Part shown: positions 1 to 64,000 of the stretch, in pieces | How the letters are laid out: every line of letters begins with the position of its first letter | Position numbering within the stretch: the first letter of the stretch is position 1 | Virus record (IMG/VR): IMGVR_UViG_3300038673_000220 | Span: 32,001-96,000 of that record | From: a virus | Lineage: Duplodnaviria; Caudoviricetes | Reading direction: 5' to 3' (one strand) | Length of the DNA: 64,000 nucleotides | Position numbers and translations under genes: made by a program | Notes under the pieces: generated by a model | Database searches by the model: none | The model's input: only the letters and a program-made list of their open reading frames with translations | What the model was told of the DNA's origin: nothing

Positions 1-399
1 GACAAGTATAGTCTTGATAACGTTCTTGATAAAGAGATTCAAATGGGGAAACTCCCACTTATCAGTGGATCTCACGTTATCATGCAACGTCATCATTTTA
101 AAGAATACATCGTTTACAACATATTCGATGTCATTGGATTGAAGCTTCTTGAAGACAGGATCAATGATTTTGTATCTATGCATGTGCTTATAGGTCCAAC
201 TCCAGTAAGCAAGTTTGCAACTCAGACCACTCGATCGACAAATGATATGTATTACGACCTTATCAACAAAGGTATGATCCTCTCATCTAAATCAGGTGAT
301 GATCCTTTTATCAAATTCGATAAGTACTTACCTCGAGTAGGTGGTGCAGTTCTATCTGCGAGTCGAGTACGAGGAGTAGGGATTCCCTTAACCTTATGA
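1..399 (+). CDS. Family-B DNA polymerase, exonuclease-bearing subunit (phiKZ gp82-like), 5' fragment; partial, begins upstream of window
   Basis: Frame is open from base 1 (DKYSLDNVLDKEIQMGK...). Contains PolB-type YSLDNV, ExoIII-like YNIFD and the GGAVL motif that precedes polymerase motif A. Stops before motif A. Confidence 0.85.
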   Translation, partial: DKYSLDNVLDKEIQMGKLPLISGSHVIMQRHHFKEYIVYNIFDVIGLKLLEDRINDFVSMHVLIGPTPVSKFATQTTRSTNDMYYDLINKGMILSSKSGDDPFIKFDKYLPRVGGAVLSASRVRGVGIPLTL

Positions 400-938
400 A
401 CGAAGATTTTTTTCCTATTTCAAAAGATACCGATGTCAAATGCTATCGTTGTAAAAAAGAAAATACTCAATCTGAAGAGCAGTTTTACCTTACAGAGTGG
501 GAACTTTCTACAGGAGCATCAACTGACGGTATTTATTATTGTCATTCTTGTATAATTAATAGTGGAGAACATACAATGATCACATTGCTTGAACCTAAAA
601 ATCCAAAGTCAGATAAAAAAGATAAAAACGTACCAGTAACTGTATTCACCTTAACTTTCGCTACAATCGATCTGAATTATTCGAACGTATCGATATCGAA
701 GAAGGTACCTAATAGCAGGCTTGAATTGAACGAATCTGTATTAAATGATCATTTTGATGATATCATCAGGGATTATAATGATCCAAGTATTTCTACCATT
801 AAGGGAGTATTTAATGGAAAATACGTTAACGTCGAAAAGAAATACATATCAGGATTCTTCGTTGATGTGCTTCATAAAGTTGAAGGTGAAGCTTGTAATG
901 GTTTTGATAATGATGGTCTACCTCCTTGGAATCCTTAA
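396..938 (+). CDS. Hypothetical protein with putative Zn finger, inserted within the polymerase locus
   Basis: ATGA overlap with the polymerase fragment stop; CYRC...CHSC pairs; no family recognised. Confidence 0.7.
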   Translation: MNEDFFPISKDTDVKCYRCKKENTQSEEQFYLTEWELSTGASTDGIYYCHSCIINSGEHTMITLLEPKNPKSDKKDKNVPVTVFTLTFATIDLNYSNVSISKKVPNSRLELNESVLNDHFDDIIRDYNDPSISTIKGVFNGKYVNVEKKYISGFFVDVLHKVEGEACNGFDNDGLPPWNP

Positions 939-959
939 TCCGATTAAGAGGAAACAATA

Positions 960-2207
960 TTGGAATTGTATTTTATCATTACAACTATCATAGATAGATT
1001 CAGAGAATATGCTTCGATAGAAAATTGTATTAGTGAACGATTTATGTATTTAGCTTATCTCTTAGCTAATATCGATAACGATCCACCATCATTCAAACAT
1101 CTCGTCGTTGAAGCGTTATCTCGTCAGGTTCATGGTGATGATTATGAGTATCCGTATGATGAAACTATCTATACTGATCTCATTTTCGTTGAAACTAAAA
1201 TCCCTATCATCTGTAAAACGCATGGTTTATTTTACCTAACATTGAGAGAGCATCTCATACCTCCCATCATAGATGCAGACGAAGCTTTTAAGCTCGATAT
1301 TCGAGATAATTACCCTCACGGATGCTTGACTTGTATCAATGAAATCAAAAACTCGAATGCAAGACGTCGATTAACTACTTCGATGTTCCTCATGCAATTA
1401 GAACAATATCCAGACTCATTAAAGGTTGATTATAGCCTTGTAAGATATGGTATTCCAACTGATGGGTCCTCTAGTGTTGATTCTGATGGTAAAAGGATAG
1501 ATCCTTCAAGTATTCCGATAGCTCTTATCTGTAGAGAGTGTAGCACTCCTGATAATAAAGTCATCTATTATCAGAGACCTTATATCCATATAAAAGGATT
1601 CAAAAAGAATCAAGGAACTGGGTGTAAAGAGTGTCATAAGAAGTTGAGAATTGAAGTTGGTAAAAGAATATGGGAAGATGAAGCTTTTCGTAAGTCTAAA
1701 ACCGAAGCTACTAGAATCCAAATGAATGATCCAATTATGAGAGAAAAATTGCGATCATGGATGACAGAGCGGAATAAGGATCCTGAGTTTAGGAAACTTA
1801 TGAGTTCTGAGGAGGTTCGTAAGAATAGGAGTATATCTAACTCTAATTTTGATAGATCAACTCCATCTGATGTTTATCTTCTTACTGGATATTCATCTGA
1901 ATTTGGATATTTGATCAAGGTTGGATGCAGCTCTAATATCCATAGTAGATTAGCCAATCTCAAGGTTGGTAATGATATCAATTTTGAGTTGATTTGGTCA
2001 AAACATTTCGAAAACGGTATTGAAGCTTTTAAATTGGAGGATTTCATCTTAAATAATGAAACAATTCTGAATCATAAATGGAATGGTGATATGGGGAGTA
2101 TTGTTCGTAAAGGAAGTACAGAAATCCTAACTTTTTCATCAGAAGAAGAACGATCTAAGATCCTCAATTTCATCATCCAAATTTCAGATACTTCCAAATT
2201 CAACTAA
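960..2207 (+). CDS. Putative free-standing homing endonuclease (Zn-ribbon repeats, basic helical region, C-terminal GIY-YIG-superfamily T5orf172/MUG113-like domain)
   Basis: Two IIC..HG/IC..C...GC..C units typical of phage endonucleases; NUMOD3-like basic helix; C-terminal DVYLL...IKVGCS...RL..L...LE...GSTE pattern. Confidence 0.75.
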   Translation: MELYFIITTIIDRFREYASIENCISERFMYLAYLLANIDNDPPSFKHLVVEALSRQVHGDDYEYPYDETIYTDLIFVETKIPIICKTHGLFYLTLREHLIPPIIDADEAFKLDIRDNYPHGCLTCINEIKNSNARRRLTTSMFLMQLEQYPDSLKVDYSLVRYGIPTDGSSSVDSDGKRIDPSSIPIALICRECSTPDNKVIYYQRPYIHIKGFKKNQGTGCKECHKKLRIEVGKRIWEDEAFRKSKTEATRIQMNDPIMREKLRSWMTERNKDPEFRKLMSSEEVRKNRSISNSNFDRSTPSDVYLLTGYSSEFGYLIKVGCSSNIHSRLANLKVGNDINFELIWSKHFENGIEAFKLEDFILNNETILNHKWNGDMGSIVRKGSTEILTFSSEEERSKILNFIIQISDTSKFN

Positions 2208-2235
2208 CCTATTATATAACAAGATTCATTTCAGC

Positions 2236-2285
2236 ATTTTTAGGAAACTTGAAAAATACACCTCTTTTGACAGTTTCCTAAAAAT
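2236..2285. other. 14-bp perfect inverted repeat upstream of the second polymerase fragment
   Basis: ATTTTTAGGAAACT (2236-2249) / AGTTTCCTAAAAAT (2272-2285). Confidence 0.8.
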
Positions 2286-2319
2286 ACCATTTTAAACCAT
2301 TCCACATGGAGGTTTAATT

Positions 2320-2613
2320 TTGCAATTAAGCTTCGAAACGATGTTCTCGATACTAGTAGCAGACCTTGATTACTCAAGTCTTTATCCAAGTATTATGAGA
2401 GCGATAAATCAGAGTCGGATGACTCTAACATTTGTACCTATCTTGATTGATGGAATGACTCGAGATGAACTTGATAGGTACTTTAGTAATCTTGTAAATG
2501 TTAGAGAAAACGCTGAAACTCTTTGTTCTGTTTATCACGGATTTCCAGATTACCAAGAAATGTACCAATTAGTTAGGGACTATCAGTATAGAGACCAACC
2601 CTCAATTAATTGA
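2320..2613 (+). CDS. Family-B DNA polymerase, motif-A-containing C-terminal fragment of the same subunit
   Basis: ADLDYSSLYPSIMRAIN matches PolB motif A (DxxSLYPS). Own SD GGAGG (2308-2312) precedes a TTG start. Confidence 0.85.
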   Translation: MQLSFETMFSILVADLDYSSLYPSIMRAINQSRMTLTFVPILIDGMTRDELDRYFSNLVNVRENAETLCSVYHGFPDYQEMYQLVRDYQYRDQPSIN

Positions 2614-2629
2614 AGGATAATAAATTATC

Positions 2630-3292
2630 ATGAAATTCATTATGTTTTGTGGAGATGATCGAGTCGGTAAATCGACAATGTCAAGATCATTACAATCATT
2701 GATCCATAGAGGTTTTCGTGTTAAAACATCCATCGTATCTTTTGCAGATGGTGTAAGAGATGAATTAGTTAATCTCTATGGTATTCCAAATGAGATTATA
2801 TATAACAAAACCATCGATAAGAAGAAGTTGAATCTTTGCCTCGGTGATTATACATATGAAGGAATCATACCACAGTTGTGGATGAAATATGGCTTAATTG
2901 GTAAGCTTTCTGACTATTCTGATATAGAGATATCTTTACGGGATCTTTTCGTAACTCATGGAACGAAGATCAGACGTCAAGAAGATGATCTTTATTGGAA
3001 TAAGATCGTTAAAGAAAAAGTAGCATCATTCGATGATATTGAAATATGTATCATTGATGATCCAAGATCACCATCGGATTTTGAATTCGACACGTTGATT
3101 TTTCATCTAAACAACAATCAACCAGCTCATTATAATCTTGAACAACAGAGATTCCATGATTGGTTAAAAAATAACGAACATCGCATAGATTTGAGTGTAG
3201 ATCTACCTGTACATTTACTTGAATTCGATGCAGATAAAATAAATAAACAAATCATCTTACCGTATATTCGTGATAAGATGATTATTAAATAA
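2630..3292 (+). CDS. Deoxynucleoside monophosphate kinase-like P-loop kinase
   Basis: GDDRVGKST P-loop, SFADGVR, R....GT..RR and IIDDPR motifs of dNMP kinases. Confidence 0.75.
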   Translation: MKFIMFCGDDRVGKSTMSRSLQSLIHRGFRVKTSIVSFADGVRDELVNLYGIPNEIIYNKTIDKKKLNLCLGDYTYEGIIPQLWMKYGLIGKLSDYSDIEISLRDLFVTHGTKIRRQEDDLYWNKIVKEKVASFDDIEICIIDDPRSPSDFEFDTLIFHLNNNQPAHYNLEQQRFHDWLKNNEHRIDLSVDLPVHLLEFDADKINKQIILPYIRDKMIIK

Positions 3293-3300
3293 GGTGGTTT

Positions 3301-3858
3301 GTGATGCAAAATCAGATATCTTGGCTCTCTTTTGATCTTGGGAGTAATCTCGGTTGGAACAAAAGCGTTTGTACGTTCCGACCTGAGTTAAAAATAAACG
3401 TTGTTGATCATGGTACTATCGATTTGAATCATTTGGCTTCCGAATGGTCTAAGCGTAATTACAGTGAAGTACTCACTCCACGACGTATCAGGATCAATAT
3501 CTTCATGGAGCAAATCAAGAAACTCGTTGATAACTCAAATGCTGACGCTTTTGTTACGGAAGATGTTTTCTGTAATCCTCATCGAGTCGATGCGTTCAGA
3601 GCATTAGTTATCTACATGGATCGATTAGAAAGCTACATCAATAATGAAAAGAACAAACGTTTATACACTATCCCTGCAACTCAGATCAAAAAGCATATCA
3701 GTAATTATGGACATGCTGATAAGTCGTTAGTCATCAAATCTGTTTTGGACAATAACCAAATAACTATGAAAAGGCCTCAAGATGCAACGACTCATGAGTT
3801 TGACAGTGTTGCTGTTGTTTGGGGTTTCATCAGAGAATACCTGATGGTTCAAGTTTGA
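3301..3858 (+). CDS. ruvC: RuvC-like Holliday junction resolvase
   Basis: SFDLG, VTEDVF, IKK...G.ADK and HEFDSVAV give the RuvC catalytic D/E/D layout. Start at GTG 3301 or ATG 3304. Confidence 0.8.
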   Translation: MMQNQISWLSFDLGSNLGWNKSVCTFRPELKINVVDHGTIDLNHLASEWSKRNYSEVLTPRRIRINIFMEQIKKLVDNSNADAFVTEDVFCNPHRVDAFRALVIYMDRLESYINNEKNKRLYTIPATQIKKHISNYGHADKSLVIKSVLDNNQITMKRPQDATTHEFDSVAVVWGFIREYLMVQV

Positions 3859-3859
3859 G

Positions 3860-3870
3860 ATATATATCAT
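3860..3870 (+). promoter_or_regulatory. Phage promoter-like motif ATATATATCAT
   Basis: One of 10 exact ATATATATYAT copies found upstream of + strand non-structural units. Confidence 0.65.
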
Positions 3871-3905
3871 CCTGTAATATCAAATCTACTCATGAGGAGA
3901 AAATA

Positions 3906-5300
3906 ATGTTTCAAGTATCAACTCAGGAAGACCGGACTCCTTCCAGATTAACGCGATATGCTGCTTCTAAATGTTACAATCGTAACAGTGAAGAGTGTTT
4001 GAAGAATTGTGATAAAATAGATATTCCAAATGCTTTAGGTAAAACTGGACATCATACAACGCTTCAACATTCGAGTAACTATATCTCATTCGATATTGAA
4101 AATATACCAGTGAGTCTAGCTACATTCGGTCTCCATCTTACGCATCCATTTTACAATTCGAGTCAACGAAGTGGTCGTTATTGTTTGGATATGTTTGATG
4201 GGGACAACCGTATTCAGCTTGTTGAATACATTCAGCAGTTTAAGAAAAAGTATATCGGTGATACACCTTACGATTTAAAGATCCTTAACTGGTTCTTACG
4301 AGGATTTGATTTCTTTCATGATAATATCGATAAGGTCCAAGCTTTAGCTAAGGACGCTCTCTATAAAGAGCGTCCTCATTATAAACTCGATATCGAACGT
4401 CAATCTTTAAGGATAGCTCAAGACCAACTACGTGTGTTTATCTCAACGATCGTTCCAACCGGAATGGTTTACACGATCAATCATATCGCTCTATTTGCAT
4501 TATATGCTTCAGCTTGGAATGATCCATTAAAAGATCTTACACAGCAGATGATACATCAGATCGAAGATCTTGATATCATACGAACATTTGATTCATTGAA
4601 TCTAAAACAAACTAATGATTATCATCCTCATTTCGAATGTTATGGTGATGAGAATAAGGTCTTTGGTATTTTGAATAAACCAGAAGTTAATGTTCATCTT
4701 ACTAAGATCATTAATGATGATAACTTTGATAAATTTGAATCGCTCTTTAAATCGCACGCTGTTCTTGATACGCTCTATTTTGATCCAAACTGTTATCCAG
4801 AGGATATCGATGATCTTTATTGTACTGAGTTTAAGGCGACTGTCAAAGTACCAGTTGTGACTTTTGGTCAGGATCAACGTCATCGTATGATCTCAAGAAC
4901 GTTAGCGAAGGTTACTGGTGATTTTTACATATCTCCATTACTTGAGAAAGTTCCAGGTGTGATCGATTTTGCAGCAAGATTCGCTAATGAATACAATGAG
5001 TTAGTGAATAATGTTGGACCACGTAATATGATCCATTTTATTCCATATGGTTCAGTTGTTGAATACGCTAAACGGTATGATTATAGAGCGTATGCTCATT
5101 GTATTCATAAACGTATGTGCTTCAATGCTGAAGCAACTATTTGGAAGATGGAGAATGAAACGATCAGACAGCTTTTTGCACTGATGAATCGTGATCGAAA
5201 AGAATCTGTTATAGGACCACCATGTTTAAATGGGAAGTGTCCTGAAGGAAAAAGAAGTTGTGGTAAAGAAAGAAGTTGTTTAACACGTAATCTCATTTAA
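3906..5300 (+). CDS. thyX: Two-domain flavin-dependent thymidylate synthase (ThyX-like)
   Basis: GHHTTLQH, SQRSGRY, QDQRHR, KRMC..AE..I and C-terminal GPPC..G.CPEG motifs. Start moved from 3819 to ATG 3906 after SD GAGGAG. Confidence 0.75.
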   Translation: MFQVSTQEDRTPSRLTRYAASKCYNRNSEECLKNCDKIDIPNALGKTGHHTTLQHSSNYISFDIENIPVSLATFGLHLTHPFYNSSQRSGRYCLDMFDGDNRIQLVEYIQQFKKKYIGDTPYDLKILNWFLRGFDFFHDNIDKVQALAKDALYKERPHYKLDIERQSLRIAQDQLRVFISTIVPTGMVYTINHIALFALYASAWNDPLKDLTQQMIHQIEDLDIIRTFDSLNLKQTNDYHPHFECYGDENKVFGILNKPEVNVHLTKIINDDNFDKFESLFKSHAVLDTLYFDPNCYPEDIDDLYCTEFKATVKVPVVTFGQDQRHRMISRTLAKVTGDFYISPLLEKVPGVIDFAARFANEYNELVNNVGPRNMIHFIPYGSVVEYAKRYDYRAYAHCIHKRMCFNAEATIWKMENETIRQLFALMNRDRKESVIGPPCLNGKCPEGKRSCGKERSCLTRNLI

Positions 5301-5314
5301 AAGGACGAAATAAA

Positions 5315-6289
5315 ATGGAAGAAAATACTACACCTGAAGTTGTAGATGTTGATACTAATATTACTGATGAAGAATTGGTAGATCTTGGGGGATCGACTGT
5401 AACAGGTATCGTTACTGACCTTAGTGAAGAGCTTGCTGGAGAAAATATCTCTTTGGATACTCAAGAATCTGATATCAGCGAAGCTGAAACTCTACATAAC
5501 AAGGTTATTCAGTACGCTGATCGTCTGAATGAAATCATTAGTGAGAATGGTGAAGGTCTCGTGATGAGAACTTCAGTCACAGACACCAAAGATGATGTCT
5601 ATGTTGGCTGTATCGATCAAAAGGATAATAGCGTTGTTATCATCAAGAAAGGTTCTGAAAGCTTTATGATAAAACTCGATGGTTATAAGGATATCAAGCA
5701 TATCTTTATCGAGGGTGATGATATCATCGTAGCAGCCTTTAATCATCATGATCAGACAGTTATTATTAAGCTAGACAATAGCTTAAATACGGTTTTTCAG
5801 AAACCTATCTTTAATCATCCGATTGAGATTTCATCGATGGTTAAATGGAATGATCAATACCTTCTTGCAACCAATGTTATCAAGACGATTGAGGAGCATA
5901 ATCTCTTTCGTCAAGCAATCATCCGATGCAACGATTTCTTTGCTCCAATCGATATCATCGAATTCGACGATAAGATCATTAATGATTTTGATATCCCAGT
6001 TGAAGGTTCTTTCACGAAGATCGAATGTATGCTACCTATCGAGGATAAGCTCTTTGTAGCCTCCATTGGTGGTAATAATGAAAAAATCATTTCCAATATC
6101 AGTATTATCGACTCCGATTACAAAGTTGAGCGTTCTTCGTATATGAATATCGAAGGATCTAATATGACTAAGATCGGATTGCTTTATCCAACAACTGATA
6201 ATACTATCAACGTTGTTGGTATCTATACTCAAGATACTGATAACAGATCATTCATCAAGAAACTTGATTACAAGTTAAACATCATTTAA
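5315..6289 (+). CDS. Hypothetical protein, acidic N-terminus plus beta-propeller-like region
   Basis: SD AAGGA; recurrent IIKLD-type strand ends; no family recognised. Confidence 0.7.
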   Translation: MEENTTPEVVDVDTNITDEELVDLGGSTVTGIVTDLSEELAGENISLDTQESDISEAETLHNKVIQYADRLNEIISENGEGLVMRTSVTDTKDDVYVGCIDQKDNSVVIIKKGSESFMIKLDGYKDIKHIFIEGDDIIVAAFNHHDQTVIIKLDNSLNTVFQKPIFNHPIEISSMVKWNDQYLLATNVIKTIEEHNLFRQAIIRCNDFFAPIDIIEFDDKIINDFDIPVEGSFTKIECMLPIEDKLFVASIGGNNEKIISNISIIDSDYKVERSSYMNIEGSNMTKIGLLYPTTDNTINVVGIYTQDTDNRSFIKKLDYKLNII

Positions 6290-6295
6290 TAATAG

Positions 6296-6334
6296 AAACC
6301 AATCGACACCTATGTTGGGTGTCGATTGGTTTTT
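6296..6334 (+). terminator. Intrinsic terminator, 15-bp stem
   Basis: AAACCAATCGACACC-N7-GGTGTCGATTGGTTT followed by T. Confidence 0.85.
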
Positions 6335-6385
6335 AAAAGTATCTTGATGAGTATTTATTTTTTATGCTATTATAAATTTTATCAG

Positions 6386-6396
6386 ATATATATCAT
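6386..6396 (+). promoter_or_regulatory. Phage promoter-like motif ATATATATCAT
   Basis: Exact motif between a terminator and ORF 6438. Confidence 0.65.
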
Positions 6397-6437
6397 TTGG
6401 TAACAATAACTGATCTAATAAATTTTGGAGGTTTATT

Positions 6438-6689
6438 ATGCTTGATTACAATTACATTGATAAAGGTTGCAAAGTTGCTGATCACTTTCATAAACCATTC
6501 AACGTTACAATGAATGGTGCAGTTATCGCCAATGGTATCGATGTTACCTATCCTAATGGTCACATCGAGTTGAGGATCTTTAATTACGATCCTCGATTCA
6601 AATCAGCTATTGATGATATGTTCTCATCCATAGTTGGTGTTCAAGAAGTAACTTTCTCCAATCCTTTAATTATTTCACCAAGGGGGTGA
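6438..6689 (+). CDS. Hypothetical protein
   Basis: SD GGAGG, ATG, 83 aa. Confidence 0.75.
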   Translation: MLDYNYIDKGCKVADHFHKPFNVTMNGAVIANGIDVTYPNGHIELRIFNYDPRFKSAIDDMFSSIVGVQEVTFSNPLIISPRG

Positions 6690-7045
6690 TCATGTATTTA
6701 TTATACTGTATGCATAAACTTAAGAAGCATCTTGCTCTTTATGATGGTTCTTATGAAACGATGCGTAAGTTGCGTACGTATCTTTCATTTGCTCTGAATA
6801 CCGAAACCAAAGGTATTCAAAATATCTCAATTTTAACTCGAGAATATGGGGATATTATTCATCGAATAATGCTTATATTGGACGAGCATGGACAGAGTAT
6901 CGTGGGTCGTGATAACGGTGTCTGGATCTATACAAAAGATGGAAACGTCTTTGAACCAGTTACTGCAAAAGATGTTCCACTCGTATCTCTTCCTAACCTG
7001 GTGCATTTCCGATTGGAATTCCCAGAATTGGAAGCGTATTTATGA
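6686..7045 (+). CDS. Hypothetical protein
   Basis: GTGA overlap with the previous ORF; ends before a terminator. Confidence 0.7.
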   Translation: MIMYLLYCMHKLKKHLALYDGSYETMRKLRTYLSFALNTETKGIQNISILTREYGDIIHRIMLILDEHGQSIVGRDNGVWIYTKDGNVFEPVTAKDVPLVSLPNLVHFRLEFPELEAYL

Positions 7046-7061
7046 TCAACCTAAAAGATCC

Positions 7062-7105
7062 TAAGATCAAGGAGCTCATGTAAGCTCCTTGATCTTATTT
7101 ATTTT
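7062..7105. terminator. Terminator between convergent genes, 14-bp stem
   Basis: TAAGATCAAGGAGC-N8-GCTCCTTGATCTTA plus T tract. Confidence 0.85.
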
Positions 7106-8095
7106 TTAACCGCGCCAAGCTCTTAAAAACATGTATTTTCGTGGACCGACGTTTATAGCGTATTGAGTATCATTGTAGAATGTAGCTTCTAGCATACCAA
7201 GTTCAGTTGATTCGAAGATAATGTTCGGATTGTAGCAATTGAGCATTTTGTCAAGATCGATACTGAAAGCGATATCGGATTGGCTTTCGCCGATAGTACC
7301 AACAACATCTTTCATATCAAGATTCATAAGAGGTGCAATTGTCATGATACCATTTTCAAAATCGACAAGTTGCAGTGCTGAAGAAAGTTTCTTGTTATGC
7401 ATCTGTGCAAGTTGATTTTCAACAGCGTCGATAAACTTATTCGCATCATTCTCTTTGACATTCTTATCTGGAGAAATAAGATTGTTGAATATACCAATAA
7501 GCTTTTCTTGATCTTTGGCATTAGGACGTTTAGAGATATTCCAACCATTAGCATAAAATGGTCGAATAACGTCGTATGAATAAAGCTTGCAGAGGAGCCG
7601 TTCTGCTGCAATGTTTCCATTGAAAGATTGATAGTCTGTGTAGATGTCTTCAACCTCGAATCTTCCTACAGTCGTAAGGCTATTGATCTCTTCGTCAGGA
7701 CTCTCACAGATTTCGTTAAAAACAAGACGAATGATCTTGATACGTGGTGCGAGGATATTATGCTTGATGCTCATTTTACCTACGTAAATATGATAACCAG
7801 GCTTAATAACGATCATAGCTTGTTTAACATTCGGAACACGGTTAAGCTTGTTGAATAGAACCGCATTCAGTAAACGATCGTCCGGACCAGCTACGACAGT
7901 TGCTGTTGAAAACGAAGATTCTTTTTTACGTCCACCAGTTTCCCAAATAGAAACGTTGTCATCTTTGATGTTGAGTGGGATTAGAATTGTGTCGCCGATT
8001 GCAACAGATGAATTCAAAAACTCAAAATAGTCAGTATAGACAAATTGTTTTTTATCATCACCAGAAGTTCTAATCCGACAAGCGCTAAATTCCAT
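7106..8095 (-). CDS. Hypothetical protein
   Basis: 329-aa ORF with SD GAGGAG on the minus strand. Confidence 0.8.
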   Translation of the reverse strand: MEFSACRIRTSGDDKKQFVYTDYFEFLNSSVAIGDTILIPLNIKDDNVSIWETGGRKKESSFSTATVVAGPDDRLLNAVLFNKLNRVPNVKQAMIVIKPGYHIYVGKMSIKHNILAPRIKIIRLVFNEICESPDEEINSLTTVGRFEVEDIYTDYQSFNGNIAAERLLCKLYSYDVIRPFYANGWNISKRPNAKDQEKLIGIFNNLISPDKNVKENDANKFIDAVENQLAQMHNKKLSSALQLVDFENGIMTIAPLMNLDMKDVVGTIGESQSDIAFSIDLDKMLNCYNPNIIFESTELGMLEATFYNDTQYAINVGPRKYMFLRAWRG

Positions 8096-8195
8096 TGAAG
8101 CATCTCCTCTAAAATAAGTTTTAAGTTGGACAACAGGTTTGACTACTATAATGAGCTAAATACTTAATATTCCTCATTAATATAGTTTGAACATA

Positions 8196-9749
8196 TTAAT
8201 TTAAACTTCCTAAGATAGATTCGATATCATCTACCGAAGCTTTCTTATCACCATTTGAATAGATATTGCGAGATCCAGTAAAAGATGTTTCTAGATCATC
8301 AACGATACCTAATTCAGGATCGAACTGATAACAAACGAATTTGTGTTTCTCTGGAGTGTTATCGACGTATCGGTGTTTACCCCAATTCATAGTTAACCAA
8401 GAATTACCTGCATCGTCTTTTTCAATCTCCAAATAGATTATCATGTCAACCTCACGGGCTATACCAGTAGCATCAGCAAAATGACGTTCAGAATATCTCT
8501 TAACAGGGTAAGGTATTCCAGAAGCAGCTATATCAGAAGCACCTTTGTTCAACTGATGAGCTGTAACTAAAGTATTGCCAGACGCTTTACAAAAGTTACA
8601 CACATTATTATACAATGACTGCAATAATGCGTGATTACCAGCTTGACTTGTTGAACCGAAATTCGTCAATTTCATTTGGCTCAAGTAATCAACAACAGTA
8701 GTGATGATCTGAAAACCAGCATTCTCGTATTTCTCGATCAGCGTAACGAATTCATTGTATCCAAAATACGCTGGTAAATACCTTTCGATAACGAGAACAT
8801 AATCATTCACATTGAAATAGCTGTATATCTCATTAACGATTTCATCTTCAGTCATATCAGGTGGAGGAACTGAACCTTTGATGGAGATATACATCTCTTT
8901 AAACATCTTGAACATATTCTGATACCCTTCATTTTCTAATGAGATGAAGAGGATCATCGGTATCTTACCAGGAGTTTTTGGTGGATTGTTGTACTTAACG
9001 ATCCATTGTGGTATTTTTGTTAATATGCCGGATTTGTAATTATGCGTCCTTGCAGCGAATATAACACTCTCACCTAGAGCTAATCCACCACTCGGGCCAA
9101 ATAACTGATTCAGTCCTTGTAATCCAGTTTTAATAACATGATTCACACGACGTTCTTGAAAGAGCTTATAAGCACTCCGTATGCTTCCGATATCACTTGT
9201 GTTGATAGTTTCGACAGGACCGCTTTTATTCGTCAAGCTGTTTACATTGTCAACAGTTGATTGGAACTCTGAAATCAGAGAGCGTATATTCCTCAAAGAC
9301 TCTTTCTGACTCTCTATAGAATATGACAACTCGCTTTCTTTAAGATGACCATACAATTTCGCTATATAGCTCTTACTCATGAACCACATAACGATATTGT
9401 TCAATCTGTCCGTGATATCAACGATACGATTCGCTGAAATTTCGTCATTTACAACAGACTTTAAAGCGTCACGAATGTATCCATCTTTCCTGAATATCTG
9501 ATTCGAAAGATGTCGTTTGAATATATTCAAGATATCGATCTTGTTATCTTCGATATTCAATTGATTAGAAATGATCTCTTTGCAGAGCGTTATATATAAT
9601 TCACAATATTTGATATCTGAATCATTGATTGATCCAAGATTATCATTATACGTATTGAATATAGAATCAACAAGCTTATGCATCTTTTCATCGTTACGAT
9701 GAACTAAGACCTTTAATAGATCAAAGAATACAGTTGCGTCCAGTAGCAT
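8196..9749 (-). CDS. dnaB: DnaB-like replicative helicase (phiKZ gp118-like)
   Basis: Divergent Walker A ARTHNYKSG, FISLEN, VVDYL, TAHQL, GKHR. Divergently placed before a head gene and the capsid gene as in phiKZ. Confidence 0.85.
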   Translation of the reverse strand: MLLDATVFFDLLKVLVHRNDEKMHKLVDSIFNTYNDNLGSINDSDIKYCELYITLCKEIISNQLNIEDNKIDILNIFKRHLSNQIFRKDGYIRDALKSVVNDEISANRIVDITDRLNNIVMWFMSKSYIAKLYGHLKESELSYSIESQKESLRNIRSLISEFQSTVDNVNSLTNKSGPVETINTSDIGSIRSAYKLFQERRVNHVIKTGLQGLNQLFGPSGGLALGESVIFAARTHNYKSGILTKIPQWIVKYNNPPKTPGKIPMILFISLENEGYQNMFKMFKEMYISIKGSVPPPDMTEDEIVNEIYSYFNVNDYVLVIERYLPAYFGYNEFVTLIEKYENAGFQIITTVVDYLSQMKLTNFGSTSQAGNHALLQSLYNNVCNFCKASGNTLVTAHQLNKGASDIAASGIPYPVKRYSERHFADATGIAREVDMIIYLEIEKDDAGNSWLTMNWGKHRYVDNTPEKHKFVCYQFDPELGIVDDLETSFTGSRNIYSNGDKKASVDDIESILGSLN

Positions 9750-9883
9750 CGTGCAATCCTTTGTTATGATTATTGAAATGATCCCTCATCTAAATGATGG
9801 TTCAGCCTTTTACTATTAAATTTACTCCTAATATGTAATACCATCATATGAAATAAAATAACCTTCACACTAAGGAGATTTCG

Positions 9884-11221
9884 ATGTTTTTCAATATACC
9901 TAGTATTCTTTTTACTCATTCTGATCATCTATCGGTAGATGATCTCAACAGAACTGATAAAGTAGCTGTATCTATCGAGCTTTTCATAAGCTGCATCTTC
10001 TTATCTCTTTATATAAGTAGACTAAGAGGTCATTTTCCTAAAAATAATAAATCTTATAAGCATCTTTTATCATCGATCCTTTTTTGTAAATCATGCGTTA
10101 TCAGGATGCTTTTAGGTAATGTCGAATTAAACGCTATTGAATCTAATACGATCAATAAACTCACAGATCTCTTGAATAACATTCTTTATAAGAATAAAAT
10201 CGATCGTCATATCCAATCTAAAGATCAGATCTTTGCTTCACTTGATCAATCTTCATTCAGCGCTAATCTGATACAAACTGTTAAACGAGAGATCCAATTC
10301 GTTCTCTCTGTAGCTAACCAATTAGATTACACTGACGATGTCATAGTTATACCATACATCAGATCATTCACTTCTCATGAAGCTTTTAACAAAGATACTG
10401 TAACTTTGTCGGATATTCATTTTGACTTAAAGATCGACCAAACTAAGAATACTGCATCAGATCTCTGGTATCGTATTTATCAAGGTATCAAATTCTTTGG
10501 TAATTATGAAGATGTCACGAAAATTCTCCAACATCTTTGTCTCGCTATTAATATAGGGATACTTCCGGATCTCGATTCAGGTCTTGGTTTAACCCTATTC
10601 CCATTTGAATCTTTTTATGTCTCTGATACACTTAAGAAATATATCAGTGAAACAGATATTAACTCTATAGAAAAGCATATCTCTATTTTTGATTACGAAA
10701 CTGTATTTAATACTATCTTATTGAATAATCCAGTTCTTAAAGAAACTCATAGCGCTGCTATGGAAGCTGATTTTACAGACCAAGTCGGTGATTCAGAAGA
10801 AACTACTGATGGTAATGAAGAGGACCAACCAGTGGATGACTCTTTAGATACGGGTGAAGAGGACCAGTTATCTGAAGAACCTGAAACCGATGCATCAACT
10901 GATGACACTCAGGTCGATGCGATGATAAATACAGATAACTCTGAAAATAATTCATCATTCGATGATTCAAATAACCAAGAACAAACTGAAAAAAAATTAC
11001 TAGGGTTTGACGTAAAACTCGTAGTAAATGAAACTTTAGATAGATTTATGTATAAAGTTTCTGTTGCTAAATTCGTCGACAATTTAATCAAATTCAATCA
11101 TGATGACGTACCAACAGAATCAGTTGCGATCCTTCGTAAATGGAAGAATTCGTTTCTGTTTCTAACTGACGCTGATGAAACGAAGCGTCTTCTCAAATCT
11201 TTAAAGATCACCTTAAAATAA
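9884..11221 (+). CDS. Virion (head) protein, phiKZ gp119-like by position
   Basis: Lies between helicase and capsid genes; acidic linker and an AME site matching the S/A/G-X-E head-protease consensus. Confidence 0.6.
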   Translation: MFFNIPSILFTHSDHLSVDDLNRTDKVAVSIELFISCIFLSLYISRLRGHFPKNNKSYKHLLSSILFCKSCVIRMLLGNVELNAIESNTINKLTDLLNNILYKNKIDRHIQSKDQIFASLDQSSFSANLIQTVKREIQFVLSVANQLDYTDDVIVIPYIRSFTSHEAFNKDTVTLSDIHFDLKIDQTKNTASDLWYRIYQGIKFFGNYEDVTKILQHLCLAINIGILPDLDSGLGLTLFPFESFYVSDTLKKYISETDINSIEKHISIFDYETVFNTILLNNPVLKETHSAAMEADFTDQVGDSEETTDGNEEDQPVDDSLDTGEEDQLSEEPETDASTDDTQVDAMINTDNSENNSSFDDSNNQEQTEKKLLGFDVKLVVNETLDRFMYKVSVAKFVDNLIKFNHDDVPTESVAILRKWKNSFLFLTDADETKRLLKSLKITLK

Positions 11222-11244
11222 AAATATCCTTAAGGAGTTTATAC

Positions 11245-13452
11245 ATGACCGCTCTTAATAACTTTCAAGAGTTTATGGCTGGCCTTGAGTCCATGAATAT
11301 CGATGTTGATGGCGATAGCGTATCCATCTCTGATCAGCAAACCATCGACTCTGTTTTTGGTAATGTTAAGAATTTCATCACCTCTAACAACCTGGTTCAA
11401 CCTGATTACTTCCATTCTCTTGAATCCATCGAGACTCCGACCAGATCTCTGAACAAAGCTGTTGATGTAACCGGCGTTGGTATTGAACCATTGATCACCC
11501 TTTGTCAGAATTGTAACGTTCCGTCCAAGCATCTGAAAGCTGCTGTTGAGTCTGTAGCTCTGTGTATTCACAACTACTGTCAGAATTACAGTGCTAGCCA
11601 GCATTTTGCTAAAGGTTCTGCACCGTCTGGTAGCCATGGTGATTACGAGGTTCGTGGATTCGATGGTGTATTCTCTGACCGTATGAATGCCATGGTCAAA
11701 GGAGAGGCTGCAGCTTCTCTTGAGTCTTTTGGTGCCGATGTATCCAACGTTATCTCCGATGCTAAAGTAGCTGTCACTGTAACGATCCTTCGTTATCATC
11801 GTGGCGTTATCCATCGCCTGATTCCGAACATCCCGACTGATTCCGTAATGGTTTCCTACAAGGTTGACCATATGGAAGTATACGACTTGGCTAAATCTCG
11901 TAGTAATGATGCTGCTGAGCGTTATGATGGCCAACATCGTGTACCGTTTGTTGATCTGTATGGCGATCCCTCCCCAGCCAACACTCAGCTGAAACCGATC
12001 GTTCTTCGTACTTCCAACGATGCAACCGCACCGAATTCCAAGCTGCTTGCTGAGAATGTTGGTAAGATCAATACTTCGATCAACATGTTCGATTACTCGA
12101 TCGACGCCGGTGTAATCGGTTATACTCATATCGATTTCACTGATATCGTTGCTGACAACGTCCGTATCAAAGCGCTGTACTTCAACGTCACCGATGGTAC
12201 TTCCACTGAGCTTTTCCGTTTTGGTGTAAGTGAGTATGCTGGCGCTCGTATGTTGATGAATGCCAACAATCTTGATTCTGGCGATCGTACTTGTAACTTC
12301 AAGGATACCCTCGTCCTTGCCAACGATTCCAAAACTTCCAGCGATGTAGCATCCACCTTGCTTGCTGGTCTTACCGAAGATGCAGTTGTCAAATTGGTAA
12401 CCAATGCATCCGGTTCTGTTAATCTGAAAACTTCTGAGATCATCGTTCTTGGATCCACTGCTCCTGCAATCGGTACCGTTTCTGGTAATGCCGTCATTGC
12501 TGCTGATCAGGCGATCTTTGATGCTCTTACTTTCACCATCGTTGGTTTTGAGCCTGCTGCTGAGTTTTCCGAAGAGAACGTACGTAAGACTACTCGTGCA
12601 ATGCGAATCATGACTAAACAGGTTGGTTATGAGATCCCTGGTTCCCAGAACTTCGTTGTTCAGTACTCCCTTACTCAGACTCGTCCGGAAACTGTTATCG
12701 ATGGTCTTGCTAAGCTTATGGCTATTGGTAATGATGATCGTGGTATCAGACTTATCATGGATACCATGGGCAACGTCAAAGATCGTATCGTTGCTGAGTC
12801 CAAACTTAGTGATGCTAACTATGTAAATAAAGTTGGTCAGGCATTCGTCGCTGGCCAGCGTGTTAAACCGTCGATCTTCTTCCACACCATCACTCTTGAT
12901 GCTGATCTGAAGAATATACGTTCTGCTGATAAATGGGGTGATATCCGTGCATTGACTGAGGAGAATCTGCTGAACATCTTCTCTCGTCTGTATCGTGAAT
13001 CCTACTACTCTCAGGAACTGGGTGATGGTGAGAAACCGGTATTCAACTGCTTGACCTCCATCCCGATCAAGTCTTCTCTGCTTTCTGTACCGCATTATCA
13101 CAATCACCTTGCTGATTCTGCAGCTGACAAAGTAGCTGATGGCGTAATCGAGTTCCGTCGTACTCTTCCGGATGGTACTGTACTGAACGTAATCACCACT
13201 ACGTTCAATTACATGGATGACAAGATGCTGATCGTACCTGTACGTCCTTCTCGTCCTCAGTCCGTCCTGAACTTTGCTCAGAACCGTGAGCGTGGTCAGT
13301 TCCTTGCTCAAGCTACTCCGACTATCAACGATTCGATCTTCAACTCATTAATCGGCAACAGTAGGGAATTTCCCGTGGTCTTGTGCCCCGTGGGTGCACT
13401 TGTTCAGATCAGTGGCCTTCATGCTATCTTTGATACCTTTGGTGCTCTGTAA
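11245..13452 (+). CDS. Major capsid protein (phiKZ gp120-like)
   Basis: 735 aa; propeptide with GLE/SLE/SLE cleavage-type sites; strongest codon bias in the window; synteny; long hairpin follows. Confidence 0.85.
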   Translation: MTALNNFQEFMAGLESMNIDVDGDSVSISDQQTIDSVFGNVKNFITSNNLVQPDYFHSLESIETPTRSLNKAVDVTGVGIEPLITLCQNCNVPSKHLKAAVESVALCIHNYCQNYSASQHFAKGSAPSGSHGDYEVRGFDGVFSDRMNAMVKGEAAASLESFGADVSNVISDAKVAVTVTILRYHRGVIHRLIPNIPTDSVMVSYKVDHMEVYDLAKSRSNDAAERYDGQHRVPFVDLYGDPSPANTQLKPIVLRTSNDATAPNSKLLAENVGKINTSINMFDYSIDAGVIGYTHIDFTDIVADNVRIKALYFNVTDGTSTELFRFGVSEYAGARMLMNANNLDSGDRTCNFKDTLVLANDSKTSSDVASTLLAGLTEDAVVKLVTNASGSVNLKTSEIIVLGSTAPAIGTVSGNAVIAADQAIFDALTFTIVGFEPAAEFSEENVRKTTRAMRIMTKQVGYEIPGSQNFVVQYSLTQTRPETVIDGLAKLMAIGNDDRGIRLIMDTMGNVKDRIVAESKLSDANYVNKVGQAFVAGQRVKPSIFFHTITLDADLKNIRSADKWGDIRALTEENLLNIFSRLYRESYYSQELGDGEKPVFNCLTSIPIKSSLLSVPHYHNHLADSAADKVADGVIEFRRTLPDGTVLNVITTTFNYMDDKMLIVPVRPSRPQSVLNFAQNRERGQFLAQATPTINDSIFNSLIGNSREFPVVLCPVGALVQISGLHAIFDTFGAL

Positions 13453-13485
13453 TTTTTAATGCTTGATTAGTTATTTTGATACCAA

Positions 13486-13523
13486 ACCTTCTACCAGTAG
13501 CATAATAGCTACTGGTAGAAGGT
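13486..13523 (+). terminator. Terminator-like hairpin, 16-bp stem
   Basis: ACCTTCTACCAGTAGC-N6-GCTACTGGTAGAAGGT after the capsid gene. Confidence 0.8.
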
Positions 13524-13593
13524 ATTCCTATTTAGGCTTTTCAAGTGAAATATCGCTCAATTGGTAAATATAAAATATTAAAACAAGCTACAA

Positions 13594-13604
13594 ATATATA
13601 TTAT
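13594..13604 (+). promoter_or_regulatory. Phage promoter-like motif ATATATATTAT
   Basis: Exact motif upstream of ORF 13651. Confidence 0.65.
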
Positions 13605-13650
13605 ACTCTAACAAAATAGTAGTTAAACTCAATAATTCAAGGAGTAAAGT

Positions 13651-13905
13651 ATGAAAGGTAGACGTAATCCGAACATTCGTTATGACAGCCCTATTCGTCG
13701 TTGGATTTCTGACAAATTACGTGAAAAAGGAATCAATGATCCTCTTCAATTCAGACAGTTGTGTTATGATTATTTTAAAGAGCATACTGATATTGATCAG
13801 AGTCGTTATATCAGTAAAGCTTCTGATTTGATGAAACCTATTTTAGGTCAATGTGTTCTTGGTAGAAAGACTGCTGGTATCATCATTGAGCATATATCAT
13901 ACTAA
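13651..13905 (+). CDS. Small hypothetical protein, C-terminus probably truncated by the IS insertion
   Basis: SD AAGGAG. A compatible tail (ISLGETHDWWKEPS*) lies right after the IS right end at 15289-15333. Confidence 0.7.
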   Translation: MKGRRNPNIRYDSPIRRWISDKLREKGINDPLQFRQLCYDYFKEHTDIDQSRYISKASDLMKPILGQCVLGRKTAGIIIEHISY

Positions 13906-15287
13906 GAAGATGACCCTTTCCTTTAGGTGAGGGGGTACTGAGAATCATAAATTATCCATACAGAACGCATAATCCAAAAGGATCAATCATGAACCTAACA
14001 GCTCAGGTAAAACTGGAGCCTGATGCTGATCAGGCTTTATCATTAACTCGAACCATGCAGCTCTTTAATGATGCTTGCAACTTTGTAGCTAAATTAGCTT
14101 TTAAGCGTAAAGTATACCATCCAGTAGCGTTGCACAATCTCAAGATCAGCGACAGCACACTTTATTACCATCTTAGAGCTACTTATCCAAAGCTCAATTC
14201 GATACAAATCGAACTGGTTTTTCGTAAGGTGGCTGATGCTTATAAAACACGCTTAAAACGCTTAAAGAAGAGGAAGAAGCTAAAGCATCCTTGCAGGTTC
14301 AAAGAGATGAGCAGCATTCCTTATAATCATCTTATCAGTAACTATAAGCTTATCGTAGCTTCGGCTGGAGATAGAGCAATCACTCCACACCTTTCAGTCG
14401 TTTTAGTTGACGATGCTCGATACAAACGTTCTAAGATCGATTACATCGTAGCTGATCATCAGCGTAAGATATTAGCTAACGCTGTTCCTGGAACGTTTGG
14501 CGGAGAATCGCGGATCTCATTCCGAAAAGGCGCTTTTTATATCAACATCCCAGTGGAGCAATGCGTTGCTCCAGAAGCTATCGATCCGATCAGATCGATT
14601 GGAGTGGATCTTGGAGTAGTGAATATCGCAACTACTTCGTATGGTAAGATCTTCAGTGGAGAGCTTATCGAAAATAAGCGGTTGAAGTTCCAGAAGCATC
14701 GATCTTCATTACAAAAGTGTGGATCGAAATCAGCTAAGCGTCGGTTGAAGTCAGTAGCTGGTAAAGAAGCACGTTTTCGCAAAGATCTCAATCATTGCAT
14801 CAGTAAAGAGCTCGTTGTTGCGGCTAAAGGCACAAGTTCACGGATCGTGTTGGAGGATCTCACCAACATCCGAGAACAGACAACGGTTAGGAAGCAGCAA
14901 CGAGCTCGTCATCATGGTTGGAGTTTTGCTCAATTACGTGAGTTCATCGGCTACAAAGCAGCTATGGCTCAAGTGGAAGTTAAGGTTGTGGATCCGAGCT
15001 ACACGAGCCAAAGATGCAATAACTGCGGAAGCATCAGTCGATCGAACCGAAGAAATCAGTTCCGATTCAGCTGCAAAAGTTGCGGTCATGATGCTCATGC
15101 AGATTACAACGCCGCTTGCAATCTAGCTTGGTTAGGAGATAATGGTGCTGAACGATTCGTTAAGGATGAGTTGATGCACTAAAGACTATGTTGGGGCTGT
15201 AACTGTCAACCAGCCTTATGTAGGGGTGCTATCGGAGCAATGATAGAGCTACTTACAAGCCTCTTCCTTTAGGTGGAGGTTGTTGAC
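13890..15287 (+). mobile_element. IS200/IS605-family element, TnpB only (IS1341-like)
   Basis: Left-end hairpin ACCCTTTCCTTTAGGTGAGGGGGT (13913-13936) and right end AAGCCTCTTCCTTTAGGTGGAGGTTGTTGAC ending 15287 share a TTCCTTTAGGTG core. No tnpA. Left boundary is inferred. Confidence 0.85.
13989..15182 (+). CDS. tnpB: RNA-guided endonuclease TnpB
   Basis: RuvC-I GVDLG, RuvC-II VLEDL, YTSQRC..C/C..C zinc finger and RuvC-III ADYNAACN; all catalytic acids present. Confidence 0.95.
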   Translation: MNLTAQVKLEPDADQALSLTRTMQLFNDACNFVAKLAFKRKVYHPVALHNLKISDSTLYYHLRATYPKLNSIQIELVFRKVADAYKTRLKRLKKRKKLKHPCRFKEMSSIPYNHLISNYKLIVASAGDRAITPHLSVVLVDDARYKRSKIDYIVADHQRKILANAVPGTFGGESRISFRKGAFYINIPVEQCVAPEAIDPIRSIGVDLGVVNIATTSYGKIFSGELIENKRLKFQKHRSSLQKCGSKSAKRRLKSVAGKEARFRKDLNHCISKELVVAAKGTSSRIVLEDLTNIREQTTVRKQQRARHHGWSFAQLREFIGYKAAMAQVEVKVVDPSYTSQRCNNCGSISRSNRRNQFRFSCKSCGHDAHADYNAACNLAWLGDNGAERFVKDELMH

Positions 15288-15307
15288 TATCAGTTTAGGT
15301 GAAACTC
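15183..15307 (+). ncRNA. TnpB omega/reRNA scaffold 3' part plus flanking guide
   Basis: GGGCTG...GTCAACCAGCC, TGTAG...TACAAGCC and right-end hairpin typical of IS605 right ends. Predicted guide TATCAGTTTAGGTGAAACTC (15288-15307). The 5' end probably overlaps tnpB. Confidence 0.7.
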
Positions 15308-15332
15308 ATGATTGGTGGAAAGAACCATCTTG

Positions 15333-15389
15333 ATATAAACAAGGAACGCTACCATCATTGGTAGCGTTCCTTGTTTATATTTATTTTTT
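15333..15389 (+). terminator. Intrinsic terminator, 21-bp stem
   Basis: ATATAAACAAGGAACGCTACC-N6-GGTAGCGTTCCTTGTTTATAT plus T tract. Confidence 0.9.
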
Positions 15390-15412
15390 AATGTATTCTA
15401 AAGATGCTTTAT

Positions 15413-15423
15413 TTATATATTAA
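15413..15423 (+). promoter_or_regulatory. Variant promoter-like motif TTATATATTAA
   Basis: Near match to the consensus, between terminator and small-gene cluster. Confidence 0.5.
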
Positions 15424-15480
15424 TGAGGTGAATAGTAGAATTAATCAAAAAGATCTGTCATTTTATTTAAGGAGAGTATC

Positions 15481-15687
15481 ATGGATATAAAACAAGGTTT
15501 GGTTGTTGTTGGTATCGTCGTCGGTGTTTTAGGTTGTAGTGTTGGTCTTATCAAAAGACAAATAGTGATAAAAGAATTCAGTAAAATGAATTCTGATTAT
15601 TTGAAAGATCTTAGAGGTGAATTAACTTCTGAAAATCCTATTCAAGGTATCATTACTGGTATCTTGAAAAAGAGAGGTGAAAACTGA
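15481..15687 (+). CDS. Small membrane-anchored protein (paralogue 1)
   Basis: SD AAGGAG; N-terminal hydrophobic helix; ends ILKKRG. Confidence 0.75.
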   Translation: MDIKQGLVVVGIVVGVLGCSVGLIKRQIVIKEFSKMNSDYLKDLRGELTSENPIQGIITGILKKRGEN

Positions 15688-15920
15688 TGTCCATTCAAGC
15701 TGAATTAGTTGGTGCTGGAATCATTCTTGGATCAGCTCTTCTCTATATGGGTGGATCCAAGATCGTTGTAAAGAGATGCTCTGATGAAGAGCTTCGTCAG
15801 AAGTATTATAAGATGAAGGATCTTGCTGAGAAAGATCATAGGATCTTGAGGGTATTTCCTTTCAGAGTATCTTTTAACCAAATCATTGATGAAATCAAAA
15901 GGAGAGGATTAAATGGATAA
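15687..15920 (+). CDS. Small membrane-anchored protein (paralogue 2)
   Basis: TGATG coupling; N-terminal TM; ends EIKRRG. Confidence 0.75.
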   Translation: MSIQAELVGAGIILGSALLYMGGSKIVVKRCSDEELRQKYYKMKDLAEKDHRILRVFPFRVSFNQIIDEIKRRGLNG

Positions 15921-16278
15921 GTTGGCTTCTTTGTATTTGGCAGGTGCAACTGTAGCATTGGGAAGTTATGCATATTTCTTTATCAAAACCAAGAGGATGA
16001 ATAATCTTGAGTTGTGTGGTCGTTATATGAAAGTGGTAGAACGACTCAACAAAAGAGAATCATCTATCAGTCTTAAAGCTCAATACAGCATTCTTCGTAA
16101 TGAATGCATCAAACGTAATCTCATCGGAGGAGAAAATACTATGTCTATCGTAATCAATCAAGTCAATGATACCTTTAATCAATTAACCATCACTTGTAAC
16201 ATCTGTAGAAAGCTTCGGATCGTTAATCCGATCAAGATCGCTAGAGTGTTCAGTACAGTTAATGCATTTGTTCATTAA
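15913..16278 (+). CDS. Small membrane-anchored protein (paralogue 3) with possible internal start at 16141
   Basis: SD GAGGA; N-terminal TM; ECIKRN motif; internal GGAGG followed by in-frame ATG at 16141. Confidence 0.7.
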   Translation: MDKLASLYLAGATVALGSYAYFFIKTKRMNNLELCGRYMKVVERLNKRESSISLKAQYSILRNECIKRNLIGGENTMSIVINQVNDTFNQLTITCNICRKLRIVNPIKIARVFSTVNAFVH

Positions 16279-16283
16279 TTCAT

Positions 16284-16294
16284 TTATATATTAT
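16284..16294 (+). promoter_or_regulatory. Variant promoter-like motif TTATATATTAT
   Basis: One mismatch to the consensus; followed by AGGTGAA like the 15413 copy. Confidence 0.55.
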
Positions 16295-16378
16295 TAGGTG
16301 AAGAATATGAATAGATGCTATACTTAGGTATATTTCAAAAGTACATCTATGTATGTTATTTAATCATAGGGAGGGATT

Positions 16379-16501
16379 ATGTACATATTAGTTCGGATAG
16401 GTTGTAAATTCGTAGTTTCAACAACGTTGGATATATTGTCAAATCAAACACCTTTAATCGTTAAAGTGTGTAGAGCATTTTCATCAAAGGGTAAGAAATA
16501 A
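16379..16501 (+). CDS. 40-aa small ORF not in the ORF track (MYILVRIGCKFVVSTTLDILSNQTPLIVKVCRAFSSKGKK)
   Basis: GGAGG SD just upstream of ATG; downstream of a promoter motif. Confidence 0.45.
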   Translation: MYILVRIGCKFVVSTTLDILSNQTPLIVKVCRAFSSKGKK

Positions 16502-16538
16502 TCCTTACCTAAATTCTTTATCCTAAGGAGGATATACC

Positions 16539-16838
16539 ATGTCTGAGAATATCGACAACACCAACAAGAATACCACCAGTGTTAATGAGAACAACAATAC
16601 TGATAATCCTCAGGTTCCTGAGAATCCCGGATTCTTCGGTCGTATCAAGGGTCTGCCTTGGAAGAAGGTCGGTATCTACAGTGCTGGGACTGCACTTGTT
16701 GTAGTCGGTGGTGTTTTCGCTTACAATGGCCTGATGGAGAAGGTTGTTGAAGTGGCCACGGAAGCCGCTGAGAAGGTTGTTGAGAATGCTGGTAAAGTAG
16801 CTGAAACAGCTGCTGAAGCGATTGACGCTATCGCATAA
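16539..16838 (+). CDS. Single-TM protein with Asn-rich N-terminus and Ala/Glu-rich C-terminal helix
   Basis: Full TAAGGAGG SD; central TM; capsid-like codon bias. Confidence 0.85.
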   Translation: MSENIDNTNKNTTSVNENNNTDNPQVPENPGFFGRIKGLPWKKVGIYSAGTALVVVGGVFAYNGLMEKVVEVATEAAEKVVENAGKVAETAAEAIDAIA

Positions 16839-16848
16839 TATCAAGTAA

Positions 16849-16890
16849 GATGAGGGGTTTTGATTAACCCCTCATCCTATCCTTTTATTT
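16849..16890 (+). terminator. Terminator, 11-bp stem
   Basis: GATGAGGGGTT-N6-AACCCCTCATC then T-rich tract. Confidence 0.75.
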
Positions 16891-16903
16891 TTGGAGGTTC
16901 TTC

Positions 16904-17197
16904 ATGTCAACTGTCAAGATGTTCTTCAACGCATTACGGATTTGGATAGTCTTCGCTTCAGCATCTATCGTAACAGCTATGCTGGTTATGGTGTTCTTAT
17001 CAATCCTTTCCGGCATCCTTGTCTCTATTTCAAATCCTTTCTCACTATGTATCGATATCGCTATTCTCTTCTTACTGAAGTATTATGGCGTATTCGATAA
17101 GATCAAATCGTGGAATATTCCAGGAAAGCTTAAGACTTTCTATGAATGGGTTGGATGGAATTTTCGTGATGTATTTCGGAAAGAAAATGAGCAGTGA
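16904..17197 (+). CDS. Small membrane protein (about two TM segments)
   Basis: SD GGAGG; long hydrophobic stretches. Confidence 0.75.
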   Translation: MSTVKMFFNALRIWIVFASASIVTAMLVMVFLSILSGILVSISNPFSLCIDIAILFLLKYYGVFDKIKSWNIPGKLKTFYEWVGWNFRDVFRKENEQ

Positions 17198-17235
17198 TTA
17201 GAGAGCTTCCTTATTATGGAAGCTCTCTAACCTTT
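17198..17235. terminator. Terminator between convergent genes, 13-bp stem
   Basis: TTAGAGAGCTTCC-N7-GGAAGCTCTCTAA. Confidence 0.85.
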
Positions 17236-18129
17236 TTATTTTTTTGCTGATTTAAGTGTTTCTTCGACAACAGTGTTCAACCAGAATTCGAGATGATGAT
17301 ACTCTTTGACAAGCATAGCGTATTGTTCAATCAATACTCCAGTATCATTCATGATAGCAGCTAATCCAGAGATACGATGAAGATCAACATTATTATTTTT
17401 TGTTTTAATAACGCTATCATGAACTTTACTAAAAGTGTTGTAAAGACGATCCAAGGTTCTACCGATGACGATAGCTTTTTCAAGTTCAGGAGCTTGTGTT
17501 AAAGTGAGGTCGATCGCATCTTTAAAATCCCCAACTGAATCGAAGATCGCACCAAAGGTAGTTTTCTTAGAATCTGTTGAAACGATGTTTAAGAGGTATT
17601 GAGAGACATCACCAGATTTGAATACGTTTAATATATCAATGTTCTTGATACAAGCTTCAACGTTATTCAGATCATTGATAGCTAAAAACGAACCGATCTT
17701 CATGTAGTTATCAATAAGACTTGCCATACGTCGATCCATATCAAACGTAGTGAATGTCTCGATCATGAAATTGATGATATCTAAAGGCGGTTTTCTAAAA
17801 GGGTAACTTGGTACTATCGTATTATTCAAAAGAGAGTATTCTGTTGAATAGAGTCGACTTATTCCGAATTTGTTATTCTGAATAGTTATCGTAAGGACGC
17901 TTCGTTTGATATCCTTGAATGAATCCTTTAGCATGGATGCCATATTATTCTTAATACGAACAATGAAATCAGCAAAGGATATAGCTATATTCTGTAAGAG
18001 TTTACCTAACCCTTCTTCAGAAAGATTGTCATGCGTGAGGCCATAAAGGTTCAAGAGGTTTTCAAGCTCTTGAGCTTCAAGGTTCAAGATAGGTGAATCG
18101 TAAATAGGGTTGATGATCATCTTTGACAT
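17236..18129 (-). CDS. Putative internal head protein
   Basis: SEE|G site after an acidic leader followed by an amphipathic helix, as in phiKZ-type processed head proteins. Confidence 0.55.
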   Translation of the reverse strand: MSKMIINPIYDSPILNLEAQELENLLNLYGLTHDNLSEEGLGKLLQNIAISFADFIVRIKNNMASMLKDSFKDIKRSVLTITIQNNKFGISRLYSTEYSLLNNTIVPSYPFRKPPLDIINFMIETFTTFDMDRRMASLIDNYMKIGSFLAINDLNNVEACIKNIDILNVFKSGDVSQYLLNIVSTDSKKTTFGAIFDSVGDFKDAIDLTLTQAPELEKAIVIGRTLDRLYNTFSKVHDSVIKTKNNNVDLHRISGLAAIMNDTGVLIEQYAMLVKEYHHLEFWLNTVVEETLKSAKK

Positions 18130-18141
18130 CTAAAGTTCTCC

Positions 18142-20040
18142 TTAAGGTATATATTGATCAAGCAAGAATTCGATATTCATTTCTGAGGCAAACACTGAAT
18201 AATACCTGAAATTAAGAACGTATCCTTCAAGGTATTTGTCAGTAGTTGTATTATAACCAAGCTCAAAGACATTAACACCCATATTGATACGATAATCAGC
18301 TTCATTCGCTTGAGTACCTGTGACGATCGTTTCATCTGTATCATCAGGAGTTATGATATCTTGTGGAAGTTGAAGGATCTTCGTTCCAGTCATGTGAACA
18401 GATCCATCATAGATATCTTCAAAGAATGTGATTATCTGATCAAGAACATCAGTTATACCTAATCGAAAAACGTCTGGTTTTTGATCAGTGAAACCGTATC
18501 CTTGAACGCCGATCCCATATGTGAAAACAACACGTTTCATGAATTGTGGATCGTCTGGCGAATACTCTGCTGAATCTATAAGCGTCAATACATCGTTATT
18601 AACGTTGTAAGACGTTATGCGATTACGTTTAGTATTGAATGGATTCGTTTCAATACTTACAGCTGTATGAACTTCAGGAGCATTTTGACCTAGTCTCAAT
18701 AAAGCGCTCTTTGTGCCAAACACTTCAGATATAGGTGATAAGTACTTTAAGAGGATCGTTCCTCGAATAGGATTATAAATACTCGAATAATTTCGGTAGA
18801 GTTTTGTTCCTAGAACTGATTGAGGAGTATCATCTGTGAAAATAGGTGGTACTGGAAGAGGTGTGTTGGTTAATTGATGTTGCCAAAAACCACCAGCATT
18901 GCAAACGACACCTTGATACGTTGTATTAAAGAGATTAGAAGGATCTATAGATAAAAGCGTATTGACATCGAATGATGTGATATTTAATCCAGTAGCATCT
19001 ATCGTAAATGAAAGTCTTCTCCATCCACTTGGAAGATCTTGGATACTTGGAATGAGTTTGGTTATGGATCCAGTATGTTGAGTTTCGTTATTTTCACAAT
19101 CATAAACGATAGAAGCTAGTATTTCAGTTGAAGCTAAAATATCTATACAGACAGCAGTACGTTCGATTGGATAATAATAGAGGACGAAGTTCTGAACACC
19201 AGTTATTTCTTGAGGGAGAGGATCGTTGAATCCATGAGCTCCCATTATAGCTGTTTCTTGAAGAAGGAGGAAATTCGTATCACTTGTTGGTGTGACGATA
19301 AGAAGATTACTTCCAGCGTTACGAACCGAACCATGGTGCGAAACATCAGAAAGAACCTTACTGTTTAGAAGGATATTCTGATGAGGTCCAAATATAGGAC
19401 AAGCTGGTTTATTATAAGAAAAATCGATCGGTAGTTTGTTTGCTTCGATCGTTAAAACACGACCATTGATATCATGATAGTTTATTGGACAGTTTCTATC
19501 AACAGTGAATAAGCTATTGATAGAGATGTTAGGTTCTAAGATATCTGATGGTGGCATCATGATAGGTGTTCCAGGTAATCTAAACCTGAACAATTCACTA
19601 TGAGCATTTTCATCAGTATCATGTTTCGAAATGACGTAGTTGAGTACATCAATATTGATTATACTGTCTTTATGGATACCTTCATCGATATCTTGACGAG
19701 TAGCGAAACGTTTGATATTGATAAGAGCATAACCGAACTCCATGATATCCATATCAACACCAAAGCGAGATATATACAAGCTATACATGATGTTGAGGAG
19801 CTGGAGTTCAGCTAATGACATATTGACTTTATGAGGATTATTGATATCTTCGATATGATCTTTAAAGAGATTCCTTAGAGGTGAAACAGTATTTGCTGTT
19901 TCTTGAAGATCATGAATAATATCTAAAATATCTTGGATATCTTTGGATTTACCAAAGTCCTCATGAAGACCAACACGTATCTCTGATTCGACTTTATCCC
20001 AATTGGATAAGATGCCTTGGATTTGTTGATCATTGTACAT
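18142..20040 (-). CDS. Putative virion fibre/spike-associated protein
   Basis: H....NPH and H.....AH motifs shared with the giant fibre; beta-sandwich region with GWRRLSFT and WQHQL. Confidence 0.6.
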   Translation of the reverse strand: MYNDQQIQGILSNWDKVESEIRVGLHEDFGKSKDIQDILDIIHDLQETANTVSPLRNLFKDHIEDINNPHKVNMSLAELQLLNIMYSLYISRFGVDMDIMEFGYALINIKRFATRQDIDEGIHKDSIINIDVLNYVISKHDTDENAHSELFRFRLPGTPIMMPPSDILEPNISINSLFTVDRNCPINYHDINGRVLTIEANKLPIDFSYNKPACPIFGPHQNILLNSKVLSDVSHHGSVRNAGSNLLIVTPTSDTNFLLLQETAIMGAHGFNDPLPQEITGVQNFVLYYYPIERTAVCIDILASTEILASIVYDCENNETQHTGSITKLIPSIQDLPSGWRRLSFTIDATGLNITSFDVNTLLSIDPSNLFNTTYQGVVCNAGGFWQHQLTNTPLPVPPIFTDDTPQSVLGTKLYRNYSSIYNPIRGTILLKYLSPISEVFGTKSALLRLGQNAPEVHTAVSIETNPFNTKRNRITSYNVNNDVLTLIDSAEYSPDDPQFMKRVVFTYGIGVQGYGFTDQKPDVFRLGITDVLDQIITFFEDIYDGSVHMTGTKILQLPQDIITPDDTDETIVTGTQANEADYRINMGVNVFELGYNTTTDKYLEGYVLNFRYYSVFASEMNIEFLLDQYIP

Positions 20041-20065
20041 AAACGTATCCTCTTAAACAGAAAGA

Positions 20066-21661
20066 TTATTGACTGAATCCAGCTATAGCTGCAACTGAAT
20101 CTTCATCACTCAATGGTTTACTAAAGAGCTTCAATGAAGTTATCCTATTAGTTCCATTAAGATAGTTAGCTACTCTTGGGATAACGAATAAAAAGAAAGG
20201 AAAGACATCAAACATCCTATTCGTATTACTGAAAGTGTATTTCGCATAGTTGTCATTTACTTCAATATGACAAACGAGATTACTCTTAGAAATCGAAAGA
20301 ACGACTGATATATGATTAATATCTCCACCTTTTATATTATCAATAAGTGTTTCAGTGAATGCTGGATTATAGTTATCATAAGATATAACGAGTTTGTTTT
20401 TATCTTCTCCATCATTGTAAGGGATAAGACTTAAACAGGCGATCGATTTTGTTAATCCAACTACATTGAATAAGTCAAGGGTCTTTAATGTGACAAGATG
20501 ACTTAAACTTAATGTTGCGTATATAGAGAAATTGTTCTGATTGAGTACTGTGAATATGTTGTATACTTTCGAGTAATTCGTATGAATATTTCCACGTAAT
20601 GTTGTTAGTTCAGCTCGGTATTCAGGAGTCATTGAATCACTTAATACATAATCAAGATGATTCAAATAATAATCAGTGTATTTCTTCTTAAAGATACGAT
20701 CATCCGTTTCTCCACACGCATCTAATAATTCATTATATCCGATGAGCGTCTCTTCTCCACCAAAGAACAGAGCTTCAAGAGAATAGATATCGTATTGAAG
20801 ATTGTAAACGCCATATGTTACGTCGAGATATGGATAGATATTCACAAAGAAATCAGTTGATATCAGTAGAGCTTGTTCGAATCCATGAGTGATGATGAAT
20901 TCTACAGTATCTTGATACGTCGTATAATCGATCGTTTGAGGATTACCCAACGCTATCAATTGATTACTCAGAAGAAGCATGAGTCTTTCGAATGACTCTT
21001 CGTCAAGGATTCGATACGTTGATAAATCAAATGAAATAGGGGACAATACATAAATAGGGAGAACGCTACACATCGTCATAAGTTCATCGAGCTTAACTGA
21101 TAATGTGTTTTCATGAGCATCAACTCGACTATTATGATTCTCCTCGAAGTATTCTTCAGTTACTTTAACTGATAGAGCTGTACCTATCTCATCAGGATCT
21201 TCTGGAATATTTTCTATGTAATATTGAGGATTTTCAATCAGCCAATGAACGAACTTTGTTTCGTCTTCAGGGATAATGAAATCTGTATCGTATTCAGTTC
21301 CAACTTGAAGGACGCGAACATCATTGAAACGTTCGTAACCATCATAGATATCTCTAAAGAAATAGAGGAATTGTTCTTCAGTGATACGATTATTTGTGTA
21401 AAGACCAACTCCTACAAAAGCTCTCCTTAGAGTTTGTATGATTTGACTATGCATCAAATCAAGATTTTCATAATGAGCAGTATCTCCTTCAAGCGCCATA
21501 TGTTGATTTAGAAGATCAACAAGCTCTTGAGTTCCATCGTCATTTAAGACTGATTTAACGTAATTGAGAACTGCTGTTAAGCATTCGATTACGACTGGTG
21601 ATTGTCGTAACTTGGCTTCATGCCTTGATATGGTTTGAAAATTTTTGATAGCTCCTATCAT
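20066..21661 (-). CDS. Putative virion structural protein
   Basis: Co-oriented with 18142; H.....AH motifs; beta-rich C-terminus. Confidence 0.55.
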   Translation of the reverse strand: MIGAIKNFQTISRHEAKLRQSPVVIECLTAVLNYVKSVLNDDGTQELVDLLNQHMALEGDTAHYENLDLMHSQIIQTLRRAFVGVGLYTNNRITEEQFLYFFRDIYDGYERFNDVRVLQVGTEYDTDFIIPEDETKFVHWLIENPQYYIENIPEDPDEIGTALSVKVTEEYFEENHNSRVDAHENTLSVKLDELMTMCSVLPIYVLSPISFDLSTYRILDEESFERLMLLLSNQLIALGNPQTIDYTTYQDTVEFIITHGFEQALLISTDFFVNIYPYLDVTYGVYNLQYDIYSLEALFFGGEETLIGYNELLDACGETDDRIFKKKYTDYYLNHLDYVLSDSMTPEYRAELTTLRGNIHTNYSKVYNIFTVLNQNNFSIYATLSLSHLVTLKTLDLFNVVGLTKSIACLSLIPYNDGEDKNKLVISYDNYNPAFTETLIDNIKGGDINHISVVLSISKSNLVCHIEVNDNYAKYTFSNTNRMFDVFPFFLFVIPRVANYLNGTNRITSLKLFSKPLSDEDSVAAIAGFSQ

Positions 21662-21760
21662 ATTTATTCACCTTATAGAGAAGATTGTATATATTTATAT
21701 CAAGCAGATATGATATAGCGAATACTACTGATACTGTTTAATATAAGAGGAGAATGACTC

Positions 21761-23119
21761 GTGATTATTAATTCTGTTATGCAAGATTATAAGAGAACAT
21801 TAAAAAATTGTTTTCTTAATACAGGAACTTTATTGGATTTAGCTACAGGTAATTTCTTACCTGGAAAAAACAATAGCATGATCTTGAATGGTGGTTTGTA
21901 TACAACGAACTCATTCGTTGGACGAGAGCAAACCTACAAATCAACGATCGCTGGAGGGTATTTTGGAAGAGCTCTTCATCATTATAAATCATCAGAAGGA
22001 TTAGTTTGGGAGACTGAATTAAGTCTTCAAGGTAAAGGACGTATATTAAGTATCAGTGGTTGTAAATCAAAAGAAGATTTAGCTGATCTTGATAGTCGAT
22101 TTACGTATTATGATAACACTGAAGTATCTCTTGAAGATATGTTTGAGATCATCAAGAAAGTGAGTGCTGAAAAAAGTATCCATATGAAGGATTATATCCG
22201 TGAAACTCCATTTATTGGAGATGATGGAAAACCGATCCTCACAATAGCACCAACGTTTATCTTCATTGACAGTTTCTCAGCAGCGAGTTCGAGTAAAGAG
22301 ATCAGCTTGTATGCTGATAATAAACTTGGCGATTCAAAGAATAACACAGTTGCTATGAATGATGGTCGACTCAAATCAGAATTCGGTCGTCAACTTCCAT
22401 ATCTTTGTGGTGCAAAAGGTATCTATTTGATATCAACAGCTCATGTTGGTGATAAGATCAATATGGATGGTAATCCATACTCATCTCCACCTAAAGATCT
22501 TCCAACGATGAGAGCTTCCGATACGATCAAACGAGTTGGGACACAGTATTCATTTTTATCAACGAACATGCTTGAAACAAGGAAGGTTACTCCTGTTCAA
22601 GATTCTAAGAAAAAGAATTTCTATCCGTCTGGATCAACCTCTTCTGATGTTGAGCTCCAACAAGTAACATCGTATATTACACGATGTAAGAATAATGTTT
22701 CAGGTGATCCTATCGAATTGATCAGTTCACAGTTTTATGGTATCCAGGAATACCTTGAATTTCATAACTTCTTATCATCTCTCAAATGCAATCTTCTTGA
22801 GGGAGTTCAAGAACAAAAACTAGGTATCCATGATCAATCTTTCAATAGAAAGAACATCAGAGAATACATTGATAAAGATCCAACATTCGCTAGAGCTTTA
22901 CAGATCTTAGCTCATTTTGCATTTGTTCGTAATCGTTGGTTTATTCCTGAAATAAACAATATCGGTTATGTCGAATTCTGTAAGATGTTCAATGCGTCAA
23001 AATCCTTAAAAGAGGAGATCCTTAATAGTACTGGAGTGTGGTCTTTCAAAGAAGATAAACCGAGTAGGAATTATCTATCGATATTTGACATCATAACTAA
23101 GATCCGTAGTGCAAAATAA
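21761..23119 (+). CDS. uvsX: UvsX/RecA-like recombinase (phiKZ type)
   Basis: Walker A GREQTYKST, Walker B FIFIDSFS, TAHVG, R.KN. Confidence 0.8.
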   Translation: MIINSVMQDYKRTLKNCFLNTGTLLDLATGNFLPGKNNSMILNGGLYTTNSFVGREQTYKSTIAGGYFGRALHHYKSSEGLVWETELSLQGKGRILSISGCKSKEDLADLDSRFTYYDNTEVSLEDMFEIIKKVSAEKSIHMKDYIRETPFIGDDGKPILTIAPTFIFIDSFSAASSSKEISLYADNKLGDSKNNTVAMNDGRLKSEFGRQLPYLCGAKGIYLISTAHVGDKINMDGNPYSSPPKDLPTMRASDTIKRVGTQYSFLSTNMLETRKVTPVQDSKKKNFYPSGSTSSDVELQQVTSYITRCKNNVSGDPIELISSQFYGIQEYLEFHNFLSSLKCNLLEGVQEQKLGIHDQSFNRKNIREYIDKDPTFARALQILAHFAFVRNRWFIPEINNIGYVEFCKMFNASKSLKEEILNSTGVWSFKEDKPSRNYLSIFDIITKIRSAK

Positions 23120-23173
23120 ATAGCCCATTTTAACTATAATATCGGTCCAAACGACCTAATGGAGGGAATAAAC

Positions 23174-23380
23174 ATGGCTGATAATATTCAGGAATACGTC
23201 GAATCTTTAACTGATACGAAAGTGAAAGGTTTCGTCCAAGCGGTATCTCAGCGACTTATAGATGCTGAAAAAGAGATAACTGAATTAAAAACTCAGAATG
23301 CTGATTATCAAAGTCAAATAGAAACTTTGAATACTCAGATCGAAGATCTTACTATACGAGTTATTGAGCTTGAAGTGTGA
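23174..23380 (+). CDS. Small coiled-coil protein
   Basis: SD GGAGG favours ATG 23174 over 23159; heptad pattern. Confidence 0.7.
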   Translation: MADNIQEYVESLTDTKVKGFVQAVSQRLIDAEKEITELKTQNADYQSQIETLNTQIEDLTIRVIELEV

Positions 23381-23389
23381 AATAATATA

Positions 23390-23425
23390 CCTAATACGAA
23401 CGCTACTATCAGCGTTCGTATTAGG
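23390..23425 (+). terminator. Terminator-like hairpin, 15-bp stem
   Basis: CCTAATACGAACGCT-N6-AGCGTTCGTATTAGG. Confidence 0.8.
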
Positions 23426-23507
23426 ATTTATAGCGCATTTTATGCAATAGTATAGGGGTAAATGGCCTTTCTGTTTATTTTATTTTTCTTTAAGGAGACA
23501 CAAATTT

Positions 23508-26500
23508 ATGCAGCCGAATATTCCTATTCAATATTCAACTTTACGAGAGTACATTGAAGCTATTTCTGGTGCTCAAGTTACGACGTTGACGCAAACTGTT
23601 GATGCTAATTATGCAACGATGATGGGTTTGGTCAATGATCTTCAAACATCGATCGCTGATATCGAATCATTAAATGCGAATATCAGTGCGAACCCAGACG
23701 TTGTTCTTAACACTTCACATCGTCTGACTATTGCTGGTAACCCACATCATGTAACGAAAGCAGAAGTTGGATTAAGTGAGGTACCGAACTACGACTTTAC
23801 TGCTGAAGTTCAGATCAACAATGCGAAAGTTGGTATAACCCAAGCTCAAGCTGATGCTATCATTATTAACTCAGCGAAAGTTGGTATCACTGTTCAGCAA
23901 GCTGCCGATATCATTTCCAATAATGATCATCGTGCTATCGTATCTGGGAATCCACATCAGGTCACCAAAGCTGAAGTAGGTTTGGGTAATGTCCCGAACA
24001 TCGATTGTACGAATGCTTCGAATATCACTTCGGGTATTTTACCAACGAGTGTTCTTCCTCCATTAGCTATTACTGATACATATTCAGTTGCTAATGAGGC
24101 CGAGCAGTTAGCTCTTACTGTACAAAAAGGTGATATTGCTGTTCGTACAGATCTTTCAAGATCGTATATCAATCAGACTGGTGGTAATGAGGCCATGACT
24201 GATTGGCAGGAGCTCATGACTCCAACTGATCTTGTTCTCTCTGTTAATGGCTATACTGGAACAATCCAACTTGTTACTACAGATATTCCAGAAGGTACCA
24301 ACTTCTATTATACAGAAGCACGTGTATCTAACAATATTGATGTTGCTACCAATACTGCAAACCGTCACACTCACGGAAATAAAGCTATCCTTGATGCAAC
24401 AACTGCATCTTTTACTACTGAGATTTCCAACACCATCGATCTCAACTCCGCTCATCGTGAGACAACTGTAGGTAATCCGCATCAGGTTACTAAAGCTGAT
24501 GTAGGTTTGAGTAATGTACCAAACCACGATTTTACCGATGAGGTTGCCGCCAATACTGCAAAGGTCGGTATCACTCCTGAACAAGCTGCTGACATTGTAG
24601 CTGCTAATGTTCATAGAACTACTACCAGCGGTAATCCTCACGCTGTAACTAAAGCTGAAGTTGGTTTAGGTAATGTACCGAACACTGATTTTACAGCTGA
24701 TGTTCTTGCAAATAATGCCCATCGTGCAATTATTACGGGTAATCCGCATCAAGTTACTAAAGCCGAGGTTGGCTTAAGTAATGTTCCAAATCATGATTTC
24801 ACTGCCGAAGTTGATGCGAATACTGCAAAGGTTGGTATCACTCCTGAACAAGCTGATGCTATCGTAGCCAATACTGCAAAGGTTGGTATCACTCCTGAGC
24901 AAGCTGCTTCTATCGTAGCATCTGACGCTCATATTGCAACTGTTACTGGCAATCCTCACCAAGTAACGAAAGCTGAAGTTGGCTTAAGTGAAGTCCCCAA
25001 CGTTGACTGTACCAATGCGAGTAATATCACTACTGGTACTCTACCAACAAGTGTTCTTCCTGCATTGGCTATCAGTGAAACTTTTGTAGTTGCCGATGAA
25101 ACCGCTCAGTTGGCTCTCACTGTACAGAAAGGTGATGTTGCTGTTCGTACCGATGAAGGAAAATCTTACATCAATGCGACTGGTGATAACACTGCGATGA
25201 CTGATTGGCAGGAGCTCTTAACTCCTACTGACACCATCTTAAGTGTAAATGGTCAAACTGGTAACGTCATTCTAACCACTACGAATATTGCAGAAGGGAC
25301 TAATCTCTATTATACTGAGGCTCGTGTATCTGCGAATGTTGATGTTGCTCTTAATACAGCGAACCGTCATAACCATACCAATAAATCTATTCTTGATGGT
25401 ACTGAAGAATCTTTCACTACTGTATTAAAGAATAATATCTTAACCAATAATGATAAGGTTGGTATCACCACTGAACAAGCTGATGCTATCGTGGCCAATA
25501 CTGCAAAGGTTGGTATCACACCACAGCAAACTGCTGATATTATCTCCAACAACACTCATCGTGCTATCGTATCTGGTAATCCGCATCAAGTCACTAAAGC
25601 TGAAGTTGGATTAGGTTTGGTTCCGAATCACGACTTCACCGATGAGGTTGATGCGAATACTGCGCATAAGAATACTATTACTGGTAATCCGCATCAAGTT
25701 ACTAAAGCTGAAGTAGGATTAGGTAACGTACCGAATACTGACTTTACTGGTGATATCGCTGCATCGAATGCTCATATTGCAACTATCACTGGTAATCCGC
25801 ATCAGGTCACTAAAGCTGAAGTAGGATTGGGTCTTGTACCTAATCATGACTTTACAGCTGAAGTTGATGCGAATACTGCAAAGGTTGGCATCACTCCTGA
25901 ACAAGCTGCTGCAATTGTAGCGAATACAGCACACGCTGCTATCGTAACTGGTAATCCGCATCAAGTTACTAAAGCTGAAGTAGGATTAGGTAATGTTCTA
26001 AACATTGATACGACAAATGCTACGAATATTACTTCAGGTATGCTTCCTTCAAGCGTACTTCCTCCTATTGCTATCACTGATACATATTCTGTAGCAAGTG
26101 AAGCTGAGCAATTAGCTCTTGATATCCAACGTGGTGATATCGCTGTTCGTACAGATATTAATCGTTCGTACATTAATAAACTTGGTGTTAACGAAGCTAT
26201 GTCTGATTGGCAGGAGCTTTTAACACCAATCGACTCCGTTCTTTCTGTTAATGGATTCACTGGAGCTGTCGTTCTGACTACATCCAGTATTTCTGAAGGG
26301 ACTAATCTCTATTACACTGAAGATCGTGTTATCAATAACGTTGATGTTGCTACCAATACTGCAAATCGTCATAATCATGGAAATAAAGCGATCCTTGATG
26401 GAACGACTGCATCATTCACCACTGAGATCTCCAACACCATCGATCTCAACTCTGCGCACCGTTCTACTATCACCGGAAATCCTCATCAAGTAACGAAAGC

Positions 26501-29500
26501 AGAAGTGGGATTAAGTGATGTTCCTAACCACGACTTCACTGCTGAAGTTGCTGCCAATACTGCAAAGGTTGGTATCACTCCTGAACAAGCTGCATCTATC
26601 GTTGATGCAAATACGCATATCGCAACTGTAACGGGTAATCCTCATGCAGTTACTAAAGCTGAAGTCGGTTTAGGTTTGGTTCCGAATCACGACTTCACCG
26701 ATGAGGTTAATGCTGCTACAACTCATATCGCAACTGTTACTGGTAATCCTCATCAAGTTACTAAAGCAGAGGTTGGTCTGAGTGAAGTACCTAACCACGA
26801 CTTCACAGCTGAAGTTGCTGCGAACACTGCAAAGGTTGGTATCACTCAGGAACAAGCTGATGCTATCGTAGCCAATACTGCAAAGGTTGGTATTACAGTT
26901 GAGCAAGCTGCTTCTATCGTAGCATCTGACGCTCATATCGCTACTGTTACCGGCAATCCTCATCAAGTTACTAAAGCAGAGGTTGGTCTGAGTGAAGTAC
27001 CGAATGTGGATTGTACGAATGCTTCGAATATCACTACTGGTACTCTACCAACAAGTGTTCTTCCTGCATTGGCTATCAGTGAAACCTACGTTGTTGCTGA
27101 TGAGACTGAACAGTTAGCCCTTACTGTACAGAAGGGTGATATCGCTGTTCGTTCTGACCTTAATCGCTCGTATATCAACTCCACTGGTGATAACACTGCG
27201 ATGACTGATTGGCAGGAGCTCTTAACTCCTACTGATACTATTCTCACAGTTAACGGCCAGGTTGGTACTGTAGTTCTTACTACTACGAATATCGAAGAGG
27301 GTACAAACCTCTATTACACTGAAGCACGTGTATCTGCAAATGCTGATGTTGCAGCAAATACTGCAAATCGTCATAATCATGCAAATAAAGCTATCCTTGA
27401 TGGTACTGAAGAATCCTTCACTACCGTTTTGAGAAACAACATCCTTACTAATAACGATAAGGTTGGTATCACCACTGAACAAGCTGATGCTATCGTAGCC
27501 AATACTGCAAAGGTTGGTATCACTGCTCAACAGGCTGCCGATATCGTTTCTAACAATACTCACCGTGCTATCGTAACTGGAAATCCGCATCAAGTCACCA
27601 AGACTGAAGTAGGATTAAGCGAAGTACCGAATCACGATTTCACTGCTGAAGTAAACGCCAATACTGCACATCGTGGTATTTTGGAAGGTAACCCGCATCA
27701 AGTTACTAAAGCTGAAGTTGGCTTAAGTGAAGTACCGAATCATGATTTCACTGCAGAAATGCTTATCGCATTAACTCACGTTGAAACAATTACCGGTAAT
27801 CCGCATCAAGTCACTAAAGCTGAAGTAGGTCTCGGTAGCGTTCCGAATCATGATTTCACTGCTGAAGTTGCAGCCAATACTGCTAAGGTTGGTATCACTC
27901 CTGAACAAGCTGCAGCTATCGTAGCCAATACTACTCATGCTGCCATTGTTGCTGGTAATCCTCATCATGTAACAAAAGCTGAAGTTGGTCTGAGTGAAGT
28001 ACCTAACGTCGACTGTACCAACGCCTCGAATATTACTACAGGAACTCTTCCTTCAAGTGTTCTTCCAGCTATCGCTATTACTGAAACTTTTGTAGTATCG
28101 AACGAGCTTGAGCAACTTTCTTTAGATGTTCAAGAAGGTGATATCGCTGTTCGTTCTGATCTTAATCGTACCTTTATCAATATCACTGGTACGAATAACG
28201 CTATGACTGATTGGCAAGAACTCGCTACTCCTACTGATACCATTTTGAGTGTTAATGGTCAGACTGGCACTGTAGTTCTTACCACGACGAATATTGACGA
28301 AGGTACTAACCTTTATTATACAGAAGCACGTGTATCTAACAACGTTGACGTTGCAGCAAATACTGCAAATCGCCATAACCATGCAAATAAAGCTATCCTT
28401 GATGCAACAACCGCCTCTTATACGACTGCGGATGTTGATACGTTAGCTGCTGCTGATGCTCATCGTTTAACAACCACTGGTAATCCGCATCAGGTCACTA
28501 AAGCTGAAGTTGGTTTGGGTAATGTACCTAACTTAGATTTCACTTTAGATATTGCTGCGTCGAATGCTCATATCGCAACTGTAACTGGTAATCCGCATCA
28601 GGTCACGAAAGCTGAAGTAGGATTGGGTCTTGTACCTAATCATGACTTTACAGCTGAAGTTGATGCGAATACTGCAAAGGTTGGCATCACTCCTGAACAA
28701 GCTGCTGCAATCGTAGCGAACAGCGCTAAAGTTGGTATCACTCCTGAGCAAGCTTCTGATATCACTTCTAATAATAATCATAGATTAACTGTTACTGGTA
28801 ATCCGCATAATGTAACAAAAGCTGAAGTTGGATTAGGCTCTGTACCTAACCATGACTTTACAGCCGAAGTTGCTGCGAATACTGCAAAGGTTGGTATCAC
28901 TACTCAGCAGGCTGCTGATATCATTTCTAATAATGAACATCGAGCCATCATTTCTGGTAATCCGCATCAAGTTACTAAGGCTGAAGTTGGGTTGAGCGAT
29001 GTTCCTAATCACGACTTCACAGCTGAAGTTAATGCGAATACAGCTCATACTGCTATCGTAGCTGGTAATCCGCATCAGGTAACGAAAGCTGAAGTTGGTC
29101 TTGGTAATGTACCTAATGTCGATTGCACCAACGCTAGCAATATCACCACTGGTACCTTACCTTCTTCAGTATTACCTCCATTAGCAATCACTGATACTTT
29201 TGTTGTTGCTGACGAAGCTGCTCAACTTGCATTGGTTGTTCAGAAAGGTGATGTTGCAGTACGTACTGATGAAGGTCGCTCGTATATCAACTCCACTGGT
29301 GATAACACTGCGATGACTGATTGGCAGGAGCTCTTAACTCCTACTGATACCATCTTGAGTGTTAATGGCCAAACTGGAACAGTTGTTTTAACTACGACAA
29401 ACGTTGCTGAAGGGACTAATCTCTATTATACTGAGGCTCGTGTATCTGCAAATGCTGACGTAACACTTAATACAGCTAATCGTCACAATCATACAAATAA

Positions 29501-31547
29501 AGCAGTTCTTGACGCTACAAATGAATCGTTTACTTCTTCTATCTTAGCTGAAATCAATATTAACACTGCAAAGGTTGGTATCACTGTTCAGCAGGCTGCT
29601 GATATTGAAGCAAATAATTCTCATCGTTTAACTACGAGTGGTAATCCTCATGCTGTAACCAAAGCTGAAGTAGGTTTGGGTAATGTACCTAACTTAGATT
29701 TCAGTTCTGCTGTTGCTGCTAATACAGCTCACGCTAATACCGTTGCAGGTAATCCGCATCAGGTTACTAAAGCTGAAGTTGGTTTAGGTAATGTACCAAA
29801 TACTGACTTTACAGCTGATGTTGCTCTGAATAACGCTCATAGAACAACTACTACTGGTAATCCTCATCAAGTTACTAAAGCTGAAGTTGGGTTGGGTCTG
29901 GTACCGAATCATGATTTCACTGCTGAGGTTGCTGCCAATACTGCAAAGGTTGGTATCACCACTGAACAAGCTGCCGATATCGTTTCTAACAACGAGCATC
30001 GTGCAATCACCAGCGGTAATCCTCACGCTGTAACAAAAGAAGAAGTTGGTTTAGGTTTAGTACCAAACCACGACTTCACTGATGAAGTTAATGCTAATAC
30101 TGTATTGGCTCATAGTCATGCAAATAAACCTATTCTTGATGCTACAACCTCAGCCTTCACTACTGAACAAGCTGATGAAATCGTAGCATGTCATTCACAT
30201 CGTATTGATACAAGCACTAATCCTCACGGTATCACCCCGATCATGATCGGCGCTGAAACTCCAGAAGGTGCTCAAACTAAAGCTGACACTGCTGAGCATA
30301 ATGCTAATCTGTATACTGATAGCTTTGTTCTTCAATCTCCGAATTCTTTGTTATTTGAAGCTGCATTGAGAAACTCCTTGGCACTTGATAAGGGTGTTGG
30401 TATGATCAACTTCTCAAGAGCCTCTGTTGCAAATCATCTTGATCGTTACGGTATCGTTCGTGCTTCTGAAGCAAACGTTCCTCGTTTTAATAAAGATGGT
30501 TTGTTGATTGAAGGTCGGAGTACTAACTACTTTGTTGGATCTAAAGATGCTAACGTTTTTGATAAAACAAATTGTCGTGTTGAACTCAATAAACAATACG
30601 ATGCATCTTTTGAAGCTACTGTTGATATCATTTCGATCGATGTTCCTGCAACTGATTGGAAACTTTCAAAAGTTATCACTGACATGTATCTTGAAGAAGG
30701 TAAATACGTTACATTCAGTGTTCGTTTAAAATCTATCACTGATACCCAAGTTGAACTTGCTATTCAAGATTCTGCAGGTATCAACGTTGGGGATTTCGGT
30801 GGAACTAAAGTTATCACTCTGAATGAGTATCTGACTCGTTATGATTTCACTATATTCGTTGAAAACGCAACAACTGGTCATCCCGTTGTCGAGGTTCGTG
30901 GTTTAACGAAAACTGAAGGTGAAAGCTTCGGTATCGTCGATATGCAAGTTGAGCCTTTACCGTTCGTATCGAGTGTTATCGAAACTGTTGATGCGCCAGT
31001 TACTCGTGAACCTGATCGTGTTTATATTCCTTATGTTGAGAACTATCCTGGAAGCTTAGTTGATAAAACCATCAGCTTTGATGTAAATGTTATCGGTACT
31101 ACTGAAGATGTTCATCGTTGTTTCTGTTCTGGCGATCTTCAGATGTATATTGGTAACGGTACTCCTGGAAATCATATGACTCGTGTTGGTATGTCTTCTG
31201 GTGAAGAGACTGAATGGGTTGAGAAGATCGGTAAGTTCCGATTCGGTATCACCTATGATGCTACTTTACAGGAATTGAAGATGTTCCATGATGGTGAGAA
31301 AGTTGCAACGAAAACTAATGTAACTAAGGCTGATCCGCCTTTGGTTGATTCAACTTCTTATGATCAATTCCTTGCTGAAGTTTATCCAACTCTTGATCCT
31401 TCTTCTTATGGGTTAGCTATCTTACAGATCCCGCTTGATGTAATGCAAGCTACCATCCGTTTCGATACTGGTAATCCTTTTATGACTATCTCTAATATCA
31501 GGATCACTGACAAAGTGTTGACTGAGAAACAAATGCTTACTTTCTAA
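23508..31547 (+). CDS. Giant modular virion fibre protein (2679 aa)
   Basis: About 28 NPHxVTKAEVGL (phage tail repeat-like) modules, six knob units and a C-terminal GLLIEG.STN / QVE..PF.SS.I.T...PVTR domain seen in phage fibres. Confidence 0.85.
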   Translation: MQPNIPIQYSTLREYIEAISGAQVTTLTQTVDANYATMMGLVNDLQTSIADIESLNANISANPDVVLNTSHRLTIAGNPHHVTKAEVGLSEVPNYDFTAEVQINNAKVGITQAQADAIIINSAKVGITVQQAADIISNNDHRAIVSGNPHQVTKAEVGLGNVPNIDCTNASNITSGILPTSVLPPLAITDTYSVANEAEQLALTVQKGDIAVRTDLSRSYINQTGGNEAMTDWQELMTPTDLVLSVNGYTGTIQLVTTDIPEGTNFYYTEARVSNNIDVATNTANRHTHGNKAILDATTASFTTEISNTIDLNSAHRETTVGNPHQVTKADVGLSNVPNHDFTDEVAANTAKVGITPEQAADIVAANVHRTTTSGNPHAVTKAEVGLGNVPNTDFTADVLANNAHRAIITGNPHQVTKAEVGLSNVPNHDFTAEVDANTAKVGITPEQADAIVANTAKVGITPEQAASIVASDAHIATVTGNPHQVTKAEVGLSEVPNVDCTNASNITTGTLPTSVLPALAISETFVVADETAQLALTVQKGDVAVRTDEGKSYINATGDNTAMTDWQELLTPTDTILSVNGQTGNVILTTTNIAEGTNLYYTEARVSANVDVALNTANRHNHTNKSILDGTEESFTTVLKNNILTNNDKVGITTEQADAIVANTAKVGITPQQTADIISNNTHRAIVSGNPHQVTKAEVGLGLVPNHDFTDEVDANTAHKNTITGNPHQVTKAEVGLGNVPNTDFTGDIAASNAHIATITGNPHQVTKAEVGLGLVPNHDFTAEVDANTAKVGITPEQAAAIVANTAHAAIVTGNPHQVTKAEVGLGNVLNIDTTNATNITSGMLPSSVLPPIAITDTYSVASEAEQLALDIQRGDIAVRTDINRSYINKLGVNEAMSDWQELLTPIDSVLSVNGFTGAVVLTTSSISEGTNLYYTEDRVINNVDVATNTANRHNHGNKAILDGTTASFTTEISNTIDLNSAHRSTITGNPHQVTKAEVGLSDVPNHDFTAEVAANTAKVGITPEQAASIVDANTHIATVTGNPHAVTKAEVGLGLVPNHDFTDEVNAATTHIATVTGNPHQVTKAEVGLSEVPNHDFTAEVAANTAKVGITQEQADAIVANTAKVGITVEQAASIVASDAHIATVTGNPHQVTKAEVGLSEVPNVDCTNASNITTGTLPTSVLPALAISETYVVADETEQLALTVQKGDIAVRSDLNRSYINSTGDNTAMTDWQELLTPTDTILTVNGQVGTVVLTTTNIEEGTNLYYTEARVSANADVAANTANRHNHANKAILDGTEESFTTVLRNNILTNNDKVGITTEQADAIVANTAKVGITAQQAADIVSNNTHRAIVTGNPHQVTKTEVGLSEVPNHDFTAEVNANTAHRGILEGNPHQVTKAEVGLSEVPNHDFTAEMLIALTHVETITGNPHQVTKAEVGLGSVPNHDFTAEVAANTAKVGITPEQAAAIVANTTHAAIVAGNPHHVTKAEVGLSEVPNVDCTNASNITTGTLPSSVLPAIAITETFVVSNELEQLSLDVQEGDIAVRSDLNRTFINITGTNNAMTDWQELATPTDTILSVNGQTGTVVLTTTNIDEGTNLYYTEARVSNNVDVAANTANRHNHANKAILDATTASYTTADVDTLAAADAHRLTTTGNPHQVTKAEVGLGNVPNLDFTLDIAASNAHIATVTGNPHQVTKAEVGLGLVPNHDFTAEVDANTAKVGITPEQAAAIVANSAKVGITPEQASDITSNNNHRLTVTGNPHNVTKAEVGLGSVPNHDFTAEVAANTAKVGITTQQAADIISNNEHRAIISGNPHQVTKAEVGLSDVPNHDFTAEVNANTAHTAIVAGNPHQVTKAEVGLGNVPNVDCTNASNITTGTLPSSVLPPLAITDTFVVADEAAQLALVVQKGDVAVRTDEGRSYINSTGDNTAMTDWQELLTPTDTILSVNGQTGTVVLTTTNVAEGTNLYYTEARVSANADVTLNTANRHNHTNKAVLDATNESFTSSILAEININTAKVGITVQQAADIEANNSHRLTTSGNPHAVTKAEVGLGNVPNLDFSSAVAANTAHANTVAGNPHQVTKAEVGLGNVPNTDFTADVALNNAHRTTTTGNPHQVTKAEVGLGLVPNHDFTAEVAANTAKVGITTEQAADIVSNNEHRAITSGNPHAVTKEEVGLGLVPNHDFTDEVNANTVLAHSHANKPILDATTSAFTTEQADEIVACHSHRIDTSTNPHGITPIMIGAETPEGAQTKADTAEHNANLYTDSFVLQSPNSLLFEAALRNSLALDKGVGMINFSRASVANHLDRYGIVRASEANVPRFNKDGLLIEGRSTNYFVGSKDANVFDKTNCRVELNKQYDASFEATVDIISIDVPATDWKLSKVITDMYLEEGKYVTFSVRLKSITDTQVELAIQDSAGINVGDFGGTKVITLNEYLTRYDFTIFVENATTGHPVVEVRGLTKTEGESFGIVDMQVEPLPFVSSVIETVDAPVTREPDRVYIPYVENYPGSLVDKTISFDVNVIGTTEDVHRCFCSGDLQMYIGNGTPGNHMTRVGMSSGEETEWVEKIGKFRFGITYDATLQELKMFHDGEKVATKTNVTKADPPLVDSTSYDQFLAEVYPTLDPSSYGLAILQIPLDVMQATIRFDTGNPFMTISNIRITDKVLTEKQMLTF
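23700..30250 (+). repeat. Hierarchical coding repeat: 108-nt and 51-nt modules inside 1002-nt super-repeats
   Basis: DWQ-encoding GATTGGCA at 24201, 25203, 26205, 27207, 28209 and 29319. Boundaries approximate. Confidence 0.9.
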
Positions 31548-31569
31548 TACGTGATTTAAACTAGCAAAT

Positions 31570-31612
31570 AAAATCCACACAGGCACCTTGATTGGTGCCT
31601 GTGTGGATTTTT
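31570..31612 (+). terminator. Intrinsic terminator, 18-bp stem
   Basis: AAAATCCACACAGGCACC-N6-GGTGCCTGTGTGGATTTT. Confidence 0.9.
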
Positions 31613-31614
31613 AA

Positions 31615-31625
31615 ATATATATTAT
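31615..31625 (+). promoter_or_regulatory. Phage promoter-like motif ATATATATTAT
   Basis: Exact motif directly after a terminator. Confidence 0.65.
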
Positions 31626-31669
31626 TATACAGAATGATGTATATAATAGAACTTTCAAGGAGATATCCA

Positions 31670-32065
31670 ATGAGTATTGGTGAAATAGTAAAAGTAATGA
31701 CCGAGGATATGGTTGCAAATAATTGAGTGTGTATGGAGTTAGAAGATTTTGCATATACTACTTTTCATCATAAACCTAATAATACAGAGATATTAGTATA
31801 TTGTGGTGTAAAATACAAATCAGAATCTGAAATCGATAACTTATTCGCTGGAATAATACATACTTTGGTTGTTCATATAATCAAAAACGATTATCCTGAA
31901 GGTATTAATGTAAATAATTGGGTCAAATTCGAAAAGGTTCCAAATACTGATAAAGATCATGTTATGTATCGACAATATTTTAACGATCCTACGTTTGATA
32001 ACTTCATTACTTATAAATTAGAAGATGAATCATTTCGAATGTTATCAAATAACGATATTAATTAA
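31670..32065 (+). pseudogene. DUF4262-like gene interrupted by an in-frame TGA at 31724-31726 (nonsense allele, readthrough or sequencing error)
   Basis: SD AAGGAG plus ATG 31670 is in frame with ORF 31727. FAYT...EILV..G resembles ORF 32469. Confidence 0.55.
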
Positions 32066-32072
32066 GTTATAA

Positions 32073-32456
32073 ATGATAAAAGATGAGGTCCTTATCATGG
32101 AAATACTTACAATATCTGGCAACAATGAAGTTGATATAAAAATAACTTCTGGAGAAAACGATATATCAAGCGATGACTCATTTGAAGAAACACTTCGTAC
32201 TATTATCGAAACTCAGAAACCAACTATTAAATTTATCAACATATCTATAGATAAAAACGCTATGATGTGTTTTTGTTTATCGGAGGGTTTCGATACAAAA
32301 AGTGTTCATGATTTTGAGGTATGTTTAATGATGGGAGATAGATTCTATAGAACGATTACCGACCTTAAGAAAAAGATCAAAGAGGATCGTAATATAGTTT
32401 TGAGTGTTACTATCGACATTCCACATGGATTAAATCCAATTAGAAAATTAAATTGA
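32073..32456 (+). CDS. Hypothetical protein
   Basis: ORF in the operon; SD GAGG may favour ATG 32097. Confidence 0.7.
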   Translation: MIKDEVLIMEILTISGNNEVDIKITSGENDISSDDSFEETLRTIIETQKPTIKFINISIDKNAMMCFCLSEGFDTKSVHDFEVCLMMGDRFYRTITDLKKKIKEDRNIVLSVTIDIPHGLNPIRKLN

Positions 32457-32468
32457 GAGGATATCACA

Positions 32469-32963
32469 ATGGCTATTGAAGAAATCACTAATATGACTTT
32501 TCTTGATAAAATAAAGAGCTGCATCAAGAAATATAAATGCATGATAATGGCTGTTAACCATAATACATGTGACAAAGATGATATCAAGGATAACTATGAT
32601 AAGATCAATGATGCTTTTGTTTACTCAATTGGTCGTAAAGAATTTGGTCATCCAGATATTTTGATATTATGTGGTTCAGATAAAGAGAATCCTATCTCAT
32701 CTGATCAATTGAGTAAACGCTTTAATTACGCATTACAAGCATTAATAGTTTTAATGGAAGAATGGGATGATAACCCTGTTAAACCTGGGCACACCTTTGG
32801 TGGTAAAGATACTATCATAATCAAATTCATTTCAAGAGAATATGAGGATTATGATGATTTTATCGAATGTTGTAAAGAGGATATTGCCATCCAAGCTGGT
32901 AACTATTATGGTACCTACGATTATGAATTGATTGTAGGTGTTTTTGTACAAGATATAGAGTAG
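32469..32963 (+). CDS. DUF4262-like protein
   Basis: FVYSIG...FGHPDILILCG motif. Confidence 0.6.
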   Translation: MAIEEITNMTFLDKIKSCIKKYKCMIMAVNHNTCDKDDIKDNYDKINDAFVYSIGRKEFGHPDILILCGSDKENPISSDQLSKRFNYALQALIVLMEEWDDNPVKPGHTFGGKDTIIIKFISREYEDYDDFIECCKEDIAIQAGNYYGTYDYELIVGVFVQDIE

Positions 32964-33088
32964 CTGTATAGTTATACAGCCACGTCTTCTATAGGTCGAA
33001 TCATCTGATTTATTTCAAGCGATGCGGTGATCTGAGAAGGTAAAAATGGAAACGAATGGAATCATTCATAATTTAGGAGAATCTTATC

Positions 33089-33892
33089 ATGGACGCAATG
33101 GAAATTTACAAATCTATCAATAGTGATTCGACTGATGAAGAGAAGCTTGAAGCCTGCAAAGCTATCTTGGAAGCTCCTGGTAATAGAGCTTGGACTATCC
33201 GTTTAGCTAAATATTACGGTTGGTGGGATAATAGTGTAGCTGAACCATGTAAAGCTATCTTGGAAGCTCCCGGTGATAAAGCTATGGCTATCAGTTGTGC
33301 TAAATCTGAAGGTTGGTGGAGGGATGAGGTAGCCGAGCCATGTAAAGCTATCTTGAAAGCTGGTGGTGATAGAGCTATTGCCATTTATTGTGCCAAACGA
33401 GATGATTGGTGGAGAGATGAGGTAGCTGAGCCATGCAAAGCTATATTGGAAGCTCCCGGTGATAAAGCTACGGCTATTTGTTGGGCTAAAATTAATGATT
33501 GGTGGAAAGATAGCGTAGCTGAACCATGTAAAGCTATCTTGGAAGCTCCTGGTAATAGAGCTTGGGCTATCTATAATGCTGTTGATGACGGTTGGTGGAA
33601 AGATAGTGTAGCTGAGCCATGCAAAGCTATATTGGAAGCTTCCGGTGATAAAGCGATATCTATCTGTCTTGCCAAATCTGATGGTTGGTGGGATAATAGT
33701 GTAGCTGAACCATGTCAAGCTATCATGGAAGCTTCTGGTGATAGAGCTGTGGCTATCAGTTGTGCTAAATCTGAAGGTTGGTGGAAGGATGAGGTAGCTG
33801 AGCCATGTCAAGCTATCATGGAATCTTCAGGTGATAGAGATATGGCTATTTATTACGCAGTTAGTATTGGGTGGTGGAAAGAATCAAGATAA
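33089..33892 (+). CDS. Helical tandem-repeat protein, 8 x 31 aa
   Basis: Consensus EPCKAILEAPGDxAxAIxxAKxxGWWxDxVA; SD AGGAG. Confidence 0.9.
   Translation: MDAMEIYKSINSDSTDEEKLEACKAILEAPGNRAWTIRLAKYYGWWDNSVAEPCKAILEAPGDKAMAISCAKSEGWWRDEVAEPCKAILKAGGDRAIAIYCAKRDDWWRDEVAEPCKAILEAPGDKATAICWAKINDWWKDSVAEPCKAILEAPGNRAWAIYNAVDDGWWKDSVAEPCKAILEASGDKAISICLAKSDGWWDNSVAEPCQAIMEASGDRAVAISCAKSEGWWKDEVAEPCQAIMESSGDRDMAIYYAVSIGWWKESR
33149..33892 (+). repeat. 93-nt coding tandem repeat x8
   Basis: Direct alignment of units with no indels. Confidence 0.95.
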
Positions 33893-33897
33893 GATAT

Positions 33898-33938
33898 ATT
33901 GAGAAGCTTCCATTTACGGAAGCTTCTCAATTATTTTT
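33898..33938. terminator. Terminator between convergent genes, 14-bp stem
   Basis: ATTGAGAAGCTTCC-N6-GGAAGCTTCTCAAT plus T tract. Confidence 0.85.
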
Positions 33939-35486
33939 TTATTCTTCAGTTGTAAATAATTCTAGATAAGAATTGATGTCAAGAACAAGATAACTTACAT
34001 GATCATAAACAAAGTTCACCCAGTTAAGACCACCAGATTCTATTTTAGCGAATGTTAATATATTAGTTTCACCAGCTGCAACAGACAATGCTTGATTAAG
34101 TTTAACGCTCCATTCGCGAGTATTTGATGTCATTTCTGACCAACCGTTATCAGTTGTTGAGAAGTCTCGATACGTCGGATGAATAGTGAGTAAACTTGAA
34201 TAGAGGTTCGTATCAGCTGGAGCTACACCTACAAAATACTTTTCATAAGCAGCTGTCATGATTTCACGATAAGGATCTGTTGCTCTAGCGATAAGTTCCG
34301 TAACAGTATTTATTTTTTCAATAAGATCAGTGCCTTTGATGATCGATGGATAAATATCAGCATTTGTAAGTTTAGTGATATTATCATAAAAAGGAATGAG
34401 CAAGAAGGCTGAATGATAGAAGATATCAGGTAAGATGATTTCCCAAATAGCCCTTGAACCGACACCACTATTAAGAAGGTATTCGGCAATAGCGTTTCGA
34501 GCCTCAAGTGAATCAGGACAACGTCCACGATAAATCAAACTAAATACAGCCATGTAAGTATTACCGTTATAGATATAACGTGTTTCGAATAAGTACATAC
34601 CTGTCTGATCACGATTAGTAAGCTCTGGTTGGAGAAGAGAATCTGACCATTTCTTACTGAGTATAGCTGAGTTGATAGGATCTGTCAATCCTGAAGGGTT
34701 GAGTAATGTTTGTAAATCTAATGGTGGAACTATGTTGATAATAGTTGATTCAGGATATTCTGACTTAAAGAGTGACTTATTGAACCAGATCTTGAATTCA
34801 ACAACAACGCTATTGATGATGAATTTGAACGAGAAATACCCTGGAACGAGTCGGTGTATGTTGACACCACCATAAACCATAACGACTGATTTCGCAGAAG
34901 ATACTTTGATAGAGTTCGTTACGTATCCGAGGAAATTCGTTGGATCATTCACCAAGACACTATTGATATCTGATAATGAATCAGAAGCAATCGTACCGTA
35001 AGATAGGTACTCAATAACGTTAAAGACACGTTGTTGCTCTAATGATGAGATCGTTTCGAGCGCTGATTTTTCATCATCTGATAATTTAGCATAATCAAGA
35101 GTGAATTTTATTTCACGAGTATTTGATATACTCACATAACCTTCAGGGAGAGAATCGTTGATAAAATCAAGATTATCTAGATCTGGGTATTGTGCAAGAG
35201 TAACTGTTTCTGAAGGTTCAATTAAAAGATGAGCTAATCCTTTTTGATATACATTAGTTATTGTATCAAGGAATATGAGGGTGTCGTCAATTTCTGCAAT
35301 AGCTTCTTGACGAAAAAGGATAGGTAATCTTGATGCACGTAAATCACCTAACTCAGTAGGTTGTATAAAAAATTCGATCGTGTCTCGATCAAGATAACCG
35401 CACGGAATAGCTAGTTTCTCAAGATTCACAAACCTACTTGCGCTATCGATGAGAGATCTATCTGAGAGAAATCCCTGAATAGACAT
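33939..35486 (-). CDS. Putative phiKZ-like virion structural protein
   Basis: Long ORF divergent from a structural operon; W..ILPDIF....F..IP.Y resembles phiKZ-family virion proteins. SD GGAGG favours the MSIQG start. Confidence 0.55.
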   Translation of the reverse strand: MSIQGFLSDRSLIDSASRFVNLEKLAIPCGYLDRDTIEFFIQPTELGDLRASRLPILFRQEAIAEIDDTLIFLDTITNVYQKGLAHLLIEPSETVTLAQYPDLDNLDFINDSLPEGYVSISNTREIKFTLDYAKLSDDEKSALETISSLEQQRVFNVIEYLSYGTIASDSLSDINSVLVNDPTNFLGYVTNSIKVSSAKSVVMVYGGVNIHRLVPGYFSFKFIINSVVVEFKIWFNKSLFKSEYPESTIINIVPPLDLQTLLNPSGLTDPINSAILSKKWSDSLLQPELTNRDQTGMYLFETRYIYNGNTYMAVFSLIYRGRCPDSLEARNAIAEYLLNSGVGSRAIWEIILPDIFYHSAFLLIPFYDNITKLTNADIYPSIIKGTDLIEKINTVTELIARATDPYREIMTAAYEKYFVGVAPADTNLYSSLLTIHPTYRDFSTTDNGWSEMTSNTREWSVKLNQALSVAAGETNILTFAKIESGGLNWVNFVYDHVSYLVLDINSYLELFTTEE

Positions 35487-35648
35487 AAAAACCTCCAACA
35501 GAATTTATAATAAAAGTAATATAACCTAATGTCGATCTTAAAGTCATATAATTGTGAGAATGAGATACCTTTTTAATATAATGTTATTTCAAGTACCGAT
35601 TCTATGAAATTACGTGGGTATTTATCCTAATTAAGGAGGATCCAGCAT

Positions 35649-37289
35649 ATGCCTGTAATAGACTCCATGGCGACTGAAGTTACAAAGCAATGTATTGAAG
35701 TCATATCTGAACAAATAGTTAATCGTATTATTAATTATCTAGGATTCAGTAATCTGTTTTTGTTTAATGACAATCTTTTCATAAGTTCTGATGATTTACA
35801 ATCATCCAATTTTGACGACAGTTCGGATAATATCAGATCTCAGAATAATAGGTGTGATGTTAAAATCGTACCTGGTTATAGTCCGTTTGAAACTAAATTC
35901 GACATAGTAAGTGGGAGAGGTCTTGATTCAGCTATTCAGATGAAACGATGGAATATTGGAGAGTATCCAGTATTCAGTGATAAACGCTCAAGTGTTTATG
36001 TTGTTGAAGTTGGATTGCCTTCAATGATTGAACTCCAATTCGAGGTTAAACTGAAATCGATAGAATTATCAGATACCTTCCACAATGCTTTATTTTCAAG
36101 AGCTTTAACAAATGGTGGAATGACTGATTATAACGACATCCAATTTTCTTATGGTTTGTCAGATAAGCTTATCTTATTCTTATATAAGATATTCAAGATG
36201 CAAGATGATCTTCTAAATGAAATGACATTCAAAGATTATCTTACTATTGGAAGTAACAGCGCTATCACTCCGATGACTAATCGGTTCAAACCTGATCAGG
36301 ATATCGAGCTTGTTATACAGAGAACTAATTCTAAAGTGATTGGTCGTTTGGAATACAGTGGTGATAAACATGAAACTGAATATTACAATAAAGTATCGAA
36401 CAGGTATGTTATCAGTTTTTCGTATTTTATCCAGTATACAAAACCTGTTTTATTAAGAACTGCTTACCCTATCATGATTTACAATAAGATCATTGATAAG
36501 CAGTATATTGGAAAGAATATTCAGAATATGTCAGATGGGGAATCAAAACAATATTTTCAAGAAGTTGCTTTAAACAATTACTTTTTACGTCAAAACGATT
36601 CGAGTATCAAACTCGAGGATTCTTATCCTTTAGTGAGGTATCCGTTTTTTGATGACTGGCAACGATCTCCAGCTATGTATTCTAATATCAATACGAAATA
36701 TCAACTTTTATTCATTGGTTTATTGAGCGTTGATATTAACCCTGATGACAGCTCTCTTTCTTTATCAGTTGATTTAGAGAATGAAGTATTTCCAATGCTT
36801 AATCAAAAGGCTGTTGATGAAATCAAATACGTTATCAATAACTTTGAACTCGATGAAAATGCCTTTTCTACAAAAGATGATATTTACAGAAGATTGGGTA
36901 TATTTGATATAGCACTCTTTTGTAATGACTCATTAGTTGTTTATGATAAATTAAGTTTATCTTCAGAGTACCTTCTTTCAGTAACTGGAGATCTTGATCT
37001 ATCAAAACAGTATCGGTTAGTTATTTCTCAAATCAAAGATATCAGTATCTTAAATAGACAATATGTCTATTACATGTTGAGTCATCCTGATTATTATACT
37101 GATTTCTTAGCAGCTCATATGGATTTCTTAGTAACGAATGGATATGTTAAGATCATTACGGATCTTTTCACGAAACAAGTTACAGCGGTTCCAGAACTTC
37201 GGATGGTTCAAGATGATCCGTGGGTTCTTACTCCAAACAGAGCTATCACTATCAATAACTATATCGTTGAAGTTCGACGACAAAGATAA
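35649..37289 (+). CDS. Putative phiKZ-like virion structural protein
   Basis: TAAGGAGG SD; YPIM.YN and P.FDDW motifs; context. Confidence 0.55.
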   Translation: MPVIDSMATEVTKQCIEVISEQIVNRIINYLGFSNLFLFNDNLFISSDDLQSSNFDDSSDNIRSQNNRCDVKIVPGYSPFETKFDIVSGRGLDSAIQMKRWNIGEYPVFSDKRSSVYVVEVGLPSMIELQFEVKLKSIELSDTFHNALFSRALTNGGMTDYNDIQFSYGLSDKLILFLYKIFKMQDDLLNEMTFKDYLTIGSNSAITPMTNRFKPDQDIELVIQRTNSKVIGRLEYSGDKHETEYYNKVSNRYVISFSYFIQYTKPVLLRTAYPIMIYNKIIDKQYIGKNIQNMSDGESKQYFQEVALNNYFLRQNDSSIKLEDSYPLVRYPFFDDWQRSPAMYSNINTKYQLLFIGLLSVDINPDDSSLSLSVDLENEVFPMLNQKAVDEIKYVINNFELDENAFSTKDDIYRRLGIFDIALFCNDSLVVYDKLSLSSEYLLSVTGDLDLSKQYRLVISQIKDISILNRQYVYYMLSHPDYYTDFLAAHMDFLVTNGYVKIITDLFTKQVTAVPELRMVQDDPWVLTPNRAITINNYIVEVRRQR

Positions 37290-37298
37290 GGAGATGTC

Positions 37299-38783
37299 AT
37301 GGGATTAGTTCTTCCATTACAAGTTGACGATGTTCCTGAGAAATCAGAGAGTGGTGATACCCTAATAACAACAAACGATATCGCAACAGCTGTTAAAGAT
37401 ACTTTTATCAATAGAACAGCTATCAACAAAGCGACGTATCCTGAGATTTATGGAACTCTTTTAAGTTACACAGAAGGTATTCCAACGAATGTCGAATACT
37501 TCAAGAAAAGAGAATCATACATCAATAGACAAACGATTGATACCAGTTTCTCTGGTGAACGAAGCTCGATCCTAACATCATTTGATCTTATTCACAACTT
37601 TGAAATACGTCTTAAAGATCAAATAGATATCAGTGTAGATCCTGAAGCAACCGAAGTATCGATCGTTGGATCAGCTATCATCTATCCTGGATTCAAACCG
37701 AATGTTGGTGATATCTTCTATTTGAAGCTTTCTGATAATAGGATCGGATGCTTCATTGTTAATACGACTCAACCTCTATCGATAGCGCATGGTTCGCATT
37801 ATCAAATAGAATTCCATTTTGATCAATTCCTTACATCTGATTATAATGATCGACTAAAAGCATCAGTAGCTGCTGAACTGTATTTCGATAAGCAGAAATA
37901 CTTTAGCGACGAAGCTGCTCTATTATCATCAGTTTCATATAATCAATATGAGAGTTTATCAAAGCATAAAAGAGCTCTTATATCGTTAATTGTGAATAAC
38001 TATTACTACGACAAAGAGAAAAGCTTGTTGGTTCCAAACAATATCTATGATGATTTCCTCATTGAGTATTTGACGAATAAAGTCAGTATTAATGATACAC
38101 CAAAAGATATTTGTCAGATACCGAATCCTTATGGATCAGCATTTTTTAATACGATTTGGTATGCTTTTCTTAATCAAGATATAACAGTTCTACTGTATAT
38201 TGGTTATACTTTAATAACCTATAGACAGTACGTCTTTGATACGAATACTTCAGATATTGACAAATTAGCTGTTCTTAAGCTGATGAATAAATACATAGAA
38301 TTAGATCCTGTACGAAATATACAGATCAAATTCGATCCTTTAGATACTGAATTTAAAACTGTAAGTTACATATTCTCTAAGAGGTTTTATTATTACGTAT
38401 TAAAGTCATTTGAAATGAATCAAAGTTTGTCTGAGTTTGAAAGCTACGAGGCTTTTCAAAATTTTATTTACGATATCGATGACGATTCACGTCTTTATGA
38501 TGATTTTTCAGACATCTTTTATTCATTTACTGCTGATGGATATTATTCTATGTCGTATTTTGACACGCTCAATAAAGCGACTGGTTCAAATAACGACATC
38601 CATCTCCCAGAGTTTGAATACATCATCTACGATTTCATAGTAAATAACAATATCGATATTGATTATCTTATCAATAAAGTTCTTGTGAAATTTCCATTCG
38701 TTAAAATGAATCCTCAAGATAAACTGTACTATTCAGCTTTCCTTATCCATCTTGTCGATTTAGCTATCCAACGTATACGTTAA
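37299..38783 (+). CDS. Putative phiKZ-like virion structural protein
   Basis: L.Y.EG....V.Y and PN.GD.F motifs; context. Confidence 0.55.
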   Translation: MGLVLPLQVDDVPEKSESGDTLITTNDIATAVKDTFINRTAINKATYPEIYGTLLSYTEGIPTNVEYFKKRESYINRQTIDTSFSGERSSILTSFDLIHNFEIRLKDQIDISVDPEATEVSIVGSAIIYPGFKPNVGDIFYLKLSDNRIGCFIVNTTQPLSIAHGSHYQIEFHFDQFLTSDYNDRLKASVAAELYFDKQKYFSDEAALLSSVSYNQYESLSKHKRALISLIVNNYYYDKEKSLLVPNNIYDDFLIEYLTNKVSINDTPKDICQIPNPYGSAFFNTIWYAFLNQDITVLLYIGYTLITYRQYVFDTNTSDIDKLAVLKLMNKYIELDPVRNIQIKFDPLDTEFKTVSYIFSKRFYYYVLKSFEMNQSLSEFESYEAFQNFIYDIDDDSRLYDDFSDIFYSFTADGYYSMSYFDTLNKATGSNNDIHLPEFEYIIYDFIVNNNIDIDYLINKVLVKFPFVKMNPQDKLYYSAFLIHLVDLAIQRIR

Positions 38784-38792
38784 GGAGCAATC

Positions 38793-39677
38793 ATGATTCT
38801 TTGTTTACACCATGTTGACCACGATGGTCATACAGCAGCAGCTATTGTTAAAAAGAAATACCCCGATGTAGAGCTCTTTGAAATCAATTACGGGATCGAT
38901 GTACCTTGGGATTTGATCAATAAGAGTGATACAGTTATCATTGTCGACTTTAGTTTACCTATCGAAGATATGCAAAAGATCGACAAAGAGCGAGAATTCA
39001 TCTGGATAGATCATCACAAATCTATTATAGATGAAGCTGAAGAGGCTGGATTTAATCCGCAGGGTATTCGCTTCGTTGGGAAATCTGGATGCCGACTAGC
39101 TTGGGAGTATTTCTTTCCAGGAGAAACAATTCCAGTGATTGTTGATTACTTAGCACGTTGGGATGTTCATGATTTTTCTGATGTAGAAAACCCAGTTGAT
39201 TCAAAGGCTATCATCTTTGAATATGGTATGCGCATCTATGATACGCATCCGAATAATGGTGCATTGTGGAATCTTATTTTAAACGATGATCCTGATGCAA
39301 TAAATGCTATTTACAATGATGGTAAAAAGATATGGATGTATCAGCAGAATATTGATGCTGAATACTTGTTGATGTATGCATTCGATGCTGAATTTGAAGG
39401 ACTTAAAGCTCTCGTTGTAAATAACGATCGATTAGGATCTCTTGGGTTTTTAGAACTCTGGGATAATACAAAATACGACATCATGATGTCATTCACTATC
39501 AGTACTGGAGGAGCTAAATTCTCTATCTATACTGATAAAGACGAAGTTGATGTAATTGAGGTAGCAAAGAAATTCGGTGGGGGTGGTCATGAGCAAGCTG
39601 CTGGATTTACAATCGAAGATATAGGATTCTTCTTTGACAAGATTAATATCATAAATCCAAAAAAGGCTAATGAATAA
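38793..39677 (+). CDS. DHH/DHHA1 family phosphoesterase
   Basis: H.D.DG, VDFS, IDHH and GGGGH..AAG motifs. Confidence 0.9.
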   Translation: MILCLHHVDHDGHTAAAIVKKKYPDVELFEINYGIDVPWDLINKSDTVIIVDFSLPIEDMQKIDKEREFIWIDHHKSIIDEAEEAGFNPQGIRFVGKSGCRLAWEYFFPGETIPVIVDYLARWDVHDFSDVENPVDSKAIIFEYGMRIYDTHPNNGALWNLILNDDPDAINAIYNDGKKIWMYQQNIDAEYLLMYAFDAEFEGLKALVVNNDRLGSLGFLELWDNTKYDIMMSFTISTGGAKFSIYTDKDEVDVIEVAKKFGGGGHEQAAGFTIEDIGFFFDKINIINPKKANE

Positions 39678-40133
39678 ATGTATTCACATAACATACCAGC
39701 TCATATCGATGAATATGTTAATGTGATAACGTACCCTATCGAAGTGCCTGAATACGCTATGATGAAAGCTCGGGCTTACAAAGATGGTGATATCATTAAC
39801 ATATTTGAACCCGATAAGAACCTTGTTGTTCAATCAAGAGCTACTGTTGCTCAGATGATCGATTTTAACTTCCGAGTCATACCTTTTAAAATACTGTATG
39901 CTCATGATATTTTAGAGATTTATAAGTATCTTGAGACATACATCGATGAGCTACAACAATTTAATGAGATTGAAGAAGCTCAGCAATACTTAATTAAAGC
40001 GAAGGATTTCTTTGGTAAACTTGAAAGATCTGTAAATATATTAGCTCGTCATGGGAATGCTGAAGCTCGAGCTCAACATGAGCGTAAAGAAATTGTAAAT
40101 ATATTCAAAGTAGCTCTCGGAGGATCTTCATGA
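39678..40133 (+). CDS. Hypothetical protein
   Basis: Abuts the previous stop; coupled to the next ORF. Confidence 0.75.
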   Translation: MYSHNIPAHIDEYVNVITYPIEVPEYAMMKARAYKDGDIINIFEPDKNLVVQSRATVAQMIDFNFRVIPFKILYAHDILEIYKYLETYIDELQQFNEIEEAQQYLIKAKDFFGKLERSVNILARHGNAEARAQHERKEIVNIFKVALGGSS

Positions 40134-41470
40134 TCATACCATCTGATATACTCAAAGAAATGGTTGACGAAGTTGTCAGTATTGAAAGATCTAATGCTGT
40201 TATTATAACGTTTCATTTGAGGAATTATGATGATCCAGAATGGGTGATCGAAGATCTTTATTTAACTTCATTGATAAAGAATCAATCACCCCTCGTTAAT
40301 GTTATGGATGAAATAACTGTTTCAGCAGATGCTACTCCGAAACAGTTCCAGGAGATGATTGAAAGGCAAAATAATCTCTATGCTGACGTTATAATCGAAT
40401 ACGCTAATCGTCAAACGAACGAAGTTATTCTTGAAGAAAAACCTATCATTTTAAGATATAGGGTTTTCATTCATGATGTATCGAATCTGTTAAAACAGTA
40501 TGGTGTTTACAGTTTTGCTAAAAACGAAGATCTTACTGATAGAGAGATCGAAGTTAATCATTCAGTAAGGATCCCAATAACGATGCAGTTGATGACCGAA
40601 ATCGATTATGTTATCAATAAGTCATCATTTACTGGAACCATGCAAGATGTTAATGTAGAAGATAGTATCAAATACATATCTTCTATTATGAAGGTCCCGT
40701 ATATCAAAATGACTCCTCCAGATAATGCGATAACGTATCAGCATTTGATAATTCCACCCGAAAACAGTGATTTTAAAGTAGTCTTTGATTATGTGAATAA
40801 AAAGTATGGAACCTACGCTAATGGATTTAGAACCTATTTAACAAATGGAATCTTGTACGTTTATCCACCATTTGATATGAAGTGTCAGGATACCCCAAAA
40901 CTGAATATATTCAGAGTATCCGAAAACACCTATATGGGTTCAACAAATTATCATAAGGTTGAAGATAATCTCGATGTATCTATTGTAAGTAATACTGAGC
41001 TTGTTGCGAAAAACCTGTCAACTCTTGGTAGTGAGAATGAAGGTAATGTTAAAATGTTTGTTCGAGCTGATGGTGTGATCGACGGTCAGGTTTCTAAAAA
41101 TAAGAAACTTAAACTCGAGAATATATCAGCTGTTATGTCAAGTGTGAATGATAACTCTATTTCGAAGAATTCTGCTATCACTAAATACATAAAACAACCA
41201 ACCCTCAATGTGTTTGATCATGGATCAACATTCAGTGAAACTGATACTGAGCTTTTAACTATGGGTTGGACTAATGCACGATTGAATATGATCTATCCAA
41301 GTATGCCAGTAACATTTATCTTTGATGAAAAAGATCAAGTGAAACAAAAGACTGGTAGAATCGAATCGATCATATACAATTTCACAAAAGGTAATCGTCA
41401 TCTGTTTTTGTGTCAAGTAGCTTTGATAATTCGGGTTGATCCAAAACAGGAAGATTACAAAGTATCATAA
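40130..41470 (+). CDS. Putative virion structural protein (baseplate-hub-like)
   Basis: PPDN...Y....IP, YG.Y..G and YVYPP motifs; context. Confidence 0.55.
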   Translation: MIIPSDILKEMVDEVVSIERSNAVIITFHLRNYDDPEWVIEDLYLTSLIKNQSPLVNVMDEITVSADATPKQFQEMIERQNNLYADVIIEYANRQTNEVILEEKPIILRYRVFIHDVSNLLKQYGVYSFAKNEDLTDREIEVNHSVRIPITMQLMTEIDYVINKSSFTGTMQDVNVEDSIKYISSIMKVPYIKMTPPDNAITYQHLIIPPENSDFKVVFDYVNKKYGTYANGFRTYLTNGILYVYPPFDMKCQDTPKLNIFRVSENTYMGSTNYHKVEDNLDVSIVSNTELVAKNLSTLGSENEGNVKMFVRADGVIDGQVSKNKKLKLENISAVMSSVNDNSISKNSAITKYIKQPTLNVFDHGSTFSETDTELLTMGWTNARLNMIYPSMPVTFIFDEKDQVKQKTGRIESIIYNFTKGNRHLFLCQVALIIRVDPKQEDYKVS

Positions 41471-41482
41471 GGAGGAAAACTT

Positions 41483-42343
41483 ATGAAACGGTCTTTAATA
41501 CCTGATTTAGAGGCATTGAACCTCGATTCATCTGATGAAAAGGAAGATGTCGTTCGGATGAATGTTCCACTGATGATCCGTATCTTTGAATACATCCGTG
41601 AAGATGTTAAAGAGGATGTTGAGATCCATGACATCGCAGAACGTCTCGTTAAATTCAGTAACGAATCCGACAAAGAGCTAACGATGGATGATTATGAAGC
41701 TATCGTTGGAACTACTACTAAAGAACCAATATCTGTAGCATCTGAAGAAGCGATGCTTGCTTCTGAAGTTCAAAAGGATGACGTATTCGTATGTACTGAT
41801 TCTGGTAAACACTTTATCAACGTTACTGGAAGTAATGAGTCTTTAGATGATTGGAAAGAGATCGTCGAAGAGGAAACTCATGATCTTGAAGAAATCGAGA
41901 TGGTGGTTGATTTCAAAAAGATCGTTGAAGTTGATAGTGATGAAGCACAATTTGCTCTTGAAGCTGCCAATGAGATGGTTATCAAACGAACTGATCTTGA
42001 TAAGTATTTTGTAAATACTTCAGGTAAGAACGAATCATCTTCTGATTGGGAAGAAGGTGTTTTATCAACAGAAGCTATCAATAATAAAACGCATAGTACG
42101 ATCGTTATCAATATGGAGAATATCGATCAAGCGAATGCGTTAACAACAGCTCTGAATAATTTCAGTAATAAAGCTGGGGTTGGGGGTGATGTTGAGATGT
42201 TCATCAGTACAAGTGATGGTGAACCAAAATCTTGTGGTACTATCGGTCATGATGTTAAGATAGGTAAGATCTATCACAACGTTCCTGATGAAAAAGGTGG
42301 TGATAAAAAAGAGGACAAGAAAGATAAGGATAAGAAAGACTAA
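41483..42343 (+). CDS. Acidic putative head protein containing two copies of the fibre knob module
   Basis: TAAGGAGG SD; two TD..K.F.N..G.NES..DW.E units; several S/A-X-E sites. Confidence 0.7.
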   Translation: MKRSLIPDLEALNLDSSDEKEDVVRMNVPLMIRIFEYIREDVKEDVEIHDIAERLVKFSNESDKELTMDDYEAIVGTTTKEPISVASEEAMLASEVQKDDVFVCTDSGKHFINVTGSNESLDDWKEIVEEETHDLEEIEMVVDFKKIVEVDSDEAQFALEAANEMVIKRTDLDKYFVNTSGKNESSSDWEEGVLSTEAINNKTHSTIVINMENIDQANALTTALNNFSNKAGVGGDVEMFISTSDGEPKSCGTIGHDVKIGKIYHNVPDEKGGDKKEDKKDKDKKD

Positions 42344-42345
42344 AT

Positions 42346-42399
42346 AATGAACATCATCAGAACGCTACCTTAATTGGTAGCGTTCTGATGATGTTCATT
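42346..42399. terminator. Terminator between convergent genes, 24-bp perfect stem
   Basis: AATGAACATCATCAGAACGCTACC-TTAATT-GGTAGCGTTCTGATGATGTTCATT. Confidence 0.85.
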
Positions 42400-42414
42400 T
42401 AATCTTACATTCCT

Positions 42415-43587
42415 TTATATCAAACTGCAGATGATGTCAAATTTGCTTTTGATGTTTTCAACGACGAACGGTTGACTAGCATTTGACCAAAATCTCGTAT
42501 TAGCTAATCGCTTACTCACAACATCGAAAAGCTTTTTGAGTTCTTGACTCCTATTATTTTCCGGTTGTAAACCATATATTCCGATAAATGTAGCTAGTAT
42601 GAAATACTCTTTAACGAATTCTAACCATCGGTATTGAGCTCCACCATGGAATCCAATATAATGATTATCTATCGTTGTATTGATGAGATCCAATAGGCTA
42701 GTTTCTTTATCAACGTATAACGAAGTGATTACTTCATCTGGTTTCACTTTTCCATGAACGCACTTATCGATAAGATCTTCGATTTCTTGAATAACAGATC
42801 TTCTATCGTTTAAAACAAACGTTGACTTATCAGTTGTTGTGAATTTCTCTTCAGTATATGAAAGATCAGGATCTATCGATTTAAACACTACGATATCGTA
42901 GATAGATTTCAAAATCCAGGTCCTCAAGTTGTCTTCCAATAAAGGTATCAGGCATGTTTTAAAGATGAATGGATAGTTATTTGTATTGTCAACAAATTCT
43001 TCCGGAAAGAGTAAACGATACTTCGTGTAAAGCATCAGTAGCTTGACAACGTTGATACTAAAGATAACCTCATATGGAGGATTCTTTTGATACTTCAATT
43101 TACTCGTAATGATGTCAAGTTCGATATCGCGTGAATCATTTGAAAGCATCGTTAAAGGATGAAGTTTCATCCAATCGTTAAAATTATTACTTCCAAATGG
43201 AGTTGTTTCTACGATATCGATATCTTCAGAAATAATCAGATATTCAGCTGTTTTGTATTTCTGACTATAAATGAAATTCTTATACCTGATAGGGTATTGA
43301 CGTATGAAATCAGAATACGCTGGACTCTCATATTCATTAACGATCTTAGCAAATCTATCAAAGTCATTATGAAATTTCAATAGGTAAGGAATATCAGCTC
43401 GCGTTATAAGAGAATTCAAGAAATCAATACCCATTGATGGGATTGGATCATTTGTAAATCTTAAGGTTCTTTCTTCAAGTCGTCTTAAGCCTATCTCTAA
43501 ATTACTTAAATAATTCTTAAGATCAACTATTTGGATTTTGTAGCTATGAGGTATCCTTGAGATGAAGGTTCTGAGATCTGTAAACAT
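42415..43587 (-). CDS. Hypothetical protein
   Basis: 390-aa ORF with SD GAGGA; no family recognised with confidence. Confidence 0.75.
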   Translation of the reverse strand: MFTDLRTFISRIPHSYKIQIVDLKNYLSNLEIGLRRLEERTLRFTNDPIPSMGIDFLNSLITRADIPYLLKFHNDFDRFAKIVNEYESPAYSDFIRQYPIRYKNFIYSQKYKTAEYLIISEDIDIVETTPFGSNNFNDWMKLHPLTMLSNDSRDIELDIITSKLKYQKNPPYEVIFSINVVKLLMLYTKYRLLFPEEFVDNTNNYPFIFKTCLIPLLEDNLRTWILKSIYDIVVFKSIDPDLSYTEEKFTTTDKSTFVLNDRRSVIQEIEDLIDKCVHGKVKPDEVITSLYVDKETSLLDLINTTIDNHYIGFHGGAQYRWLEFVKEYFILATFIGIYGLQPENNRSQELKKLFDVVSKRLANTRFWSNASQPFVVENIKSKFDIICSLI

Positions 43588-43664
43588 TTATATCCTCATA
43601 TATTAATTTTTTATTTGGATGAGTAATAGTGTGATCACAATATCGTAAAGGATTCATATTTCAG

Positions 43665-43675
43665 ATATATATCAT
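43665..43675 (+). promoter_or_regulatory. Phage promoter-like motif ATATATATCAT
   Basis: First of two exact motifs upstream of the chimallin candidate. Confidence 0.65.
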
Positions 43676-43792
43676 TTGATTGAATAAACTGATATTTCAC
43701 ATGCTAATCTGGAGAATGCTCATTATGGACGCTGTAGAAATTTATTAGTTGAAAATTGAATGTACTTCAGAATAAATGAATCACAATTTCAA

Positions 43793-43803
43793 ATATATAT
43801 TAT
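43793..43803 (+). promoter_or_regulatory. Phage promoter-like motif ATATATATTAT
   Basis: Second exact motif upstream of the chimallin candidate. Confidence 0.65.
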
Positions 43804-43944
43804 TTAAGTGAGGTTGTCATCATATGTAAAAAAATATACTGAGTGATAATAATATGAACTAAAGATGAGACAGTTAGATGTCTCAACCTACGAAGTGTTT
43901 TTGTGGACCTAGGACACCACTAACTTAAAAAGAGGAGCAACAAA

Positions 43945-45444
43945 ATGATCATTAACAATGAAGGACAGCAGGTAAACCAGCCGCAAACTGACGCAGCACC
44001 GAAAGCATTTTCTCTGAGAGATGTATTGCAGCGATGCAATTCTCAGAATGGTTGGTCTGGTGTCGGTCAAGATTACATCAATTCAATCCGTACTCAAATC
44101 GAGGATCCCGCAGCTACTATTAAGGGATCTATGCATCATATCAGCGATACAGCTGTAGCGTTTAATCATGAAGATAACGGTATCGTTCTTGTTCATGAAG
44201 GCGACATGATGAATTACCAGGAGCTTATCAATGAGGTTAAGCTCTACAACGCAAAACAGGCATATTACAGTGCTTTTCCGAAAAAGAAGCTGTTGAACAT
44301 CGTCACTGTTAATCGGTTCATGTTCAACCGACCGATTCAGATGGCCTCTTATATCAATAATCTGTTCTTGTCTCAGAGCGATATGATTAAGAGCTTCAAT
44401 TATCAATCTTTCGGATCTCAGAATAGTATTGATATCAACACTGATATCGGAGTTGTTCGTCGATTCTTCGAGATGCATTCGACGACTCCAGTATTCTGTG
44501 GAAACTTCGGATTCGTAGCATCTCTTGCGGATAAGAATTCCAACCGCAGTGCTGGTTATAATCAACCGACACCGATGTTTGGTGTTTCTGGTTATGTTGA
44601 GTTTATCAGGAATGATTCTGATGGAACATTCACTCCTATCGTTCATGTAACTGATATTCTTTCGGTTCTTCCTACCAATAAAATCTTGGCTCTTGCTTTA
44701 CCGCTCATCGGTGGAGTAATCATTTCTCGCAATATCTGGAAACAGCCATTCTCAGCGATTGCGAAAGATAACAATATCAATATTGGTAATCTCATCATCG
44801 ATGCCAATAGCGGTAAGCCTTATGAAGTGAAATCTGACGCTGATTTCCGTCAGATGTTCCGTCAGTATATCGGAGATCCGCTTCTTTGTATTGATATCAA
44901 ATCTGGCGGAGCTGATATTCCAGGCTTGAATCGTTTGATTCGTCAGTCTGAGCATATTGCTGTATTCAATGAGATCCTCGAGTTCTTCGGTGAGGCTCCT
45001 TTGAACGCTTGTCCGCCGATTGCTCAGAACATCTTCCGAGAAATCATCGGTGCTTCTGATATCGCCAAGAACAATATGGTAGAACCCATTGACAGTCGTG
45101 ATATCAATTACCTCTACACGGTTGCAAAAGCCAAATACAACCCTCGTCTGGATTATCTCTTGGCTCGTAATGAGTATGATCCGGTTCGACGATTCGAGGC
45201 TATCAAAGAGATTTATGGTGACATCACACCTACTCACATCTCTGCAACTACCATGTTCCACAACGACTTCCTTGGTCGTATCGTCAACAGACTGAATGAA
45301 ACGATCAAAATCGATATCCCGAATGTTGGTGATACGATGATGATCAATATGAATGAGTTTGCATCTAAGGCGTATAAACCGAATATGCCTATGTTTGGTC
45401 AAGGACAGAGCTCATTCAATATCGGTGGTTGGTCCTCTTTCTAA
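43945..45444 (+). CDS. chmA: Chimallin (phage nuclear shell protein) candidate
   Basis: Immediately upstream of the nvRNAP beta' gene as phiKZ gp54-gp55; two promoter motifs; high-expression codon bias; Q-rich N-tail; F.P.V.VTDI...LALAL...W...F...NIG.L pattern. Mostly synteny-based. Confidence 0.6.
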   Translation: MIINNEGQQVNQPQTDAAPKAFSLRDVLQRCNSQNGWSGVGQDYINSIRTQIEDPAATIKGSMHHISDTAVAFNHEDNGIVLVHEGDMMNYQELINEVKLYNAKQAYYSAFPKKKLLNIVTVNRFMFNRPIQMASYINNLFLSQSDMIKSFNYQSFGSQNSIDINTDIGVVRRFFEMHSTTPVFCGNFGFVASLADKNSNRSAGYNQPTPMFGVSGYVEFIRNDSDGTFTPIVHVTDILSVLPTNKILALALPLIGGVIISRNIWKQPFSAIAKDNNINIGNLIIDANSGKPYEVKSDADFRQMFRQYIGDPLLCIDIKSGGADIPGLNRLIRQSEHIAVFNEILEFFGEAPLNACPPIAQNIFREIIGASDIAKNNMVEPIDSRDINYLYTVAKAKYNPRLDYLLARNEYDPVRRFEAIKEIYGDITPTHISATTMFHNDFLGRIVNRLNETIKIDIPNVGDTMMINMNEFASKAYKPNMPMFGQGQSSFNIGGWSSF

Positions 45445-45521
45445 TAGTAGGATTTTACCCTTTTTACCTACTATTGGGAGCTTCATGATAAAGCCGACAA
45501 AATAACTTTATCATGTCGAAA

Positions 45522-45552
45522 TAAATGGTCACTAAGTCGGAGTGACCATTTA
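45522..45552 (+). terminator. Hairpin after the chimallin candidate, 12-bp stem
   Basis: TAAATGGTCACT-N7-AGTGACCATTTA. Confidence 0.65.
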
Positions 45553-45598
45553 AATAATCATAATTTTTTCATAAGGAGGAGAATGATGCAAAACATAC

Positions 45599-45609
45599 AT
45601 ATATATTAT
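45599..45609 (+). promoter_or_regulatory. Phage promoter-like motif ATATATATTAT
   Basis: Exact motif upstream of the RNAP gene. Confidence 0.65.
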
Positions 45610-45622
45610 TTAAAAGAAATCA

Positions 45623-45654
45623 CCTGTTGATCCTGATGCTTCAGGATCAACAGG
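45623..45654 (+). promoter_or_regulatory. 14-bp hairpin in the RNAP subunit leader
   Basis: CCTGTTGATCCTGA-TGCT-TCAGGATCAACAGG between promoter motif and start codon; no T tract. Confidence 0.6.
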
Positions 45655-45685
45655 ATAAGATCATTCTTTAAAAGGGAAATAGAAA

Positions 45686-47072
45686 ATGCAGAAATGTTTT
45701 GTATTACCGAGTATCATTAACTTAGATGATCTCTTTAGTCGGACACCAAATACAACGGTGTTTAATGAGATCATGCTTGAATGTCAATCAAGCGAAGTTG
45801 TTGATATACTTTGTGATATTTCCAATGATAAAACTGATTCAGTAGCCTCATGTGAATGCGGTTGCCTTAAAGGAAATTATTACACTGGAACGAAATGTCG
45901 GGTATGTAATACTGTTTGCGAATCGAATCTCTTTGGTGAGATACGGAATGATTCGTGGTTAGCTATACCAAACTCTATCAAAGGAGTTTTGAATCCACAA
46001 GTTTTCAGAATCTTGGAAAGCTGGATGGGAAATACTACAGGTCATCAACCTATCATACGACAAATCCTCGATATGCAATTACCAGTAGAACCTATACCGA
46101 ATACGCCATTTTATTCTGGTATGGGATTTAATTGGTTTTATGATAATTTCAACGCTGTTATAACGTACTTTTTGACAAGCCATCCAACAGATACTGGTAG
46201 AAAAGCTGCTCCGAGTATAGAGCTCTTTCTGAAACAAGCTGGAGAAGCTATCTGGTGTCATTATTTACCAATATTAAGTAAGATCATCCAACCTATTACT
46301 CGTGTGAATAAAGATGTTCGTTATGCTGATACGGACATCAAGAATCTCATGAAGTCGATATTCACTTTAAGGAGCATCCTTTTAGCTGAAAAGACCATGA
46401 AGTTTTCTTATGATCACATCGATCGAAACTTCTTCAATGTGTATATTGAGTTCATCAATTACACGAAAAATATCTTGTATTCGAAGCTGCCAAGAAAACA
46501 GAGCATACTGAGGAAACATGTCTTTGGATCACGATCGCATTGTTCAGGACGAACTGTTGCGATCCCAATCGTTGAACCTCATGAGTCAGATAATATCCAT
46601 CTTCCTTGGCGATTAGGATTGATGATGTATCGTTATCACGTATTGGCAGTTTTGGTCAAGAAGTTTAGAATACCACCACTTAAAGCGTTTAATCGTGTTG
46701 TCAATGCTATCAACGTGTACGATTATGAGATCGATCGTATTATGCAGGAGTTGATCGCTGATTGTCCGTATAAAGGATTCCCTCTACTTGTGAATCGAAA
46801 TCCGTCATTGAAAATAGCGAGTATCCAATTATTATTCGCAACGAAGATCAAACCTGCATTAACTGAGAATCCGGTCAATTTACCAAATATTGAAGATATT
46901 AATGTCTCAGTGTTTGATCAGGATGATGAAGGATTCAGTAAGAGCTCATCGATCTTGGACATCAATGATGAAGATCAAATCGATCCAAAACTGAAGTATC
47001 TATTACGAAGCTATGTTGAAGATGATACAATAGCTGTTTCACCACTGATCGTTAAAGGTCCCAATCTTGACT
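45686..47072 (+). CDS. Non-virion RNA polymerase beta'-like subunit (phiKZ gp55-like), exon 1
   Basis: CECG...C..C zinc finger, RKHVFGSR, NRNPSL; ends GPNLD at the catalytic loop. Confidence 0.9.
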
Positions 47073-47541
47073 TAACACATAAGGTCCGCTATGAAGTAAT
47101 TCATAGATGAAAATCTCTCTAATTGCTGGAACCTACTAAAGCTGTCTCACTACAACGTGACTCGAAAGGGTGAGCGTGAATGTTTGAAAACGAGACGGAT
47201 ATATGGGGAACCGTGGATTCTAAGAATCCCTTTAGCAGCCAAGATCCTAAAGTTATTGGGTATTGATTAATTGAATGAAGATACTCAGGTGGATTAGTTA
47301 ACCAATAAATAAGGATAAGGTCCAACGACTATGTGATTAATGGGTAATTCAATAACAATGTATCTATGGGTTATTGAGTCTACATACGCGCCATTAAGTA
47401 TACAGTACTTACCAAGTGGGTAGGGAAATGGGAGACTGCCTCAGGAGATGAGGTAGAAGAGATAGTCTGGACATCTAGGGAAAACCTAGAGCTGCAGGTA
47501 ATGCTGCGGGGATCAACTAACGACTGATCCTGAACATAACG
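47073..47541 (+). ncRNA. Group I intron (IA-like), 469 nt, no internal sense ORF
   Basis: P1 GACU/GGUC with U-G at the 5' splice site; P AATTGCTGGAA, Q AGCAGCCAAG, R CAACGACTA, S AAGAGATAGTCT; terminal G 47541. Splicing restores NLDFDGDE. Confidence 0.92.
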
Positions 47542-47729
47542 TTGATGGGGACGAGATCAATATCATTCCGTTGTATGAGATGGATGAAGTCAAAGAGTTT
47601 GAGCGTCTTTATCCAGCTCACCGTTTCATTTCTGATAACGATCTCAAAATCGATGGTGGAGATGTTGTCATTTCTTCTCAACAGATTTGTATGCTGGCCT
47701 CATGGATGAATGATCCTGAATACAGCTAA
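47542..47729 (+). CDS. Non-virion RNA polymerase beta'-like subunit, exon 2 (absent from ORF track)
   Basis: (F)DGDEINIIPLYEMDE...DPEYS*; spliced product is 524 aa. Confidence 0.9.
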
Positions 47730-47731
47730 AT

Positions 47732-47774
47732 ATCAAGTGGTAGGCATAACAACCTACCACTTGATTTATTTTTT
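47732..47774 (+). terminator. Intrinsic terminator, 13-bp stem
   Basis: ATCAAGTGGTAGG-N8-CCTACCACTTGAT plus T tract. Confidence 0.85.
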
Positions 47775-47776
47775 AA

Positions 47777-47787
47777 ATATATATTAT
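47777..47787 (+). promoter_or_regulatory. Phage promoter-like motif ATATATATTAT
   Basis: Exact motif upstream of an ORF-free region. Confidence 0.65.
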
Positions 47788-47791
47788 ACTA

Positions 47792-48337
47792 GGAGTTGTA
47801 GAAAAATAAAACACCTAGTTATTATATAAAGAAAAGAGCTTTCCATAATGAATCGTAGCGTTATCAATTGGGTACATTGCAAAACGGCGGGGCATTCTGG
47901 GAAGCTTGGATTTAATAGTTACGACACACGATTGATTTACTCTATTAAATCACGTTATCACCTACTCATTAAACGATTATTTGCCGAAATCGCATCGACC
48001 AATGAATGTCGATGTTCATAGTCCATTGCCAATTAAATTCCACTATTGGCGCATAAATCGACTGATTTCTTATTGTTGATCAGATTGTGTGGTAATGATT
48101 GAGCATCTTAGAAAGTCGTAATAACAGATGACTCTTTGAACGAATTTGTACTGGACAAGTGCTCTGACAAATTCAAATCGTTATGACACCGTATGTTGAA
48201 ACTTCGGAGACGGTATGAACCTTCGGGAAATATCAACATTTCATATCGATAACCCGGTTTGAAATCCAGATAGAGTCGGGATTTATTATCAATCAATTCT
48301 ACTGATCCTGAATAATCGGGATCAGTGGTAAATTTTT
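47792..48337 (+). ncRNA. Candidate structured non-coding RNA
   Basis: Promoter motif upstream, terminator-like hairpin at 48300-48337, no sense ORF of 60 aa or more, about nine consecutive stems. Confidence 0.45.
48300..48337 (+). terminator. Terminator-like hairpin
   Basis: TACTGATCCTGA-ATAA-TCGGGATCAGTG followed shortly by TTTTT. Confidence 0.65.
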
Positions 48338-48353
48338 ATCGAGGGTAAATTTC

Positions 48354-48865
48354 GTGTTTAAGATAATAATAAGTAAGAATACTGGATTAACATGTGTTGA
48401 GATAAATCAACCATCACAGGAGGTGTATGATAAAATCATAAAGATATGTCATTCATACGATGTATCTGACGAGAAAATAAGTATAATAAATCGTGGTGTC
48501 GCGAGTTTTTTCAAAGTAAAAAAGAAGGAGGGTATGATTGGATACTTATAGCGTTTTGGAGTGAGGATGTAGCAAAAGCTTTCTTAGATGTTGTATCAAG
48601 CGAGATAAGCGATTTAAGTATTGATGAAGATAATTCTAAGCTTTATTCATTGTCATATAATCAAGTTATGACTATATCGAAGGAATTGTCAAAGATATTC
48701 GGAATAGATGAATCGAGGATGGATTATGAACTTCTCAGATCCATAACTTGCGTAAATAAAGATAATGATTCATCTATCAAAATGATCCAAGAATCCAAAA
48801 ATTCCAAAACTTTCAATAAATGCTTATTCTGTAATAATAAATGTAATAAGAGTAAGTGTCCTTAA
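48354..48865 (+). CDS. Hypothetical protein probably joined by a -1 frameshift (ORFs 48354-48551 and 48650-48865); Cys-rich C-terminus
   Basis: In-frame A_AAA_AAG at 48518-48524; -1 frame open from there to 48865. Confidence 0.55.
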
Positions 48866-48883
48866 AATCTAGGGTATAAAATT

Positions 48884-49663
48884 ATGCTACAATTCATTTG
48901 TAAAAAAGACGACGAGGTAGGACTTTATATTCAAGTTAATCACACGAATCATCTTGATAAGTTATTCGTAAGAAAATTCGCTTTGGATGGATTCTCAAAC
49001 ATCCTATCCGAAGAAGAGAATGCAAAATCAGTTGAACAAGTGAATAGCGTATTCTCTTTAATGAGCGAAGCTGAACAGGATTATATATTCAAGCTGTATG
49101 ATGAAATCAATATCACTCTTCTTCAAAATTATCGGCAGGATGAGATCAAAGATACATTGAATTCTATAGGGAATCGTATATTAAAAGATATCGAACGAAT
49201 GAAATTGGTCGATTACTGTAATCAACACCCTTTTAATAAATTCCCTATCCAAATCAACAGTATTAAGATAAACTTCGTTTCATTGATTCTTATCATAGGA
49301 ATATTTCTACCGGTTTTAATCATGGTGAAATCTTTCAATAAACGATATGTTAAGAATCAGACAATGAATTCGTTGGCAGTCAATCGTGTTCTGAAACCAA
49401 CCATTGATACATATTTCAGTAAAGAAAGGATGTTTATCAAAAACCTTATCATCGATGCGATCAAAAATGATTATCCTGAAGCTAAGGATATTATTATCAT
49501 CGATAAGAAATTCAAAAACATTTGCACTTTTAGTGAAATCATTCTGTGTAATATCATTTCAGATATATTCACTAAAGCACCTTGTAACAATGAAGTAGTA
49601 TTTGAAAGCATCAACCAATTCTTCATAGCTTATATTCGGAATTATATCCGAGAAAATAAGTAA
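48884..49663 (+). CDS. Hypothetical protein resembling the N-terminal half of the gp68-like subunit
   Basis: Colinear similarity by eye to ORF 56500 (see finding). Confidence 0.55.
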   Translation: MLQFICKKDDEVGLYIQVNHTNHLDKLFVRKFALDGFSNILSEEENAKSVEQVNSVFSLMSEAEQDYIFKLYDEINITLLQNYRQDEIKDTLNSIGNRILKDIERMKLVDYCNQHPFNKFPIQINSIKINFVSLILIIGIFLPVLIMVKSFNKRYVKNQTMNSLAVNRVLKPTIDTYFSKERMFIKNLIIDAIKNDYPEAKDIIIIDKKFKNICTFSEIILCNIISDIFTKAPCNNEVVFESINQFFIAYIRNYIRENK

Positions 49664-49719
49664 ATACATAACCGAACAATGATTTAGATATTAATATCAA
49701 AAATCAAAGGAGATCTTTC

Positions 49720-50331
49720 ATGATGGGTTCAGTTATGCCAGCTATAACTCTAAATGCTTGTCCAGGTTTGTCAAGTTTTATAGGAACAGCTGGTACAGAC
49801 GCATTGTTAGCTGATATAAATCGAGATCTGAATAACAGTCAGTTCTTTGGATCTGTAGATGATATCATGTCTGTTGGGAGGCAGATGTTTATTGATAATA
49901 ACATTGTACCGATAAGGGCTATTGAAAATAGCGTTAAGAATCTTGTTGGTATGTTTGAGTATAACGATGTTTATCGAGAGATAACGTCTGAAGAAGATCT
50001 TCAAAGCATTCCTTCTTGTATGCATGATAGCATACTTCGATACAAACCTATCAAGAAGCTTTTTGATGAAGCTCGTATCTTTGGATTCGGATGGGACTAT
50101 GTTCCTGAAGAAGATTGTTATGGTCGGTTAATCAAAAATGGTTTTGTTGAAGATGTTGAAGCTATTATGGATGATAAAGGTGAATTCGAGTTGGAATACA
50201 CTTTCCAATCAGATGATCCAGATTTATCATTCGAAGAACTTGAATGCATCAAGGTGACTAGAGATTATCTTGATTACATCCTCAACGAGACAGACATCGA
50301 TCCAACCGATTACGGAAATAGAAGGTCATAA
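49720..50331 (+). CDS. Conserved phiKZ-like hypothetical protein
   Basis: SD AGGAG; lies between beta' and SbcD blocks; C-terminal DPT. Confidence 0.65.
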   Translation: MMGSVMPAITLNACPGLSSFIGTAGTDALLADINRDLNNSQFFGSVDDIMSVGRQMFIDNNIVPIRAIENSVKNLVGMFEYNDVYREITSEEDLQSIPSCMHDSILRYKPIKKLFDEARIFGFGWDYVPEEDCYGRLIKNGFVEDVEAIMDDKGEFELEYTFQSDDPDLSFEELECIKVTRDYLDYILNETDIDPTDYGNRRS

Positions 50332-50339
50332 AAGATACT

Positions 50340-50382
50340 CCATGAGCTGTTATTATTAACAGCTCATGGGACAATATTTTTT
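50340..50382 (+). terminator. Terminator, 12-bp stem
   Basis: CCATGAGCTGTT-N6-AACAGCTCATGG then T tract. Confidence 0.75.
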
Positions 50383-50394
50383 CGGGAGCAAGAA

Positions 50395-50796
50395 ATGAGT
50401 ACTCCAGTAATACCTACGTTAATGAGTGATATCTCCATGTTAAAACATCCTGTTGATATCATCAAATACGTATTACGTTGGTATATGTATGTTCCTAAGA
50501 ACATCAACGATTCATTAAATGAACAAGAGATATCGTTTCGATATACAGATGCTAAAGTCGGTCATGATCGAGGTATGTTGGCAAATGCTTCGAAAGGTGA
50601 TATCGAAAAAGTTCTAAAAAGGTATTTCCCAAATGGTACTATCGATGTAGCAGTTGCTACATCCGATTATGATACAGTAAGATATGACATAACGTTCGAT
50701 ATCGTTATTGTTAACGAAGGTAAATCTTATTCAATCAGTAGAAGTTTTCGTGTTGATTCTGATGGTTATCTTGTTTATAACTTTGATGGAGAATGA
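50395..50796 (+). CDS. Conserved phiKZ-like hypothetical protein
   Basis: 133-aa ORF with SD GGAG; coupled to the ligase gene. Confidence 0.7.
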   Translation: MSTPVIPTLMSDISMLKHPVDIIKYVLRWYMYVPKNINDSLNEQEISFRYTDAKVGHDRGMLANASKGDIEKVLKRYFPNGTIDVAVATSDYDTVRYDITFDIVIVNEGKSYSISRSFRVDSDGYLVYNFDGE

Positions 50797-52697
50797 TCAT
50801 GGACGATGTCCAGATAACTATAAAAAAGCTCATCGATGAACTTACTGAACATAAGCGTCGGTATTACGACCTTAATGAACCAATCATCTCAGATATTGAA
50901 TACGACGCATTGCATCAGCTCTTTGTCGATTATCAAAAGAAGTATCCAGAAATAGTTGAAGAGATAGGTTGGAAACCTTTTGGTAAAGTTGTTACTCACA
51001 AACACAAGATGCTTTCATTAGAGAGCACTCAAGATCTTTTAGTTGTATTAGGAACATTCATTCACCACAAATGGTTGATTTCATGTGAACCAAAGATCGA
51101 TGGATTGTCATTGGAATTGGTTTATAATGATAAGAACTTAGTATCAGCATCTACTCGTGGTGATGGGAATGAAGGTGAAGATGTTACAGCCAACATTCGA
51201 TTCGTTGAGAGTATTCCGAAGACGATTTCAAACGATGCTTGTATATATGGTGAAATTTATTTGAATAGAGCGGATTTCACTAATATAAACAAAGATCGAA
51301 TGGCTCGAGGAAAATCTCTTTATACGAATTTAAGGAATGCAGCTGCTGGTATTCTGAGATCTTCTGATACAACGAGATACCTCCATTTACTCCAGTTCTT
51401 TCCATACACTGTCAAAGATCATAATCTTGATAGTCAATCTTCAAGCTTTACATGGTTAAAGCTTAATGGTTTCAACACGTTGGATGATTATACTCTCTTA
51501 GCTAAGTATATTTCAGATATCGAAGATTATCATGACCATATGACTGAAATAAGAGAAAAGCTTCCATTTGAGATCGATGGTTTGGTTTTCAAAATAGATG
51601 ATTTCGATCTTCAAGAGAAGATAGGAATGGCATTTACCCATCCAAAATGGGCTATCGCTTTTAAGTTCAAACCAGACCGAGTTTATACTCGGTTGAACGA
51701 TGTTGTATTCCAAGTAGGTAAATCTGGTATCATTGCGCCAGTTGGATTACTTAATCCTGTTCGCATACGTGGAAGCTTAGTTGGAAGAGCTTCTTTGTCA
51801 AATGAATCAACGATAAAGAAAAAAGATATCAGGATAGGTGATATCGTAGCTCTTGAAATGGCTAACGATGTTATCCCTTATATTGCTGAACCATCTATGG
51901 ATGATCGAACTGGTAAAGAAGAAGTGATCGTCTTTCCAAAAGAATGTCCAGAATGCCATCATCCTGTAAGTAAGAATGGTGTTCATTACGTTTGTACGAA
52001 TTATCAATGTCCAGCTCAGGTTATTGGTAAATTGATCAACGCTGTTAAACGAGAAGGGTTCAATATCAAAGGTCTTGGTTATGAAACCATGAACAAGCTA
52101 ATAACGCATGGTTTAATCAAGAACATTGAAGATATTTTCAAATTGGATGATCCTGAGAAGATCTCCATAATGTCCCAATTAAACATTGGTGACAAAGTGA
52201 TTAAAAATCTAATTAACGAGATAAAACGTAAGGTGTGTATACCTATACGTAAGTTCATTTTCGCATTAGGAATACCCAACGTGAGTGTTGCGACATCAGC
52301 TAAATTGGCTGAGTATTTTCATGATGTTAAGCATCTTGTGAAAATGCAACCTTACAATTCAAAAGCCGTTTTATCTAATATCAACTCTGAGACGATTGAA
52401 GCGATCGAAGCTTTTCTGAGAAATTCAGAAAATATAGATATGATCAATCGTATGGTGTATTATATTCGAATAGAACCAGATGATACACCAACATATTCAA
52501 TGAATGTTGCTATTACTGGAAAATTCAACAGACCTAGAAATGAAATAAAGGATCAGTTGAATTCAAAGAATATCAATGTTACGAGTAAGGTGAACAAATC
52601 AACAAGCTATCTTTTATGTGGTGAAAATCCAAGTGAATCTAAGATAACTACTGCAAAAAACCTCAACATTCCGATCGTTGGAATCGACTTCTTTTAG
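50793..52697 (+). CDS. ligA: NAD-dependent DNA ligase
   Basis: YY....P.ISD.EYD, EPKIDG, TRGDG..GEDVT, RNAAAG, DGLVFK, Zn finger, HhH and C-terminal BRCT. Confidence 0.97.
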   Translation: MIMDDVQITIKKLIDELTEHKRRYYDLNEPIISDIEYDALHQLFVDYQKKYPEIVEEIGWKPFGKVVTHKHKMLSLESTQDLLVVLGTFIHHKWLISCEPKIDGLSLELVYNDKNLVSASTRGDGNEGEDVTANIRFVESIPKTISNDACIYGEIYLNRADFTNINKDRMARGKSLYTNLRNAAAGILRSSDTTRYLHLLQFFPYTVKDHNLDSQSSSFTWLKLNGFNTLDDYTLLAKYISDIEDYHDHMTEIREKLPFEIDGLVFKIDDFDLQEKIGMAFTHPKWAIAFKFKPDRVYTRLNDVVFQVGKSGIIAPVGLLNPVRIRGSLVGRASLSNESTIKKKDIRIGDIVALEMANDVIPYIAEPSMDDRTGKEEVIVFPKECPECHHPVSKNGVHYVCTNYQCPAQVIGKLINAVKREGFNIKGLGYETMNKLITHGLIKNIEDIFKLDDPEKISIMSQLNIGDKVIKNLINEIKRKVCIPIRKFIFALGIPNVSVATSAKLAEYFHDVKHLVKMQPYNSKAVLSNINSETIEAIEAFLRNSENIDMINRMVYYIRIEPDDTPTYSMNVAITGKFNRPRNEIKDQLNSKNINVTSKVNKSTSYLLCGENPSESKITTAKNLNIPIVGIDFF

Positions 52698-52708
52698 AGG
52701 GAAAGAAA

Positions 52709-52933
52709 ATGTTGAATGATTATGGAAAAAAACTCTTAAAGTTGGGTACTCCAAAAGATTCATTAGAACATGTTGACCCTACTTTAAAGATAACAGAAGG
52801 TATCCCAAATCAATATGACAAAGATACTGGTGGAAACGCTGGGGACTCATTTGAGTTCCCACTATCCGATAAAGAACAGGATCAAATCAATCGTTTACTT
52901 GACCCTATATTCCAATTGAAGGTGGGATCATGA
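52709..52933 (+). CDS. Hypothetical protein
   Basis: Operonic ORF with SD. Confidence 0.65.
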   Translation: MLNDYGKKLLKLGTPKDSLEHVDPTLKITEGIPNQYDKDTGGNAGDSFEFPLSDKEQDQINRLLDPIFQLKVGS

Positions 52934-53187
52934 AACACGACCTCATACCTGACATTGTAAATACTGAACGTATCCGGATTGATGAAATCGAACGCGAAGA
53001 ACTTGTATTTGGTGAAGATGATATTATTCGAATAGATGATAGTAAACGAGAAGAACTTACATTCGATAAAAGCGATATCATCGATCTTCACAATTTACAA
53101 AAAAGAAAACGAACCTATAAAAAAGATCCAAATAAGAAGAATAAGAAAAAGATAACTCAATCTTCCAGGAAAAAGAATAGGAGATGA
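52930..53187 (+). CDS. Hypothetical protein with an internal IRIDxxxREELxF duplication and a basic tail
   Basis: IRIDEIEREELVF / IRIDDSKREELTF; Lys/Arg-rich C-terminus. Confidence 0.65.
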   Translation: MKHDLIPDIVNTERIRIDEIEREELVFGEDDIIRIDDSKREELTFDKSDIIDLHNLQKRKRTYKKDPNKKNKKKITQSSRKKNRR

Positions 53188-53188
53188 A

Positions 53189-53752
53189 ATGGACGCCTTT
53201 AACGAAAAAGAGATGCGTGATATCGATCAATTGCATTCTGAGTTGATGAAAATCGAAGATACTCAGAATAATGTCGATATATCCGAATTCAATTACTATT
53301 CACCGTTATTCAGAAAAGCTGATAACCTTTCTAAAGAAAAGATCAGAGAGCTTTCTGACCAATTCTTTCGAAGATTCAACGTCTATAAACCCATTGTTGT
53401 TTTTCAAGAAGGTGAAGAGATTTTTCGAGTACCCCAACTCTTTATTGAAATCAACGATGTTTCTAAAGAACATACGAATCTCGTTGACAACTTCAGAACG
53501 CATGGAGTATCTGATGTCCCGAAGTATGCTCAGGAAGCAACCTATGGTTTATTAGCAGCTATCCTAAAATCCCAAGAAGATGTGAGTGAAAAAGGCTTCA
53601 AATCGTATGGTGAATACATCAATCATCTTTCAAATGAGTATCGTAGAGATGTTGAGGCTTTCACTCAGGTGAAGGATAACGTACCTGTAGAAAAACAAAG
53701 ATCTCACAAAGATATTGATATTAATGACATTGACGGACTTGTCTGGAAATGA
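53189..53752 (+). CDS. Conserved hypothetical protein
   Basis: Coupled to sbcD. Confidence 0.7.
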   Translation: MDAFNEKEMRDIDQLHSELMKIEDTQNNVDISEFNYYSPLFRKADNLSKEKIRELSDQFFRRFNVYKPIVVFQEGEEIFRVPQLFIEINDVSKEHTNLVDNFRTHGVSDVPKYAQEATYGLLAAILKSQEDVSEKGFKSYGEYINHLSNEYRRDVEAFTQVKDNVPVEKQRSHKDIDINDIDGLVWK

Positions 53753-54855
53753 AATTCATATGTGCATCCGATCTCCACTTTGGGCACCGAAAGGTGCCCA
53801 GTATCGATACGGCAAATAATCTCAGATCATTCCTTTTTCCTCAACTTAATGACACAGTCGATGTTCTATTTTTAAATGGTGACATCTTTGATGCAATGGT
53901 TTCTATCAACAGTATCGATTCAATTATTATCCTTGAACTCTTTACTGATCTTTTATTCCTCTGCGATAAACACAATATCAAGATAAGAATCCTTAGAGGA
54001 ACTTATTCTCATGATCATAAACAGCTTGAGTTTATATCGAAACTCAAATTGAAGCTCAATCTTTCAGTTGATTACAAAATGTATGACACACTTAGCGTTG
54101 AATACATCAAAGAATTCGATAAGAATATCTTGTATTTACCAGATAATCTTCCATTTGGTACTAAGTATGATATGTTCGATCATATCAGTAAGCTTTTTCA
54201 AGTTATCAATATTGATAAAGTTGATTTCATCATGATGCATGGTGAGCTGACGCATATGATTTTCGGACATGTGAGCAAGAACTCATTTGATGTGAGTGAG
54301 TTGAATAGATTCTGTAAAGGTTGGATATTTTCAGGACATATTCACAAACCGCTTAAGTATAAGAATTCTATTTCGATAGGAAGTTTTAATCGGTTAGCTC
54401 ATAATGAAGAAGAATCTAAAGGATTTTGGTTATTTGATCAAAAACCTATATTCATAAAGAACGAAGAAGCTACGATCTTCAAGACGATCAACCTTTCACA
54501 TATAGATGATATCCAGAAGATCATATTAAAATATCAAGAAGAAGTTGATATCCTTGATAAAGATAAAAAATCTTTTATTCGAGTATTGATAAAAGATTCA
54601 CACCTGAAACAAACTCTTAACAAATTCAGCTTGGAATATTATCCTCATGTGGTTTTAACTTTCAAGAATAACATTACAAAAACCACTGAAGAGGATGACT
54701 TTCTTAATAAGAAGTTATTTCATGATAAACACGAATACTTGGAAGCTCCTTCCTTAGAGAATATAGCGTCCATTGTTTTTAACGATCTCCAATCTAAAGG
54801 TCTATTTATTGATATCGAAGAAATTAAACAAATTATCAATGTAGACATATTCTGA
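53749..54855 (+). CDS. sbcD: SbcD/Mre11-like metallophosphoesterase nuclease
   Basis: SDLHFG, GDIFD, GTYSHD, MHG, GHIH and GSF.RL.H.EE..KG motifs. Confidence 0.9.
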   Translation: MKFICASDLHFGHRKVPSIDTANNLRSFLFPQLNDTVDVLFLNGDIFDAMVSINSIDSIIILELFTDLLFLCDKHNIKIRILRGTYSHDHKQLEFISKLKLKLNLSVDYKMYDTLSVEYIKEFDKNILYLPDNLPFGTKYDMFDHISKLFQVINIDKVDFIMMHGELTHMIFGHVSKNSFDVSELNRFCKGWIFSGHIHKPLKYKNSISIGSFNRLAHNEEESKGFWLFDQKPIFIKNEEATIFKTINLSHIDDIQKIILKYQEEVDILDKDKKSFIRVLIKDSHLKQTLNKFSLEYYPHVVLTFKNNITKTTEEDDFLNKKLFHDKHEYLEAPSLENIASIVFNDLQSKGLFIDIEEIKQIINVDIF

Positions 54856-54863
54856 GGTTTATT

Positions 54864-55700
54864 ATGATTGTCGAAAAAAGAACATATCACCCACTCGTTA
54901 GTGATCTTGAAGAAAAAGTAAGTTATGGTACTTTAGGTATATTGGAAACGTTAGTGCATCATTTTAACGATCAACCTCATCTTAATCGAAAGATCCTTCT
55001 CGTTAATGGTGATACAATTATACGTAATTGTTATCATAAAGATTTACCAGTTAATACGATATACGATAAGATCTCTTTCGATTTTGAAAAGCTCATTTAC
55101 TATTACAGACAATATGTAAATGAAGGAATCGTTATCATCTATTTTCATCCAGGTATATATGGGTTTATACCACAACATCTGCAAAAGAAATTAACACCGT
55201 TACGTGAGAATTTAACAACATTATCCAATGGTGTAATAAGTCTCAACAGTGTTGAATTCAACAAGGTTAGAACCCTCAGTGATGAAAGTGTCAAAGTAGT
55301 AGCTTTGGCTGTAAAAGGTAAGTTTAGTTATAAAAGCTTACTGGAACAGTTTCGATCGTTATTCTTATCGAATAAGATATGGATGATCAGTCATTGTCCG
55401 ATCGATTATTTCTTATTCCAATCATTTGATATTGAACTTATCAATAGCCATACAGGTATCATAATCACTAAAAAAGATCTCGGTAAAAAAGTATTTGGTG
55501 AATCAAATGTACCTTTCAACAAAACATCATTGATGCTCTTTGGTGATAAAGAGTTTATACGACCTTTATGTCGTAATAAACCAAAGGCTTTATTAGAACT
55601 TAAGAGTAATAATATTCATCTTCGTACTGAGAGAGAATTGGCTCAACTTGCTGTGACGAAACTCAAGATAGATAGGAAATCTCTTTTGTGGGATTTCTGA
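54864..55700 (+). CDS. Conserved hypothetical protein (phiKZ gp66-like by position)
   Basis: N..T.IRN, SH...D, SHTG and FGD motifs; follows sbcD. Confidence 0.6.
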   Translation: MIVEKRTYHPLVSDLEEKVSYGTLGILETLVHHFNDQPHLNRKILLVNGDTIIRNCYHKDLPVNTIYDKISFDFEKLIYYYRQYVNEGIVIIYFHPGIYGFIPQHLQKKLTPLRENLTTLSNGVISLNSVEFNKVRTLSDESVKVVALAVKGKFSYKSLLEQFRSLFLSNKIWMISHCPIDYFLFQSFDIELINSHTGIIITKKDLGKKVFGESNVPFNKTSLMLFGDKEFIRPLCRNKPKALLELKSNNIHLRTERELAQLAVTKLKIDRKSLLWDF

Positions 55701-55766
55701 TATTTTTTTACAAGAAAGTCCTATCATATAGGATAAAAATCAACTCTTAAGGAGATTAAAAAGGCT

Positions 55767-56348
55767 ATGGACGATAACGGCAATATTAATAAAGCGATTC
55801 GGTTTTCAACGGATGATTTCAAATACACCGCTGATTTGAGTCTGTATGGAGGTCGAGCAAGTTTTTCTATTTTTGATAATGGGTCAAAAAGTGCTCCAGT
55901 AATTAAAATGCTCTTCAATCAGACATCTGGTGCGCAGATCGTTTTCATCATGAATAAAGTATTGAATGAAAAAGATCTCAGATCACCTATCGAGCAATCC
56001 CATTATCCATACAACCGTGATACTAAAGAAAGCTCATTCAAGAGTTCTTTAGCTATCGGTAGAGATAATGAAGGAGTCATTTTCTTCGATTTCACAAGCG
56101 ATACGCACAAAGATCCTATTCGGTTTTATCCGATAACTGATAAGAGTGTCCGTATCAACGGTATGGAGCTTCCAAAAGTTACATTAACTGAGATGAGCGT
56201 TCGAGCAATCATCAATGTTTTTAACGTGTTACTTAAAGCCAGCTTGTATACAAAAGATCTTCCATTTTCACCGAACGATGGGGGTGGTTCCACTGGAGGT
56301 GGTTTCGTAGATCCGAAATCGTCTGTTGGTGACGACGTCCCGTTTTAA
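55767..56348 (+). CDS. Putative ssNA-binding protein (ChmC/gp67-like by position)
   Basis: Directly upstream of the gp68-like gene; beta-rich core, Gly-rich linker and SSB-like DDVPF tail. Confidence 0.55.
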   Translation: MDDNGNINKAIRFSTDDFKYTADLSLYGGRASFSIFDNGSKSAPVIKMLFNQTSGAQIVFIMNKVLNEKDLRSPIEQSHYPYNRDTKESSFKSSLAIGRDNEGVIFFDFTSDTHKDPIRFYPITDKSVRINGMELPKVTLTEMSVRAIINVFNVLLKASLYTKDLPFSPNDGGGSTGGGFVDPKSSVGDDVPF

Positions 56349-56414
56349 TAAACTGCTAAGGAGCTTTGGAATGAAATTAGTCTTAGCTATGCAGTCGGAC
56401 AAATAAACAACTTT

Positions 56415-56448
56415 TCGAGTACTACCGCATAAGGTAGTACTCGATTTT
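56415..56448 (+). terminator. Terminator, 12-bp stem
   Basis: TCGAGTACTACC-N6-GGTAGTACTCGA-TTTT. Confidence 0.8.
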
Positions 56449-56451
56449 CAT

Positions 56452-56462
56452 ATATATATCAT
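56452..56462 (+). promoter_or_regulatory. Phage promoter-like motif ATATATATCAT
   Basis: Exact motif directly after a terminator. Confidence 0.65.
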
Positions 56463-56499
56463 AATAAAGAAGCTTGTATAATTAATATAAAAAGAGGAG

Positions 56500-58116
56500 T
56501 TGATAATGTCTGTTTCGTACGATTTTCTTAAAAGATATATAGACCCAGATACTGGACAGGTTAATTTCATTGAGATCGATTATGACCCTGAAAAGATTCG
56601 AATTGAAAAGCGTTTGTTCAACATCAGGACTTATGATGTTTTAAGGAAGAACAAATGGGGTAATGTTGATCCAGTTAATCGATTCATCCGTGAGACATTG
56701 GATGAATCTGAATATGACCAACTTGTCCAGCTCTTCGTTAAATGTAAAAGAGAATTGGTTGGAGCTGAAACTGGAGAGAGTATTGTCGACGCAGTTGTTA
56801 AGATCGACAATTATATCTATAAAACCTTTAAGAAATTAGGTATTTCTGCAAGGGTTTTCGATTTCGTTTGTCGGGATCAGTCTATATCTCTTCCTGATTT
56901 TACTAACATAGGTACACGAGATCAGGATACTCCAGAGAAAACTTTCTATGAGGATGATTACCATCTGATCAATACGATCGTTATCATAGCAAAGATGCTT
57001 TGTCCTCTATTTGGTGACATCATCAACCGAATCAAATTAGCAAATGATTCGTATAAAAGTATGAAAGAGATCGTAGCATTTGGTATCATTAATAATATCC
57101 TTCGTGAAGATTTTGAAGTTATTACGAAGAAGCTCATGAATTATATCGGAAAGATGATCGATAGATTCTTATCTGATGATCCGATGATAACTTTCAATGG
57201 TATCACGGCAACAAGCCTGACGAATTACATGTTCGCTAAGATCATCGTTAAGAATTTTACGAATCTTAATTTGTATGAGCCTGATGGAAACGTTATTCGA
57301 TCAGTTTGTGTGACATTAAAGCGGTCTATTGAAAATGAAACAAAAGGTGCTACAAAGCTCATGTATCGTGAGCGTTTTGTACCTGAGACAAGCGATGATG
57401 ATCAGAATACATCGCTTATGGAAAACTCTATCAATACGGTGAATGAACCAGTAGAAACACCCGTAATAGTTCATGAGGCGATTGAGTATTTCATTAGTGA
57501 TTTTCTTGAAAAGAATTCTGTTGATAAAGAGTTCTTTGAAGAACTTGTTCGGTATTATAAAGTAACGATCCTTCAACCAACACCTGTGAATGAGTTGATC
57601 GTTGCTTTGTTTGTGGCTGATCCAATAGGTTCTGCGTATTGTGTAAAATACATGGATATGGATATGATGATTCGTATCATTGTCATCATCCAGATCTACG
57701 CAATGAATATGGGGTTCAAATCGATCATCCCTATCTTGTCACTGATACCAACGAATACTACAAAAACGGAAATAAACGATGCTGATAATCGCATCATTCT
57801 GAATAACGGTCGTGGTAATAATCCGAATATGATTAATTACTTCATTCATTTGAATGAGTGTGTTGGTCATATTAAGGATTGGAACGGTTTCAATTTTACT
57901 GAATATATGAAGATAATCATGATGTATGTCATTGAGAATATTCATATATACAACGTTGCTCCAGGTTTACTAAATATATCTGATACTGGAACAACATACA
58001 AAGGAGACGACGACACACTCAAATACGATGAAAACATCATAGCCGAATTACATAGCTTTATGTACCATCTTCTTAAATTATCCAACGAGGATCGGAGCTT
58101 TGTTAATCAATATTAG
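56500..58116 (+). CDS. Non-virion RNAP promoter-specificity subunit (phiKZ gp68-like)
   Basis: 538 aa; T.EKTFY..DY..I......K...P.FG and D..NTS..E motifs; third gene after sbcD. Confidence 0.7.
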   Translation: MIMSVSYDFLKRYIDPDTGQVNFIEIDYDPEKIRIEKRLFNIRTYDVLRKNKWGNVDPVNRFIRETLDESEYDQLVQLFVKCKRELVGAETGESIVDAVVKIDNYIYKTFKKLGISARVFDFVCRDQSISLPDFTNIGTRDQDTPEKTFYEDDYHLINTIVIIAKMLCPLFGDIINRIKLANDSYKSMKEIVAFGIINNILREDFEVITKKLMNYIGKMIDRFLSDDPMITFNGITATSLTNYMFAKIIVKNFTNLNLYEPDGNVIRSVCVTLKRSIENETKGATKLMYRERFVPETSDDDQNTSLMENSINTVNEPVETPVIVHEAIEYFISDFLEKNSVDKEFFEELVRYYKVTILQPTPVNELIVALFVADPIGSAYCVKYMDMDMMIRIIVIIQIYAMNMGFKSIIPILSLIPTNTTKTEINDADNRIILNNGRGNNPNMINYFIHLNECVGHIKDWNGFNFTEYMKIIMMYVIENIHIYNVAPGLLNISDTGTTYKGDDDTLKYDENIIAELHSFMYHLLKLSNEDRSFVNQY

Positions 58117-59206
58117 CTCAGGATTAACGATAAGAGAAGCTGCTTCCATGGGAGAGGTTGATATACCTATCAGCCTTTCCATAGAAGCTGTAAATACTAA
58201 ATCAATCATTCGGAATGGTAGGTATAAAAAAGATCAAAGTACAAGATTCGATTTCATTAAAGAAAACGGTTCTATGGTATTAAATGGAATCTATTTCTAT
58301 ATTGAAATGATCTCTGTTGGAGTAGGTGTAAACCATTATCTTATCATTTTAAGACTGTGGGGTAAATCAACAACGTGTAAAGAATTTCTTGTAACTAAGA
58401 ACATCGAAATATTCAGAAAATCCATACTGAATATGAATATTTTATCATCAACGATAATAGCAAAAATATGTACAACGATCGGTGATGAGAATATGGATGA
58501 TGATCTTGATATGGCTGATTATCAGGCTTTAGGATTCGTTACTGAAAAACTTCCCATTATACCGAATCTAACGCAAAAGGAATACAACCAACTCAATTAC
58601 CTATCTCTATTAACTCAACCAAGATGTACTGATGTCACAAAGATCCTTCTTAACACACTCTATTTTGAAGGATTAACTTCTGTAGATTTGATCAATTTAA
58701 CAACTGGTATTGAACAACCGAACTTCATAAAGAGATGTTATCAGTACCAGCATCAAGCTGATTTTGATATCGATGCGAGTAATATCTTTATGAGGATCAT
58801 TGATATCGGTGTTTTGGATAGTATGATCATCTTAAAGAGGATACCTTATGATTCTTTTAATATCAACATCAATCTCAGAGAATATGATATAACGATCAAC
58901 ACTGTCAACACGTCAGCTGGACCGCTTTTTCCATTTGATTTCAATATGATCTATAACGAAATCGTAGGCATTCTTAATGAATTCGTTATGACTTTCTTGT
59001 ATTGTGAATCGTGTGCGAACGTATTAACGAATCAGGAGTCAGTTGTATATATTGACGATGATACCAAAATCGTCATCGACTCATTAAATATTATTAGAAC
59101 CAATGATGAAATAGTAACAATAACTTTCTATTCAGGAGATTATATTTATTCGAGAAGCTACGATCTGATCATGTTGGCTATGCTGTCCCCTGTCTTAGGG
59201 GAATAA
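58100..59206 (+). CDS. Hypothetical protein at the phiKZ gp69 (PicA/Imp1 nuclear import factor) position
   Basis: Synteny only: overlaps the end of the gp68-like gene. The ORF is secure, the function is not. Confidence 0.45.
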   Translation: MLINISSGLTIREAASMGEVDIPISLSIEAVNTKSIIRNGRYKKDQSTRFDFIKENGSMVLNGIYFYIEMISVGVGVNHYLIILRLWGKSTTCKEFLVTKNIEIFRKSILNMNILSSTIIAKICTTIGDENMDDDLDMADYQALGFVTEKLPIIPNLTQKEYNQLNYLSLLTQPRCTDVTKILLNTLYFEGLTSVDLINLTTGIEQPNFIKRCYQYQHQADFDIDASNIFMRIIDIGVLDSMIILKRIPYDSFNININLREYDITINTVNTSAGPLFPFDFNMIYNEIVGILNEFVMTFLYCESCANVLTNQESVVYIDDDTKIVIDSLNIIRTNDEIVTITFYSGDYIYSRSYDLIMLAMLSPVLGE

Positions 59207-59213
59207 TCTTTAA

Positions 59214-59224
59214 ATATATATCAT
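59214..59224 (+). promoter_or_regulatory. Phage promoter-like motif ATATATATCAT
   Basis: Exact motif upstream of ORF 59263. Confidence 0.65.
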
Positions 59225-59262
59225 ATACTGAAACCTAAAGATCTTTTTAATTGGAGGAGATC

Positions 59263-60801
59263 ATGTTACAAAATATCTATGATGAGCAAGATAATAATCA
59301 AACTGCAAGTAATAATATCATTCAAAGTATTAGTGGTAATTTCAATGTTGGAAACAGTGTATTGATTCTGCTTTCTCCACGAAATGTTTGTGATCATTAT
59401 AAACGTCCTTACGTATACAATTTCGATAACAACCTTATTGAAAATGTAGCAGAGAATATCGTTTCACATCCATCGATGCAACATAGTGTTAAAAATATCA
59501 TCAATGGCGTTCCTTCTATCAATCACGCTATTTTACCATCTTCGTATGGATTCAATATAGCGACTTCCGCTTATTCACACAGTTGGGGATTCGTTTTCAT
59601 CATCGATGATAACATGGGTCCAGGTGTTATCAACAACAACATATCGAATCGCCGTATCTTTATCGGTGTGTGTGGTCAAGAGCCTATATCGCAAATGGGA
59701 TTAGCTTCAGCTACCCCAGAAAAGTATCTGAACCCTAATTGTCAATTGATCATAACCAAACAGATGCTTATCAGGAAATACGCAACGTTTGGTTCACGAG
59801 ATTACCGTAATGCTACAAGAACTACAATCAACGATAACCTCGTTCATTATGATCAAACGCTTTGGGGTGATGGTAATGGTGACTCGACATTTTACACATT
59901 GAATCCTGGATCTATTCATAATCAAGTTAATTTTGAAGAAGATCAAATGTCAGCTATACATGATCTTGGATCGAGTATAAATGTCATGGGTTCATCTAAG
60001 ATAAAGAGTTCGTTGGAATCACCAAAGAAGCAGATGCAAGATATCTTAAATGCGATCCAATCTGGATCTCAGAATCTTTCATTCCTTTCAACTCAAGGTG
60101 ATTTTGCAGAAGAAGCTATAACTCCAATAGGTCATGGATTGGATGACACATCGACGATGTTTCAGTCATATGTTCATAGCGCCTTTAATGAGAAGAACAT
60201 CAATGATAATTCCATCAACGATGCGAATATGATTGATCCTAGAGCATTCGTTAACATATCTATGTTGATGAGTAATTATTCTCCACGTGTTTTTCCAATT
60301 AACATTCCACAGAATGACAAATTCGACATCATTCCTCAGCATTACAAGAGTTTAAATAACATCTTCTCTTCGTTGGTTTGTTCTGTGGTACCTGCATATA
60401 TGAGTAGTAGCAATATATCAGAAATAGCTTTTATGTATAATTCGTATCATGATGCTATTTCAGTTAATCATATTGCATCACCGACTACCGCCGATAATGA
60501 AACGCTTAAGCTTGCATGGCAAACTTTCGAATACCTTATCAGGAATGATCTTTTTCCGATATTGAGGCATAATGGTGGTGAATTTGATCTTCAAGTACTT
60601 TCAGTATTGAATGCAAATACTGATGTTATTTTGAATTTCCTGGATAATGAAATACTACCAGTTGGATCCATTTATCGTGAGAATACCCAACTTGGCGGTA
60701 TAACCTCATCGTTGATCGGTAATACGAACAATGTTGATACAAACTCTGTTCGGTTGAATGATCTTATCAGGCAAGTAAGTGGAAATGCCAAAATCTATTA
60801 A
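59263..60801 (+). CDS. Conserved phiKZ-like hypothetical protein
   Basis: SD GGAGGA favours ATG 59263; core-block position. Confidence 0.65.
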   Translation: MLQNIYDEQDNNQTASNNIIQSISGNFNVGNSVLILLSPRNVCDHYKRPYVYNFDNNLIENVAENIVSHPSMQHSVKNIINGVPSINHAILPSSYGFNIATSAYSHSWGFVFIIDDNMGPGVINNNISNRRIFIGVCGQEPISQMGLASATPEKYLNPNCQLIITKQMLIRKYATFGSRDYRNATRTTINDNLVHYDQTLWGDGNGDSTFYTLNPGSIHNQVNFEEDQMSAIHDLGSSINVMGSSKIKSSLESPKKQMQDILNAIQSGSQNLSFLSTQGDFAEEAITPIGHGLDDTSTMFQSYVHSAFNEKNINDNSINDANMIDPRAFVNISMLMSNYSPRVFPINIPQNDKFDIIPQHYKSLNNIFSSLVCSVVPAYMSSSNISEIAFMYNSYHDAISVNHIASPTTADNETLKLAWQTFEYLIRNDLFPILRHNGGEFDLQVLSVLNANTDVILNFLDNEILPVGSIYRENTQLGGITSSLIGNTNNVDTNSVRLNDLIRQVSGNAKIY

Positions 60802-60815
60802 AAAGGTGAAAAATC

Positions 60816-61898
60816 ATGAGTGAGATAAAGGTAGAACAATTTGTTCGATTTCTTGTTGGTCTTGGTGGAGTATATGATGTTGATGAGAATGGTTATATCA
60901 TCAATAAAGATCGAGACGAAGATAAACCGGTTCTTCTGAAGGTTGATAATCGTTATCGAAATATCATGGTGATGAAGGATGTCATTAAAGATCCTGAAGT
61001 CGTTGTTATCAATCCTCTGAATGAAAATATAACTGAGTCGAACGATGCTCGATGGTTATATATGGGGTTGACAGCTGGATTGGGTCATCGTATACTCCAC
61101 ATCATCAATCATCTGCATTTTATCATCTCTTCTGAGAAATCTGATGAAGAGCTATCGTTCTCAACTGAAGAACTGAAATTTGCAGCTCGTCATAAAGACT
61201 TCAATAAGAAGACTTTGGATGCGATCAACATCATCAGTAAGAAGCTTGAAACATTCACATATGTCTGGTATAATCGTAAACAGAAGGAAGCTCACTTGGG
61301 AAGCTCTGTTTATGATCCAGATACAATAGCTGAATTTCCACAATTCACACCGAAAGTTTGGAAGACTATCGGAAAACTCTTCGGTGAACTTTTCAATGTG
61401 AATGAGGATCTTGAGAAAGGTAAAGAAGAGCTTTATGAAAAATATACAGTTCGATCCGACCTTATCAATGTTCCAAAACTTGAATCCATTTTGAATGTTT
61501 ATTATAAGGTTTATTCTCACCTCAATAAATATCTCGAAATGTGTAATATCGATGATGCTGACTTTGTTATCGACTTGACTGAATTCGGTCATCACATCGA
61601 ACATCTCCAAGATTATTACAATAAGGCCAAATGGTTTACTGGACCGATCGGTTCAACTAAGACCGAAACTCCCCAAACGAGTATACCAACATCTGTTCCT
61701 CAGAGGAATGCTCCATTGAGAGGACATGAAGAATCATCTATTCCAGATAATCCGTTTAGACGGAATATGGATTTTGATAGATTCAGTAATCAGCCAAGTA
61801 GATTCGGTAATCAACCTCAGTTCGGTGGTCAGCAACAATTCGGTGGTCAACCACAATTCAGCGGTCAACCACAATTCGGTGGAAACGTTTACTATTAA
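60816..61898 (+). CDS. Conserved phiKZ-like protein with a QxQFGG low-complexity tail
   Basis: NPL.EN motif; C-terminal hexapeptide repeats. Confidence 0.7.
   Translation: MSEIKVEQFVRFLVGLGGVYDVDENGYIINKDRDEDKPVLLKVDNRYRNIMVMKDVIKDPEVVVINPLNENITESNDARWLYMGLTAGLGHRILHIINHLHFIISSEKSDEELSFSTEELKFAARHKDFNKKTLDAINIISKKLETFTYVWYNRKQKEAHLGSSVYDPDTIAEFPQFTPKVWKTIGKLFGELFNVNEDLEKGKEELYEKYTVRSDLINVPKLESILNVYYKVYSHLNKYLEMCNIDDADFVIDLTEFGHHIEHLQDYYNKAKWFTGPIGSTKTETPQTSIPTSVPQRNAPLRGHEESSIPDNPFRRNMDFDRFSNQPSRFGNQPQFGGQQQFGGQPQFSGQPQFGGNVYY
61803..61883 (+). repeat. 18-nt coding tandem repeat x4.5 (FGGQPQ)
   Basis: TTCGGTGGTCAACCACAA-like units at 61803, 61821, 61839, 61857 and 61875. Confidence 0.9.
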
Positions 61899-61905
61899 TT
61901 AAAAG

Positions 61906-61950
61906 ATACGCCGAAAGAGCTTTTACACTCTTTCGGCGTATTTATTTTTT
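61906..61950 (+). terminator. Intrinsic terminator, 14-bp stem
   Basis: ATACGCCGAAAGAG-N8-CTCTTTCGGCGTAT plus T tract. Confidence 0.9.
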
Positions 61951-61960
61951 AGGAGCAATC

Positions 61961-62761
61961 ATGGCTAATTTTGATTTATTTGTTGGAATATCTGTTGAGA
62001 ATAAACAACTTGAATCACGACAATTACGCGTATTCCTTCGAGAATTATTACCTCATGCTGGAGGTGATTTAAAAGACAATGCTCAAGAAGAAACGTATAA
62101 CGTGAAGGACGATCAAGGTAACCAAGTATCTGGGAGTGTTAAGACCTCAAATCATGTTGTCGCTGATTATTTTGGTTTAGAAACAAACAGAGCTTTTCCA
62201 CCTGATATCGTTAAAGGAGAACAAGTTCTTGTCTTCAAATACGAAGGTGAGGATAAATACTACTGGGTATCATTTGGTCGAGATGACAATCTCAGAAGAG
62301 GTGAGCTTCTACGATGGCAAGCTTCGGATGATATGTCAGAGATCAAAGATTTAAACGAATCGAATACATACTTTATGGAACTCGATACGAAGGTTGCGAA
62401 ACGAGCTCGTATTCACACCTCTAAATCTGATGGTGAAGCTTTTGTTTATGATATCACTATCGATTCAAAGAATAACACTTTAGTCATTACTGATGACATC
62501 AATAATACAATAGTTATCAAGTCTGATGAAGAACGTGTAACTATCAACAATTCACGAGGAAGTGTTGTTAACCTAAACAAATCTGATATAGAGATATTTG
62601 CTCCAAGGAATATTCTGATAAGAGCTGGGAATACCCTAACGCTGTGGAATCCATGTTGTATTGGGAGTGGTGGGTTTGCTGGTGGTGAGGGGCATATGAC
62701 ACGAGTAGGAGCTACTCGAGGTATGTCTGGTGATATAGCTTTCGGTGAACGAGGTAAATGA
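61961..62761 (+). CDS. Baseplate central spike protein (phiKZ gp164-like)
   Basis: NR..PPD..KGE.V.......D.YYW OB-like part followed by beta-helix-type repeats. Confidence 0.7.
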   Translation: MANFDLFVGISVENKQLESRQLRVFLRELLPHAGGDLKDNAQEETYNVKDDQGNQVSGSVKTSNHVVADYFGLETNRAFPPDIVKGEQVLVFKYEGEDKYYWVSFGRDDNLRRGELLRWQASDDMSEIKDLNESNTYFMELDTKVAKRARIHTSKSDGEAFVYDITIDSKNNTLVITDDINNTIVIKSDEERVTINNSRGSVVNLNKSDIEIFAPRNILIRAGNTLTLWNPCCIGSGGFAGGEGHMTRVGATRGMSGDIAFGERGK

Positions 62762-62762
62762 A

Positions 62763-63659
62763 ATGTCTGAAGGATTTCCTGATGTACCTGAATTAGTTGG
62801 ACAATGTCCAGCTCGTCGTAAATGTTTTTTAGATTTCACTTACTATCTCGAATGTGATGATTGGTGTGAACGACATAATCTTCTAAGAACTGAGAGAAAG
62901 TATGGTGAACCTTATCAATATTCCATCAGGATGGGGATAGGAGCTGGTAATGCTATCCGTATTTATGATGATGATGAAAATAGGATCGATCTCGAAAGTG
63001 AAGAGAAACGGATCGCTACCTCAAATAGTTTAGGTACCCTATTCGAAGTCATCGGTTCAGATATCAACAGTAAAGCTCCCAATGATATTACAGAACTAGC
63101 TTTTCATGAGATAAACTATAGCGCACCTGATATCAAGACCACTGCTAATAGGACATTGTTGGTAGGTATCACACCATGTGAAAATGAAGATGATCAAGCT
63201 GATCTTCTTTGTACTGATATAACTAAATATGAAGTTATTCACGATCCAAATACCCAATGTCGCATTTACATGGATGGTGATCGGATCACTTTAACATCAA
63301 CAGCTATTCGTCTCAAAGATGAGTACGTTCAAAATAGCTATGAACCTATTTGCGGTGGTGGAAGTTATGTTGAAGACGATGAAGAAACATCATTTATCAA
63401 CATCCGTAAAGAATACATCGAAATCAATGCAAAATGTACTATTGCATTAAATGCTGGTCAAGTTATGATCAACGGTACTCCATCGGATCCAGCTGCAACC
63501 AATGCGGCATTATCAGCTAATGCCGATGCTGCATCGGCAGCTGCTGGTGCTGCTGCATCGGCGGGAGCTATGGCTGCTTCTAATGCGACTGAGATAGCTG
63601 CGCTTAAAGATACCATAGCTGCACTAGAAGCACGAATAACTGCACTTGAGGAAGTCTAA
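62763..63659 (+). CDS. Spike-related protein with a paralogous beta-helix segment and C-terminal coiled coil
   Basis: DDENRIDLESEEKRIATSNSLGT aligns with DDINNTIVIKSDEERVTINNSRGS of the previous ORF. SD GAGG favours ATG 62763. Confidence 0.6.
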   Translation: MSEGFPDVPELVGQCPARRKCFLDFTYYLECDDWCERHNLLRTERKYGEPYQYSIRMGIGAGNAIRIYDDDENRIDLESEEKRIATSNSLGTLFEVIGSDINSKAPNDITELAFHEINYSAPDIKTTANRTLLVGITPCENEDDQADLLCTDITKYEVIHDPNTQCRIYMDGDRITLTSTAIRLKDEYVQNSYEPICGGGSYVEDDEETSFINIRKEYIEINAKCTIALNAGQVMINGTPSDPAATNAALSANADAASAAAGAAASAGAMAASNATEIAALKDTIAALEARITALEEV

Positions 63660-64000
63660 TGTTTTTCAATAAAAAACAAAAGGATTTAGATATCGAACTA
63701 TCGGCTAAAGAATTTCTTGAGCTTAATAATAGACTTGATGACATGATCAGAGAATGGATCACCGTCGAATCAATTGGAGGTTTACAAAAGAATTCAAAGC
63801 TTGCTGAATTGTTCATATTCAATATGAAACTCATCTATAGTTCTGATGTATATAACAAAGAACTCAGAGATTTCATGAATTCTAAGGTTGATGGTTCTGG
63901 AGATACTGATCTTCTGTTTAGTCGTATCCAAGATCTCTATGTAAATATCTGTTTATGCTTTCCGAGTTACTTCATTCAATCTATTCGCGAAAAGCATTTT
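63659..64000 (+). CDS. Hypothetical protein, partial (runs off the window)
   Basis: TAATG coupling; open for 114 codons (MFFNKKQKDLDIEL...). Confidence 0.7.
   Translation, partial: MFFNKKQKDLDIELSAKEFLELNNRLDDMIREWITVESIGGLQKNSKLAELFIFNMKLIYSSDVYNKELRDFMNSKVDGSGDTDLLFSRIQDLYVNICLCFPSYFIQSIREKHF

What the first reader, a model, noticed from the sequence alone, without database searches (positions are those of the whole stretch)
1..2613. DNA polymerase subunit fractured by a two-gene endonuclease cassette with no visible intron
Seen: the exonuclease part ends ...GGAVLSASRVRGVGIPLTL* at 399 and motif A (DYSSLYPS) resumes 1.9 kb later in a 97-aa ORF with its own GGAGG SD and TTG start. The gap is almost fully coding (Zn-finger ORF plus endonuclease), leaving about 110 nt, and I found no group I P/Q/R/S or group II ends. 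Known: phiKZ-type PolB is already split in two genes, and gene fission by a free-standing homing endonuclease has precedent (Aeh1 nrdA/mobE). Inference: this polymerase assembles from at least three polypeptides, with a catalytic Asp supplied by a tiny subunit.
Basis: partly seen in the sequence, partly recalled or inferred. Interest (0 to 1): 0.8.

Follow-up and report, generated by a model that had tools for sequence, protein, structure and literature searches.

The report
Three-gene phage DNA polymerase, endonuclease hotspot
In this uncultured phiKZ-like giant phage the DNA polymerase is encoded by three separate genes. The extra break is old and shared by a whole group of related phages, and the endonuclease cassette is a later selfish insertion into the gap between two genes that were already separate.

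Summary
The N-terminal polymerase subunit (phiKZ gp82 type) is encoded as a 449-aa ORF ending at window 399 and a 97-aa ORF at 2320-2613 that carries motif A. Between them lie a 180-aa zinc-ribbon ORF and a 415-aa DUF723 + T5orf172 (GIY-YIG-like) endonuclease ORF. There is no intron signal, although the same search detects a group I intron elsewhere in this genome.

The causal reading is not supported. Forty-three of the 99 homologue clusters placed on the tree end at the same residue, and 42 of them lie in one well-supported clade. Six relatives have at most 57 nt between the two pieces, and all ten relatives whose DNA was read keep an 85-111-aa motif-A mini-gene. The split therefore predates this cassette.

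The junction is a hotspot with variable cargo:
- nothing;
- a 61-65-aa zinc-ribbon ORF;
- an HNH endonuclease, in one case lying over a remnant of a T5orf172 gene;
- HNH plus an extended zinc ORF;
- here, an extended zinc ORF plus a T5orf172 endonuclease.

The C-terminal subunit (753 aa, PF20286) is intact about 108 kb downstream of the 97-aa gene, so the enzyme should assemble from three polypeptides. The closest precedent is the split gene 43 of Aeromonas phages 25 and 44RR. I rate it a new variant of a known kind. Another first-stage read of this stretch (e1-5824899) gave the same cassette-split reading.

The parts
1..399 (+). 3' end of polymerase piece A1. The full ORF is 449 aa (G000 31050-32399) and covers the N-terminal and 3'-5' exonuclease domains. 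It ends ...GVGIPLTL, then TGA.
   Evidence: phrog_3011 positions 11-462, E 4e-94. Exo motifs DIETS, NMNFD and YNIFD can be read. The sequence aligns to the T4 polymerase N388 exonuclease fragment 1noy. Forty-three homologue clusters end at the same position.
396..938 (+). 180-aa ORF, start overlapping the A1 stop (ATGA). Its N-terminal ~57 aa are a four-cysteine zinc-ribbon module with the motif FYLTEWE.STGAS.DG..YC..C. The C-terminal ~120 aa extension has no known fold. Function unknown.
   Evidence: No Pfam or PHROG hit. There is a small family of 61-68-aa proteins plus a few extended forms. It lies at the same junction in L019/L020, L022 and L030, and on short contigs where no polymerase gene is visible. 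Model pLDDT is 68.6, about 90 over part of the zinc module, with no convincing fold match.
960..2207 (+). 415-aa free-standing endonuclease gene (TTG start, AGAGGA 7 nt upstream). It has two DUF723-type C..HG...H...GC..C zinc modules and a C-terminal T5orf172 / GIY-YIG-like nuclease domain (about 300-415).
   Evidence: phrog_681 'endonuclease' E 4e-7. T5orf172 E 0.011 and MUG113 E 0.02, both below the Pfam cut-offs. The tblastn homologue in phage Bas82 (E 1e-7) scores T5orf172 1e-14 and DUF723 2e-13. Conserved modules are visible in the alignment. The top three fold matches of residues 302-415 are GIY-YIG nucleases: 7wme Z 7.3 (rmsd 2.4, 87 aligned) and Slx1 6seh/7cq2 Z 6.7/6.3. No paralogue in the record.
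2236..2285 (+). Unique 14-bp-stem hairpin in the 112-nt spacer between the endonuclease gene and A2. Role unknown.
   Evidence: z = -4.5 for 2205-2335, 0 of 200 shuffles fold as well. It occurs once in the window, and the full stem-loop was not seen again in the 149-kb record.
2308..2613 (+). GGAGG ribosome-binding site (2308-2312) and polymerase piece A2 (TTG 2320 to TGA 2613, 97 aa). A2 holds motif A with the catalytic Asp (D17 of DYSSLYPS) and a C-terminal segment equivalent to phiKZ DNAP-N 589-638.
   Evidence: PF00136 E 6e-5 and phrog_3011 positions 483-562. Ten relatives keep an 85-111-aa orthologue with invariant D15, D17, S20, Y22 and P23. Aligned to phiKZ gp82.

Best explanation
This phage belongs to a clade of phiKZ-like phages in which the N-terminal polymerase subunit (DNAP-N, phiKZ gp82 type) has long been split into two separately translated genes.

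- A1 (about 450 aa) carries the N-terminal and proofreading exonuclease domains.
- A2 (85-111 aa, here 97 aa) carries the motif-A strand with one of the two catalytic aspartates, plus the tail that in phiKZ folds into the 'palm insertion' domain together with DNAP-C.
- With the separate 753-aa DNAP-C, the working enzyme is inferred to assemble non-covalently from three polypeptides, without RNA or protein splicing.

The short A1/A2 intergenic junction is flanked by strongly conserved coding DNA. It has been invaded repeatedly by free-standing mobile genes.

In this genome the cargo is an extended zinc-ribbon ORF plus a DUF723/T5orf172 (GIY-YIG-superfamily) endonuclease. That endonuclease most likely spreads by 'intronless homing': it cuts the cargo-free junction of a co-infecting relative and is copied in during repair.

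Shown here: the gene anatomy, the conservation and clade-wide distribution of the split, the variable cargo, and the absence of an intron signal. Inferred: assembly, activity, endonuclease cleavage and homing.
For: Anatomy and colinearity:
- The break maps about 12 residues before phiKZ D562.

The split is clade-wide:
- All 40 closest clusters (41-71% identity) are 447-471 aa and end in a shared motif...GG.V...G.G.., at the same alignment position.
- Forty-three of 99 clusters are split. Forty-two of them lie in one clade with SH-like support 99. Our sequence is nested deep beside P0002/P0003.

No splicing is needed:
- Relatives have gaps of -1, 7, 11, 12, 34 and 57 nt between A1 and A2. The frame relationship is not conserved and each A2 has its own ATG.
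- A2 is conserved in 10 relatives with invariant motif-A residues.

Third gene:
- DNAP-C is intact at G000 142162-144423 (-). Evidence: tblastn E 1e-46, PF20286 E 2e-104 and phrog_2927 E 7e-111; it contains SDTDS.

The junction is a hotspot:
- a 61-65-aa zinc ORF in L019/L022;
- HNH genes (phrog_374, E 1e-63 and 5e-71) in L023/L030;
- a 74-aa remnant of a T5orf172 gene in L023 (E 1.6e-8).

Intron tests:
- There is no Rfam intron hit in the gap at E <= 10.
- The same kind of search finds Intron_gpI at window 47064-47491 (48.4 bits, E 9e-11).
- The resident intron cores show no similarity to the gap.

Literature:
- phiKZ DNAP-N + DNAP-C form a stable, active 1:1 complex. Motif A is in N, motif C is in C, and the palm insertion domain is built from N 589-638 and parts of C (PMC13648687).
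- Gene 43 is split in Aeromonas phages 25 and 44RR, and the two pieces co-purify and are active (PMC2988022).

Assembly check:
- The 449-aa product and the endonuclease product (called from the ATG at 1044, 387 aa) are each on record from two contigs.
Against: - No transcript, protein or activity data exist for any member of the clade.
- The record is only about 54% complete, so a second intact copy in the missing part is not formally excluded.
- The endonuclease assignment rests on sub-threshold Pfam scores, one PHROG hit, transitive homology and a middling fold match on a low-confidence model (mean pLDDT 52, about 75-80 in the C-terminal domain).
- A strong hairpin lies between the endonuclease gene and A2. 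If it terminates transcription, A2 would need its own promoter, and none was found.
- A2 starts with TTG here, whereas relatives use ATG.
Confidence: 0.85

Rival explanations
1. An endonuclease insertion did create the break, as in Aeh1 nrdA/mobE, but in the ancestor of the clade. Most descendants later lost the endonuclease and kept the two-gene state. On this view today's cassette is a descendant or a re-invader.
For: - The junction carries endonucleases of two families in three lineages, plus a decayed T5orf172 remnant in L023 that is related to this window's gene. This shows long association and turnover.
- Such fissions are documented (PMC2988022, PMC3045599).
Against: - The three early-branching split lineages sampled (L032, L033, L034) and three others have only a short spacer or a 1-nt overlap, with no remnant seen.
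- This endonuclease has very few relatives, and within this clade an intact copy at the junction was found only in this phage.
- The review of phage 25 and 44RR makes the same point: invasion of an already split gene is equally possible.
- The origin cannot be resolved with present data.
Confidence: 0.3
2. A cryptic self-splicing intron (group I or II) spans about 395-2320, with the two ORFs in its loops. The mRNA is spliced to give a normal 546-aa DNAP-N.
For: - This genome does carry group I introns in other genes.
- Both polymerase pieces happen to be in the same frame, and frame 1 is open from 2296.
Against: - There is no Intron_gpI or group II hit at E <= 10, while the positive control scores E 9e-11.
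- The gap shows no similarity to the resident intron cores.
- Only 21 + 112 nt are non-coding.
- A1 stops and A2 starts at the same residues as in relatives whose gap is at most 57 nt, too short for an intron.
- A2 has its own GGAGG and start codon.
Confidence: 0.02
3. This is a 'fractured gene' of the split-intein type (Dassa et al. 2009). The two pieces would carry intein halves, be joined by protein trans-splicing, and have the endonuclease gene between them.
For: The gene order (piece, free-standing endonuclease, piece) resembles that arrangement (PMC2677866).
Against: - A1 and A2 are colinear with uninterrupted homologues to within about 2 residues. That leaves no room for an N-intein of about 100 aa or a C-intein of about 35 aa.
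- A2 begins 14 residues before motif A.
- Relatives show the same picture.
Confidence: 0.01
4. The locus is a decaying pseudogene, and a functional uninterrupted DNAP-N lies in the unsequenced half of the genome or is supplied by another polymerase.
For: The record is about 54% complete.
Against: - Both pieces are intact ORFs with all exonuclease motifs and motif A.
- The same two-gene state is conserved across 43 clusters down to 36-40% identity, with invariant catalytic residues.
- No second copy exists in the 149 kb.
- The flanking gene order is shared with relatives.
Confidence: 0.03

Closest known systems
Split gene 43 (PolB) of Aeromonas phages 25 and 44RR (Petrov, Ratnayaka & Karam 2010, as reviewed in PMC2988022)
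   Same: - A family B replicative polymerase is encoded as two cistrons.
- One relative has only a short untranslated spacer, and another has a free-standing GIY-YIG-type (seg) endonuclease gene in the gap.
- The reviewers note that the endonuclease may have invaded an already split gene.
- The pieces co-purify and are active.
   Different: - The phage lineage is different (T4-like) and the break point is not shown to be the same.
- That enzyme has two pieces, not three.
- Here the split is fixed in a large, deep clade. The small piece is only about 90 aa, and at least three kinds of cargo use the junction.
PhiKZ two-subunit polymerase DNAP-N (gp82) + DNAP-C (gp50), cryo-EM structure (Basu et al. 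2026 preprint, PMC13648687)
   Same: - It is the same divergent PolB family: phrog_3011 and PF20286/phrog_2927.
- Motif A is in the N part and motif C in the C part.
- The C-terminal tail of the N part contributes to the palm insertion domain.
   Different: - PhiKZ DNAP-N is one 638-aa chain.
- Here the equivalent is cut about 12 residues before the motif-A aspartate into 449 + 97 aa.
- The Pseudomonas-specific little-finger insertion is absent.
Aeh1 nrdA split by mobE (PMC3045599) and T4 gene 39/60 split by mobA
   Same: An essential phage enzyme gene lies in two cistrons with a free-standing endonuclease gene between them. Function is restored by non-covalent assembly.
   Different: - In Aeh1 the insertion is held to have made the split and left new tails that are needed for assembly.
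- Here the split is older than the cassette, and no insertion-derived tails are seen at the break.
T5orf172 / DUF723 phage endonucleases (e.g. Escherichia phage Bas82 gene 0047)
   Same: - Same architecture: DUF723/treble-clef zinc modules followed by a T5orf172 domain.
- Free-standing, and placed between conserved phage genes.
   Different: - Only about 25% identity.
- This copy has an extra helical N-terminal region of about 50 aa.
- No biochemical data for either were looked up here.

Membership tests
PhiKZ-type divergent family B DNA polymerase, N subunit (phrog_3011) | Significant full-length profile match covering the N-terminal domain, the exonuclease domain and motif A | tested here: met
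   The two ORFs together cover profile positions 11-462 and 483-562 of 576 (E 4e-94 and 5e-13). PhiKZ gp82 itself scores E 2e-243 with the same profile.
PhiKZ-type divergent family B DNA polymerase, N subunit (phrog_3011) | Exo I/II/III motifs and motif A DxxSLYPS present | tested here: met
   DIETS, WNMNFD and YNIFD in A1. DLDYSSLYPS in A2. These residues are invariant in 10 relatives.
PhiKZ-type divergent family B DNA polymerase, N subunit (phrog_3011) | Encoded as a single polypeptide, as in phiKZ gp82 (638 aa) | tested here: not met
   It is two ORFs separated by 1920 nt here, and by -1 to 57 nt in relatives. This is the variant feature.
PhiKZ-type DNAP-C (Pfam PF20286 divDNApol) | Full-length match above the curated cut-off, with motif C | tested here: met
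   350.8 bits against a cut-off of 25.7, covering profile 4-705 of 705. SDTDS is present.
Free-standing homing endonuclease of the T5orf172 / GIY-YIG superfamily | T5orf172 domain above the Pfam gathering score | tested here: not met
   16.7 bits against a cut-off of 20 (E 0.011). Support is indirect: phrog_681 E 4e-7, the Bas82 homologue with T5orf172 at 55 bits, and the alignment.
Free-standing homing endonuclease of the T5orf172 / GIY-YIG superfamily | GIY-YIG-like fold of the nuclease domain | tested here: inconclusive
   The top three structural matches for residues 302-415 are GIY-YIG nucleases (7wme Z 7.3, rmsd 2.4, 87 aligned; 6seh Z 6.7; 7cq2 Z 6.3). However, Z is below 8 and the model is weak overall.
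Free-standing homing endonuclease of the T5orf172 / GIY-YIG superfamily | Present or absent at one locus among otherwise syntenic relatives | tested here: met
   It is absent from the same junction in 10 relatives, and a decayed relative of it is present in L023.
Free-standing homing endonuclease of the T5orf172 / GIY-YIG superfamily | Site-specific cleavage of the cargo-free allele, and gene conversion | not testable with these tools
   Needs an in vitro cleavage assay and co-infection crosses.
Group I intron | Conserved catalytic core (P3-P9) detectable by a covariance model | tested here: not met
   No RF00028 hit in 1-3500 at E <= 10. The same model finds an intron at 47064-47491.
Split-intein 'fractured gene' | Intein halves appended to the two extein pieces | tested here: not met
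   The pieces are colinear with uninterrupted homologues, with no extra domain at the break.

The most novel reading that the evidence does not exclude
The three-piece enzyme may be a functional design rather than a tolerated accident. On this reading the proofreading/N-terminal module (A1) is a detachable subunit. The ~90-aa motif-A piece is locked to DNAP-C through the palm insertion domain. The small zinc-ribbon protein is translationally coupled to both pieces by ATGA overlaps in some relatives, and it would be a polymerase-associated factor rather than selfish cargo.
Probability: 0.08. Interest if true: 0.75.

Novelty: new variant of a known kind. Interest (0 to 1): 0.55.

Why it matters
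- It shows that a replicative family B polymerase can work (by inference) with its catalytic motif-A aspartate on a free polypeptide of about 90 residues. This state has been stable across a deep clade of giant phages.
- The new phiKZ DNAP structure makes the arrangement directly testable as a natural dissection of PolB: an exonuclease module, a palm mini-subunit, and the palm/fingers/thumb.
- It is a clean example of how a junction between two essential, conserved genes becomes a landing pad where different homing endonuclease families replace one another.
- For annotation, about 450-aa 'truncated' polymerase genes in such phages should not be called pseudogenes, and the ~90-aa gene after them should be named.

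Tried and rejected
- **Intron:** the Rfam E-value scan of 1-3500 gave only noise (snoRNA-like hits and a 'rox1' hit that is simply the hairpin). BLAST of the genome's two resident intron cores against the gap gave nothing.
- **Second polymerase copy:** phrog_3011, PF00136 and motif regexes over the 149-kb record found none. A weak tblastn hit of A2 at G000 134008-134184 (E 0.019) lies antisense to structural genes and is noise.
- **Close relatives among isolates and IMG/VR:** the best matches are only 26-30% identical, and A2 alone finds nothing. The informative relatives came from the metagenome protein search.
- **Foreign composition of the cassette:** GC is 31-39% throughout, with no contrast.
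- **Promoter or terminator for A2:** consensus scans were at chance level. The AACCTATTATATAAC stretch after the endonuclease stop codon is not a recurrent motif. The hairpin is unique.
- **Fold of the 180-aa ORF:** only weak zinc-domain and small-barrel matches (Z <= 5.5).
- **Maximum-likelihood tree with mixture models:** it did not finish, so FastTree was used.
- **PhiKZ polymerase in the PDB copy:** not found by sequence.
Full report
**What is in the sequence**

The window is bases 32001-96000 of a 149-kb virus record that CheckV rates about 54% complete. Frame 1 is open from base 1 to the TGA at 397-399. With the upstream DNA it forms a 449-aa ORF, here called A1 (G000 31050-32399).

- An ATG at 396 overlaps that stop (ATGA) and opens a 180-aa ORF that runs to 938.
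- After 21 nt, which include an AGAGGA ribosome-binding site, a TTG at 960 opens a 415-aa ORF that runs to 2207.
- 112 non-coding nt follow.
- GGAGG at 2308-2312 and a TTG at 2320 then open a 97-aa ORF, here called A2, which runs to 2613 and contains DLDYSSLYPS.

**Identity of the polymerase pieces**

The PHROG family phrog_3011 (576 positions) matches A1 over positions 11-462 (E 4e-94) and A2 over 483-562 (E 5e-13). Nothing else in the record matches it. Uninterrupted homologues in isolated phiKZ-like phages are 576-638 aa.

Alignment shows that A1 plus A2 are colinear with these homologues. A1 ends ...GVGIPLTL, A2 begins MQLSFET..., and the two ends correspond to adjacent segments of the uninterrupted proteins with nothing lost or added. 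Against phiKZ gp82 the break falls about 12 residues before the motif-A aspartate D562.

A1 holds the Exo I-III motifs and aligns with the isolated T4 polymerase exonuclease fragment 1noy. In A2 the catalytic Asp is residue 17 and 80 residues follow it, against 76 in phiKZ. The A2 tail therefore corresponds to phiKZ DNAP-N 589-638. In the cryo-EM structure that segment folds with two segments of DNAP-C into the 'palm insertion' domain (PMC13648687).

**The third gene**

A tblastn search with the second polymerase subunit of phage BONAISHI found an intact 753-aa ORF at G000 142162-144423 on the minus strand (E 1e-46). It matches Pfam PF20286 'divergent family B DNA polymerase' end to end (E 2e-104) and phrog_2927 (E 7e-111), and it contains SDTDS. 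The polymerase is thus encoded by three genes of 449, 97 and 753 aa.

**The split is old, not made by this cassette**

A search of 5.8 billion proteins found that all 40 closest clusters (41-71% identity) are 447-471 aa long. They end in a shared motif...GG.V...G.G.., at the same alignment position. Full-length forms of 541-630 aa appear only at 42% identity or less.

On a FastTree of 99 clusters, 42 of the 43 split forms lie in one clade (support 99). The window's protein is nested deep in it beside P0002 and P0003. The label needs only two changes on the tree.

The gene neighbourhoods of eleven members show what lies between A1 and A2:

| Cargo at the junction | Where |
|---|---|
| Nothing (1-nt overlap, or a gap of 7, 11, 12, 34 or 57 nt) | Six genomes, including the early-branching L032, L033 and L034 |
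| A 61-65-aa zinc-ribbon ORF joined to both neighbours by ATGA-type overlaps | L019/L020 and L022 |
| A 316-aa HNH endonuclease | L023 |
| A 320-aa HNH endonuclease plus a 167-aa extended zinc-ribbon ORF | L030 |
| The 180-aa extended zinc-ribbon ORF plus the 415-aa endonuclease | This window |

All ten relatives whose DNA was read keep an A2 gene of 85-111 aa with invariant D15, D17, S20, Y22 and P23. Gaps of at most 57 nt cannot hold an intron. The reading-frame relation between A1 and A2 varies, which rules out read-through. Each A2 has its own start codon. The two-gene state is therefore the normal, selected state of this clade, and the cassette here sits in an intergenic junction that already existed.

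**Endonuclease turnover at the junction**

In L023 the last part of the HNH gene and the DNA after it still encode, in another frame, 74 residues that match the C-terminus of P0122 (E 1.6e-8). P0122 is the closest relative (37% identity) of this window's endonuclease. A T5orf172-type gene therefore once occupied that junction too and was overrun by an HNH gene.

**The cargo genes**

*The 415-aa ORF.* It hits phrog_681 'endonuclease' (E 4e-7), and it hits T5orf172 and MUG113 just below the Pfam thresholds.

- Its tblastn homologue in Escherichia phage Bas82 is a free-standing gene lying opposite-strand among tail genes. That homologue scores T5orf172 at 1e-14 and DUF723 at 2e-13.
- The alignment with P0122 and P0123 shows two C..HG...H...GC..C zinc modules and the conserved K-[IV]-G...N...R / E / G-[ST]-E positions of the nuclease domain.
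- The AlphaFold model is poor overall (pLDDT 52) but reaches about 75-80 over residues 300-415. The three best structural matches there are GIY-YIG nucleases: At-HIGLE 7wme (Z 7.3, rmsd 2.4 Å, 87 aligned) and Slx1 (Z 6.7 and 6.3). I regard this as suggestive, not proof.
- There is no paralogue in the record.

*The 180-aa ORF.* It belongs to a small family of mostly 61-68-aa proteins with the motif FYLTEWE.STGAS.DG..YC..C. At least two members lie on short contigs where no polymerase gene is visible, so the family is not shown to be tied to the polymerase junction. The ~110-aa C-terminal extension is shared (32% identity) only with the L030 copy, which also lies next to an endonuclease. With only two cases, this may be chance. 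No fold or function could be assigned.

**No intron and no intein**

Rfam at E <= 10 found no intron model in 1-3500. As a positive control, the same kind of scan finds a group I intron in this genome at window 47064-47491 (48.4 bits, E 9e-11). That intron and its twin have no similarity to the polymerase gap. Colinearity of the two pieces leaves no room for intein halves.

**How it most likely works (inferred)**

A1, A2 and DNAP-C are translated separately and assemble non-covalently. A2 would be anchored mainly to DNAP-C through the palm insertion domain, and A1 would dock as the N-terminal/exonuclease module.

The endonuclease is probably a free-standing homing endonuclease. It would cut the cargo-free junction, or the conserved motif-A coding DNA next to it, in co-infecting relatives, and would then be copied in by repair, as described for seg and mob genes of T4-like phages (PMC2988022). 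The junction is a safe and attractive landing site because insertion there breaks no reading frame and the flanks are highly conserved.

Three points remain open:
- what the unique 14-bp hairpin at 2236-2285 does (z = -4.5);
- whether A2 is still co-transcribed with A1;
- whether some ancient endonuclease caused the original break.

**Comparison with what is known**

The closest precedent is gene 43 of Aeromonas phages 25 and 44RR. It is a PolB in two cistrons, with either a short spacer or a seg endonuclease between them, and the review explicitly says the endonuclease may have invaded an already split gene.

The two-subunit phiKZ enzyme has now been solved. That paper does not mention a further split, and my literature searches found no description of a three-gene version.

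I therefore rate this a new variant of a known kind, of moderate interest.

Noticed in passing
window 47064-47491: Rfam Intron_gpI match (48.4 bits, just under the gathering score of 50; E 9e-11). A second copy with 80-84% identical core blocks lies at about G000 125927-126281. I used it only as a positive control for intron detection.
   Followed up: partly
L023:7199-7372: A 74-residue remnant of a T5orf172-type endonuclease C-terminus (47% identical to P0122). It overlaps the 3' end of an HNH endonuclease gene in another frame, at the same polymerase junction. One homing endonuclease has overrun another.
   Followed up: partly
proteins P0088, P0092, P0112 and P0089, P0100, P0117: Other DNAP-N homologues stop at different places: at or a few residues after the 'GWI' stretch, or inside motif A ('..HVAD(LD)'). 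P0092 (461 aa) is nearly identical to full-length P0091 (572 aa) on the tree. These may be recent interruptions by introns, inteins or endonucleases at other sites of the same gene, or simply contig ends.
   Followed up: no
protein P0044 (alignment): On the tree, the uninterrupted homologue closest to the split clade carries an in-frame ~24-residue CxC...CxxC insertion just before the GGAVL motif. That is a zinc module inside the polymerase, close to the break point used in the split clade.
   Followed up: no
proteins P0042 and P0043: Two members inside the split clade end about 30 residues earlier (422-423 aa...DPL[KR]FI.). They may have a shifted break point or an additional interruption.
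   Followed up: no
window 936-962: The 180-aa ORF and the 415-aa ORF are in the same reading frame, separated only by two TAA codons (936-938 and 945-947) and five sense codons. This may be chance (1 in 3) or a former fusion.
   Followed up: no
window 2309-2334: In the minimum-energy fold, but not in the centroid, the GGAGG site and the TTG start of the 97-aa gene pair into a small hairpin. This could damp its translation.
   Followed up: no
window 2630-5300: Downstream genes are a dNMP-kinase-like gene (phrog_139), a RuvC-like resolvase (phrog_159) and a long ThyX-like protein (PF02511 over the first half only, 493 aa). The same gene order is seen in relatives L019-L024.
   Followed up: partly
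L023:1292-2446: A relative carries a TnpB-type gene (OrfB_IS605 / Cas12f1-like) a few genes upstream of its polymerase locus.
   Followed up: no

Follow-up and report, generated by a model that had tools for sequence, protein, structure and literature searches.

A TnpB-only IS200/IS605-type element, probably recently mobile, in the 3' end of a small gene of a phage with a predicted chimallin-fold shell protein

A window of 64,000 nucleotides from a tailed phage (Caudoviricetes; positions 32,001 to 96,000 of IMG/VR record IMGVR_UViG_3300038673_000220) carries a tnpB gene directly behind a small ORF, which raises the questions of whether tnpB belongs to a mobile element, where that element begins and ends, and which DNA its nuclease would recognise. 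The initial annotation had proposed a TnpB element without tnpA and with a reconstructable empty site, and our analysis supported this overall reading, the element being a TnpB-only IS200/IS605-type insertion at the 3' end of ORF 13651. The best explanation of the locus as a whole, to which we assign a probability of about 0.75, is a complete TnpB-only (IS1341-type) element of the IS200/IS605 family that has moved recently. The lack of tnpA in the element itself is the defining trait of the IS1341 subgroup, and the element is a well-behaved addition to an established family. Its best span and its gene are as follows.

13896..15287, plus strand: TnpB-only IS200/IS605-type element of 1392 bp, delimited by the two-copy comparison and the guide/cleavage rule
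13989..15182, plus strand: tnpB, 397 aa, with RuvC residues D207/E289/D372 and the zinc finger intact

The initial annotation had recommended a search for further copies or a tnpA, and the first of these was found. A second, 100% identical copy lies at G000 27475-28665, 18.5 kb upstream and beyond the window. Pairwise comparison gave 1396/1396 matching nucleotides, with identity beginning at 13892 on the left and ending at 15287 on the right, whilst the flanks differed (...CAGATATAT on the left and CATTTAG... on the right of the other copy; ...GAGCATAT and TATCAG... here). No target-site duplication was common to both flanks at either copy, and the element has no terminal inverted repeats. Subterminal imperfect palindromes are present at both ends, alike, on the same strand and in direct orientation (13914-13933; 15260-15279). 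The GC content of the element is 43.5%, compared to 35.4% genome-wide. Scans with TnpB peptides (GTDB genomes and IMG/VR) and with a 25-mer from the right end (JGI metagenomes and GTDB genomes) returned no further copies.

Both ORF 13651 and the catalytic residues described as intact were confirmed by ORF calls, Pfam and an alignment of 16 relatives. TnpB contains the Pfam domains PF01385 (OrfB_IS605) and PF07282 (Cas12f1-like TNB). Residues D207, E289, D372, C343, C362 and C365 were invariant among the 16 relatives and C346 nearly so, giving a CxxC...CxxC zinc finger, and the motifs could be aligned to Cas12f/TnpB chains of solved structure. The nearest of these were Cas12f-type (8J12, E 1.6e-27), with TnpB-like chains at E ~1e-7. 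TnpB relatives of 48-68% identity were found on contigs of up to 245 kb. In agreement with the initial annotation, no tnpA or Y1 (HuH) transposase (PF01797) was detected in the 149-kb record, itself ~54% complete, whilst control genomes were positive. With the record at this level of completeness, a Y1 TnpA could still be provided in trans by the phage or its host.

How such an element is cut at its ends can be read from known pairings. Published IS608 pairs link the left guide (GL) AAAG with the left cleavage site (CL) TTAC and the right guide (GR) GAAT with the right cleavage site (CR) TCAA (PMC5934647); from these we derived C = comp(G2) comp(G1) N comp(G4) as the pairing rule, taking the end geometry of IS608 from PMC3201880. 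This rule was valid in ~50 IMG/VR relatives. At their left ends, matches were most frequent at distances of 18-19 nt from the foot of the hairpin (12 loci versus ~0.6 expected per offset) within a wider peak of 16-20 nt, in which a spacing of 16 was rarer than 18-19, and guides and targets covaried (GAAG/TCxC, GAAT/TCxA, AGAG/CTxC, GGGG/CCxC). At the right ends, the predicted site was present in 37 loci, with cleavage 8 nt beyond the foot (pairs CAAG/TGAC, AAAG/TTAC and CAAA/TGAT). The independent copy pairs L024/L027/L029 and L013/L041 also agreed with the rule. A naive parallel-complement pairing rule, run as a control, gave a flat profile. At the right end of the present element the following features were identified.

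15193..15287, plus strand: omega-RNA (reRNA) scaffold, based on a consensus fold of 34 relatives and on counts of paired positions among them
15195-99/15211-15, plus strand: omega-RNA helix
15205-10 (loop GTCAAC) with 15282-87 (3' end GTTGAC), plus strand: omega-RNA pseudoknot
15220-24/15252-56, plus strand: omega-RNA helix
15256-59, plus strand: right guide GR, CAAG
15260-67/15272-79, plus strand: right imperfect palindrome
15284-87, plus strand: right cleavage site CR, TGAC, by the right-end rule
15288..15307, plus strand: guide-matching flank TATCAGTTTAGGTGAAACTC, whose first 16 nt probably serve as the guide; its boundary is set by the two copies

GR CAAG predicts TGxC, and TGAC was observed 8 nt past the foot. 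Since the right boundary at 15287 is fixed by the second copy, the predicted guide, TATCAGTTTAGGTGAA(ACTC), stands as initially annotated. Here the flank is preceded by TGAC, so this is an occupied allele without a TAM, and no other 12-nt matches to the flank occur elsewhere in the genome. The scaffold comprises four helices including the pseudoknot. Across the 34 sequences, 92.7% of cells were paired versus 28-49% in slid controls, compensatory changes were seen at 20/23 pairs, and the covariation score was 0.60 versus ~0.1. Folded as a single sequence, the right end was unexceptional (z = -1.0), so that support for the scaffold comes from covariation rather than energy. No Rfam family was assigned to the right end, the only hits being chance matches to the hairpin of the terminator and, on the wrong strand, a HEARO match below threshold. 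We regard it as nearly certain that the element is intact and that its right end and guide are as given.

An intact element is not necessarily an active one, and one alternative is that of a stranded passenger: with no transposase, and with the phage DNA behind a shell, TnpB would be useless and the two copies a recent duplication awaiting decay. Consistent with this, tnpA is absent from the 149 kb, the searches described below revealed no empty alleles and hence no visible polymorphism on which homing could act, the element was found in no other collection searched, and TnpB-only elements are often non-autonomous (PMC13565253). However, the ORF is intact with every catalytic and zinc-binding residue kept, both ends and the four omega-RNA helices match the family consensus, and 1396 bp are shared without a difference at two sites that obey the target rule. 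Identical copies at different sites, both following that rule, imply that a Y1 transposase acted recently on the phage DNA. We therefore consider the stranded passenger rather unlikely. The further proposition that TnpB is active and that homing occurs in nature is tentative and falls a little short of an even chance.

The gene into which the element landed also bears on the junction. The relevant features are listed here.

13592..13604, plus strand: promoter-like phage motif, agreeing with A[AGT]ATATATATCAT at 12/13 positions and lying 46 nt ahead of the ORF 13651 start codon (ATG)
13651..13905, plus strand: ORF 13651, interrupted allele, 84 aa, ending ...GIIIEHISY*, with an AAGGAG RBS upstream
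15288..15333, plus strand: displaced 3' end of ORF 13651, reading (I)ISLGETHDWWKEPS* with the 13895 junction
15333..15380, plus strand: intrinsic terminator of the unit, a 20-bp stem followed by a T run

The motif at 13592..13604 probably drives the transcription unit in which the element now lies; 7/8 native copies of the motif sit 29-50 nt ahead of an RBS and start codon. In the interrupted allele, the last residues ISY and the stop codon are supplied by element DNA. Removal of the element rebuilds an empty site, ...GAGCATAT|TATCAG..., and a 96-aa ORF ending ...EHIISLGETHDWWKEPS* at the terminator. The TGA stop (15331-15333) touches the terminator stem, as the initial annotation had noted. 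An in-frame fusion is weak evidence alone, as one of three frames is open and the chance is ~1 in 3, but it gains weight because stops in this phage usually lie within 6 nt of a terminator (15/31 distances were <=6 nt and only 3 were >=33 nt). The insertion point, 3' of an ATAT, lies within codon 82 of a small orphan gene, whose 15 last codons are swapped for 3 element codons.

A homologue of ORF 13651 naturally ending in EHISY had been named in advance as evidence against an insertion. The sole homologue recovered by protein search, P0001 (on a 7.4-kb Logan contig, 98% identical), does end in the near-identical EYISY*. It most likely carries the same insertion, because the DNA encoding ISY* belongs to the element and occurs again, outside any coding sequence, at the other copy. 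The empty allele that the initial annotation had suggested seeking was not recovered: none was present in 5.8 billion protein clusters, in exact right-flank scans of IMG/VR, or among left/right-flank junctions with a 0-14 nt gap in IMG/VR or JGI metagenomes. The junction is consequently deduced rather than observed. The MCP-based relative L003 (60% identity) was considered for comparison of the empty site and set aside as uninformative, downstream synteny being absent.

The position of the left junction also determines the predicted TAM, and the left end comprises three short features.

13892..13895, plus strand: ATAT, left cleavage/target site and predicted TnpB TAM; the first 4 nt common to both copies, in the best register
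13910-13913, plus strand: left-end guide tetranucleotide GL, ATGA, from the sequence and the rule
13914-13933, plus strand: left imperfect palindrome CCCTTTCC-TTTA-GGTGAGGG, from the sequence

GL ATGA predicts ATxT, and ATAT lies at a distance of 18 nt from the foot of the hairpin, as is usual among relatives. We consider a junction at exactly 13895|13896 probable, and a TAM of ATAT, which holds in either of two registers, very probable. In the second register, the same element and the same motif are shifted by two nucleotides: the flank ends at 13897 (ATAT at 13894-13897), the element starts with CATAC at 13898, and the junction reads ...CATATAT|TATCAG, leaving an intact ORF of 85 aa that ends ...EHILSV* at a TAG (15296-15298) away from the terminator-abutting stop. 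ATxT also fits there at spacing 16, which is present in relatives such as L062. Furthermore, the empty site of the other copy would then read TTCAGATATATATCATTT, a perfect copy of the promoter motif with 18-nt identity to the native promoter-like motif ahead of the chimallin gene and a fit to A[AGT]ATATATATCAT (8 native sites), whereas the first register leaves a 2-nt-shorter variant, AGATATATCAT, found nowhere else in the genome. Set against this, the second register needs an AT shared by chance at both sites, and just 7.8% of ATAT sites directly follow an AT, a point in favour of the first register. Its spacing of 16 is also the rarer one in relatives, its stop falls 35 nt short of the terminator, a distance at the sparse end of the distribution given above, and the open 15-codon frame running up to the terminator becomes a coincidence. 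On balance, the second register is unlikely.

The weakest alternative, an element at 13890-15287 with a TAM ending (A)TTGA, an ORF ending ...GIIIDISLGETHDWWKEPS* and an empty site ...ATCATTGA|TATCAG, as initially annotated, does yield that ORF end by an in-frame deletion, and TTGA resembles the TTGAT reportedly recognised by ISDra2, but it is scarcely tenable: copy identity starts at 13892 and 13890-13891 (GC) are not common to the other copy, the left flank of that copy (...AAATTCAGAT, ending TTCAGAT) contains no TTGA, GL ATGA predicts ATxT instead, and the hairpin spacing of 24 nt lies outside the 16-20 nt peak of relatives. Its left junction (13889|13890) lies 6 nt from the preferred one and 8 nt from that of the second register.

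Two other candidate targets, read with other guide registers, were rejected; for TCAT (13897-13900) or CTAA, the guide is detached from the hairpin foot or the spacings (2-13 nt) are unseen in relatives. The left end itself is atypical, GL ATGA contrasting with the xAAx or GAxx guides and TCAx targets of nearly all relatives.

The initial annotation had further presumed a nucleus-forming phage, and three genes in the window bear on its identity.

11245-13452: Pfam match to PF25620, PhiKZ_MCP capsid protein
43945..45444, plus strand: chimallin-fold protein, 499 aa, AF2 model pLDDT 85.7
45686-47110: PHROG match to phrog_2987, RNAP beta subunit

The top 9 PDB matches of the 43945-45444 model were all chimallins (including 7SQV, 7SQS and 8FNE), with E values of 4e-17 to 2e-13 and TM scores of 0.59-0.65. 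The protein had no sequence-level match to chimallin, so the identification is by fold, and this fold was resolved by the MSA-based model only, the ESM Atlas model being poor. A PhuZ tubulin (PF00091) had no match in the partial record (~54% complete). There were no close DNA relatives among GenBank phages, and protein-level identities were only 27-45%. On the modelled structure, the phage encodes a chimallin-fold shell protein and the nucleus-forming premise holds; a TnpB acting on phage DNA would accordingly need to enter the nucleus.

If the TnpB-only element is functional, it would be transcribed along with ORF 13651, with extra transcription perhaps arising from the promoter-like ATATATCAT created by the TAM and the left end. 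TnpB would bind an omega-RNA whose 3' extension is TATCAGTTTAGGTGAA, and the complex would cut sibling genomes that keep ATAT directly before TATCAGTTTAGGTGAA, i.e. the empty site. Repair off the occupied genome would then copy the element in (homing or retention), whilst the occupied allele would be immune because TGAC replaces the TAM. Movement to new sites would need a Y1 TnpA in trans and, because the phage has a chimallin-fold shell protein, both that TnpA and TnpB would have to reach DNA within the phage nucleus. A bolder and improbable extension is that the lineage was retargeted from the TCAC/TCAT of relatives to ATAT, the core of the promoter motif that the phage itself uses (A[AGT]ATATATATCAT); the left-end ATCAT would rebuild this core at each insertion, phage RNA polymerases would express the element, and nuclear omega-RNA together with imported TnpB would act as a gene drive or weapon against element-free siblings sharing the nucleus. 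Should this retargeting and import reading be true, TnpB would become the first known case of an RNA-guided nuclease gaining entry through a chimallin shell.

As the TAM and guide can be read straight from the DNA, the element offers an immediately testable candidate for an RNA-guided nuclease that is compact and whose TAM, unusually, consists of A and T throughout. Its setting is the more interesting part, the identical copies pointing to single-strand transposition on a phage genome that would be enclosed by a shell. Studies of selective import into the phage nucleus currently make use of the PhiPA3 homing endonuclease and of PicA (PMC12908238). An imported and active TnpB would be a natural programmable probe of this import and of how co-infecting jumbo phages compete; an inactive one would be one more stranded TnpB element.

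Several known systems resemble parts of this picture. IS1341-group elements are likewise TnpB-only, and a proposed spread by cutting the element-free allele is shared with the 'non-restorative homing' by which transposons enter co-infecting phages or plasmids (PMC13565253), a step that is only inferred here. The PhiPA3 intron-encoded homing endonuclease, which acts against PhiKZ with an effect that depends on selective import to the phage nucleus (PMC12908238), is also a selfish nuclease on a nucleus-forming phage. However, it is protein-guided and intron-borne, whereas TnpB is RNA-guided and transposon-borne, with a guide RNA that would form inside the nucleus and a protein made outside it.

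The ends resemble those of IS608 (Helicobacter pylori, Y1 TnpA 'peel and paste'): both elements have direct subterminal imperfect hairpins at the two ends, a tetranucleotide guide immediately 5' to each hairpin that reads the cleavage site, and neither inverted repeats nor target duplication, and one pairing rule fits both. The left site lies outside the element (18 nt here, 19 in IS608) and the right site inside it (8 nt here, 10 in IS608). Unlike IS608, the present element lacks tnpA, targets ATAT rather than TTAC, and resides in a jumbo phage rather than a bacterial chromosome. Like it, ISDra2 (Deinococcus radiodurans) has a tnpB whose product bears the RuvC D-E-D triad and zinc finger; in both, the RNA scaffold extends over the right end, the guide comes from the adjacent DNA, and the TAM coincides with the target of the transposase. 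A pseudoknot is present in the guide RNA of published ISDra2 TnpB structures. Sequence similarity between the two is only distant, the TAM is ATAT as opposed to TTGAT, and ~85 nt of the scaffold lie downstream of the stop codon here, rather than inside the ORF.

The element unit lies immediately downstream of a PhiKZ-type major capsid protein gene, in a window that spans positions 32001–96000 of a 149-kb IMG/VR virus record (G000, ~54% complete). The two terminators bounding the unit enclose a promoter-like motif, followed by a small ORF and then a 397-aa ORF.

Features of the locus (window coordinates unless G000 is stated; omega-RNA features from the consensus of 34 elements)
11245–13452: PhiKZ-type major capsid protein
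13486–13523: strong terminator, bounding the element unit upstream
13651–13905: ORF 13651, 84 aa, good AAGGAG RBS
13989–15182: tnpB, 397 aa, Pfam domains OrfB_IS605 and Cas12f1-like TNB
15195–99/15211–15: omega-RNA helix
15220–24/15252–56: omega-RNA second helix
15260–15279: omega-RNA right hairpin
15205–10 with 15282–87: omega-RNA pseudoknot, loop GTCAAC with terminal GTTGAC
15333–15380: strong terminator, bounding the element unit downstream
43945–45444: chimallin-fold protein, 499 aa, by structure model against the PDB
G000 567, 9140, 12102 and window 3863, 6389, 43668, 56455, 59217: eight native copies of the promoter-like motif A[AGT]ATATATATCAT, all on the + strand

When TnpB was aligned with its 15 nearest relatives (P0004–P0018, 48–68% identity), residues D207, E289, D372, C343, C362 and C365 were invariant and C346 nearly so, and the catalytic and zinc motifs lined up with solved Cas12f/TnpB chains. 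The Y1 transposase profile PF01797 found no match in the 149-kb record and was positive in six control genomes. The TnpB identity, intact catalytic residues and lack of tnpA described in the initial annotation were all borne out, and the element is a textbook-conforming, TnpB-only IS200/IS605 member of an already known kind. With 43.5% GC in a genome of 35.4%, it stands out as foreign. The 15 nearest relatives were known only from ENA/Logan assemblies, several on contigs of 80–245 kb and one on 21 contigs, and may form a clade of TnpBs that reside in large phages.

The record contains a second, 100% identical tnpB at G000 27475–28665, which lies 18.5 kb upstream of the first, beyond the limits of the window. 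The two loci matched over exactly 1396 bp (window 13892–15287), beyond which they were unrelated. Both copies share the orientation of the surrounding genes and each sits just ahead of a hairpin. Both right ends read ...GGTTGTTGAC, followed by TATCAGTTTAGG... at the window copy and CATTTAGTTGAT... at the other, confirming the right boundary (15287) and guide first proposed. The shared block begins at ATATATCATAC, preceded by ...ATCATTGAGC at the window copy and ...AAATTCAGAT at the other. In the IS200/IS605 family the target/TAM is common to all copies and must therefore sit at the start of this block. The other copy sits 14 nt past the stop codon of a 257-aa gene and ahead of a hairpin; this gene (616–1389 of locus L001; G000 26590–27363) weakly matches a zinc finger (phrog_9929, E 7e-4).

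The published IS608 pairs of guide tetranucleotides and cleavage sites (left, AAAG with TTAC; right, GAAT with TCAA; PMC5934647) both fit a single rule, C = comp(G2) comp(G1) N comp(G4), and IS608 is cut 5' of its left hairpin at a distance of 19 nt and 3' of its right hairpin at 10 nt (PMC3201880). Across 80 IMG/VR loci of TnpB relatives (35–41% identity), the predicted left site was 18–19 nt away from the foot of the hairpin at 12 loci and 16–20 nt away at 17, against a chance expectation of ~0.6 loci per offset and a flat control rule. Left guides and targets covaried (GAAG/TCxC, GAAT/TCxA, GAAA or GAGA/TCxT, AGAG/CTxC, GGGG/CCxC). At right ends, 37 loci had the predicted site positioned so that the cut falls exactly 8 nt beyond the hairpin (CAAG/TGAC, AAAG/TTAC, CAAA/TGAT), and boundaries set by the rule agreed with independent copy pairs among the relatives. 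The right hairpin of the element has CAAG before it and TTGT-TGAC after it, an exact match. The left hairpin (13914–13933) is preceded by ATGA, and because this guide predicts ATxT, found as ATAT at 13892–13895, 18 nt upstream of the hairpin and at the very start of the shared block, our best model has ATAT as TAM/target and an element of 1392 bp (13896–15287). We assign this register, with its junction at 13895|13896, a probability of about 0.75. All definable parts of the element are intact, and two sites obeying the target rule have recently been occupied.

Joining 13895 to 15288 gives ...GAG CAT AT|T ATC AGT... and a reconstructed empty-site ORF of 96 aa ending ...GIIIEHIISLGETHDWWKEPS*; its TGA stop abuts the stem of the terminator. 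The in-frame join alone is weak evidence, as one in three frames is open. Stop codons of this phage typically lie 0–6 nt from the terminator-stem foot (median ~6 nt; ≤6 nt in 15/31 terminators of the whole record), an unusually tight gene–terminator packing. Because the shared block begins ATATAT, the rule also allows a second register, with ATAT at 13894–13897; the empty site of the other copy would then be TTCAGATATATATCATTT, a perfect instance of the promoter-like motif and identical over 18 nt to the native copy that lies ahead of the chimallin gene. We consider this register unlikely, since AT precedes just 7.8% of ATAT sites, its hairpin spacing of 16 is rarer among relatives, and its 85-aa ORF (EHILSV*) would stop 35 nt short of the terminator, a distance atypical for this genome. 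The functional prediction is the same in either register, because in both the empty site has ATAT immediately before the guide match. The initial annotation was sound in its guide and general idea, but its junction (13889|13890) and TAM, (A)TTGA, are contradicted by the left flanks of the two copies and the guide-pairing rule, leaving that register a negligible chance.

The occupied allele carries TGAC where the TAM would be. Neither an empty allele nor further copies of the element were found in any scanned collection, and 12-nt matches to the guide of either copy were absent elsewhere in the genome. The single homologue of ORF 13651 (P0001, 98% identical) ends EYISY*; most likely it carries the same insertion, or its contig breaks in the repeat.

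The omega-RNA consensus covered the last 200 nt ahead of the right end in 34 aligned elements, this one included. Standard pairs occupied 92.7% of all cells of the consensus fold versus 28–49% with partners slid, compensatory changes occurred in 20/23 pairs, and the covariation score was 0.60 versus ~0.1. A pseudoknot pair changed from C-G to A-U in step with TGAC to TTAC. The last six bases are both right cleavage site and pseudoknot strand, and the hexamer is therefore under dual constraint, from the transposase as DNA and from the guide RNA as RNA. Loop/end pairs across the lineage of IMG/VR relatives (L004–L083) were GTCAAC/GTTGAC, GTAAAC/GTTTAC and ATCAAC/GTTGAT. No Rfam family matched the right end, and its single-sequence folding energy was unremarkable.

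By analogy with what is known of the family (PMC13565253), TnpB with omega-RNA would here cut ATAT-flanked empty sites, recombination with an occupied genome would then restore or spread the element, and transposition would require Y1 TnpA in trans.

Seven of the eight native promoter-like motifs lie 29–50 nt ahead of an RBS and start codon, and the eighth 269 nt ahead of the chimallin-fold gene; the motif is reminiscent of phiKZ AT-rich early promoters. A ninth instance, a perfect one, is created where the left end of the other TnpB copy meets its flank. Because the TAM plus first left-end bases always rebuild ATATATCAT (9/11 core bases, with a complete match at the other copy), and ORF 13651 bears its own 12/13 version at 13592–13604, expression of the element by the phage's own polymerases is plausible from sequence.

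The 43945–45444 protein had no sequence-level chimallin match in PDB, Pfam, PHROGs or GenBank phages. Its model, built on 49 homologues (pLDDT 85.7, pTM 0.83), had the chimallins of Goslar, 201phi2-1 and PhiPA3 as its top nine PDB matches (E 4e-17 to 2e-13, TM 0.59–0.65), and nothing besides chimallins fell below E 0.01 in the PDB. The 326 homologues of this compact protein in the representative library, mostly 500–600 aa, suggest a large divergent chimallin clade. The following gene encodes a phiKZ-type RNAP beta subunit, and no tubulin was found in the ~54% complete record. The chimallin-fold model and this neighbour support the earlier premise of a nucleus-forming phage, under which TnpB action on phage DNA would logically require import. 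The PhiPA3 intron endonuclease and PicA-dependent import (PMC12908238) provide a precedent. The chimallin-encoding host and an all-A/T TAM overlapping the phage promoter core add interest, as would the ability of transposase and nuclease to reach DNA inside the shell, which is implied here.

A 690-aa open frame on the minus strand (11239–13311), antisense to the capsid gene, most likely arises from codon usage rather than being a true gene. Directly past the downstream terminator, three tandem small ORFs (15481–16278; 68, 77 and 121 aa) with similar hydrophobic N-termini may be a set of small membrane-protein paralogues.

Follow-up and report, generated by a model that had tools for sequence, protein, structure and literature searches.

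The window analysed here is a 64,000-nt stretch of DNA from a tailed phage (Caudoviricetes), positions 32,001–96,000 of IMG/VR record IMGVR_UViG_3300038673_000220; the 149-kb record is estimated to be ~54% complete. The window encodes a capsid protein matching PhiKZ_MCP (E 8e-36) and a phiKZ-type RNA polymerase beta subunit, in line with the phage origin assumed when the DNA was read from its letters alone. A candidate chimallin gene (43945–45444) and two other large ORFs had no match among PDB sequences, and the candidate had none in Pfam either. Given the lack of a chimallin match, we refer to the phage as phiKZ-like and do not assert nucleus formation.

The gene of interest is the last of a small plus-strand cassette. 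Upstream, a 2679-aa gene is closed by a probable intrinsic terminator read in the sequence (31573–31612, plus strand; 15-bp stem, 6-nt loop and T-run), which is overlapped by an AT-rich early-promoter-like motif (31608–31630, plus strand) heading the cassette and differing at one position from the recurrent motif of this genome. Three plus-strand ORFs follow, none assigned to any family. They encode 112 aa (31727–32065), 127 aa (32073–32456) and 164 aa (32469–32963), and a 10-bp hairpin with no T-run on the plus strand (32960–32983) lies between the third of them and the repeat gene. The repeat gene itself (33089–33892, plus strand) encodes 267 aa, with a ribosome-binding site, AGGAG (33075–33079, plus strand), 9 nt 5' of its ATG. 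Downstream, a bidirectional intrinsic terminator (33898–33931; 14–15 bp stem, T-runs on both strands) is shared with the converging gene for a virion protein.

The protein consists of an N-terminal cap (residues 1–20; 33089–33148, plus strand) that is conserved among paralogues, with model helices at residues 3–9 and 16–28, and of eight units that begin at residues 21, 52, 83, 114, 145, 176, 207 and 238, exactly 31 residues apart. The sequence-only reading, which had described eight gap-free repeats with a nearly fixed frame, was thus borne out. Ten columns are fixed in all eight units (E1, C3, A5, I6, G11, I17, A20, W25, W26 and A31). Column entropy is highest at positions 15, 18, 19, 22 and 23 (1.9–2.25 bits), followed by positions 27 (1.5) and 10 (1.4). 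The residues at these five positions are W-RL-YY in repeat 1 (33149–33241, plus strand, as are all units), M-SC-SE in repeat 2 (33242–33334), I-YC-RD in repeat 3 (33335–33427), T-CW-IN in repeat 4 (33428–33520), W-YN-DD in repeat 5 (33521–33613), I-CL-SD in repeat 6 (33614–33706), V-SC-SE in repeat 7 (33707–33799) and M-YY-SI in repeat 8 (33800–33892), the most divergent unit, which contains the stop codon. All eight strings agree with those originally quoted. Aromatic residues occupy 9 of the 40 variable positions and cysteines 5.

At the DNA level, the array was detected as a tandem repeat with a period of 93 nt and 7.5 copies (77% matches, score 689; Tandem Repeats Finder). The units are on average 76% identical in nucleotide sequence, rising to 84% on frame codons; repeats 2 and 7 are 92% identical to each other in nucleotide sequence. 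They have rare codons in common, such as GTA for all seven valines at position 30 and TTG for all six leucines at position 7, and the five variable codons differ at several bases each. The longest exact repeat within the gene is shorter than 40 nt, so that assemblers using a larger k resolve the array, and contigs from an independent wastewater run span 32998–33352 with few differences from the window. An assembly artefact is therefore unlikely for this array. The antisense strand also has an ORF (202 aa) across the array, which arises as a by-product of the repetition.

To judge how these units are arranged in space, we relied on an AlphaFold2 model built with the family alignment, which reached a pLDDT of 85.8 for the full-length protein and a pLDDT of 96.6 with a pTM of 0.90 for residues 1–175. 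The lower pLDDT in units 6–8 probably arises because few homologues reach that length. Every modelled unit is alike: helix A of 7 residues (positions 2–8), an A-P-G-D turn (9–12), helix B of 10 residues (13–22) and a 10-residue loop, comprising positions 23–31 and E1 of the next unit, which carries G-W-W. The protein is thus confidently modelled as an alpha-solenoid of helix-turn-helix repeats, as the sequence-only reading had anticipated, with a core that would be built from its invariant residues (Cys, Ile, Ala and Trp). On the wheel of helix B, A14, A16, I17, A20 and K21 occupy one half and positions 15, 18, 19, 22 and 23 the other. The helical moment of variability along helix B is 0.69 at 100 degrees per residue, with permutation p values of 0.006 for the window units and 0.005 for 105 units of other proteins, so the placement of all five variable residues on a single helix side stood up. 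From the geometry of the solenoid, this side of helix B is probably exposed to solvent.

The protein was compared with known families by sequence, profile and structure. There was no usable match in Pfam, where only sub-threshold repeat noise was obtained (for example, Cornifin), and no match among PHROG, NCBIfam or PDB sequences. Neither megablast of 8 kb nor tblastn of the protein found a counterpart in 50,697 GenBank phage records, pattern scans of IMG/VR yielded nothing confirmed, and the best ESM Atlas score, 0.83, was under the useful level. The repeat family, not recognised at the outset, was accordingly not matched by any known one. Foldseek searches of PDB and BFVD gave no match to the model at E 0.001 or better. 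Exhaustive structural alignment returned only HEAT/ARM-type solenoids, with the symplekin HEAT domain as the best match (Z 6.7, rmsd 4.9 Å over 163 residues) and lower scores for the alphaRep-containing entries 7p0h_A (Z 4.7, rmsd 4.8 Å, 134 aligned) and 4xl5_C (Z 4.6) and for the PBS-type HEAT protein YibA of E. coli (1oyz_A, Z 4.5), all of these, symplekin included, lying below the level that the aligner deems specific for helical repeats. HEAT models were matched neither by the window protein (hmmscan, E up to 10) nor by seven homologues (E 0.01). Alignment by hhalign of a 113-unit profile with the HEAT units of protein P0048 gave P 0.0036 and a probability of 9%, over 26 columns in the expected register, and weak periodic phmmer matches reached a HEAT protein and an ankyrin protein alike.

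With no Pfam HEAT match, a weak profile P and Z scores of only 4.5–4.7, the protein cannot be placed in the alphaRep/HEAT_PBS family. The initial description of the protein as alphaRep-like therefore holds for the 31-residue period and the two-helix, HEAT-like topology, and is loose as a statement of family (no Pfam HEAT match, P 0.0036, Z 4.6–4.7). The accompanying term DARPin-like had to be dropped, as the period is 31 and not 33, there is no Pfam Ank match and a single-unit hhalign profile gave P 0.25 against ankyrin units. A third candidate, DUF4116 (PF13475), was suggested by a similar opening motif and by its genomic neighbourhood; it was rejected by both HMM and profile comparison, with no Pfam match to it by the window protein, no signal of the family HMM in three DUF4116 proteins and an hhalign P of 0.16. 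The window protein can thus be called HEAT-like only broadly, as an alpha-solenoid: helical-repeat binders are a known kind, and this repeat family is a new one.

Among 1.84 billion representative proteins, we found only 64 relatives with E values of 0.001 or better (1e-10 or better for 34). Their sources are metagenome assemblies in ENA, JGI and Logan, and the window DNA itself occurs in runs from bioreactor, landfill and wastewater samples. Paralogues, a search for which had been proposed from the sequence, are present in the same genome: the 149-kb record (G000), incomplete as it is, has three members, including the window gene, the other two lying at G000 2–487 and 1253–1816. Contig L004 has four members within 21 kb, one of which is a 269-aa protein with eight units, and contigs L007 and L010 each carry four family genes in tandem. 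Since L004 had no other genes in common with our record, orthology of the 269-aa gene cannot be assigned. Members have 2–8 units. About two thirds, the longest arrays included, consist of repeats only, about one third carry C-terminal domains of 60–236 residues that are unrelated to one another, and two have long N-terminal extensions ahead of the array. The contig of member P0008 encodes PhiKZ_MCP, with gene sizes and order resembling the MCP region of the window, and the contig of P0004 has a block that resembles the window by gene size and order alone. The member-bearing contigs examined are from related phiKZ-like phages of wastewater-type metagenomes, and the family is rare, lineage-restricted and multi-copy in a clade of uncultured giant phages.

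The division into a fixed frame and variable positions extends to the whole family. Across 113 units, C3, I6, G11, I17, A20, W25 and W26 are fixed, with GWW almost invariant, and variability is highest at positions 22, 19, 23 and 15 (3.2–3.5 bits), then at 27 and 18. The per-position entropies of the window and of the 105 units from other members correlate with a Spearman coefficient of 0.82. In the close subfamily, 54 units have 53 different five-residue signatures. Their variable sites are 22% aromatic and 5% Cys, so that the aromatic enrichment first noticed in the window was found again in its relatives. Positions 15, 18 and 19 favour hydrophobic or aromatic residues in the same units, a preference that could mean partial burial instead of a binding face. 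At the variable positions, the window protein has no signature in common with the eight-unit L004 protein. Mean nucleotide identity of the frame is nevertheless ~80% between the window gene and the L004 and L010 genes, as against only 66% amino-acid identity between the neighbouring virion protein and its L010 copy (P0069).

By the Nei-Gojobori method, pN was 0.10–0.17 and pS 0.34–0.46 in the frame, and pN at variable sites was 0.47–0.56; in pairwise comparison within the window, variable-site pN was 0.56 against a frame pS of 0.34. The exposed face of helix A (positions 4, 5, 7 and 8) had a pN of 0.11 in the close subfamily. When changes were counted by parsimony on a tree of the 54 units, dN relative to the global dS was 1.2–1.4 at positions 15, 19 and 23, 0.98 at 22 and 0.71 at 18, compared with 0–0.67, and nearly always below 0.5, at frame sites. 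In this analysis, dN/dS exceeded 1 significantly at no site (p 0.34 or higher throughout). Thus, the frame is under strong purifying selection, and substitution at the five variable sites is close to neutral in rate and biased in composition. Per-site dN/dS, which had been put forward as a check on the variable face, consequently gave it no significant excess. The pattern of the variable face may therefore be plain lack of constraint; diversifying selection at these sites is possible.

Other observations bear on how fast the sequences change. Five family proteins (P0001–P0005) were each found identical on 8–11 contigs, and members of near-identical clusters differed by 1–3 residues, none of those checked falling at a variable position, so that there is no fast hypermutation. 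The identity of proteins across 8–11 contigs also argues against ongoing mutagenesis by a diversity-generating retroelement, and no reverse transcriptase (RVT_1) match was found in the 149-kb record, at its ~54% completeness.

Whole genes and units, by comparison of public contigs over 31600–35500, turn over readily. In a sister strain (L009, a 16.8-kb Logan contig), the flanks are 86–89% identical in nucleotide sequence and the virion protein falls in the same 90% cluster. The first cassette ORF is conserved there, and the third has a 168-aa orthologue. In the slot after this 168-aa ORF, the strain has an unrelated 79-aa ORF and a 91-aa family member with a different N-terminus and only two units, as against eight in the window; unit counts depend on assemblies of short reads, and repeats could have been collapsed in the k=31 assembly behind the L009 contig. 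A strain in run X4 lacks the first two cassette ORFs (31727–32456), with a joint connecting 31667 to 32498. In more distant relatives, the slot between a ~2680-aa gene and the virion-protein gene is occupied by four unrelated small genes (L010), a single DUF4116 gene (L011) or two small genes (L012, where the upstream gene is cut by the contig end).

A second place in the window may record the loss of such genes. A seven-codon stub, MDAVEIY followed by a stop (43725–43748, plus strand), resembles the ribosome-binding site and first codons of the repeat gene and adjoins a 390-aa gene (42415–43587, minus strand). The L010 orthologue of the latter (59% identity) is flanked by the four tandem family genes of that contig in the same relative orientation. 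This synteny supports reading the stub as a putative relic of a lost paralogue array. From these gene maps, the family appears to be gained and lost quickly between related phages. The term shufflable, applied to the protein in the sequence-only reading, fits this fast change in repeat number (2–8 units) and in gene number.

The promoter-like motif at the head of the cassette occurs 7 times in the window, compared with 1.5 expected, and 28 times in the 149-kb record, mostly on the plus strand and, by reading, in many cases just ahead of gene starts. The motif fits the early-promoter consensus of phages OBP and N1M2 and the phiKZ TATATTAC core (PMC7058600, Table 2). The divergent paralogue at G000 1253–1816 also lies downstream of a copy, at G000 564. 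As the motif precedes both the cassette and this paralogue, the repeat gene is probably transcribed early, by the virion RNA polymerase.

The nearest architectural analogue of the phage unit would be the alphaRep/PBS-HEAT unit, which likewise has 31 residues, two helices and a G-D turn and stacks into an alpha-solenoid. In alphaRep, too, variability is placed on the second helix with i, i+3/4, i+7/8 spacing; the randomised positions are 18, 19, 22, 23, 26 and 30 (PMC3754942). Weak periodic alignments place helix B of the phage unit on this variable helix, but in the same weak alignment only three of the five phage variable positions coincide with alphaRep positions. The phage helices, of 7 and 10 residues, are much shorter than those of HEAT_PBS and alphaRep, and the 10-residue phage loop has the invariant GWW and a conserved Cys that HEAT_PBS lacks.

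Ankyrin repeats and DARPins are short helical repeats that serve as binders, and the ankyrin proteins of poxviruses and giant viruses form multi-copy families that often carry a C-terminal effector domain and are rapidly gained and lost. The phage repeats differ from them in their period (31 vs 33) and have neither a TPLH-type motif nor a beta-hairpin. DUF4116 proteins, for their part, have small helical repeats and the opening motif E-x-C-x-x-A-[VI]...G in common with the phage family, and their genes sit in the same accessory islands (L004 14346–17327, L007 8769–9266 and L011 11601–11987); their period, however, is 24 instead of 31, and they have no GWW.

In its mode of evolution, as distinct from homology, the family would have its nearest analogue in the repeats of fungal NOD-like receptors (NLRs) such as het-d/het-e. 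These receptors have highly conserved WD40, ANK or TPR repeats with few hypervariable codons at a predicted interaction surface, differ in repeat number between strains, form paralogue families and are proposed to recognise non-self (PMC11761791). The phage family resembles them in its similar tandem units, few hypervariable codons, differences in unit number and paralogues. It differs in the internal nucleotide identity of the window gene, which is lower than the 80–100% of the fungal repeats (mean 76%, frame codons 84%), and in its scaffold, a HEAT-like solenoid encoded by a virus, with no signalling domain.

Taken together, these results lead us to propose, with about even confidence for and against, that the protein is a rigid HEAT-like rod that uses its helix-B face for recognition, and that the family is an early-made, changing repertoire of binders with host targets likely. 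The stacked 31-residue units would form the rod, and with positions 15, 18, 19, 22 and 23 free to vary and nearly every unit different, eight units would line up a long stripe that is unique to the protein and has many aromatic and hydrophobic side chains; this stripe would serve as the protein-recognition surface. The gene would be expressed early, from the cassette transcribed by the virion RNA polymerase. The phage lineage would retain a changing set of binders, some fused to unrelated, effector-like C-terminal domains, and new versions would arise by repeat gain and loss, by gene duplication and deletion and by substitution at the variable sites. Their likely use would be against host proteins, in takeover or counter-defence. 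Here we infer both the binding and the class of target, and we consider a specifically anti-defence role, the example given in the sequence-only reading, unlikely at best. A bolder version, in which the family is a germline repertoire of modular binders whose units undergo duplication, loss and recombination, both inside a paralogue and from one paralogue to another, and so give new specificities against host immune or essential proteins, appears to us quite unlikely; such a system would parallel, in a virus, the shuffling of fungal NLR repeats or the assembly of lamprey VLRs, and would be a natural equivalent of an engineered alphaRep library.

The neutral rate of the variable sites speaks for a different reading, in which the protein is a structural, spacer or chaperone-like solenoid that works through its conserved frame and faces (helix A and the GWW loop), and the variable face merely drifts. 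The exposed side of any amphipathic helix is its least constrained part, the sites in question evolve no faster than neutrally, and the places conserved are those that such a solenoid would use: the exposed face of helix A, with its pN of 0.11 in the close subfamily, and GWW, almost invariant in 113 units. Drift leaves unexplained, however, why the variable sites are biased in composition (22% aromatic, and rich in Cys), why a genome should hold many paralogues with nearly all-different signatures, and why genes are replaced rapidly in a conserved slot, as is typical of accessory genes. We regard this reading as possible, if rather unlikely. A conserved module common to proteins of different make-up could also be an address or adaptor that delivers fused C-terminal domains to one place (the capsid for injection, a phage compartment and a phage complex being the sites proposed), with the repeat-only proteins acting as regulators or competitors. 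Roughly a third of the members do have an unrelated domain of 60–236 residues behind the conserved cap and array, two members carry long N-terminal extensions instead, and frame and N-cap are highly conserved between phages. An address tag, however, needs neither 2 to 8 units nor a face that differs from unit to unit; two thirds of the members, including those with the longest arrays, have no extra domain to deliver, and reading of the sequence revealed no signal peptide or cleavage motif. Such a function is, in our judgement, very unlikely.

The remaining alternative, a misassembled repeat or a non-coding tandem repeat that is open by chance, takes its force from the known tendency of short-read assemblies to misjoin repeats (PMC11761791) and from the long antisense frame across the array. 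Against it stand a ribosome-binding site and a terminator, conservation specific to the reading frame with synonymous change and purifying selection on the frame, a confident fold, homologues in many independent assemblies, including the eight-repeat protein of 269 aa, and the fact that no exact repeat within the gene reaches 40 nt. We consider this explanation almost certainly wrong.

The family is thus a real, new repeat family with a clean design of fixed frame and variable face and with rapid turnover of genes and units. To our knowledge, the early genes of giant phages are mostly without a known function, and this family as a whole can be understood as following a single plan: a rigid rod of repeats, programmable on one face, present in many copies and quickly exchanged between close strains. 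The scaffold is compact, with 31 residues per unit and helices of 7 and 10 residues, accepts nearly any residue at five positions per unit and may be of interest for protein engineering. Even with drift as the sole source of the variation, the repeat family would be a new one, characteristic of the accessory islands of this phage clade. Should the face prove to bind host proteins, inhibitors of bacterial defence or of housekeeping proteins would be directly available from the family, and repeat shuffling would join retroelement mutagenesis as a way in which phages diversify their binders.

An accessory island, which holds the repeat gene, separates the gene for a giant 2679-aa protein from the virion-protein gene (window 31600-33900). 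What it contains is different in each of the relatives compared (contigs L009-L012), and the strain in sequencing run X4 lacks the ORFs at 31727-32456, with a joint that runs from 31667 to 32498. In the related phage contig L011, a DUF4116 protein (11601-11987) occupies the exact slot that the repeat gene fills in the window. DUF4116 proteins, built on a 24-residue helical repeat, are also encoded in L004 (14346-17327) and L007 (8769-9266), and they share accessory islands with the family of repeat-gene relatives; homology between these proteins and the family could not be shown.

The giant protein upstream of the island (window 23508-31547, + strand) consists of short-motif copies and larger super-repeats. 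The short motif G-N-P-H-x-V-T-K-A-E-V-G-L... occurs in many copies, the larger super-repeats span approximately 500 residues each, and the C-terminal domain is non-repeat. The length of the protein is nearly constant among relatives (2679 and 2695 aa), and comparison with Pfam gave spurious repeat matches only.

The product of the repeat gene (window 33089-33892) contains 13 cysteines in 267 residues; helical repeats of the cytoplasm do not usually have so many. One invariant cysteine per unit lies at the start of helix A, in 107 of the 109 units across the family, and five units of the window protein carry an additional cysteine at variable position 18 or 19. Core packing, metal binding and redox chemistry are candidate roles.

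The 499-aa ORF at window 43945-45444 (+ strand) is a compact chimallin candidate with no match in Pfam or among PDB sequences, and nucleus formation by the phage is therefore not confirmed. An AT-rich motif, A-A-A-T-A-T-A-T-A-T-Y-A-T, has 28 sites in the 149-kb phage record (for example, window 6386, 31615, 43665, 43793, 45599, 47777 and 59214). It is nearly confined to the + strand, and many copies lie just 5' of gene starts in the contexts examined. The motif fits consensus sequences that have been published for early promoters in OBP-like jumbo phages.

In L007, one of four tandem family genes (9340-9798) was called as two short genes of 85 and 66 aa, despite an open five-unit frame of 151 residues; this copy may be frameshifted or decaying. 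Upstream of the 499-aa gene, a seven-codon stub with a ribosome-binding site (window 43725-43748, + strand) looks like the beginning of the repeat gene. Since its position corresponds to that of four tandem family genes in L010, the stub probably remains from an array that has been deleted.

What the first reader, a model, noticed from the sequence alone, without database searches (positions are those of the whole stretch)
47777..48337. Candidate novel ~530-nt early ncRNA made of serial hairpins
Seen: in a gene-dense window this unit has its own promoter motif and terminator-like hairpin but no sense ORF. Consecutive stems: 47837-47845/47898-47906, 47909-47918/47942-47951 (10 bp perfect), 47993-47999/48008-48014, 48028-48033/48045-48050, 48062-48066/48079-48083, 48104-48108/48126-48130, 48142-48149/48167-48174, 48193-48199/48233-48239 (enclosing two CTTCGG) and 48253-48256/48277-48280. 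It does not match tRNA, tmRNA, RNase P or CRISPR patterns that I can see. Inference: a decoy or sponge RNA, a processed small-RNA array, a nucleus-associated RNA, or a DNA origin. Short stems can arise by chance.
Basis: partly seen in the sequence, partly recalled or inferred. Interest (0 to 1): 0.75.

Follow-up and report, generated by a model that had tools for sequence, protein, structure and literature searches.

The report
Conserved gene-free unit in jumbo phage
A 0.55-kb stretch of an uncultivated giant phage has a phage promoter and a strong terminator but no gene, and related phages keep it almost unchanged, so it probably makes a non-coding RNA or long leader of unknown job; its supposed chain of hairpins folds no better than chance.

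Summary
The unit is real. A perfect copy of the phage's recurrent promoter motif (47775-47789) is followed by about 540 nt with no credible ORF, ending at a 13-bp terminator hairpin (48299-48328). It lies in the second-largest gene-free gap of a genome that is 93% coding.

The "serial hairpins" claim is only partly confirmed. The whole-unit fold z of -3.6 comes from the terminator. Without it the interior scores z = -1.2, with 13 of 100 shuffles folding as well. Only three or four hairpins are solid.

Protein coding is very unlikely. The small ORFs have the codon usage of spurious ORFs. The 57-aa ORF has no homologue among 1.84 billion representatives. Related strains differ by 1-nt indels inside that ORF.

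Relatives from two other studies (wastewater, landfill) keep most of the unit at 87-93% nucleotide identity. In these relatives 43% of third codon positions in the neighbouring RNAP gene differ. A 61-nt middle segment is replaced.

The unit is absent from a relative at 61% protein identity and from an isolated phage. It matches no Rfam family.

Best reading (about 0.5): a lineage-specific early non-coding RNA that also serves as 5' leader of three promoter-less genes. There is no covariation or expression evidence. This scan has noted similar ORF-free early units in other jumbo phages, but none resembles this one in sequence.

The parts
47732..47765 (+). Intrinsic terminator of the upstream RNAP beta' gene (stop codon at 47729). 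Its T-run (47766-47774) merges into the T-rich part of the promoter.
   Evidence: 13 pairs followed by a T-run; windows holding it reach z -3.3 to -6.5.
47775..47789 (+). Promoter-like motif AAATATATATTATAC, preceded by a T-run. It is a perfect member of the phage's recurrent motif family. The transcript is inferred to start near 47790.
   Evidence: 15 exact core copies on the + strand, mostly 25-140 nt before gene starts; the same motif lies upstream of the RNAP gene in the distant relative L084; phiKZ early promoters are described as an AT-rich extended -10 with an upstream T-rich element (analogy only).
47790..47817 (+). Small 5' hairpin at the inferred RNA start.
   Evidence: closing helix pairing probability 0.91.
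47836..47907 (+). Long irregular hairpin with about 22 pairs in four segments. It is the best-supported internal structure and it buries the AUG of the 57-aa ORF.
   Evidence: -24.6 kcal/mol, z -3.56; pairing probability 0.93-0.98; 47831-47999 is 92.9% identical in run X6.
47848..48021 (+). 57-aa ORF, rejected as a gene.
   Evidence: codon score 0.02, against coding 0.35 +/- 0.14 and spurious ORFs -0.02; no SD; no word-sharing protein; 0 hits in 1.84 billion representatives; a 1-nt deletion at 47971 is present in runs X3, X5 and X6 but not in X4.
47992..48015 (+). 8-bp hairpin. In a relative the loop is rewritten and the 3' arm has one G-C to G-U change.
   Evidence: z -3.3; pairing probability 0.97. 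table 7: the X6 loose end behind 47999 has about half of the loop letters changed plus one inserted, and a C-to-T in the 3' arm that keeps the pair.
48027..48051 (+). 6-7-bp hairpin. The 1-nt indel at 48035 falls in its loop.
48073..48133 (+). Hypervariable segment. In relatives it is replaced by diverged sequence of similar length.
   Evidence: table 5: the X3 contig joins 48072 to 48134 with 66 other letters in place of 61. Contigs of X4, X5 and X6 also stop or resume alignment at 48072 or 48134 (table 8).
48092..48184 (+). Predicted three-way domain (helices 48092-99/48177-84, 48114-19/48128-33, 48143-47/48169-73). Thermodynamic support is weak.
   Evidence: pairing probability 0.71-0.87; component stems z -0.9 to -1.4.
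48193..48239 (+). Hairpin enclosing two copies of TGAA(A/C)CTTCGG, 19 nt apart.
   Evidence: repeat families D1 and D7; z -1.3; the doubled 11-mer appears in none of 1000 shuffles, but the motif was chosen after the fact.
48215..48262 (+). The only SD-supported small ORF in the unit (15 aa, GGAG then 5 nt then ATG). Its status is unknown.
48299..48336 (+). Terminator: a 13-bp hairpin (48299-48328), then TAAA, then a T5 run. This is the inferred 3' end of the RNA, or an attenuator before the next gene.
   Evidence: -20 kcal/mol, z -7.4; pairing probability 0.98.
48354..50331 (+). Context: three genes (48354-48865 with a -1 slip site, 48884-49663, 49720-50331) with no promoter motif of their own, ending at terminator 50339-50370. 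The unit would be their leader if the terminator is read through.

Best explanation
This is a non-protein-coding transcription unit of a divergent phiKZ-like jumbo phage that encodes its own multisubunit RNA polymerase.

A perfect copy of the phage's recurrent promoter motif (T-run plus AAATATATATTATAC, 47766-47789) starts an RNA near 47790. The RNA runs about 540 nt without a credible ORF to a 13-bp hairpin and U-run (48299-48336).

I think most transcripts end there. That gives a stand-alone RNA made of a few solid hairpins (47836-47907, 47992-48015, 48027-48051) joined by weakly structured linkers whose sequence is conserved. A fraction reads through and becomes the 5' leader of the three promoter-less genes at 48354-50331. 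In other words, it is a leader-derived early ncRNA and attenuator, like the premature-termination sRNAs seen in phiKZ-type phages but twice their size limit.

Shown: the motif family, the terminator, the absence of coding signal, nucleotide-level conservation, and restriction to one lineage.

Inferred: that it is transcribed, its two ends, the read-through, and any action of the released RNA.
For: 1. Promoter. The motif is a perfect copy of a family with 15 exact + strand copies. These normally lie 25-140 nt before genes, including the RNAP beta' gene itself; here the next plausible gene is 565 nt away. The motif recurs upstream of the RNAP gene in the distant relative L084.

2. Terminator. 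It is a 13-bp, -20 kcal/mol hairpin with a T-run, on the + strand only.

3. Not coding.
- Codon scores of the three longest ORFs (0.02, -0.06, 0.04) match spurious ORFs (mean -0.02), not genes (0.35 +/- 0.14).
- There are no Pfam or PHROG families.
- No protein shares words with the 57-aa ORF among 5.8 billion, and there are no hits among 1.84 billion representatives.
- No translated or nucleotide similarity to 240 related or other fetched loci, or to the rest of the genome.

4. Conservation, from contigs of four runs in two independent studies (table 8).
- 47831-47999 is 92.9% identical, 47703-48072 is 90.5%, 48134-48392 is 89.2%.
- Most coding flanks are 82-85% identical.
- 33 of 76 third codon positions (43%) differ in the RNAP gene next door.
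- Neutral DNA at that distance would not have aligned at the 80% cut-off, and the 61-nt segment 48073-48133 indeed did not.

5. Pattern of change fits RNA.
- The three 1-nt indels (47971, 48035, 48297) lie in short homopolymers where predicted pairing probability is 0.1-0.3.
- In hairpin 47992-48015 the loop is rewritten, while the 3' arm changes only G-C to G-U (table 7).
- In hairpin 48062-48083 the loop differs and the 3' arm ATCAG is kept.

6. Leader role.
- The next gene starts 26 nt after the terminator stem.
- It and the two genes after it have no promoter motif before the next terminator at 50339-50370.
- In relative L083 a terminator with no promoter also sits directly between the RNAP gene and the next gene, so leaky terminators inside operons seem normal in this clade.
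- In phage 201phi2-1, 8 of 11 sRNAs arise by premature termination in 5' UTRs (PMC11512511).
Against: - The interior folds no better than shuffles (z -1.19).
- The substitution table was cut off before the unit, so no compensatory (two-sided) base-pair change could be seen.
- There is no evidence of transcription.
- The unit is absent from the 61% relative L083, where 36 nt separate the RNAP stop from the next ORF. It is also absent from Xanthomonas phage LucasX. It is therefore dispensable for the phage type.
- Identity to relatives falls with distance from the group I intron site: exon 2 96.5%, 5' half 91-93%, 3' part 87-89%, later genes about 83%. One coding piece (48753-48960) is also 89.9% identical. 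Part of the high identity could therefore come from recombination or homing co-conversion rather than selection.
- The U-run is separated from the terminator stem by UAAA, so termination efficiency is uncertain.
Confidence: 0.5

Rival explanations
1. No function of its own. The stretch is filler or the relic of an accessory cassette (promoter plus terminator left behind after its gene was lost) in a variable island. It looks conserved only because this neighbourhood was recently exchanged between strains, for example by exon co-conversion during homing of the adjacent group I intron.
For: - Identity declines steadily with distance downstream of the intron.
- The intron is mobile in this clade: absent in L083, present in L082, and carrying 869 extra letters in the X3 relative.
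- The island between the RNAP gene and the phrog_3254 gene has entirely different content in L083.
- The interior fold is at chance level.
- A 12-nt direct repeat, TGATCCTGAATA, sits at 47711 and 48303, bracketing the unit.
Against: - A continuous conversion tract would not leave a replaced 61-nt segment (48073-48133) between two well-kept blocks (table 5).
- The coding sequence directly upstream of the intron (46886-47097, 87.7%) is less conserved than non-coding sequence 170-540 nt downstream of it (90.5%).
- A decayed gene should show stops and indels at the neutral rate, but only three 1-nt indels are listed across the unit.
- TGATCCTGA is over-represented genome-wide (11 copies against about 1 expected), partly as codons, so the 12-nt repeat is weak evidence.
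Confidence: 0.2
2. A purely trans-acting stand-alone RNA (decoy, protein-binding or guide-like), in which two conserved scaffolds flank a fast-evolving 60-nt specificity module. The downstream genes would be served by other promoters.
For: - The conserved / hypervariable / conserved layout is seen in all four runs.
- The terminator is strong.
- The unit sits in an accessory island, where host-takeover and counter-defence genes usually lie (the generalisation is from my own knowledge).
- Sequence is conserved even in linkers predicted to be unpaired.
Against: - No repeated binding motif: GGA occurs 8 times against 9.3 expected, and the most frequent 6-mer count is ordinary.
- No pairing with phage translation-start regions beyond what shuffles give.
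- No partner gene (RT, nuclease or recombinase) is next to it.
- The host is unknown, so host targets cannot be searched.
Confidence: 0.13
3. A DNA-level element: a protein-binding region, a recombination cassette of the promoter/stem-loop type, or a replication origin.
For: - Nucleotide conservation without strong RNA structure.
- Terminator-plus-promoter and promoter-plus-hairpin modules recur, for example at 45599-45654.
- CGTTAT occurs three times, and none of 1000 shuffles reached that count for this particular 6-mer.
Against: - Cumulative GC skew rises straight through 47-48 kb with no turning point.
- GC is 36%, like the rest of the genome, so there is no AT-rich unwinding block.
- No iteron array. 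A 6-mer seen three times is ordinary once all 6-mers are considered: 98.6% of shuffles have at least one.
Confidence: 0.1
4. One or more small proteins are made: the 57-aa ORF at 47848-48021, or the 15-aa ORF at 48215-48262.
For: - The 15-aa ORF has GGAG, a 5-nt spacer, then ATG.
- With the relatives' deletion at 47971, the 57-aa ORF would run on to 76 aa.
Against: - Codon usage is in the spurious class.
- The 57-aa ORF has no SD, and its AUG is buried in the strongest hairpin.
- The frame differs between strains after codon 41.
- No homologue exists anywhere.
Confidence: 0.07

Closest known systems
Premature-termination (5'UTR-derived) and intergenic sRNAs of Pseudomonas jumbo phages 201phi2-1 and phiKZ (ONT-cappable-seq, PMC11512511)
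   Same: A phage-promoter start is followed by an intrinsic terminator before the next gene. There is no ORF. The phage is a phiKZ-type phage with its own RNAP, and the function is unknown.
   Different: Those sRNAs were defined as <250 nt and by sequencing reads. This unit is about 540 nt, has no expression data, has no sequence similarity to them, and occurs only in a narrow uncultivated lineage.
Large ornate RNAs GOLLD, ROOL and OLE (Rfam; cryo-EM in PMC12286853)
   Same: Size class of 500-800 nt; often carried by phages; function unknown.
   Different: There is no Rfam match even at E <= 10 on the unit alone. Those RNAs are intricately folded with abundant covariation, whereas this interior folds at chance level.
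Cis-acting antitermination or attenuation leaders (lambda nut, HK022 put) - from my own knowledge, not tested
   Same: A leader RNA lies between a phage promoter and a terminator that must be passed to express downstream genes.
   Different: Those elements are 30-70 nt with defined stem-loops and act on host RNAP. No such motif was found here, and the polymerase would be the phage's own.
PeSL (promoter-early stem-loop) cassettes of T4-like phages - recalled from the literature and named in scan note e1-285585; not tested
   Same: Early-promoter plus stem-loop modules bracket accessory DNA in variable genome regions.
   Different: PeSLs flank ORFs and belong to T4-like phages that use host RNAP. 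Here the bracketed DNA has no ORF.
CsrB/RsmZ-type protein-sponge RNAs
   Same: A several-hundred-nt RNA made of separate hairpins.
   Different: The defining repeated GGA loop motifs are not enriched: 8 observed against 9.3 in shuffles, and A.GGA occurs 0 times against 3.0.

Membership tests
Any Rfam 15 family (incl. GOLLD, ROOL, OLE, 6S, RNase P, tmRNA, group I/II introns, riboswitches) | Covariance-model score at or near the family's gathering threshold | tested here: not met
   inside 47730-48360 the best scores are 15-19 bits, against thresholds of 60-88; no tRNA or tmRNA.
Jumbo-phage premature-termination sRNA (201phi2-1 / phiKZ type) | Phage promoter motif at the 5' end | tested here: met
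   a perfect member of a 15-copy motif family. Timing and polymerase are only inferred.
Jumbo-phage premature-termination sRNA (201phi2-1 / phiKZ type) | Intrinsic terminator before the next gene start | tested here: met
   a 13-bp hairpin plus T-run that ends 26 nt before the GTG at 48354.
Jumbo-phage premature-termination sRNA (201phi2-1 / phiKZ type) | Length under 250 nt (the filter used in PMC11512511) | tested here: not met
   About 540 nt from 47790 to 48336.
Jumbo-phage premature-termination sRNA (201phi2-1 / phiKZ type) | Read enrichment with a defined TSS and TTS | not testable with these tools
   No raw-read RNA data could be laid on the unit. All runs laid were DNA contigs.
Structured ncRNA in general | Folding energy beyond dinucleotide shuffles | tested here: not met
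   Interior z -1.19. Only the terminator and 3-4 hairpins picked after the fact stand out.
Structured ncRNA in general | Compensatory base-pair changes in relatives | tested here: inconclusive
   One search printed substitutions only up to 46759. From loose ends there is one G-C to G-U change and two rewritten loops with the visible (3') arms kept. No two-sided change was seen.
Protein-coding gene or decayed gene | Open frame with the genome's codon usage, homologues, and frame kept in relatives | tested here: not met
   and the indels.
CsrB/RsmZ-type sponge | Many GGA motifs in hairpin loops | tested here: not met
Replication origin | GC-skew turning point, AT-rich block, iterons | tested here: not met

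The most novel reading that the evidence does not exclude
A lineage-specific, trans-acting early RNA of about 540 nt from a nucleus-forming-type jumbo phage. Two conserved scaffolds would hold a rapidly evolving 60-nt module (48073-48133) that sets specificity, for example as a decoy or guide against a host defence or host RNA. That would be an RNA-based accessory 'gene' in a variable island.
Probability: 0.12. Interest if true: 0.7.

Novelty: new member of a known kind. Interest (0 to 1): 0.38.

Why it matters
Giant phages of the phiKZ type separate transcription from translation, and their RNA biology is barely mapped. Only a handful of small RNAs are known, all under 250 nt and all without a function.

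A 0.5-kb gene-free unit kept under nucleotide-level constraint, beside the phage RNA polymerase gene and ahead of promoter-less genes, would add a longer class of early non-coding transcript. It would also give a concrete place to test how phage polymerases deal with terminators inside operons.

As it stands it is a candidate only. The phage is uncultivated, the host is unknown, and neither expression nor covariation has been shown.

Tried and rejected
The contigs of the close relatives P0001-P0012 (60-96% protein identity) could therefore not be fetched. This is why there is no alignment and no covariation test.
- Scans for relatives:
  - Viral contigs gave only relatives at 31% identity or less.
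  - Genome contigs gave none.
  - Three pattern scans with hairpin arms gave only chance hits, with no blastn similarity to the unit.
  - The genome search cannot draw relatives for a virus record.
- blastn of the unit against 50,697 phage records found no match.
- Sequencing runs: no RNA holder was listed. This says nothing about expression.
- Read laying was run on 3 kb, so its substitution table was cut at 46759, before the unit. Only per-contig counts, indels, joints and 30-letter loose ends could be used.
- Antisense targets among 130-odd phage translation-start regions: best duplex -33.8 kcal/mol, against -35.7 +/- 2.2 for shuffled RNA. Nothing stands out.
- Sponge motifs, repeated 6-mers, tandem modules and origin features were all negative.
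- A link between the TGATCCTGAA shared by the intron's 3' end, the RNAP gene's end and the unit's terminator was considered. The 9-mer is over-represented genome-wide, partly as Asp-Pro-Glu codons, so it was dropped as evidence.
- A literature search found no described jumbo-phage ncRNA of this size or sequence.

Full report
**Setting.** The window is bases 32001-96000 of a 149-kb IMG/VR contig, rated 54% complete, from a bioreactor metagenome. The gene upstream of the finding (45686-47110) is the N-terminal beta' piece of a phage multisubunit RNA polymerase: phrog_2987, E = 5e-67. It is 23-30% identical to isolated phiKZ-like jumbo phages. The phage is therefore a distant, uncultivated relative of the nucleus-forming jumbo phages. 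The chimallin identity of the gene before it was not confirmed (no PHROG hit), so I do not rely on it.

**Anatomy.**
- The RNAP gene is interrupted by a group I intron (Rfam 47064-47491, 48.4 bits, E = 3e-10).
- Its second exon ends at 47729 and is followed by a terminator hairpin at 47732-47765.
- The terminator's T-run runs into AAATATATATTATAC (47775-47789).
- Then come about 510 nt whose longest ORFs are 57 aa and 32 aa on the + strand and 62 aa on the - strand.
- A second terminator follows: a 13-bp hairpin at 48299-48328, then TAAA, then T5.
- 26 nt later is the GTG of the next gene (48354).
- With a simple codon-usage gene caller the contig is 92.8% coding, with a median gap of 62 nt. 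The gap 47730-48353 is the second largest of 102.

**The promoter motif is real.**
- The core ATATATAT(T/C)AT, usually preceded by TTT..A(A/G), occurs 15 times exactly on the + strand and twice on the - strand.
- Almost all copies are intergenic and 25-140 nt before a gene start. They include copies before the RNAP gene (45599) and before the long genes at 56500, about 59250 and about 64510.
- The copy at 47777 is a perfect match but lies 565 nt from the next plausible gene.
- blastn of the unit against the rest of the genome and against distant relatives finds only this motif. It finds three copies in L084, one of them just before that phage's RNAP gene.
- phiKZ early promoters are described as an AT-rich extended -10 with an upstream T-rich element (PMC8244752). 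The resemblance is by description only, so 'early' is an inference.

**Is the hairpin chain more than chance?** Mostly not.
- The 551-nt unit folds at z = -3.57 on the + strand and -2.12 on the - strand. Cutting off the terminator leaves z = -1.19, and 13 of 100 shuffles fold as well.
- In 150-nt sliding windows, only those containing one of the two terminators reach about z = -3 or lower. Interior windows range from +1.7 to -2.2.
- Folded singly, four stems do well: 47836-47907 (z -3.6), 47992-48015 (-3.3), 47909-47951 (-2.7) and 48027-48051 (-2.2). These windows were chosen because stems had been seen there.
- The five stems between 48058 and 48292 score -0.9 to -1.4.
- In the ensemble the confident helices (p > 0.7) are 47790/47817, the four-segment 47836/47907 hairpin, 47992/48015, 48028/48050, a possible three-way domain at 48092-48184, 48245/48258 and the terminator.

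**It is not a protein gene.**
- The per-codon log-likelihood score, trained on 71 ORFs of at least 250 aa, is 0.35 +/- 0.14 for in-frame gene chunks and -0.02 +/- 0.16 for 329 short ORFs nested out of frame. The unit's ORFs score 0.02, -0.06 and 0.04.
- Only one start codon in the unit has a decent SD: a 15-aa ORF at 48215.
- Pfam and PHROGs give nothing.
- No protein in the 5.8-billion set shares even three words with the 57-aa ORF, so no gene caller predicted it here or in relatives.
- phmmer against 1.84 billion representatives gives no hit.
- Six-frame pieces of the unit find nothing in 240 fetched loci or in the rest of the genome.

**Relatives.** The RNAP protein has many metagenomic relatives at 50-96% identity.

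*First substitute: fetched loci of more distant relatives.*
- JGI contig L083 (61% protein identity) has the same order: large upstream gene, RNAP beta', then further on a homologue of the 49720 gene.
- In L083 the RNAP gene has no intron, and its terminator is followed after 36 nt by the next ORF. There is no promoter motif and no gene-free unit.
- The genes between the RNAP gene and the 49720 homologue are also unrelated to those in the window. The unit therefore sits in a variable island.
- Xanthomonas phage LucasX has the split RNAP gene but no such unit.

*Second substitute: Logan contigs laid on the window.*
- Four runs from two studies other than the probable source (wastewater 2019, landfill 2022) were laid on 46500-49500 at 80% or more likeness.
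- A 3271-nt contig of X3 is collinear from the intron through the unit into the 259-aa gene. The unit and its neighbours are therefore shared by that lineage.

Identities per piece:

| Region | Coordinates | Identity |
|---|---|---|
| RNAP exon 1 | 46502-47143 and sub-pieces | 82.9-85.4% (87.7% next to the intron) |
| Intron end + exon 2 | 47456-47633 | 96.5% |
| Unit, 5' half | 47703-48072 | 90.5% |
| Unit, 5' half (sub-piece) | 47831-47999 | 92.9% |
| Unit, 3' part | 48134-48392 | 89.2% |
| Unit, 3' part (sub-piece) | 48134-48270 | 86.9% |
| Later genes | pieces between 48753 and 49491 | 82.2-82.8% (one piece, 48753-48960, 89.9%) |

- In the part of the substitution table that was printed (46532-46759), 33 of 40 differences are at third codon positions. 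That is 43% of the third positions in that span.
- Most of the unit has thus changed three to six times less than nearly neutral sites.
- The exception is 48073-48133. The X3 contig bridges it with 66 unrelated letters in place of 61, and contigs of X4, X5 and X6 also stop or resume alignment at 48072 or 48134 (tables 5 and 8).

**Kind of change.**
- Three 1-nt deletions are listed inside the unit: 47971 in AAA, 48035 in AAA and 48297 in TT. The first is present in X3, X5 and X6 but absent in X4.
- That deletion shifts the 57-aa ORF after codon 41.
- All three fall where predicted pairing probability is 0.1-0.3.
- The X6 loose end behind 47999 shows that in hairpin 47992-48015 about half of the loop letters differ and one is added. 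The 3' arm carries a single C-to-T that turns a G-C pair into G-U.
- The X4 loose end behind 48072 shows a rewritten loop in hairpin 48062-48083, with the arm ATCAG kept.
- This fits RNA-level constraint, but it rests on a handful of positions. No two-sided compensatory change was seen.

**A caution on the conservation argument.** Identity falls with distance from the intron insertion site, and the intron is mobile in this clade: absent in L083, present in L082 at the same site (72.8 bits), and carrying 869 extra letters in X3. Exon co-conversion during homing is well known for T4 introns (my own knowledge) and could raise identity near the site. Two observations argue against that being the whole story:
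- The replaced 61-nt segment sits between two conserved blocks.
- The coding sequence immediately upstream of the intron is less conserved than the non-coding sequence 170-540 nt downstream.

I give the 'no function' rival 0.2.

**Mechanism.**
- The three genes after the unit (48354-50331) have no promoter motif before the next terminator at 50339-50370. They must be reached by read-through from 47777 and/or from the RNAP promoter at 45599.
- L083 shows the same logic, with a promoter-less gene directly behind a terminator.
- The simplest model is a promoter whose transcripts mostly stop at 48328, releasing a ~540-nt RNA. The rest continue as mRNA with a long leader.
- This is what cappable-seq found for 8 of 11 sRNAs in 201phi2-1 (PMC11512511), though those are under 250 nt.
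- Why the leader's sequence is kept is unknown. A binding site for a phage factor that sets read-through, or a trans role for the released RNA, would both fit.
- The tests I could run for specific trans roles were negative: sponge motifs, pairing to phage start regions and repeated modules.

**Verdict.**
- The observation of a gene-free, promoter-to-terminator unit is confirmed. The claim of unusual folding is not.
- A functional non-coding transcript is the best reading (about 0.5, plus 0.13 for a purely trans-acting version).
- It matches no known RNA family and is confined to a narrow lineage.
- Word searches of this scan's notes show similar ORF-free early units reported in at least 26 other jumbo-phage genomes. 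None resembles this one in sequence. As a kind it is not new.
- Interest is moderate to low until an alignment of the relatives or an RNA read-out exists.

Noticed in passing
47064-47541: A group I intron with no ORF splits the RNAP beta' gene inside the catalytic NLDFDGDE motif. The Rfam score is 48.4 bits, just under the threshold of 50. The 26-protein alignment reads ...GPNLDFDGDE... straight across the junction. Relative L082 has an intron at the same place (72.8 bits), and L083 has none. Phage LucasX has a 442-nt gap followed by a 52-aa exon-2 ORF at the same place.
   Followed up: partly
47259-47419: In the X3 relative, 159 nt of the intron are replaced by 869 other letters. In X3, X4 and X6 another contig replaces 225 nt with 112 letters (table 5). 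The 869-nt insert is the right size for an intron-borne homing endonuclease gene. Its sequence was not seen.
   Followed up: no
G000:C1:125960-126371 (outside the window): A second gene-free gap of 412 nt whose sequence resembles the first intron, with the same core elements by eye. Several wastewater and landfill contigs that matched the intron continue into the flank of this copy. It is probably a second group I intron in another gene.
   Followed up: no
48504-48551: GTA AAA AAG, the slippery site A_AAA_AAG, lies in frame at the end of the 65-aa ORF 48354-48551. The -1 frame stays open to 48865 with no start of its own. This is a likely programmed -1 frameshift or an assembly error in an A-run. 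Relatives cover the site in one contig.
   Followed up: partly
47730-49719 versus L083:7594-10259: The stretch between the RNAP beta' gene and the phrog_3254 gene is a variable island. The window has the gene-free unit, the frameshift gene and a 259-aa gene. L083 has ORFs of 99, 269, 78, 72 and 239 aa, and those compared show no BLASTP similarity to the window's genes.
   Followed up: partly
48884-49663 and 56500-58116: A first-reader note calls the 259-aa gene a half-length copy of a gp68-like subunit encoded at 56500. BLASTP between the two gives only E = 0.27 over 19 residues, so the paralogy is not supported at this sensitivity.
   Followed up: partly
45599-45654: The promoter motif before the RNAP gene is followed at once by a 14-bp perfect palindromic hairpin in the 5' UTR (45623-45654). 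The hairpin scores as a terminator on the - strand. This promoter-plus-stem-loop module resembles PeSL cassettes.
   Followed up: no
47525, 47711, 48303 and 8 other sites: TGATCCTGA occurs 11 times in the contig against about 1 expected. Three copies lie within 800 nt: at the intron's 3' end, at the end of the RNAP gene, and in the 5' arm of the unit's terminator. TGATCCTGAATA is repeated exactly at 47711 and 48303, bracketing the unit.
   Followed up: partly
43945-45444: The 499-aa gene upstream of the RNAP gene was flagged by another note as a compact chimallin. It has no PHROG family at E <= 0.001. Its position matches phiKZ gp54-gp55 only by recollection.
   Followed up: no
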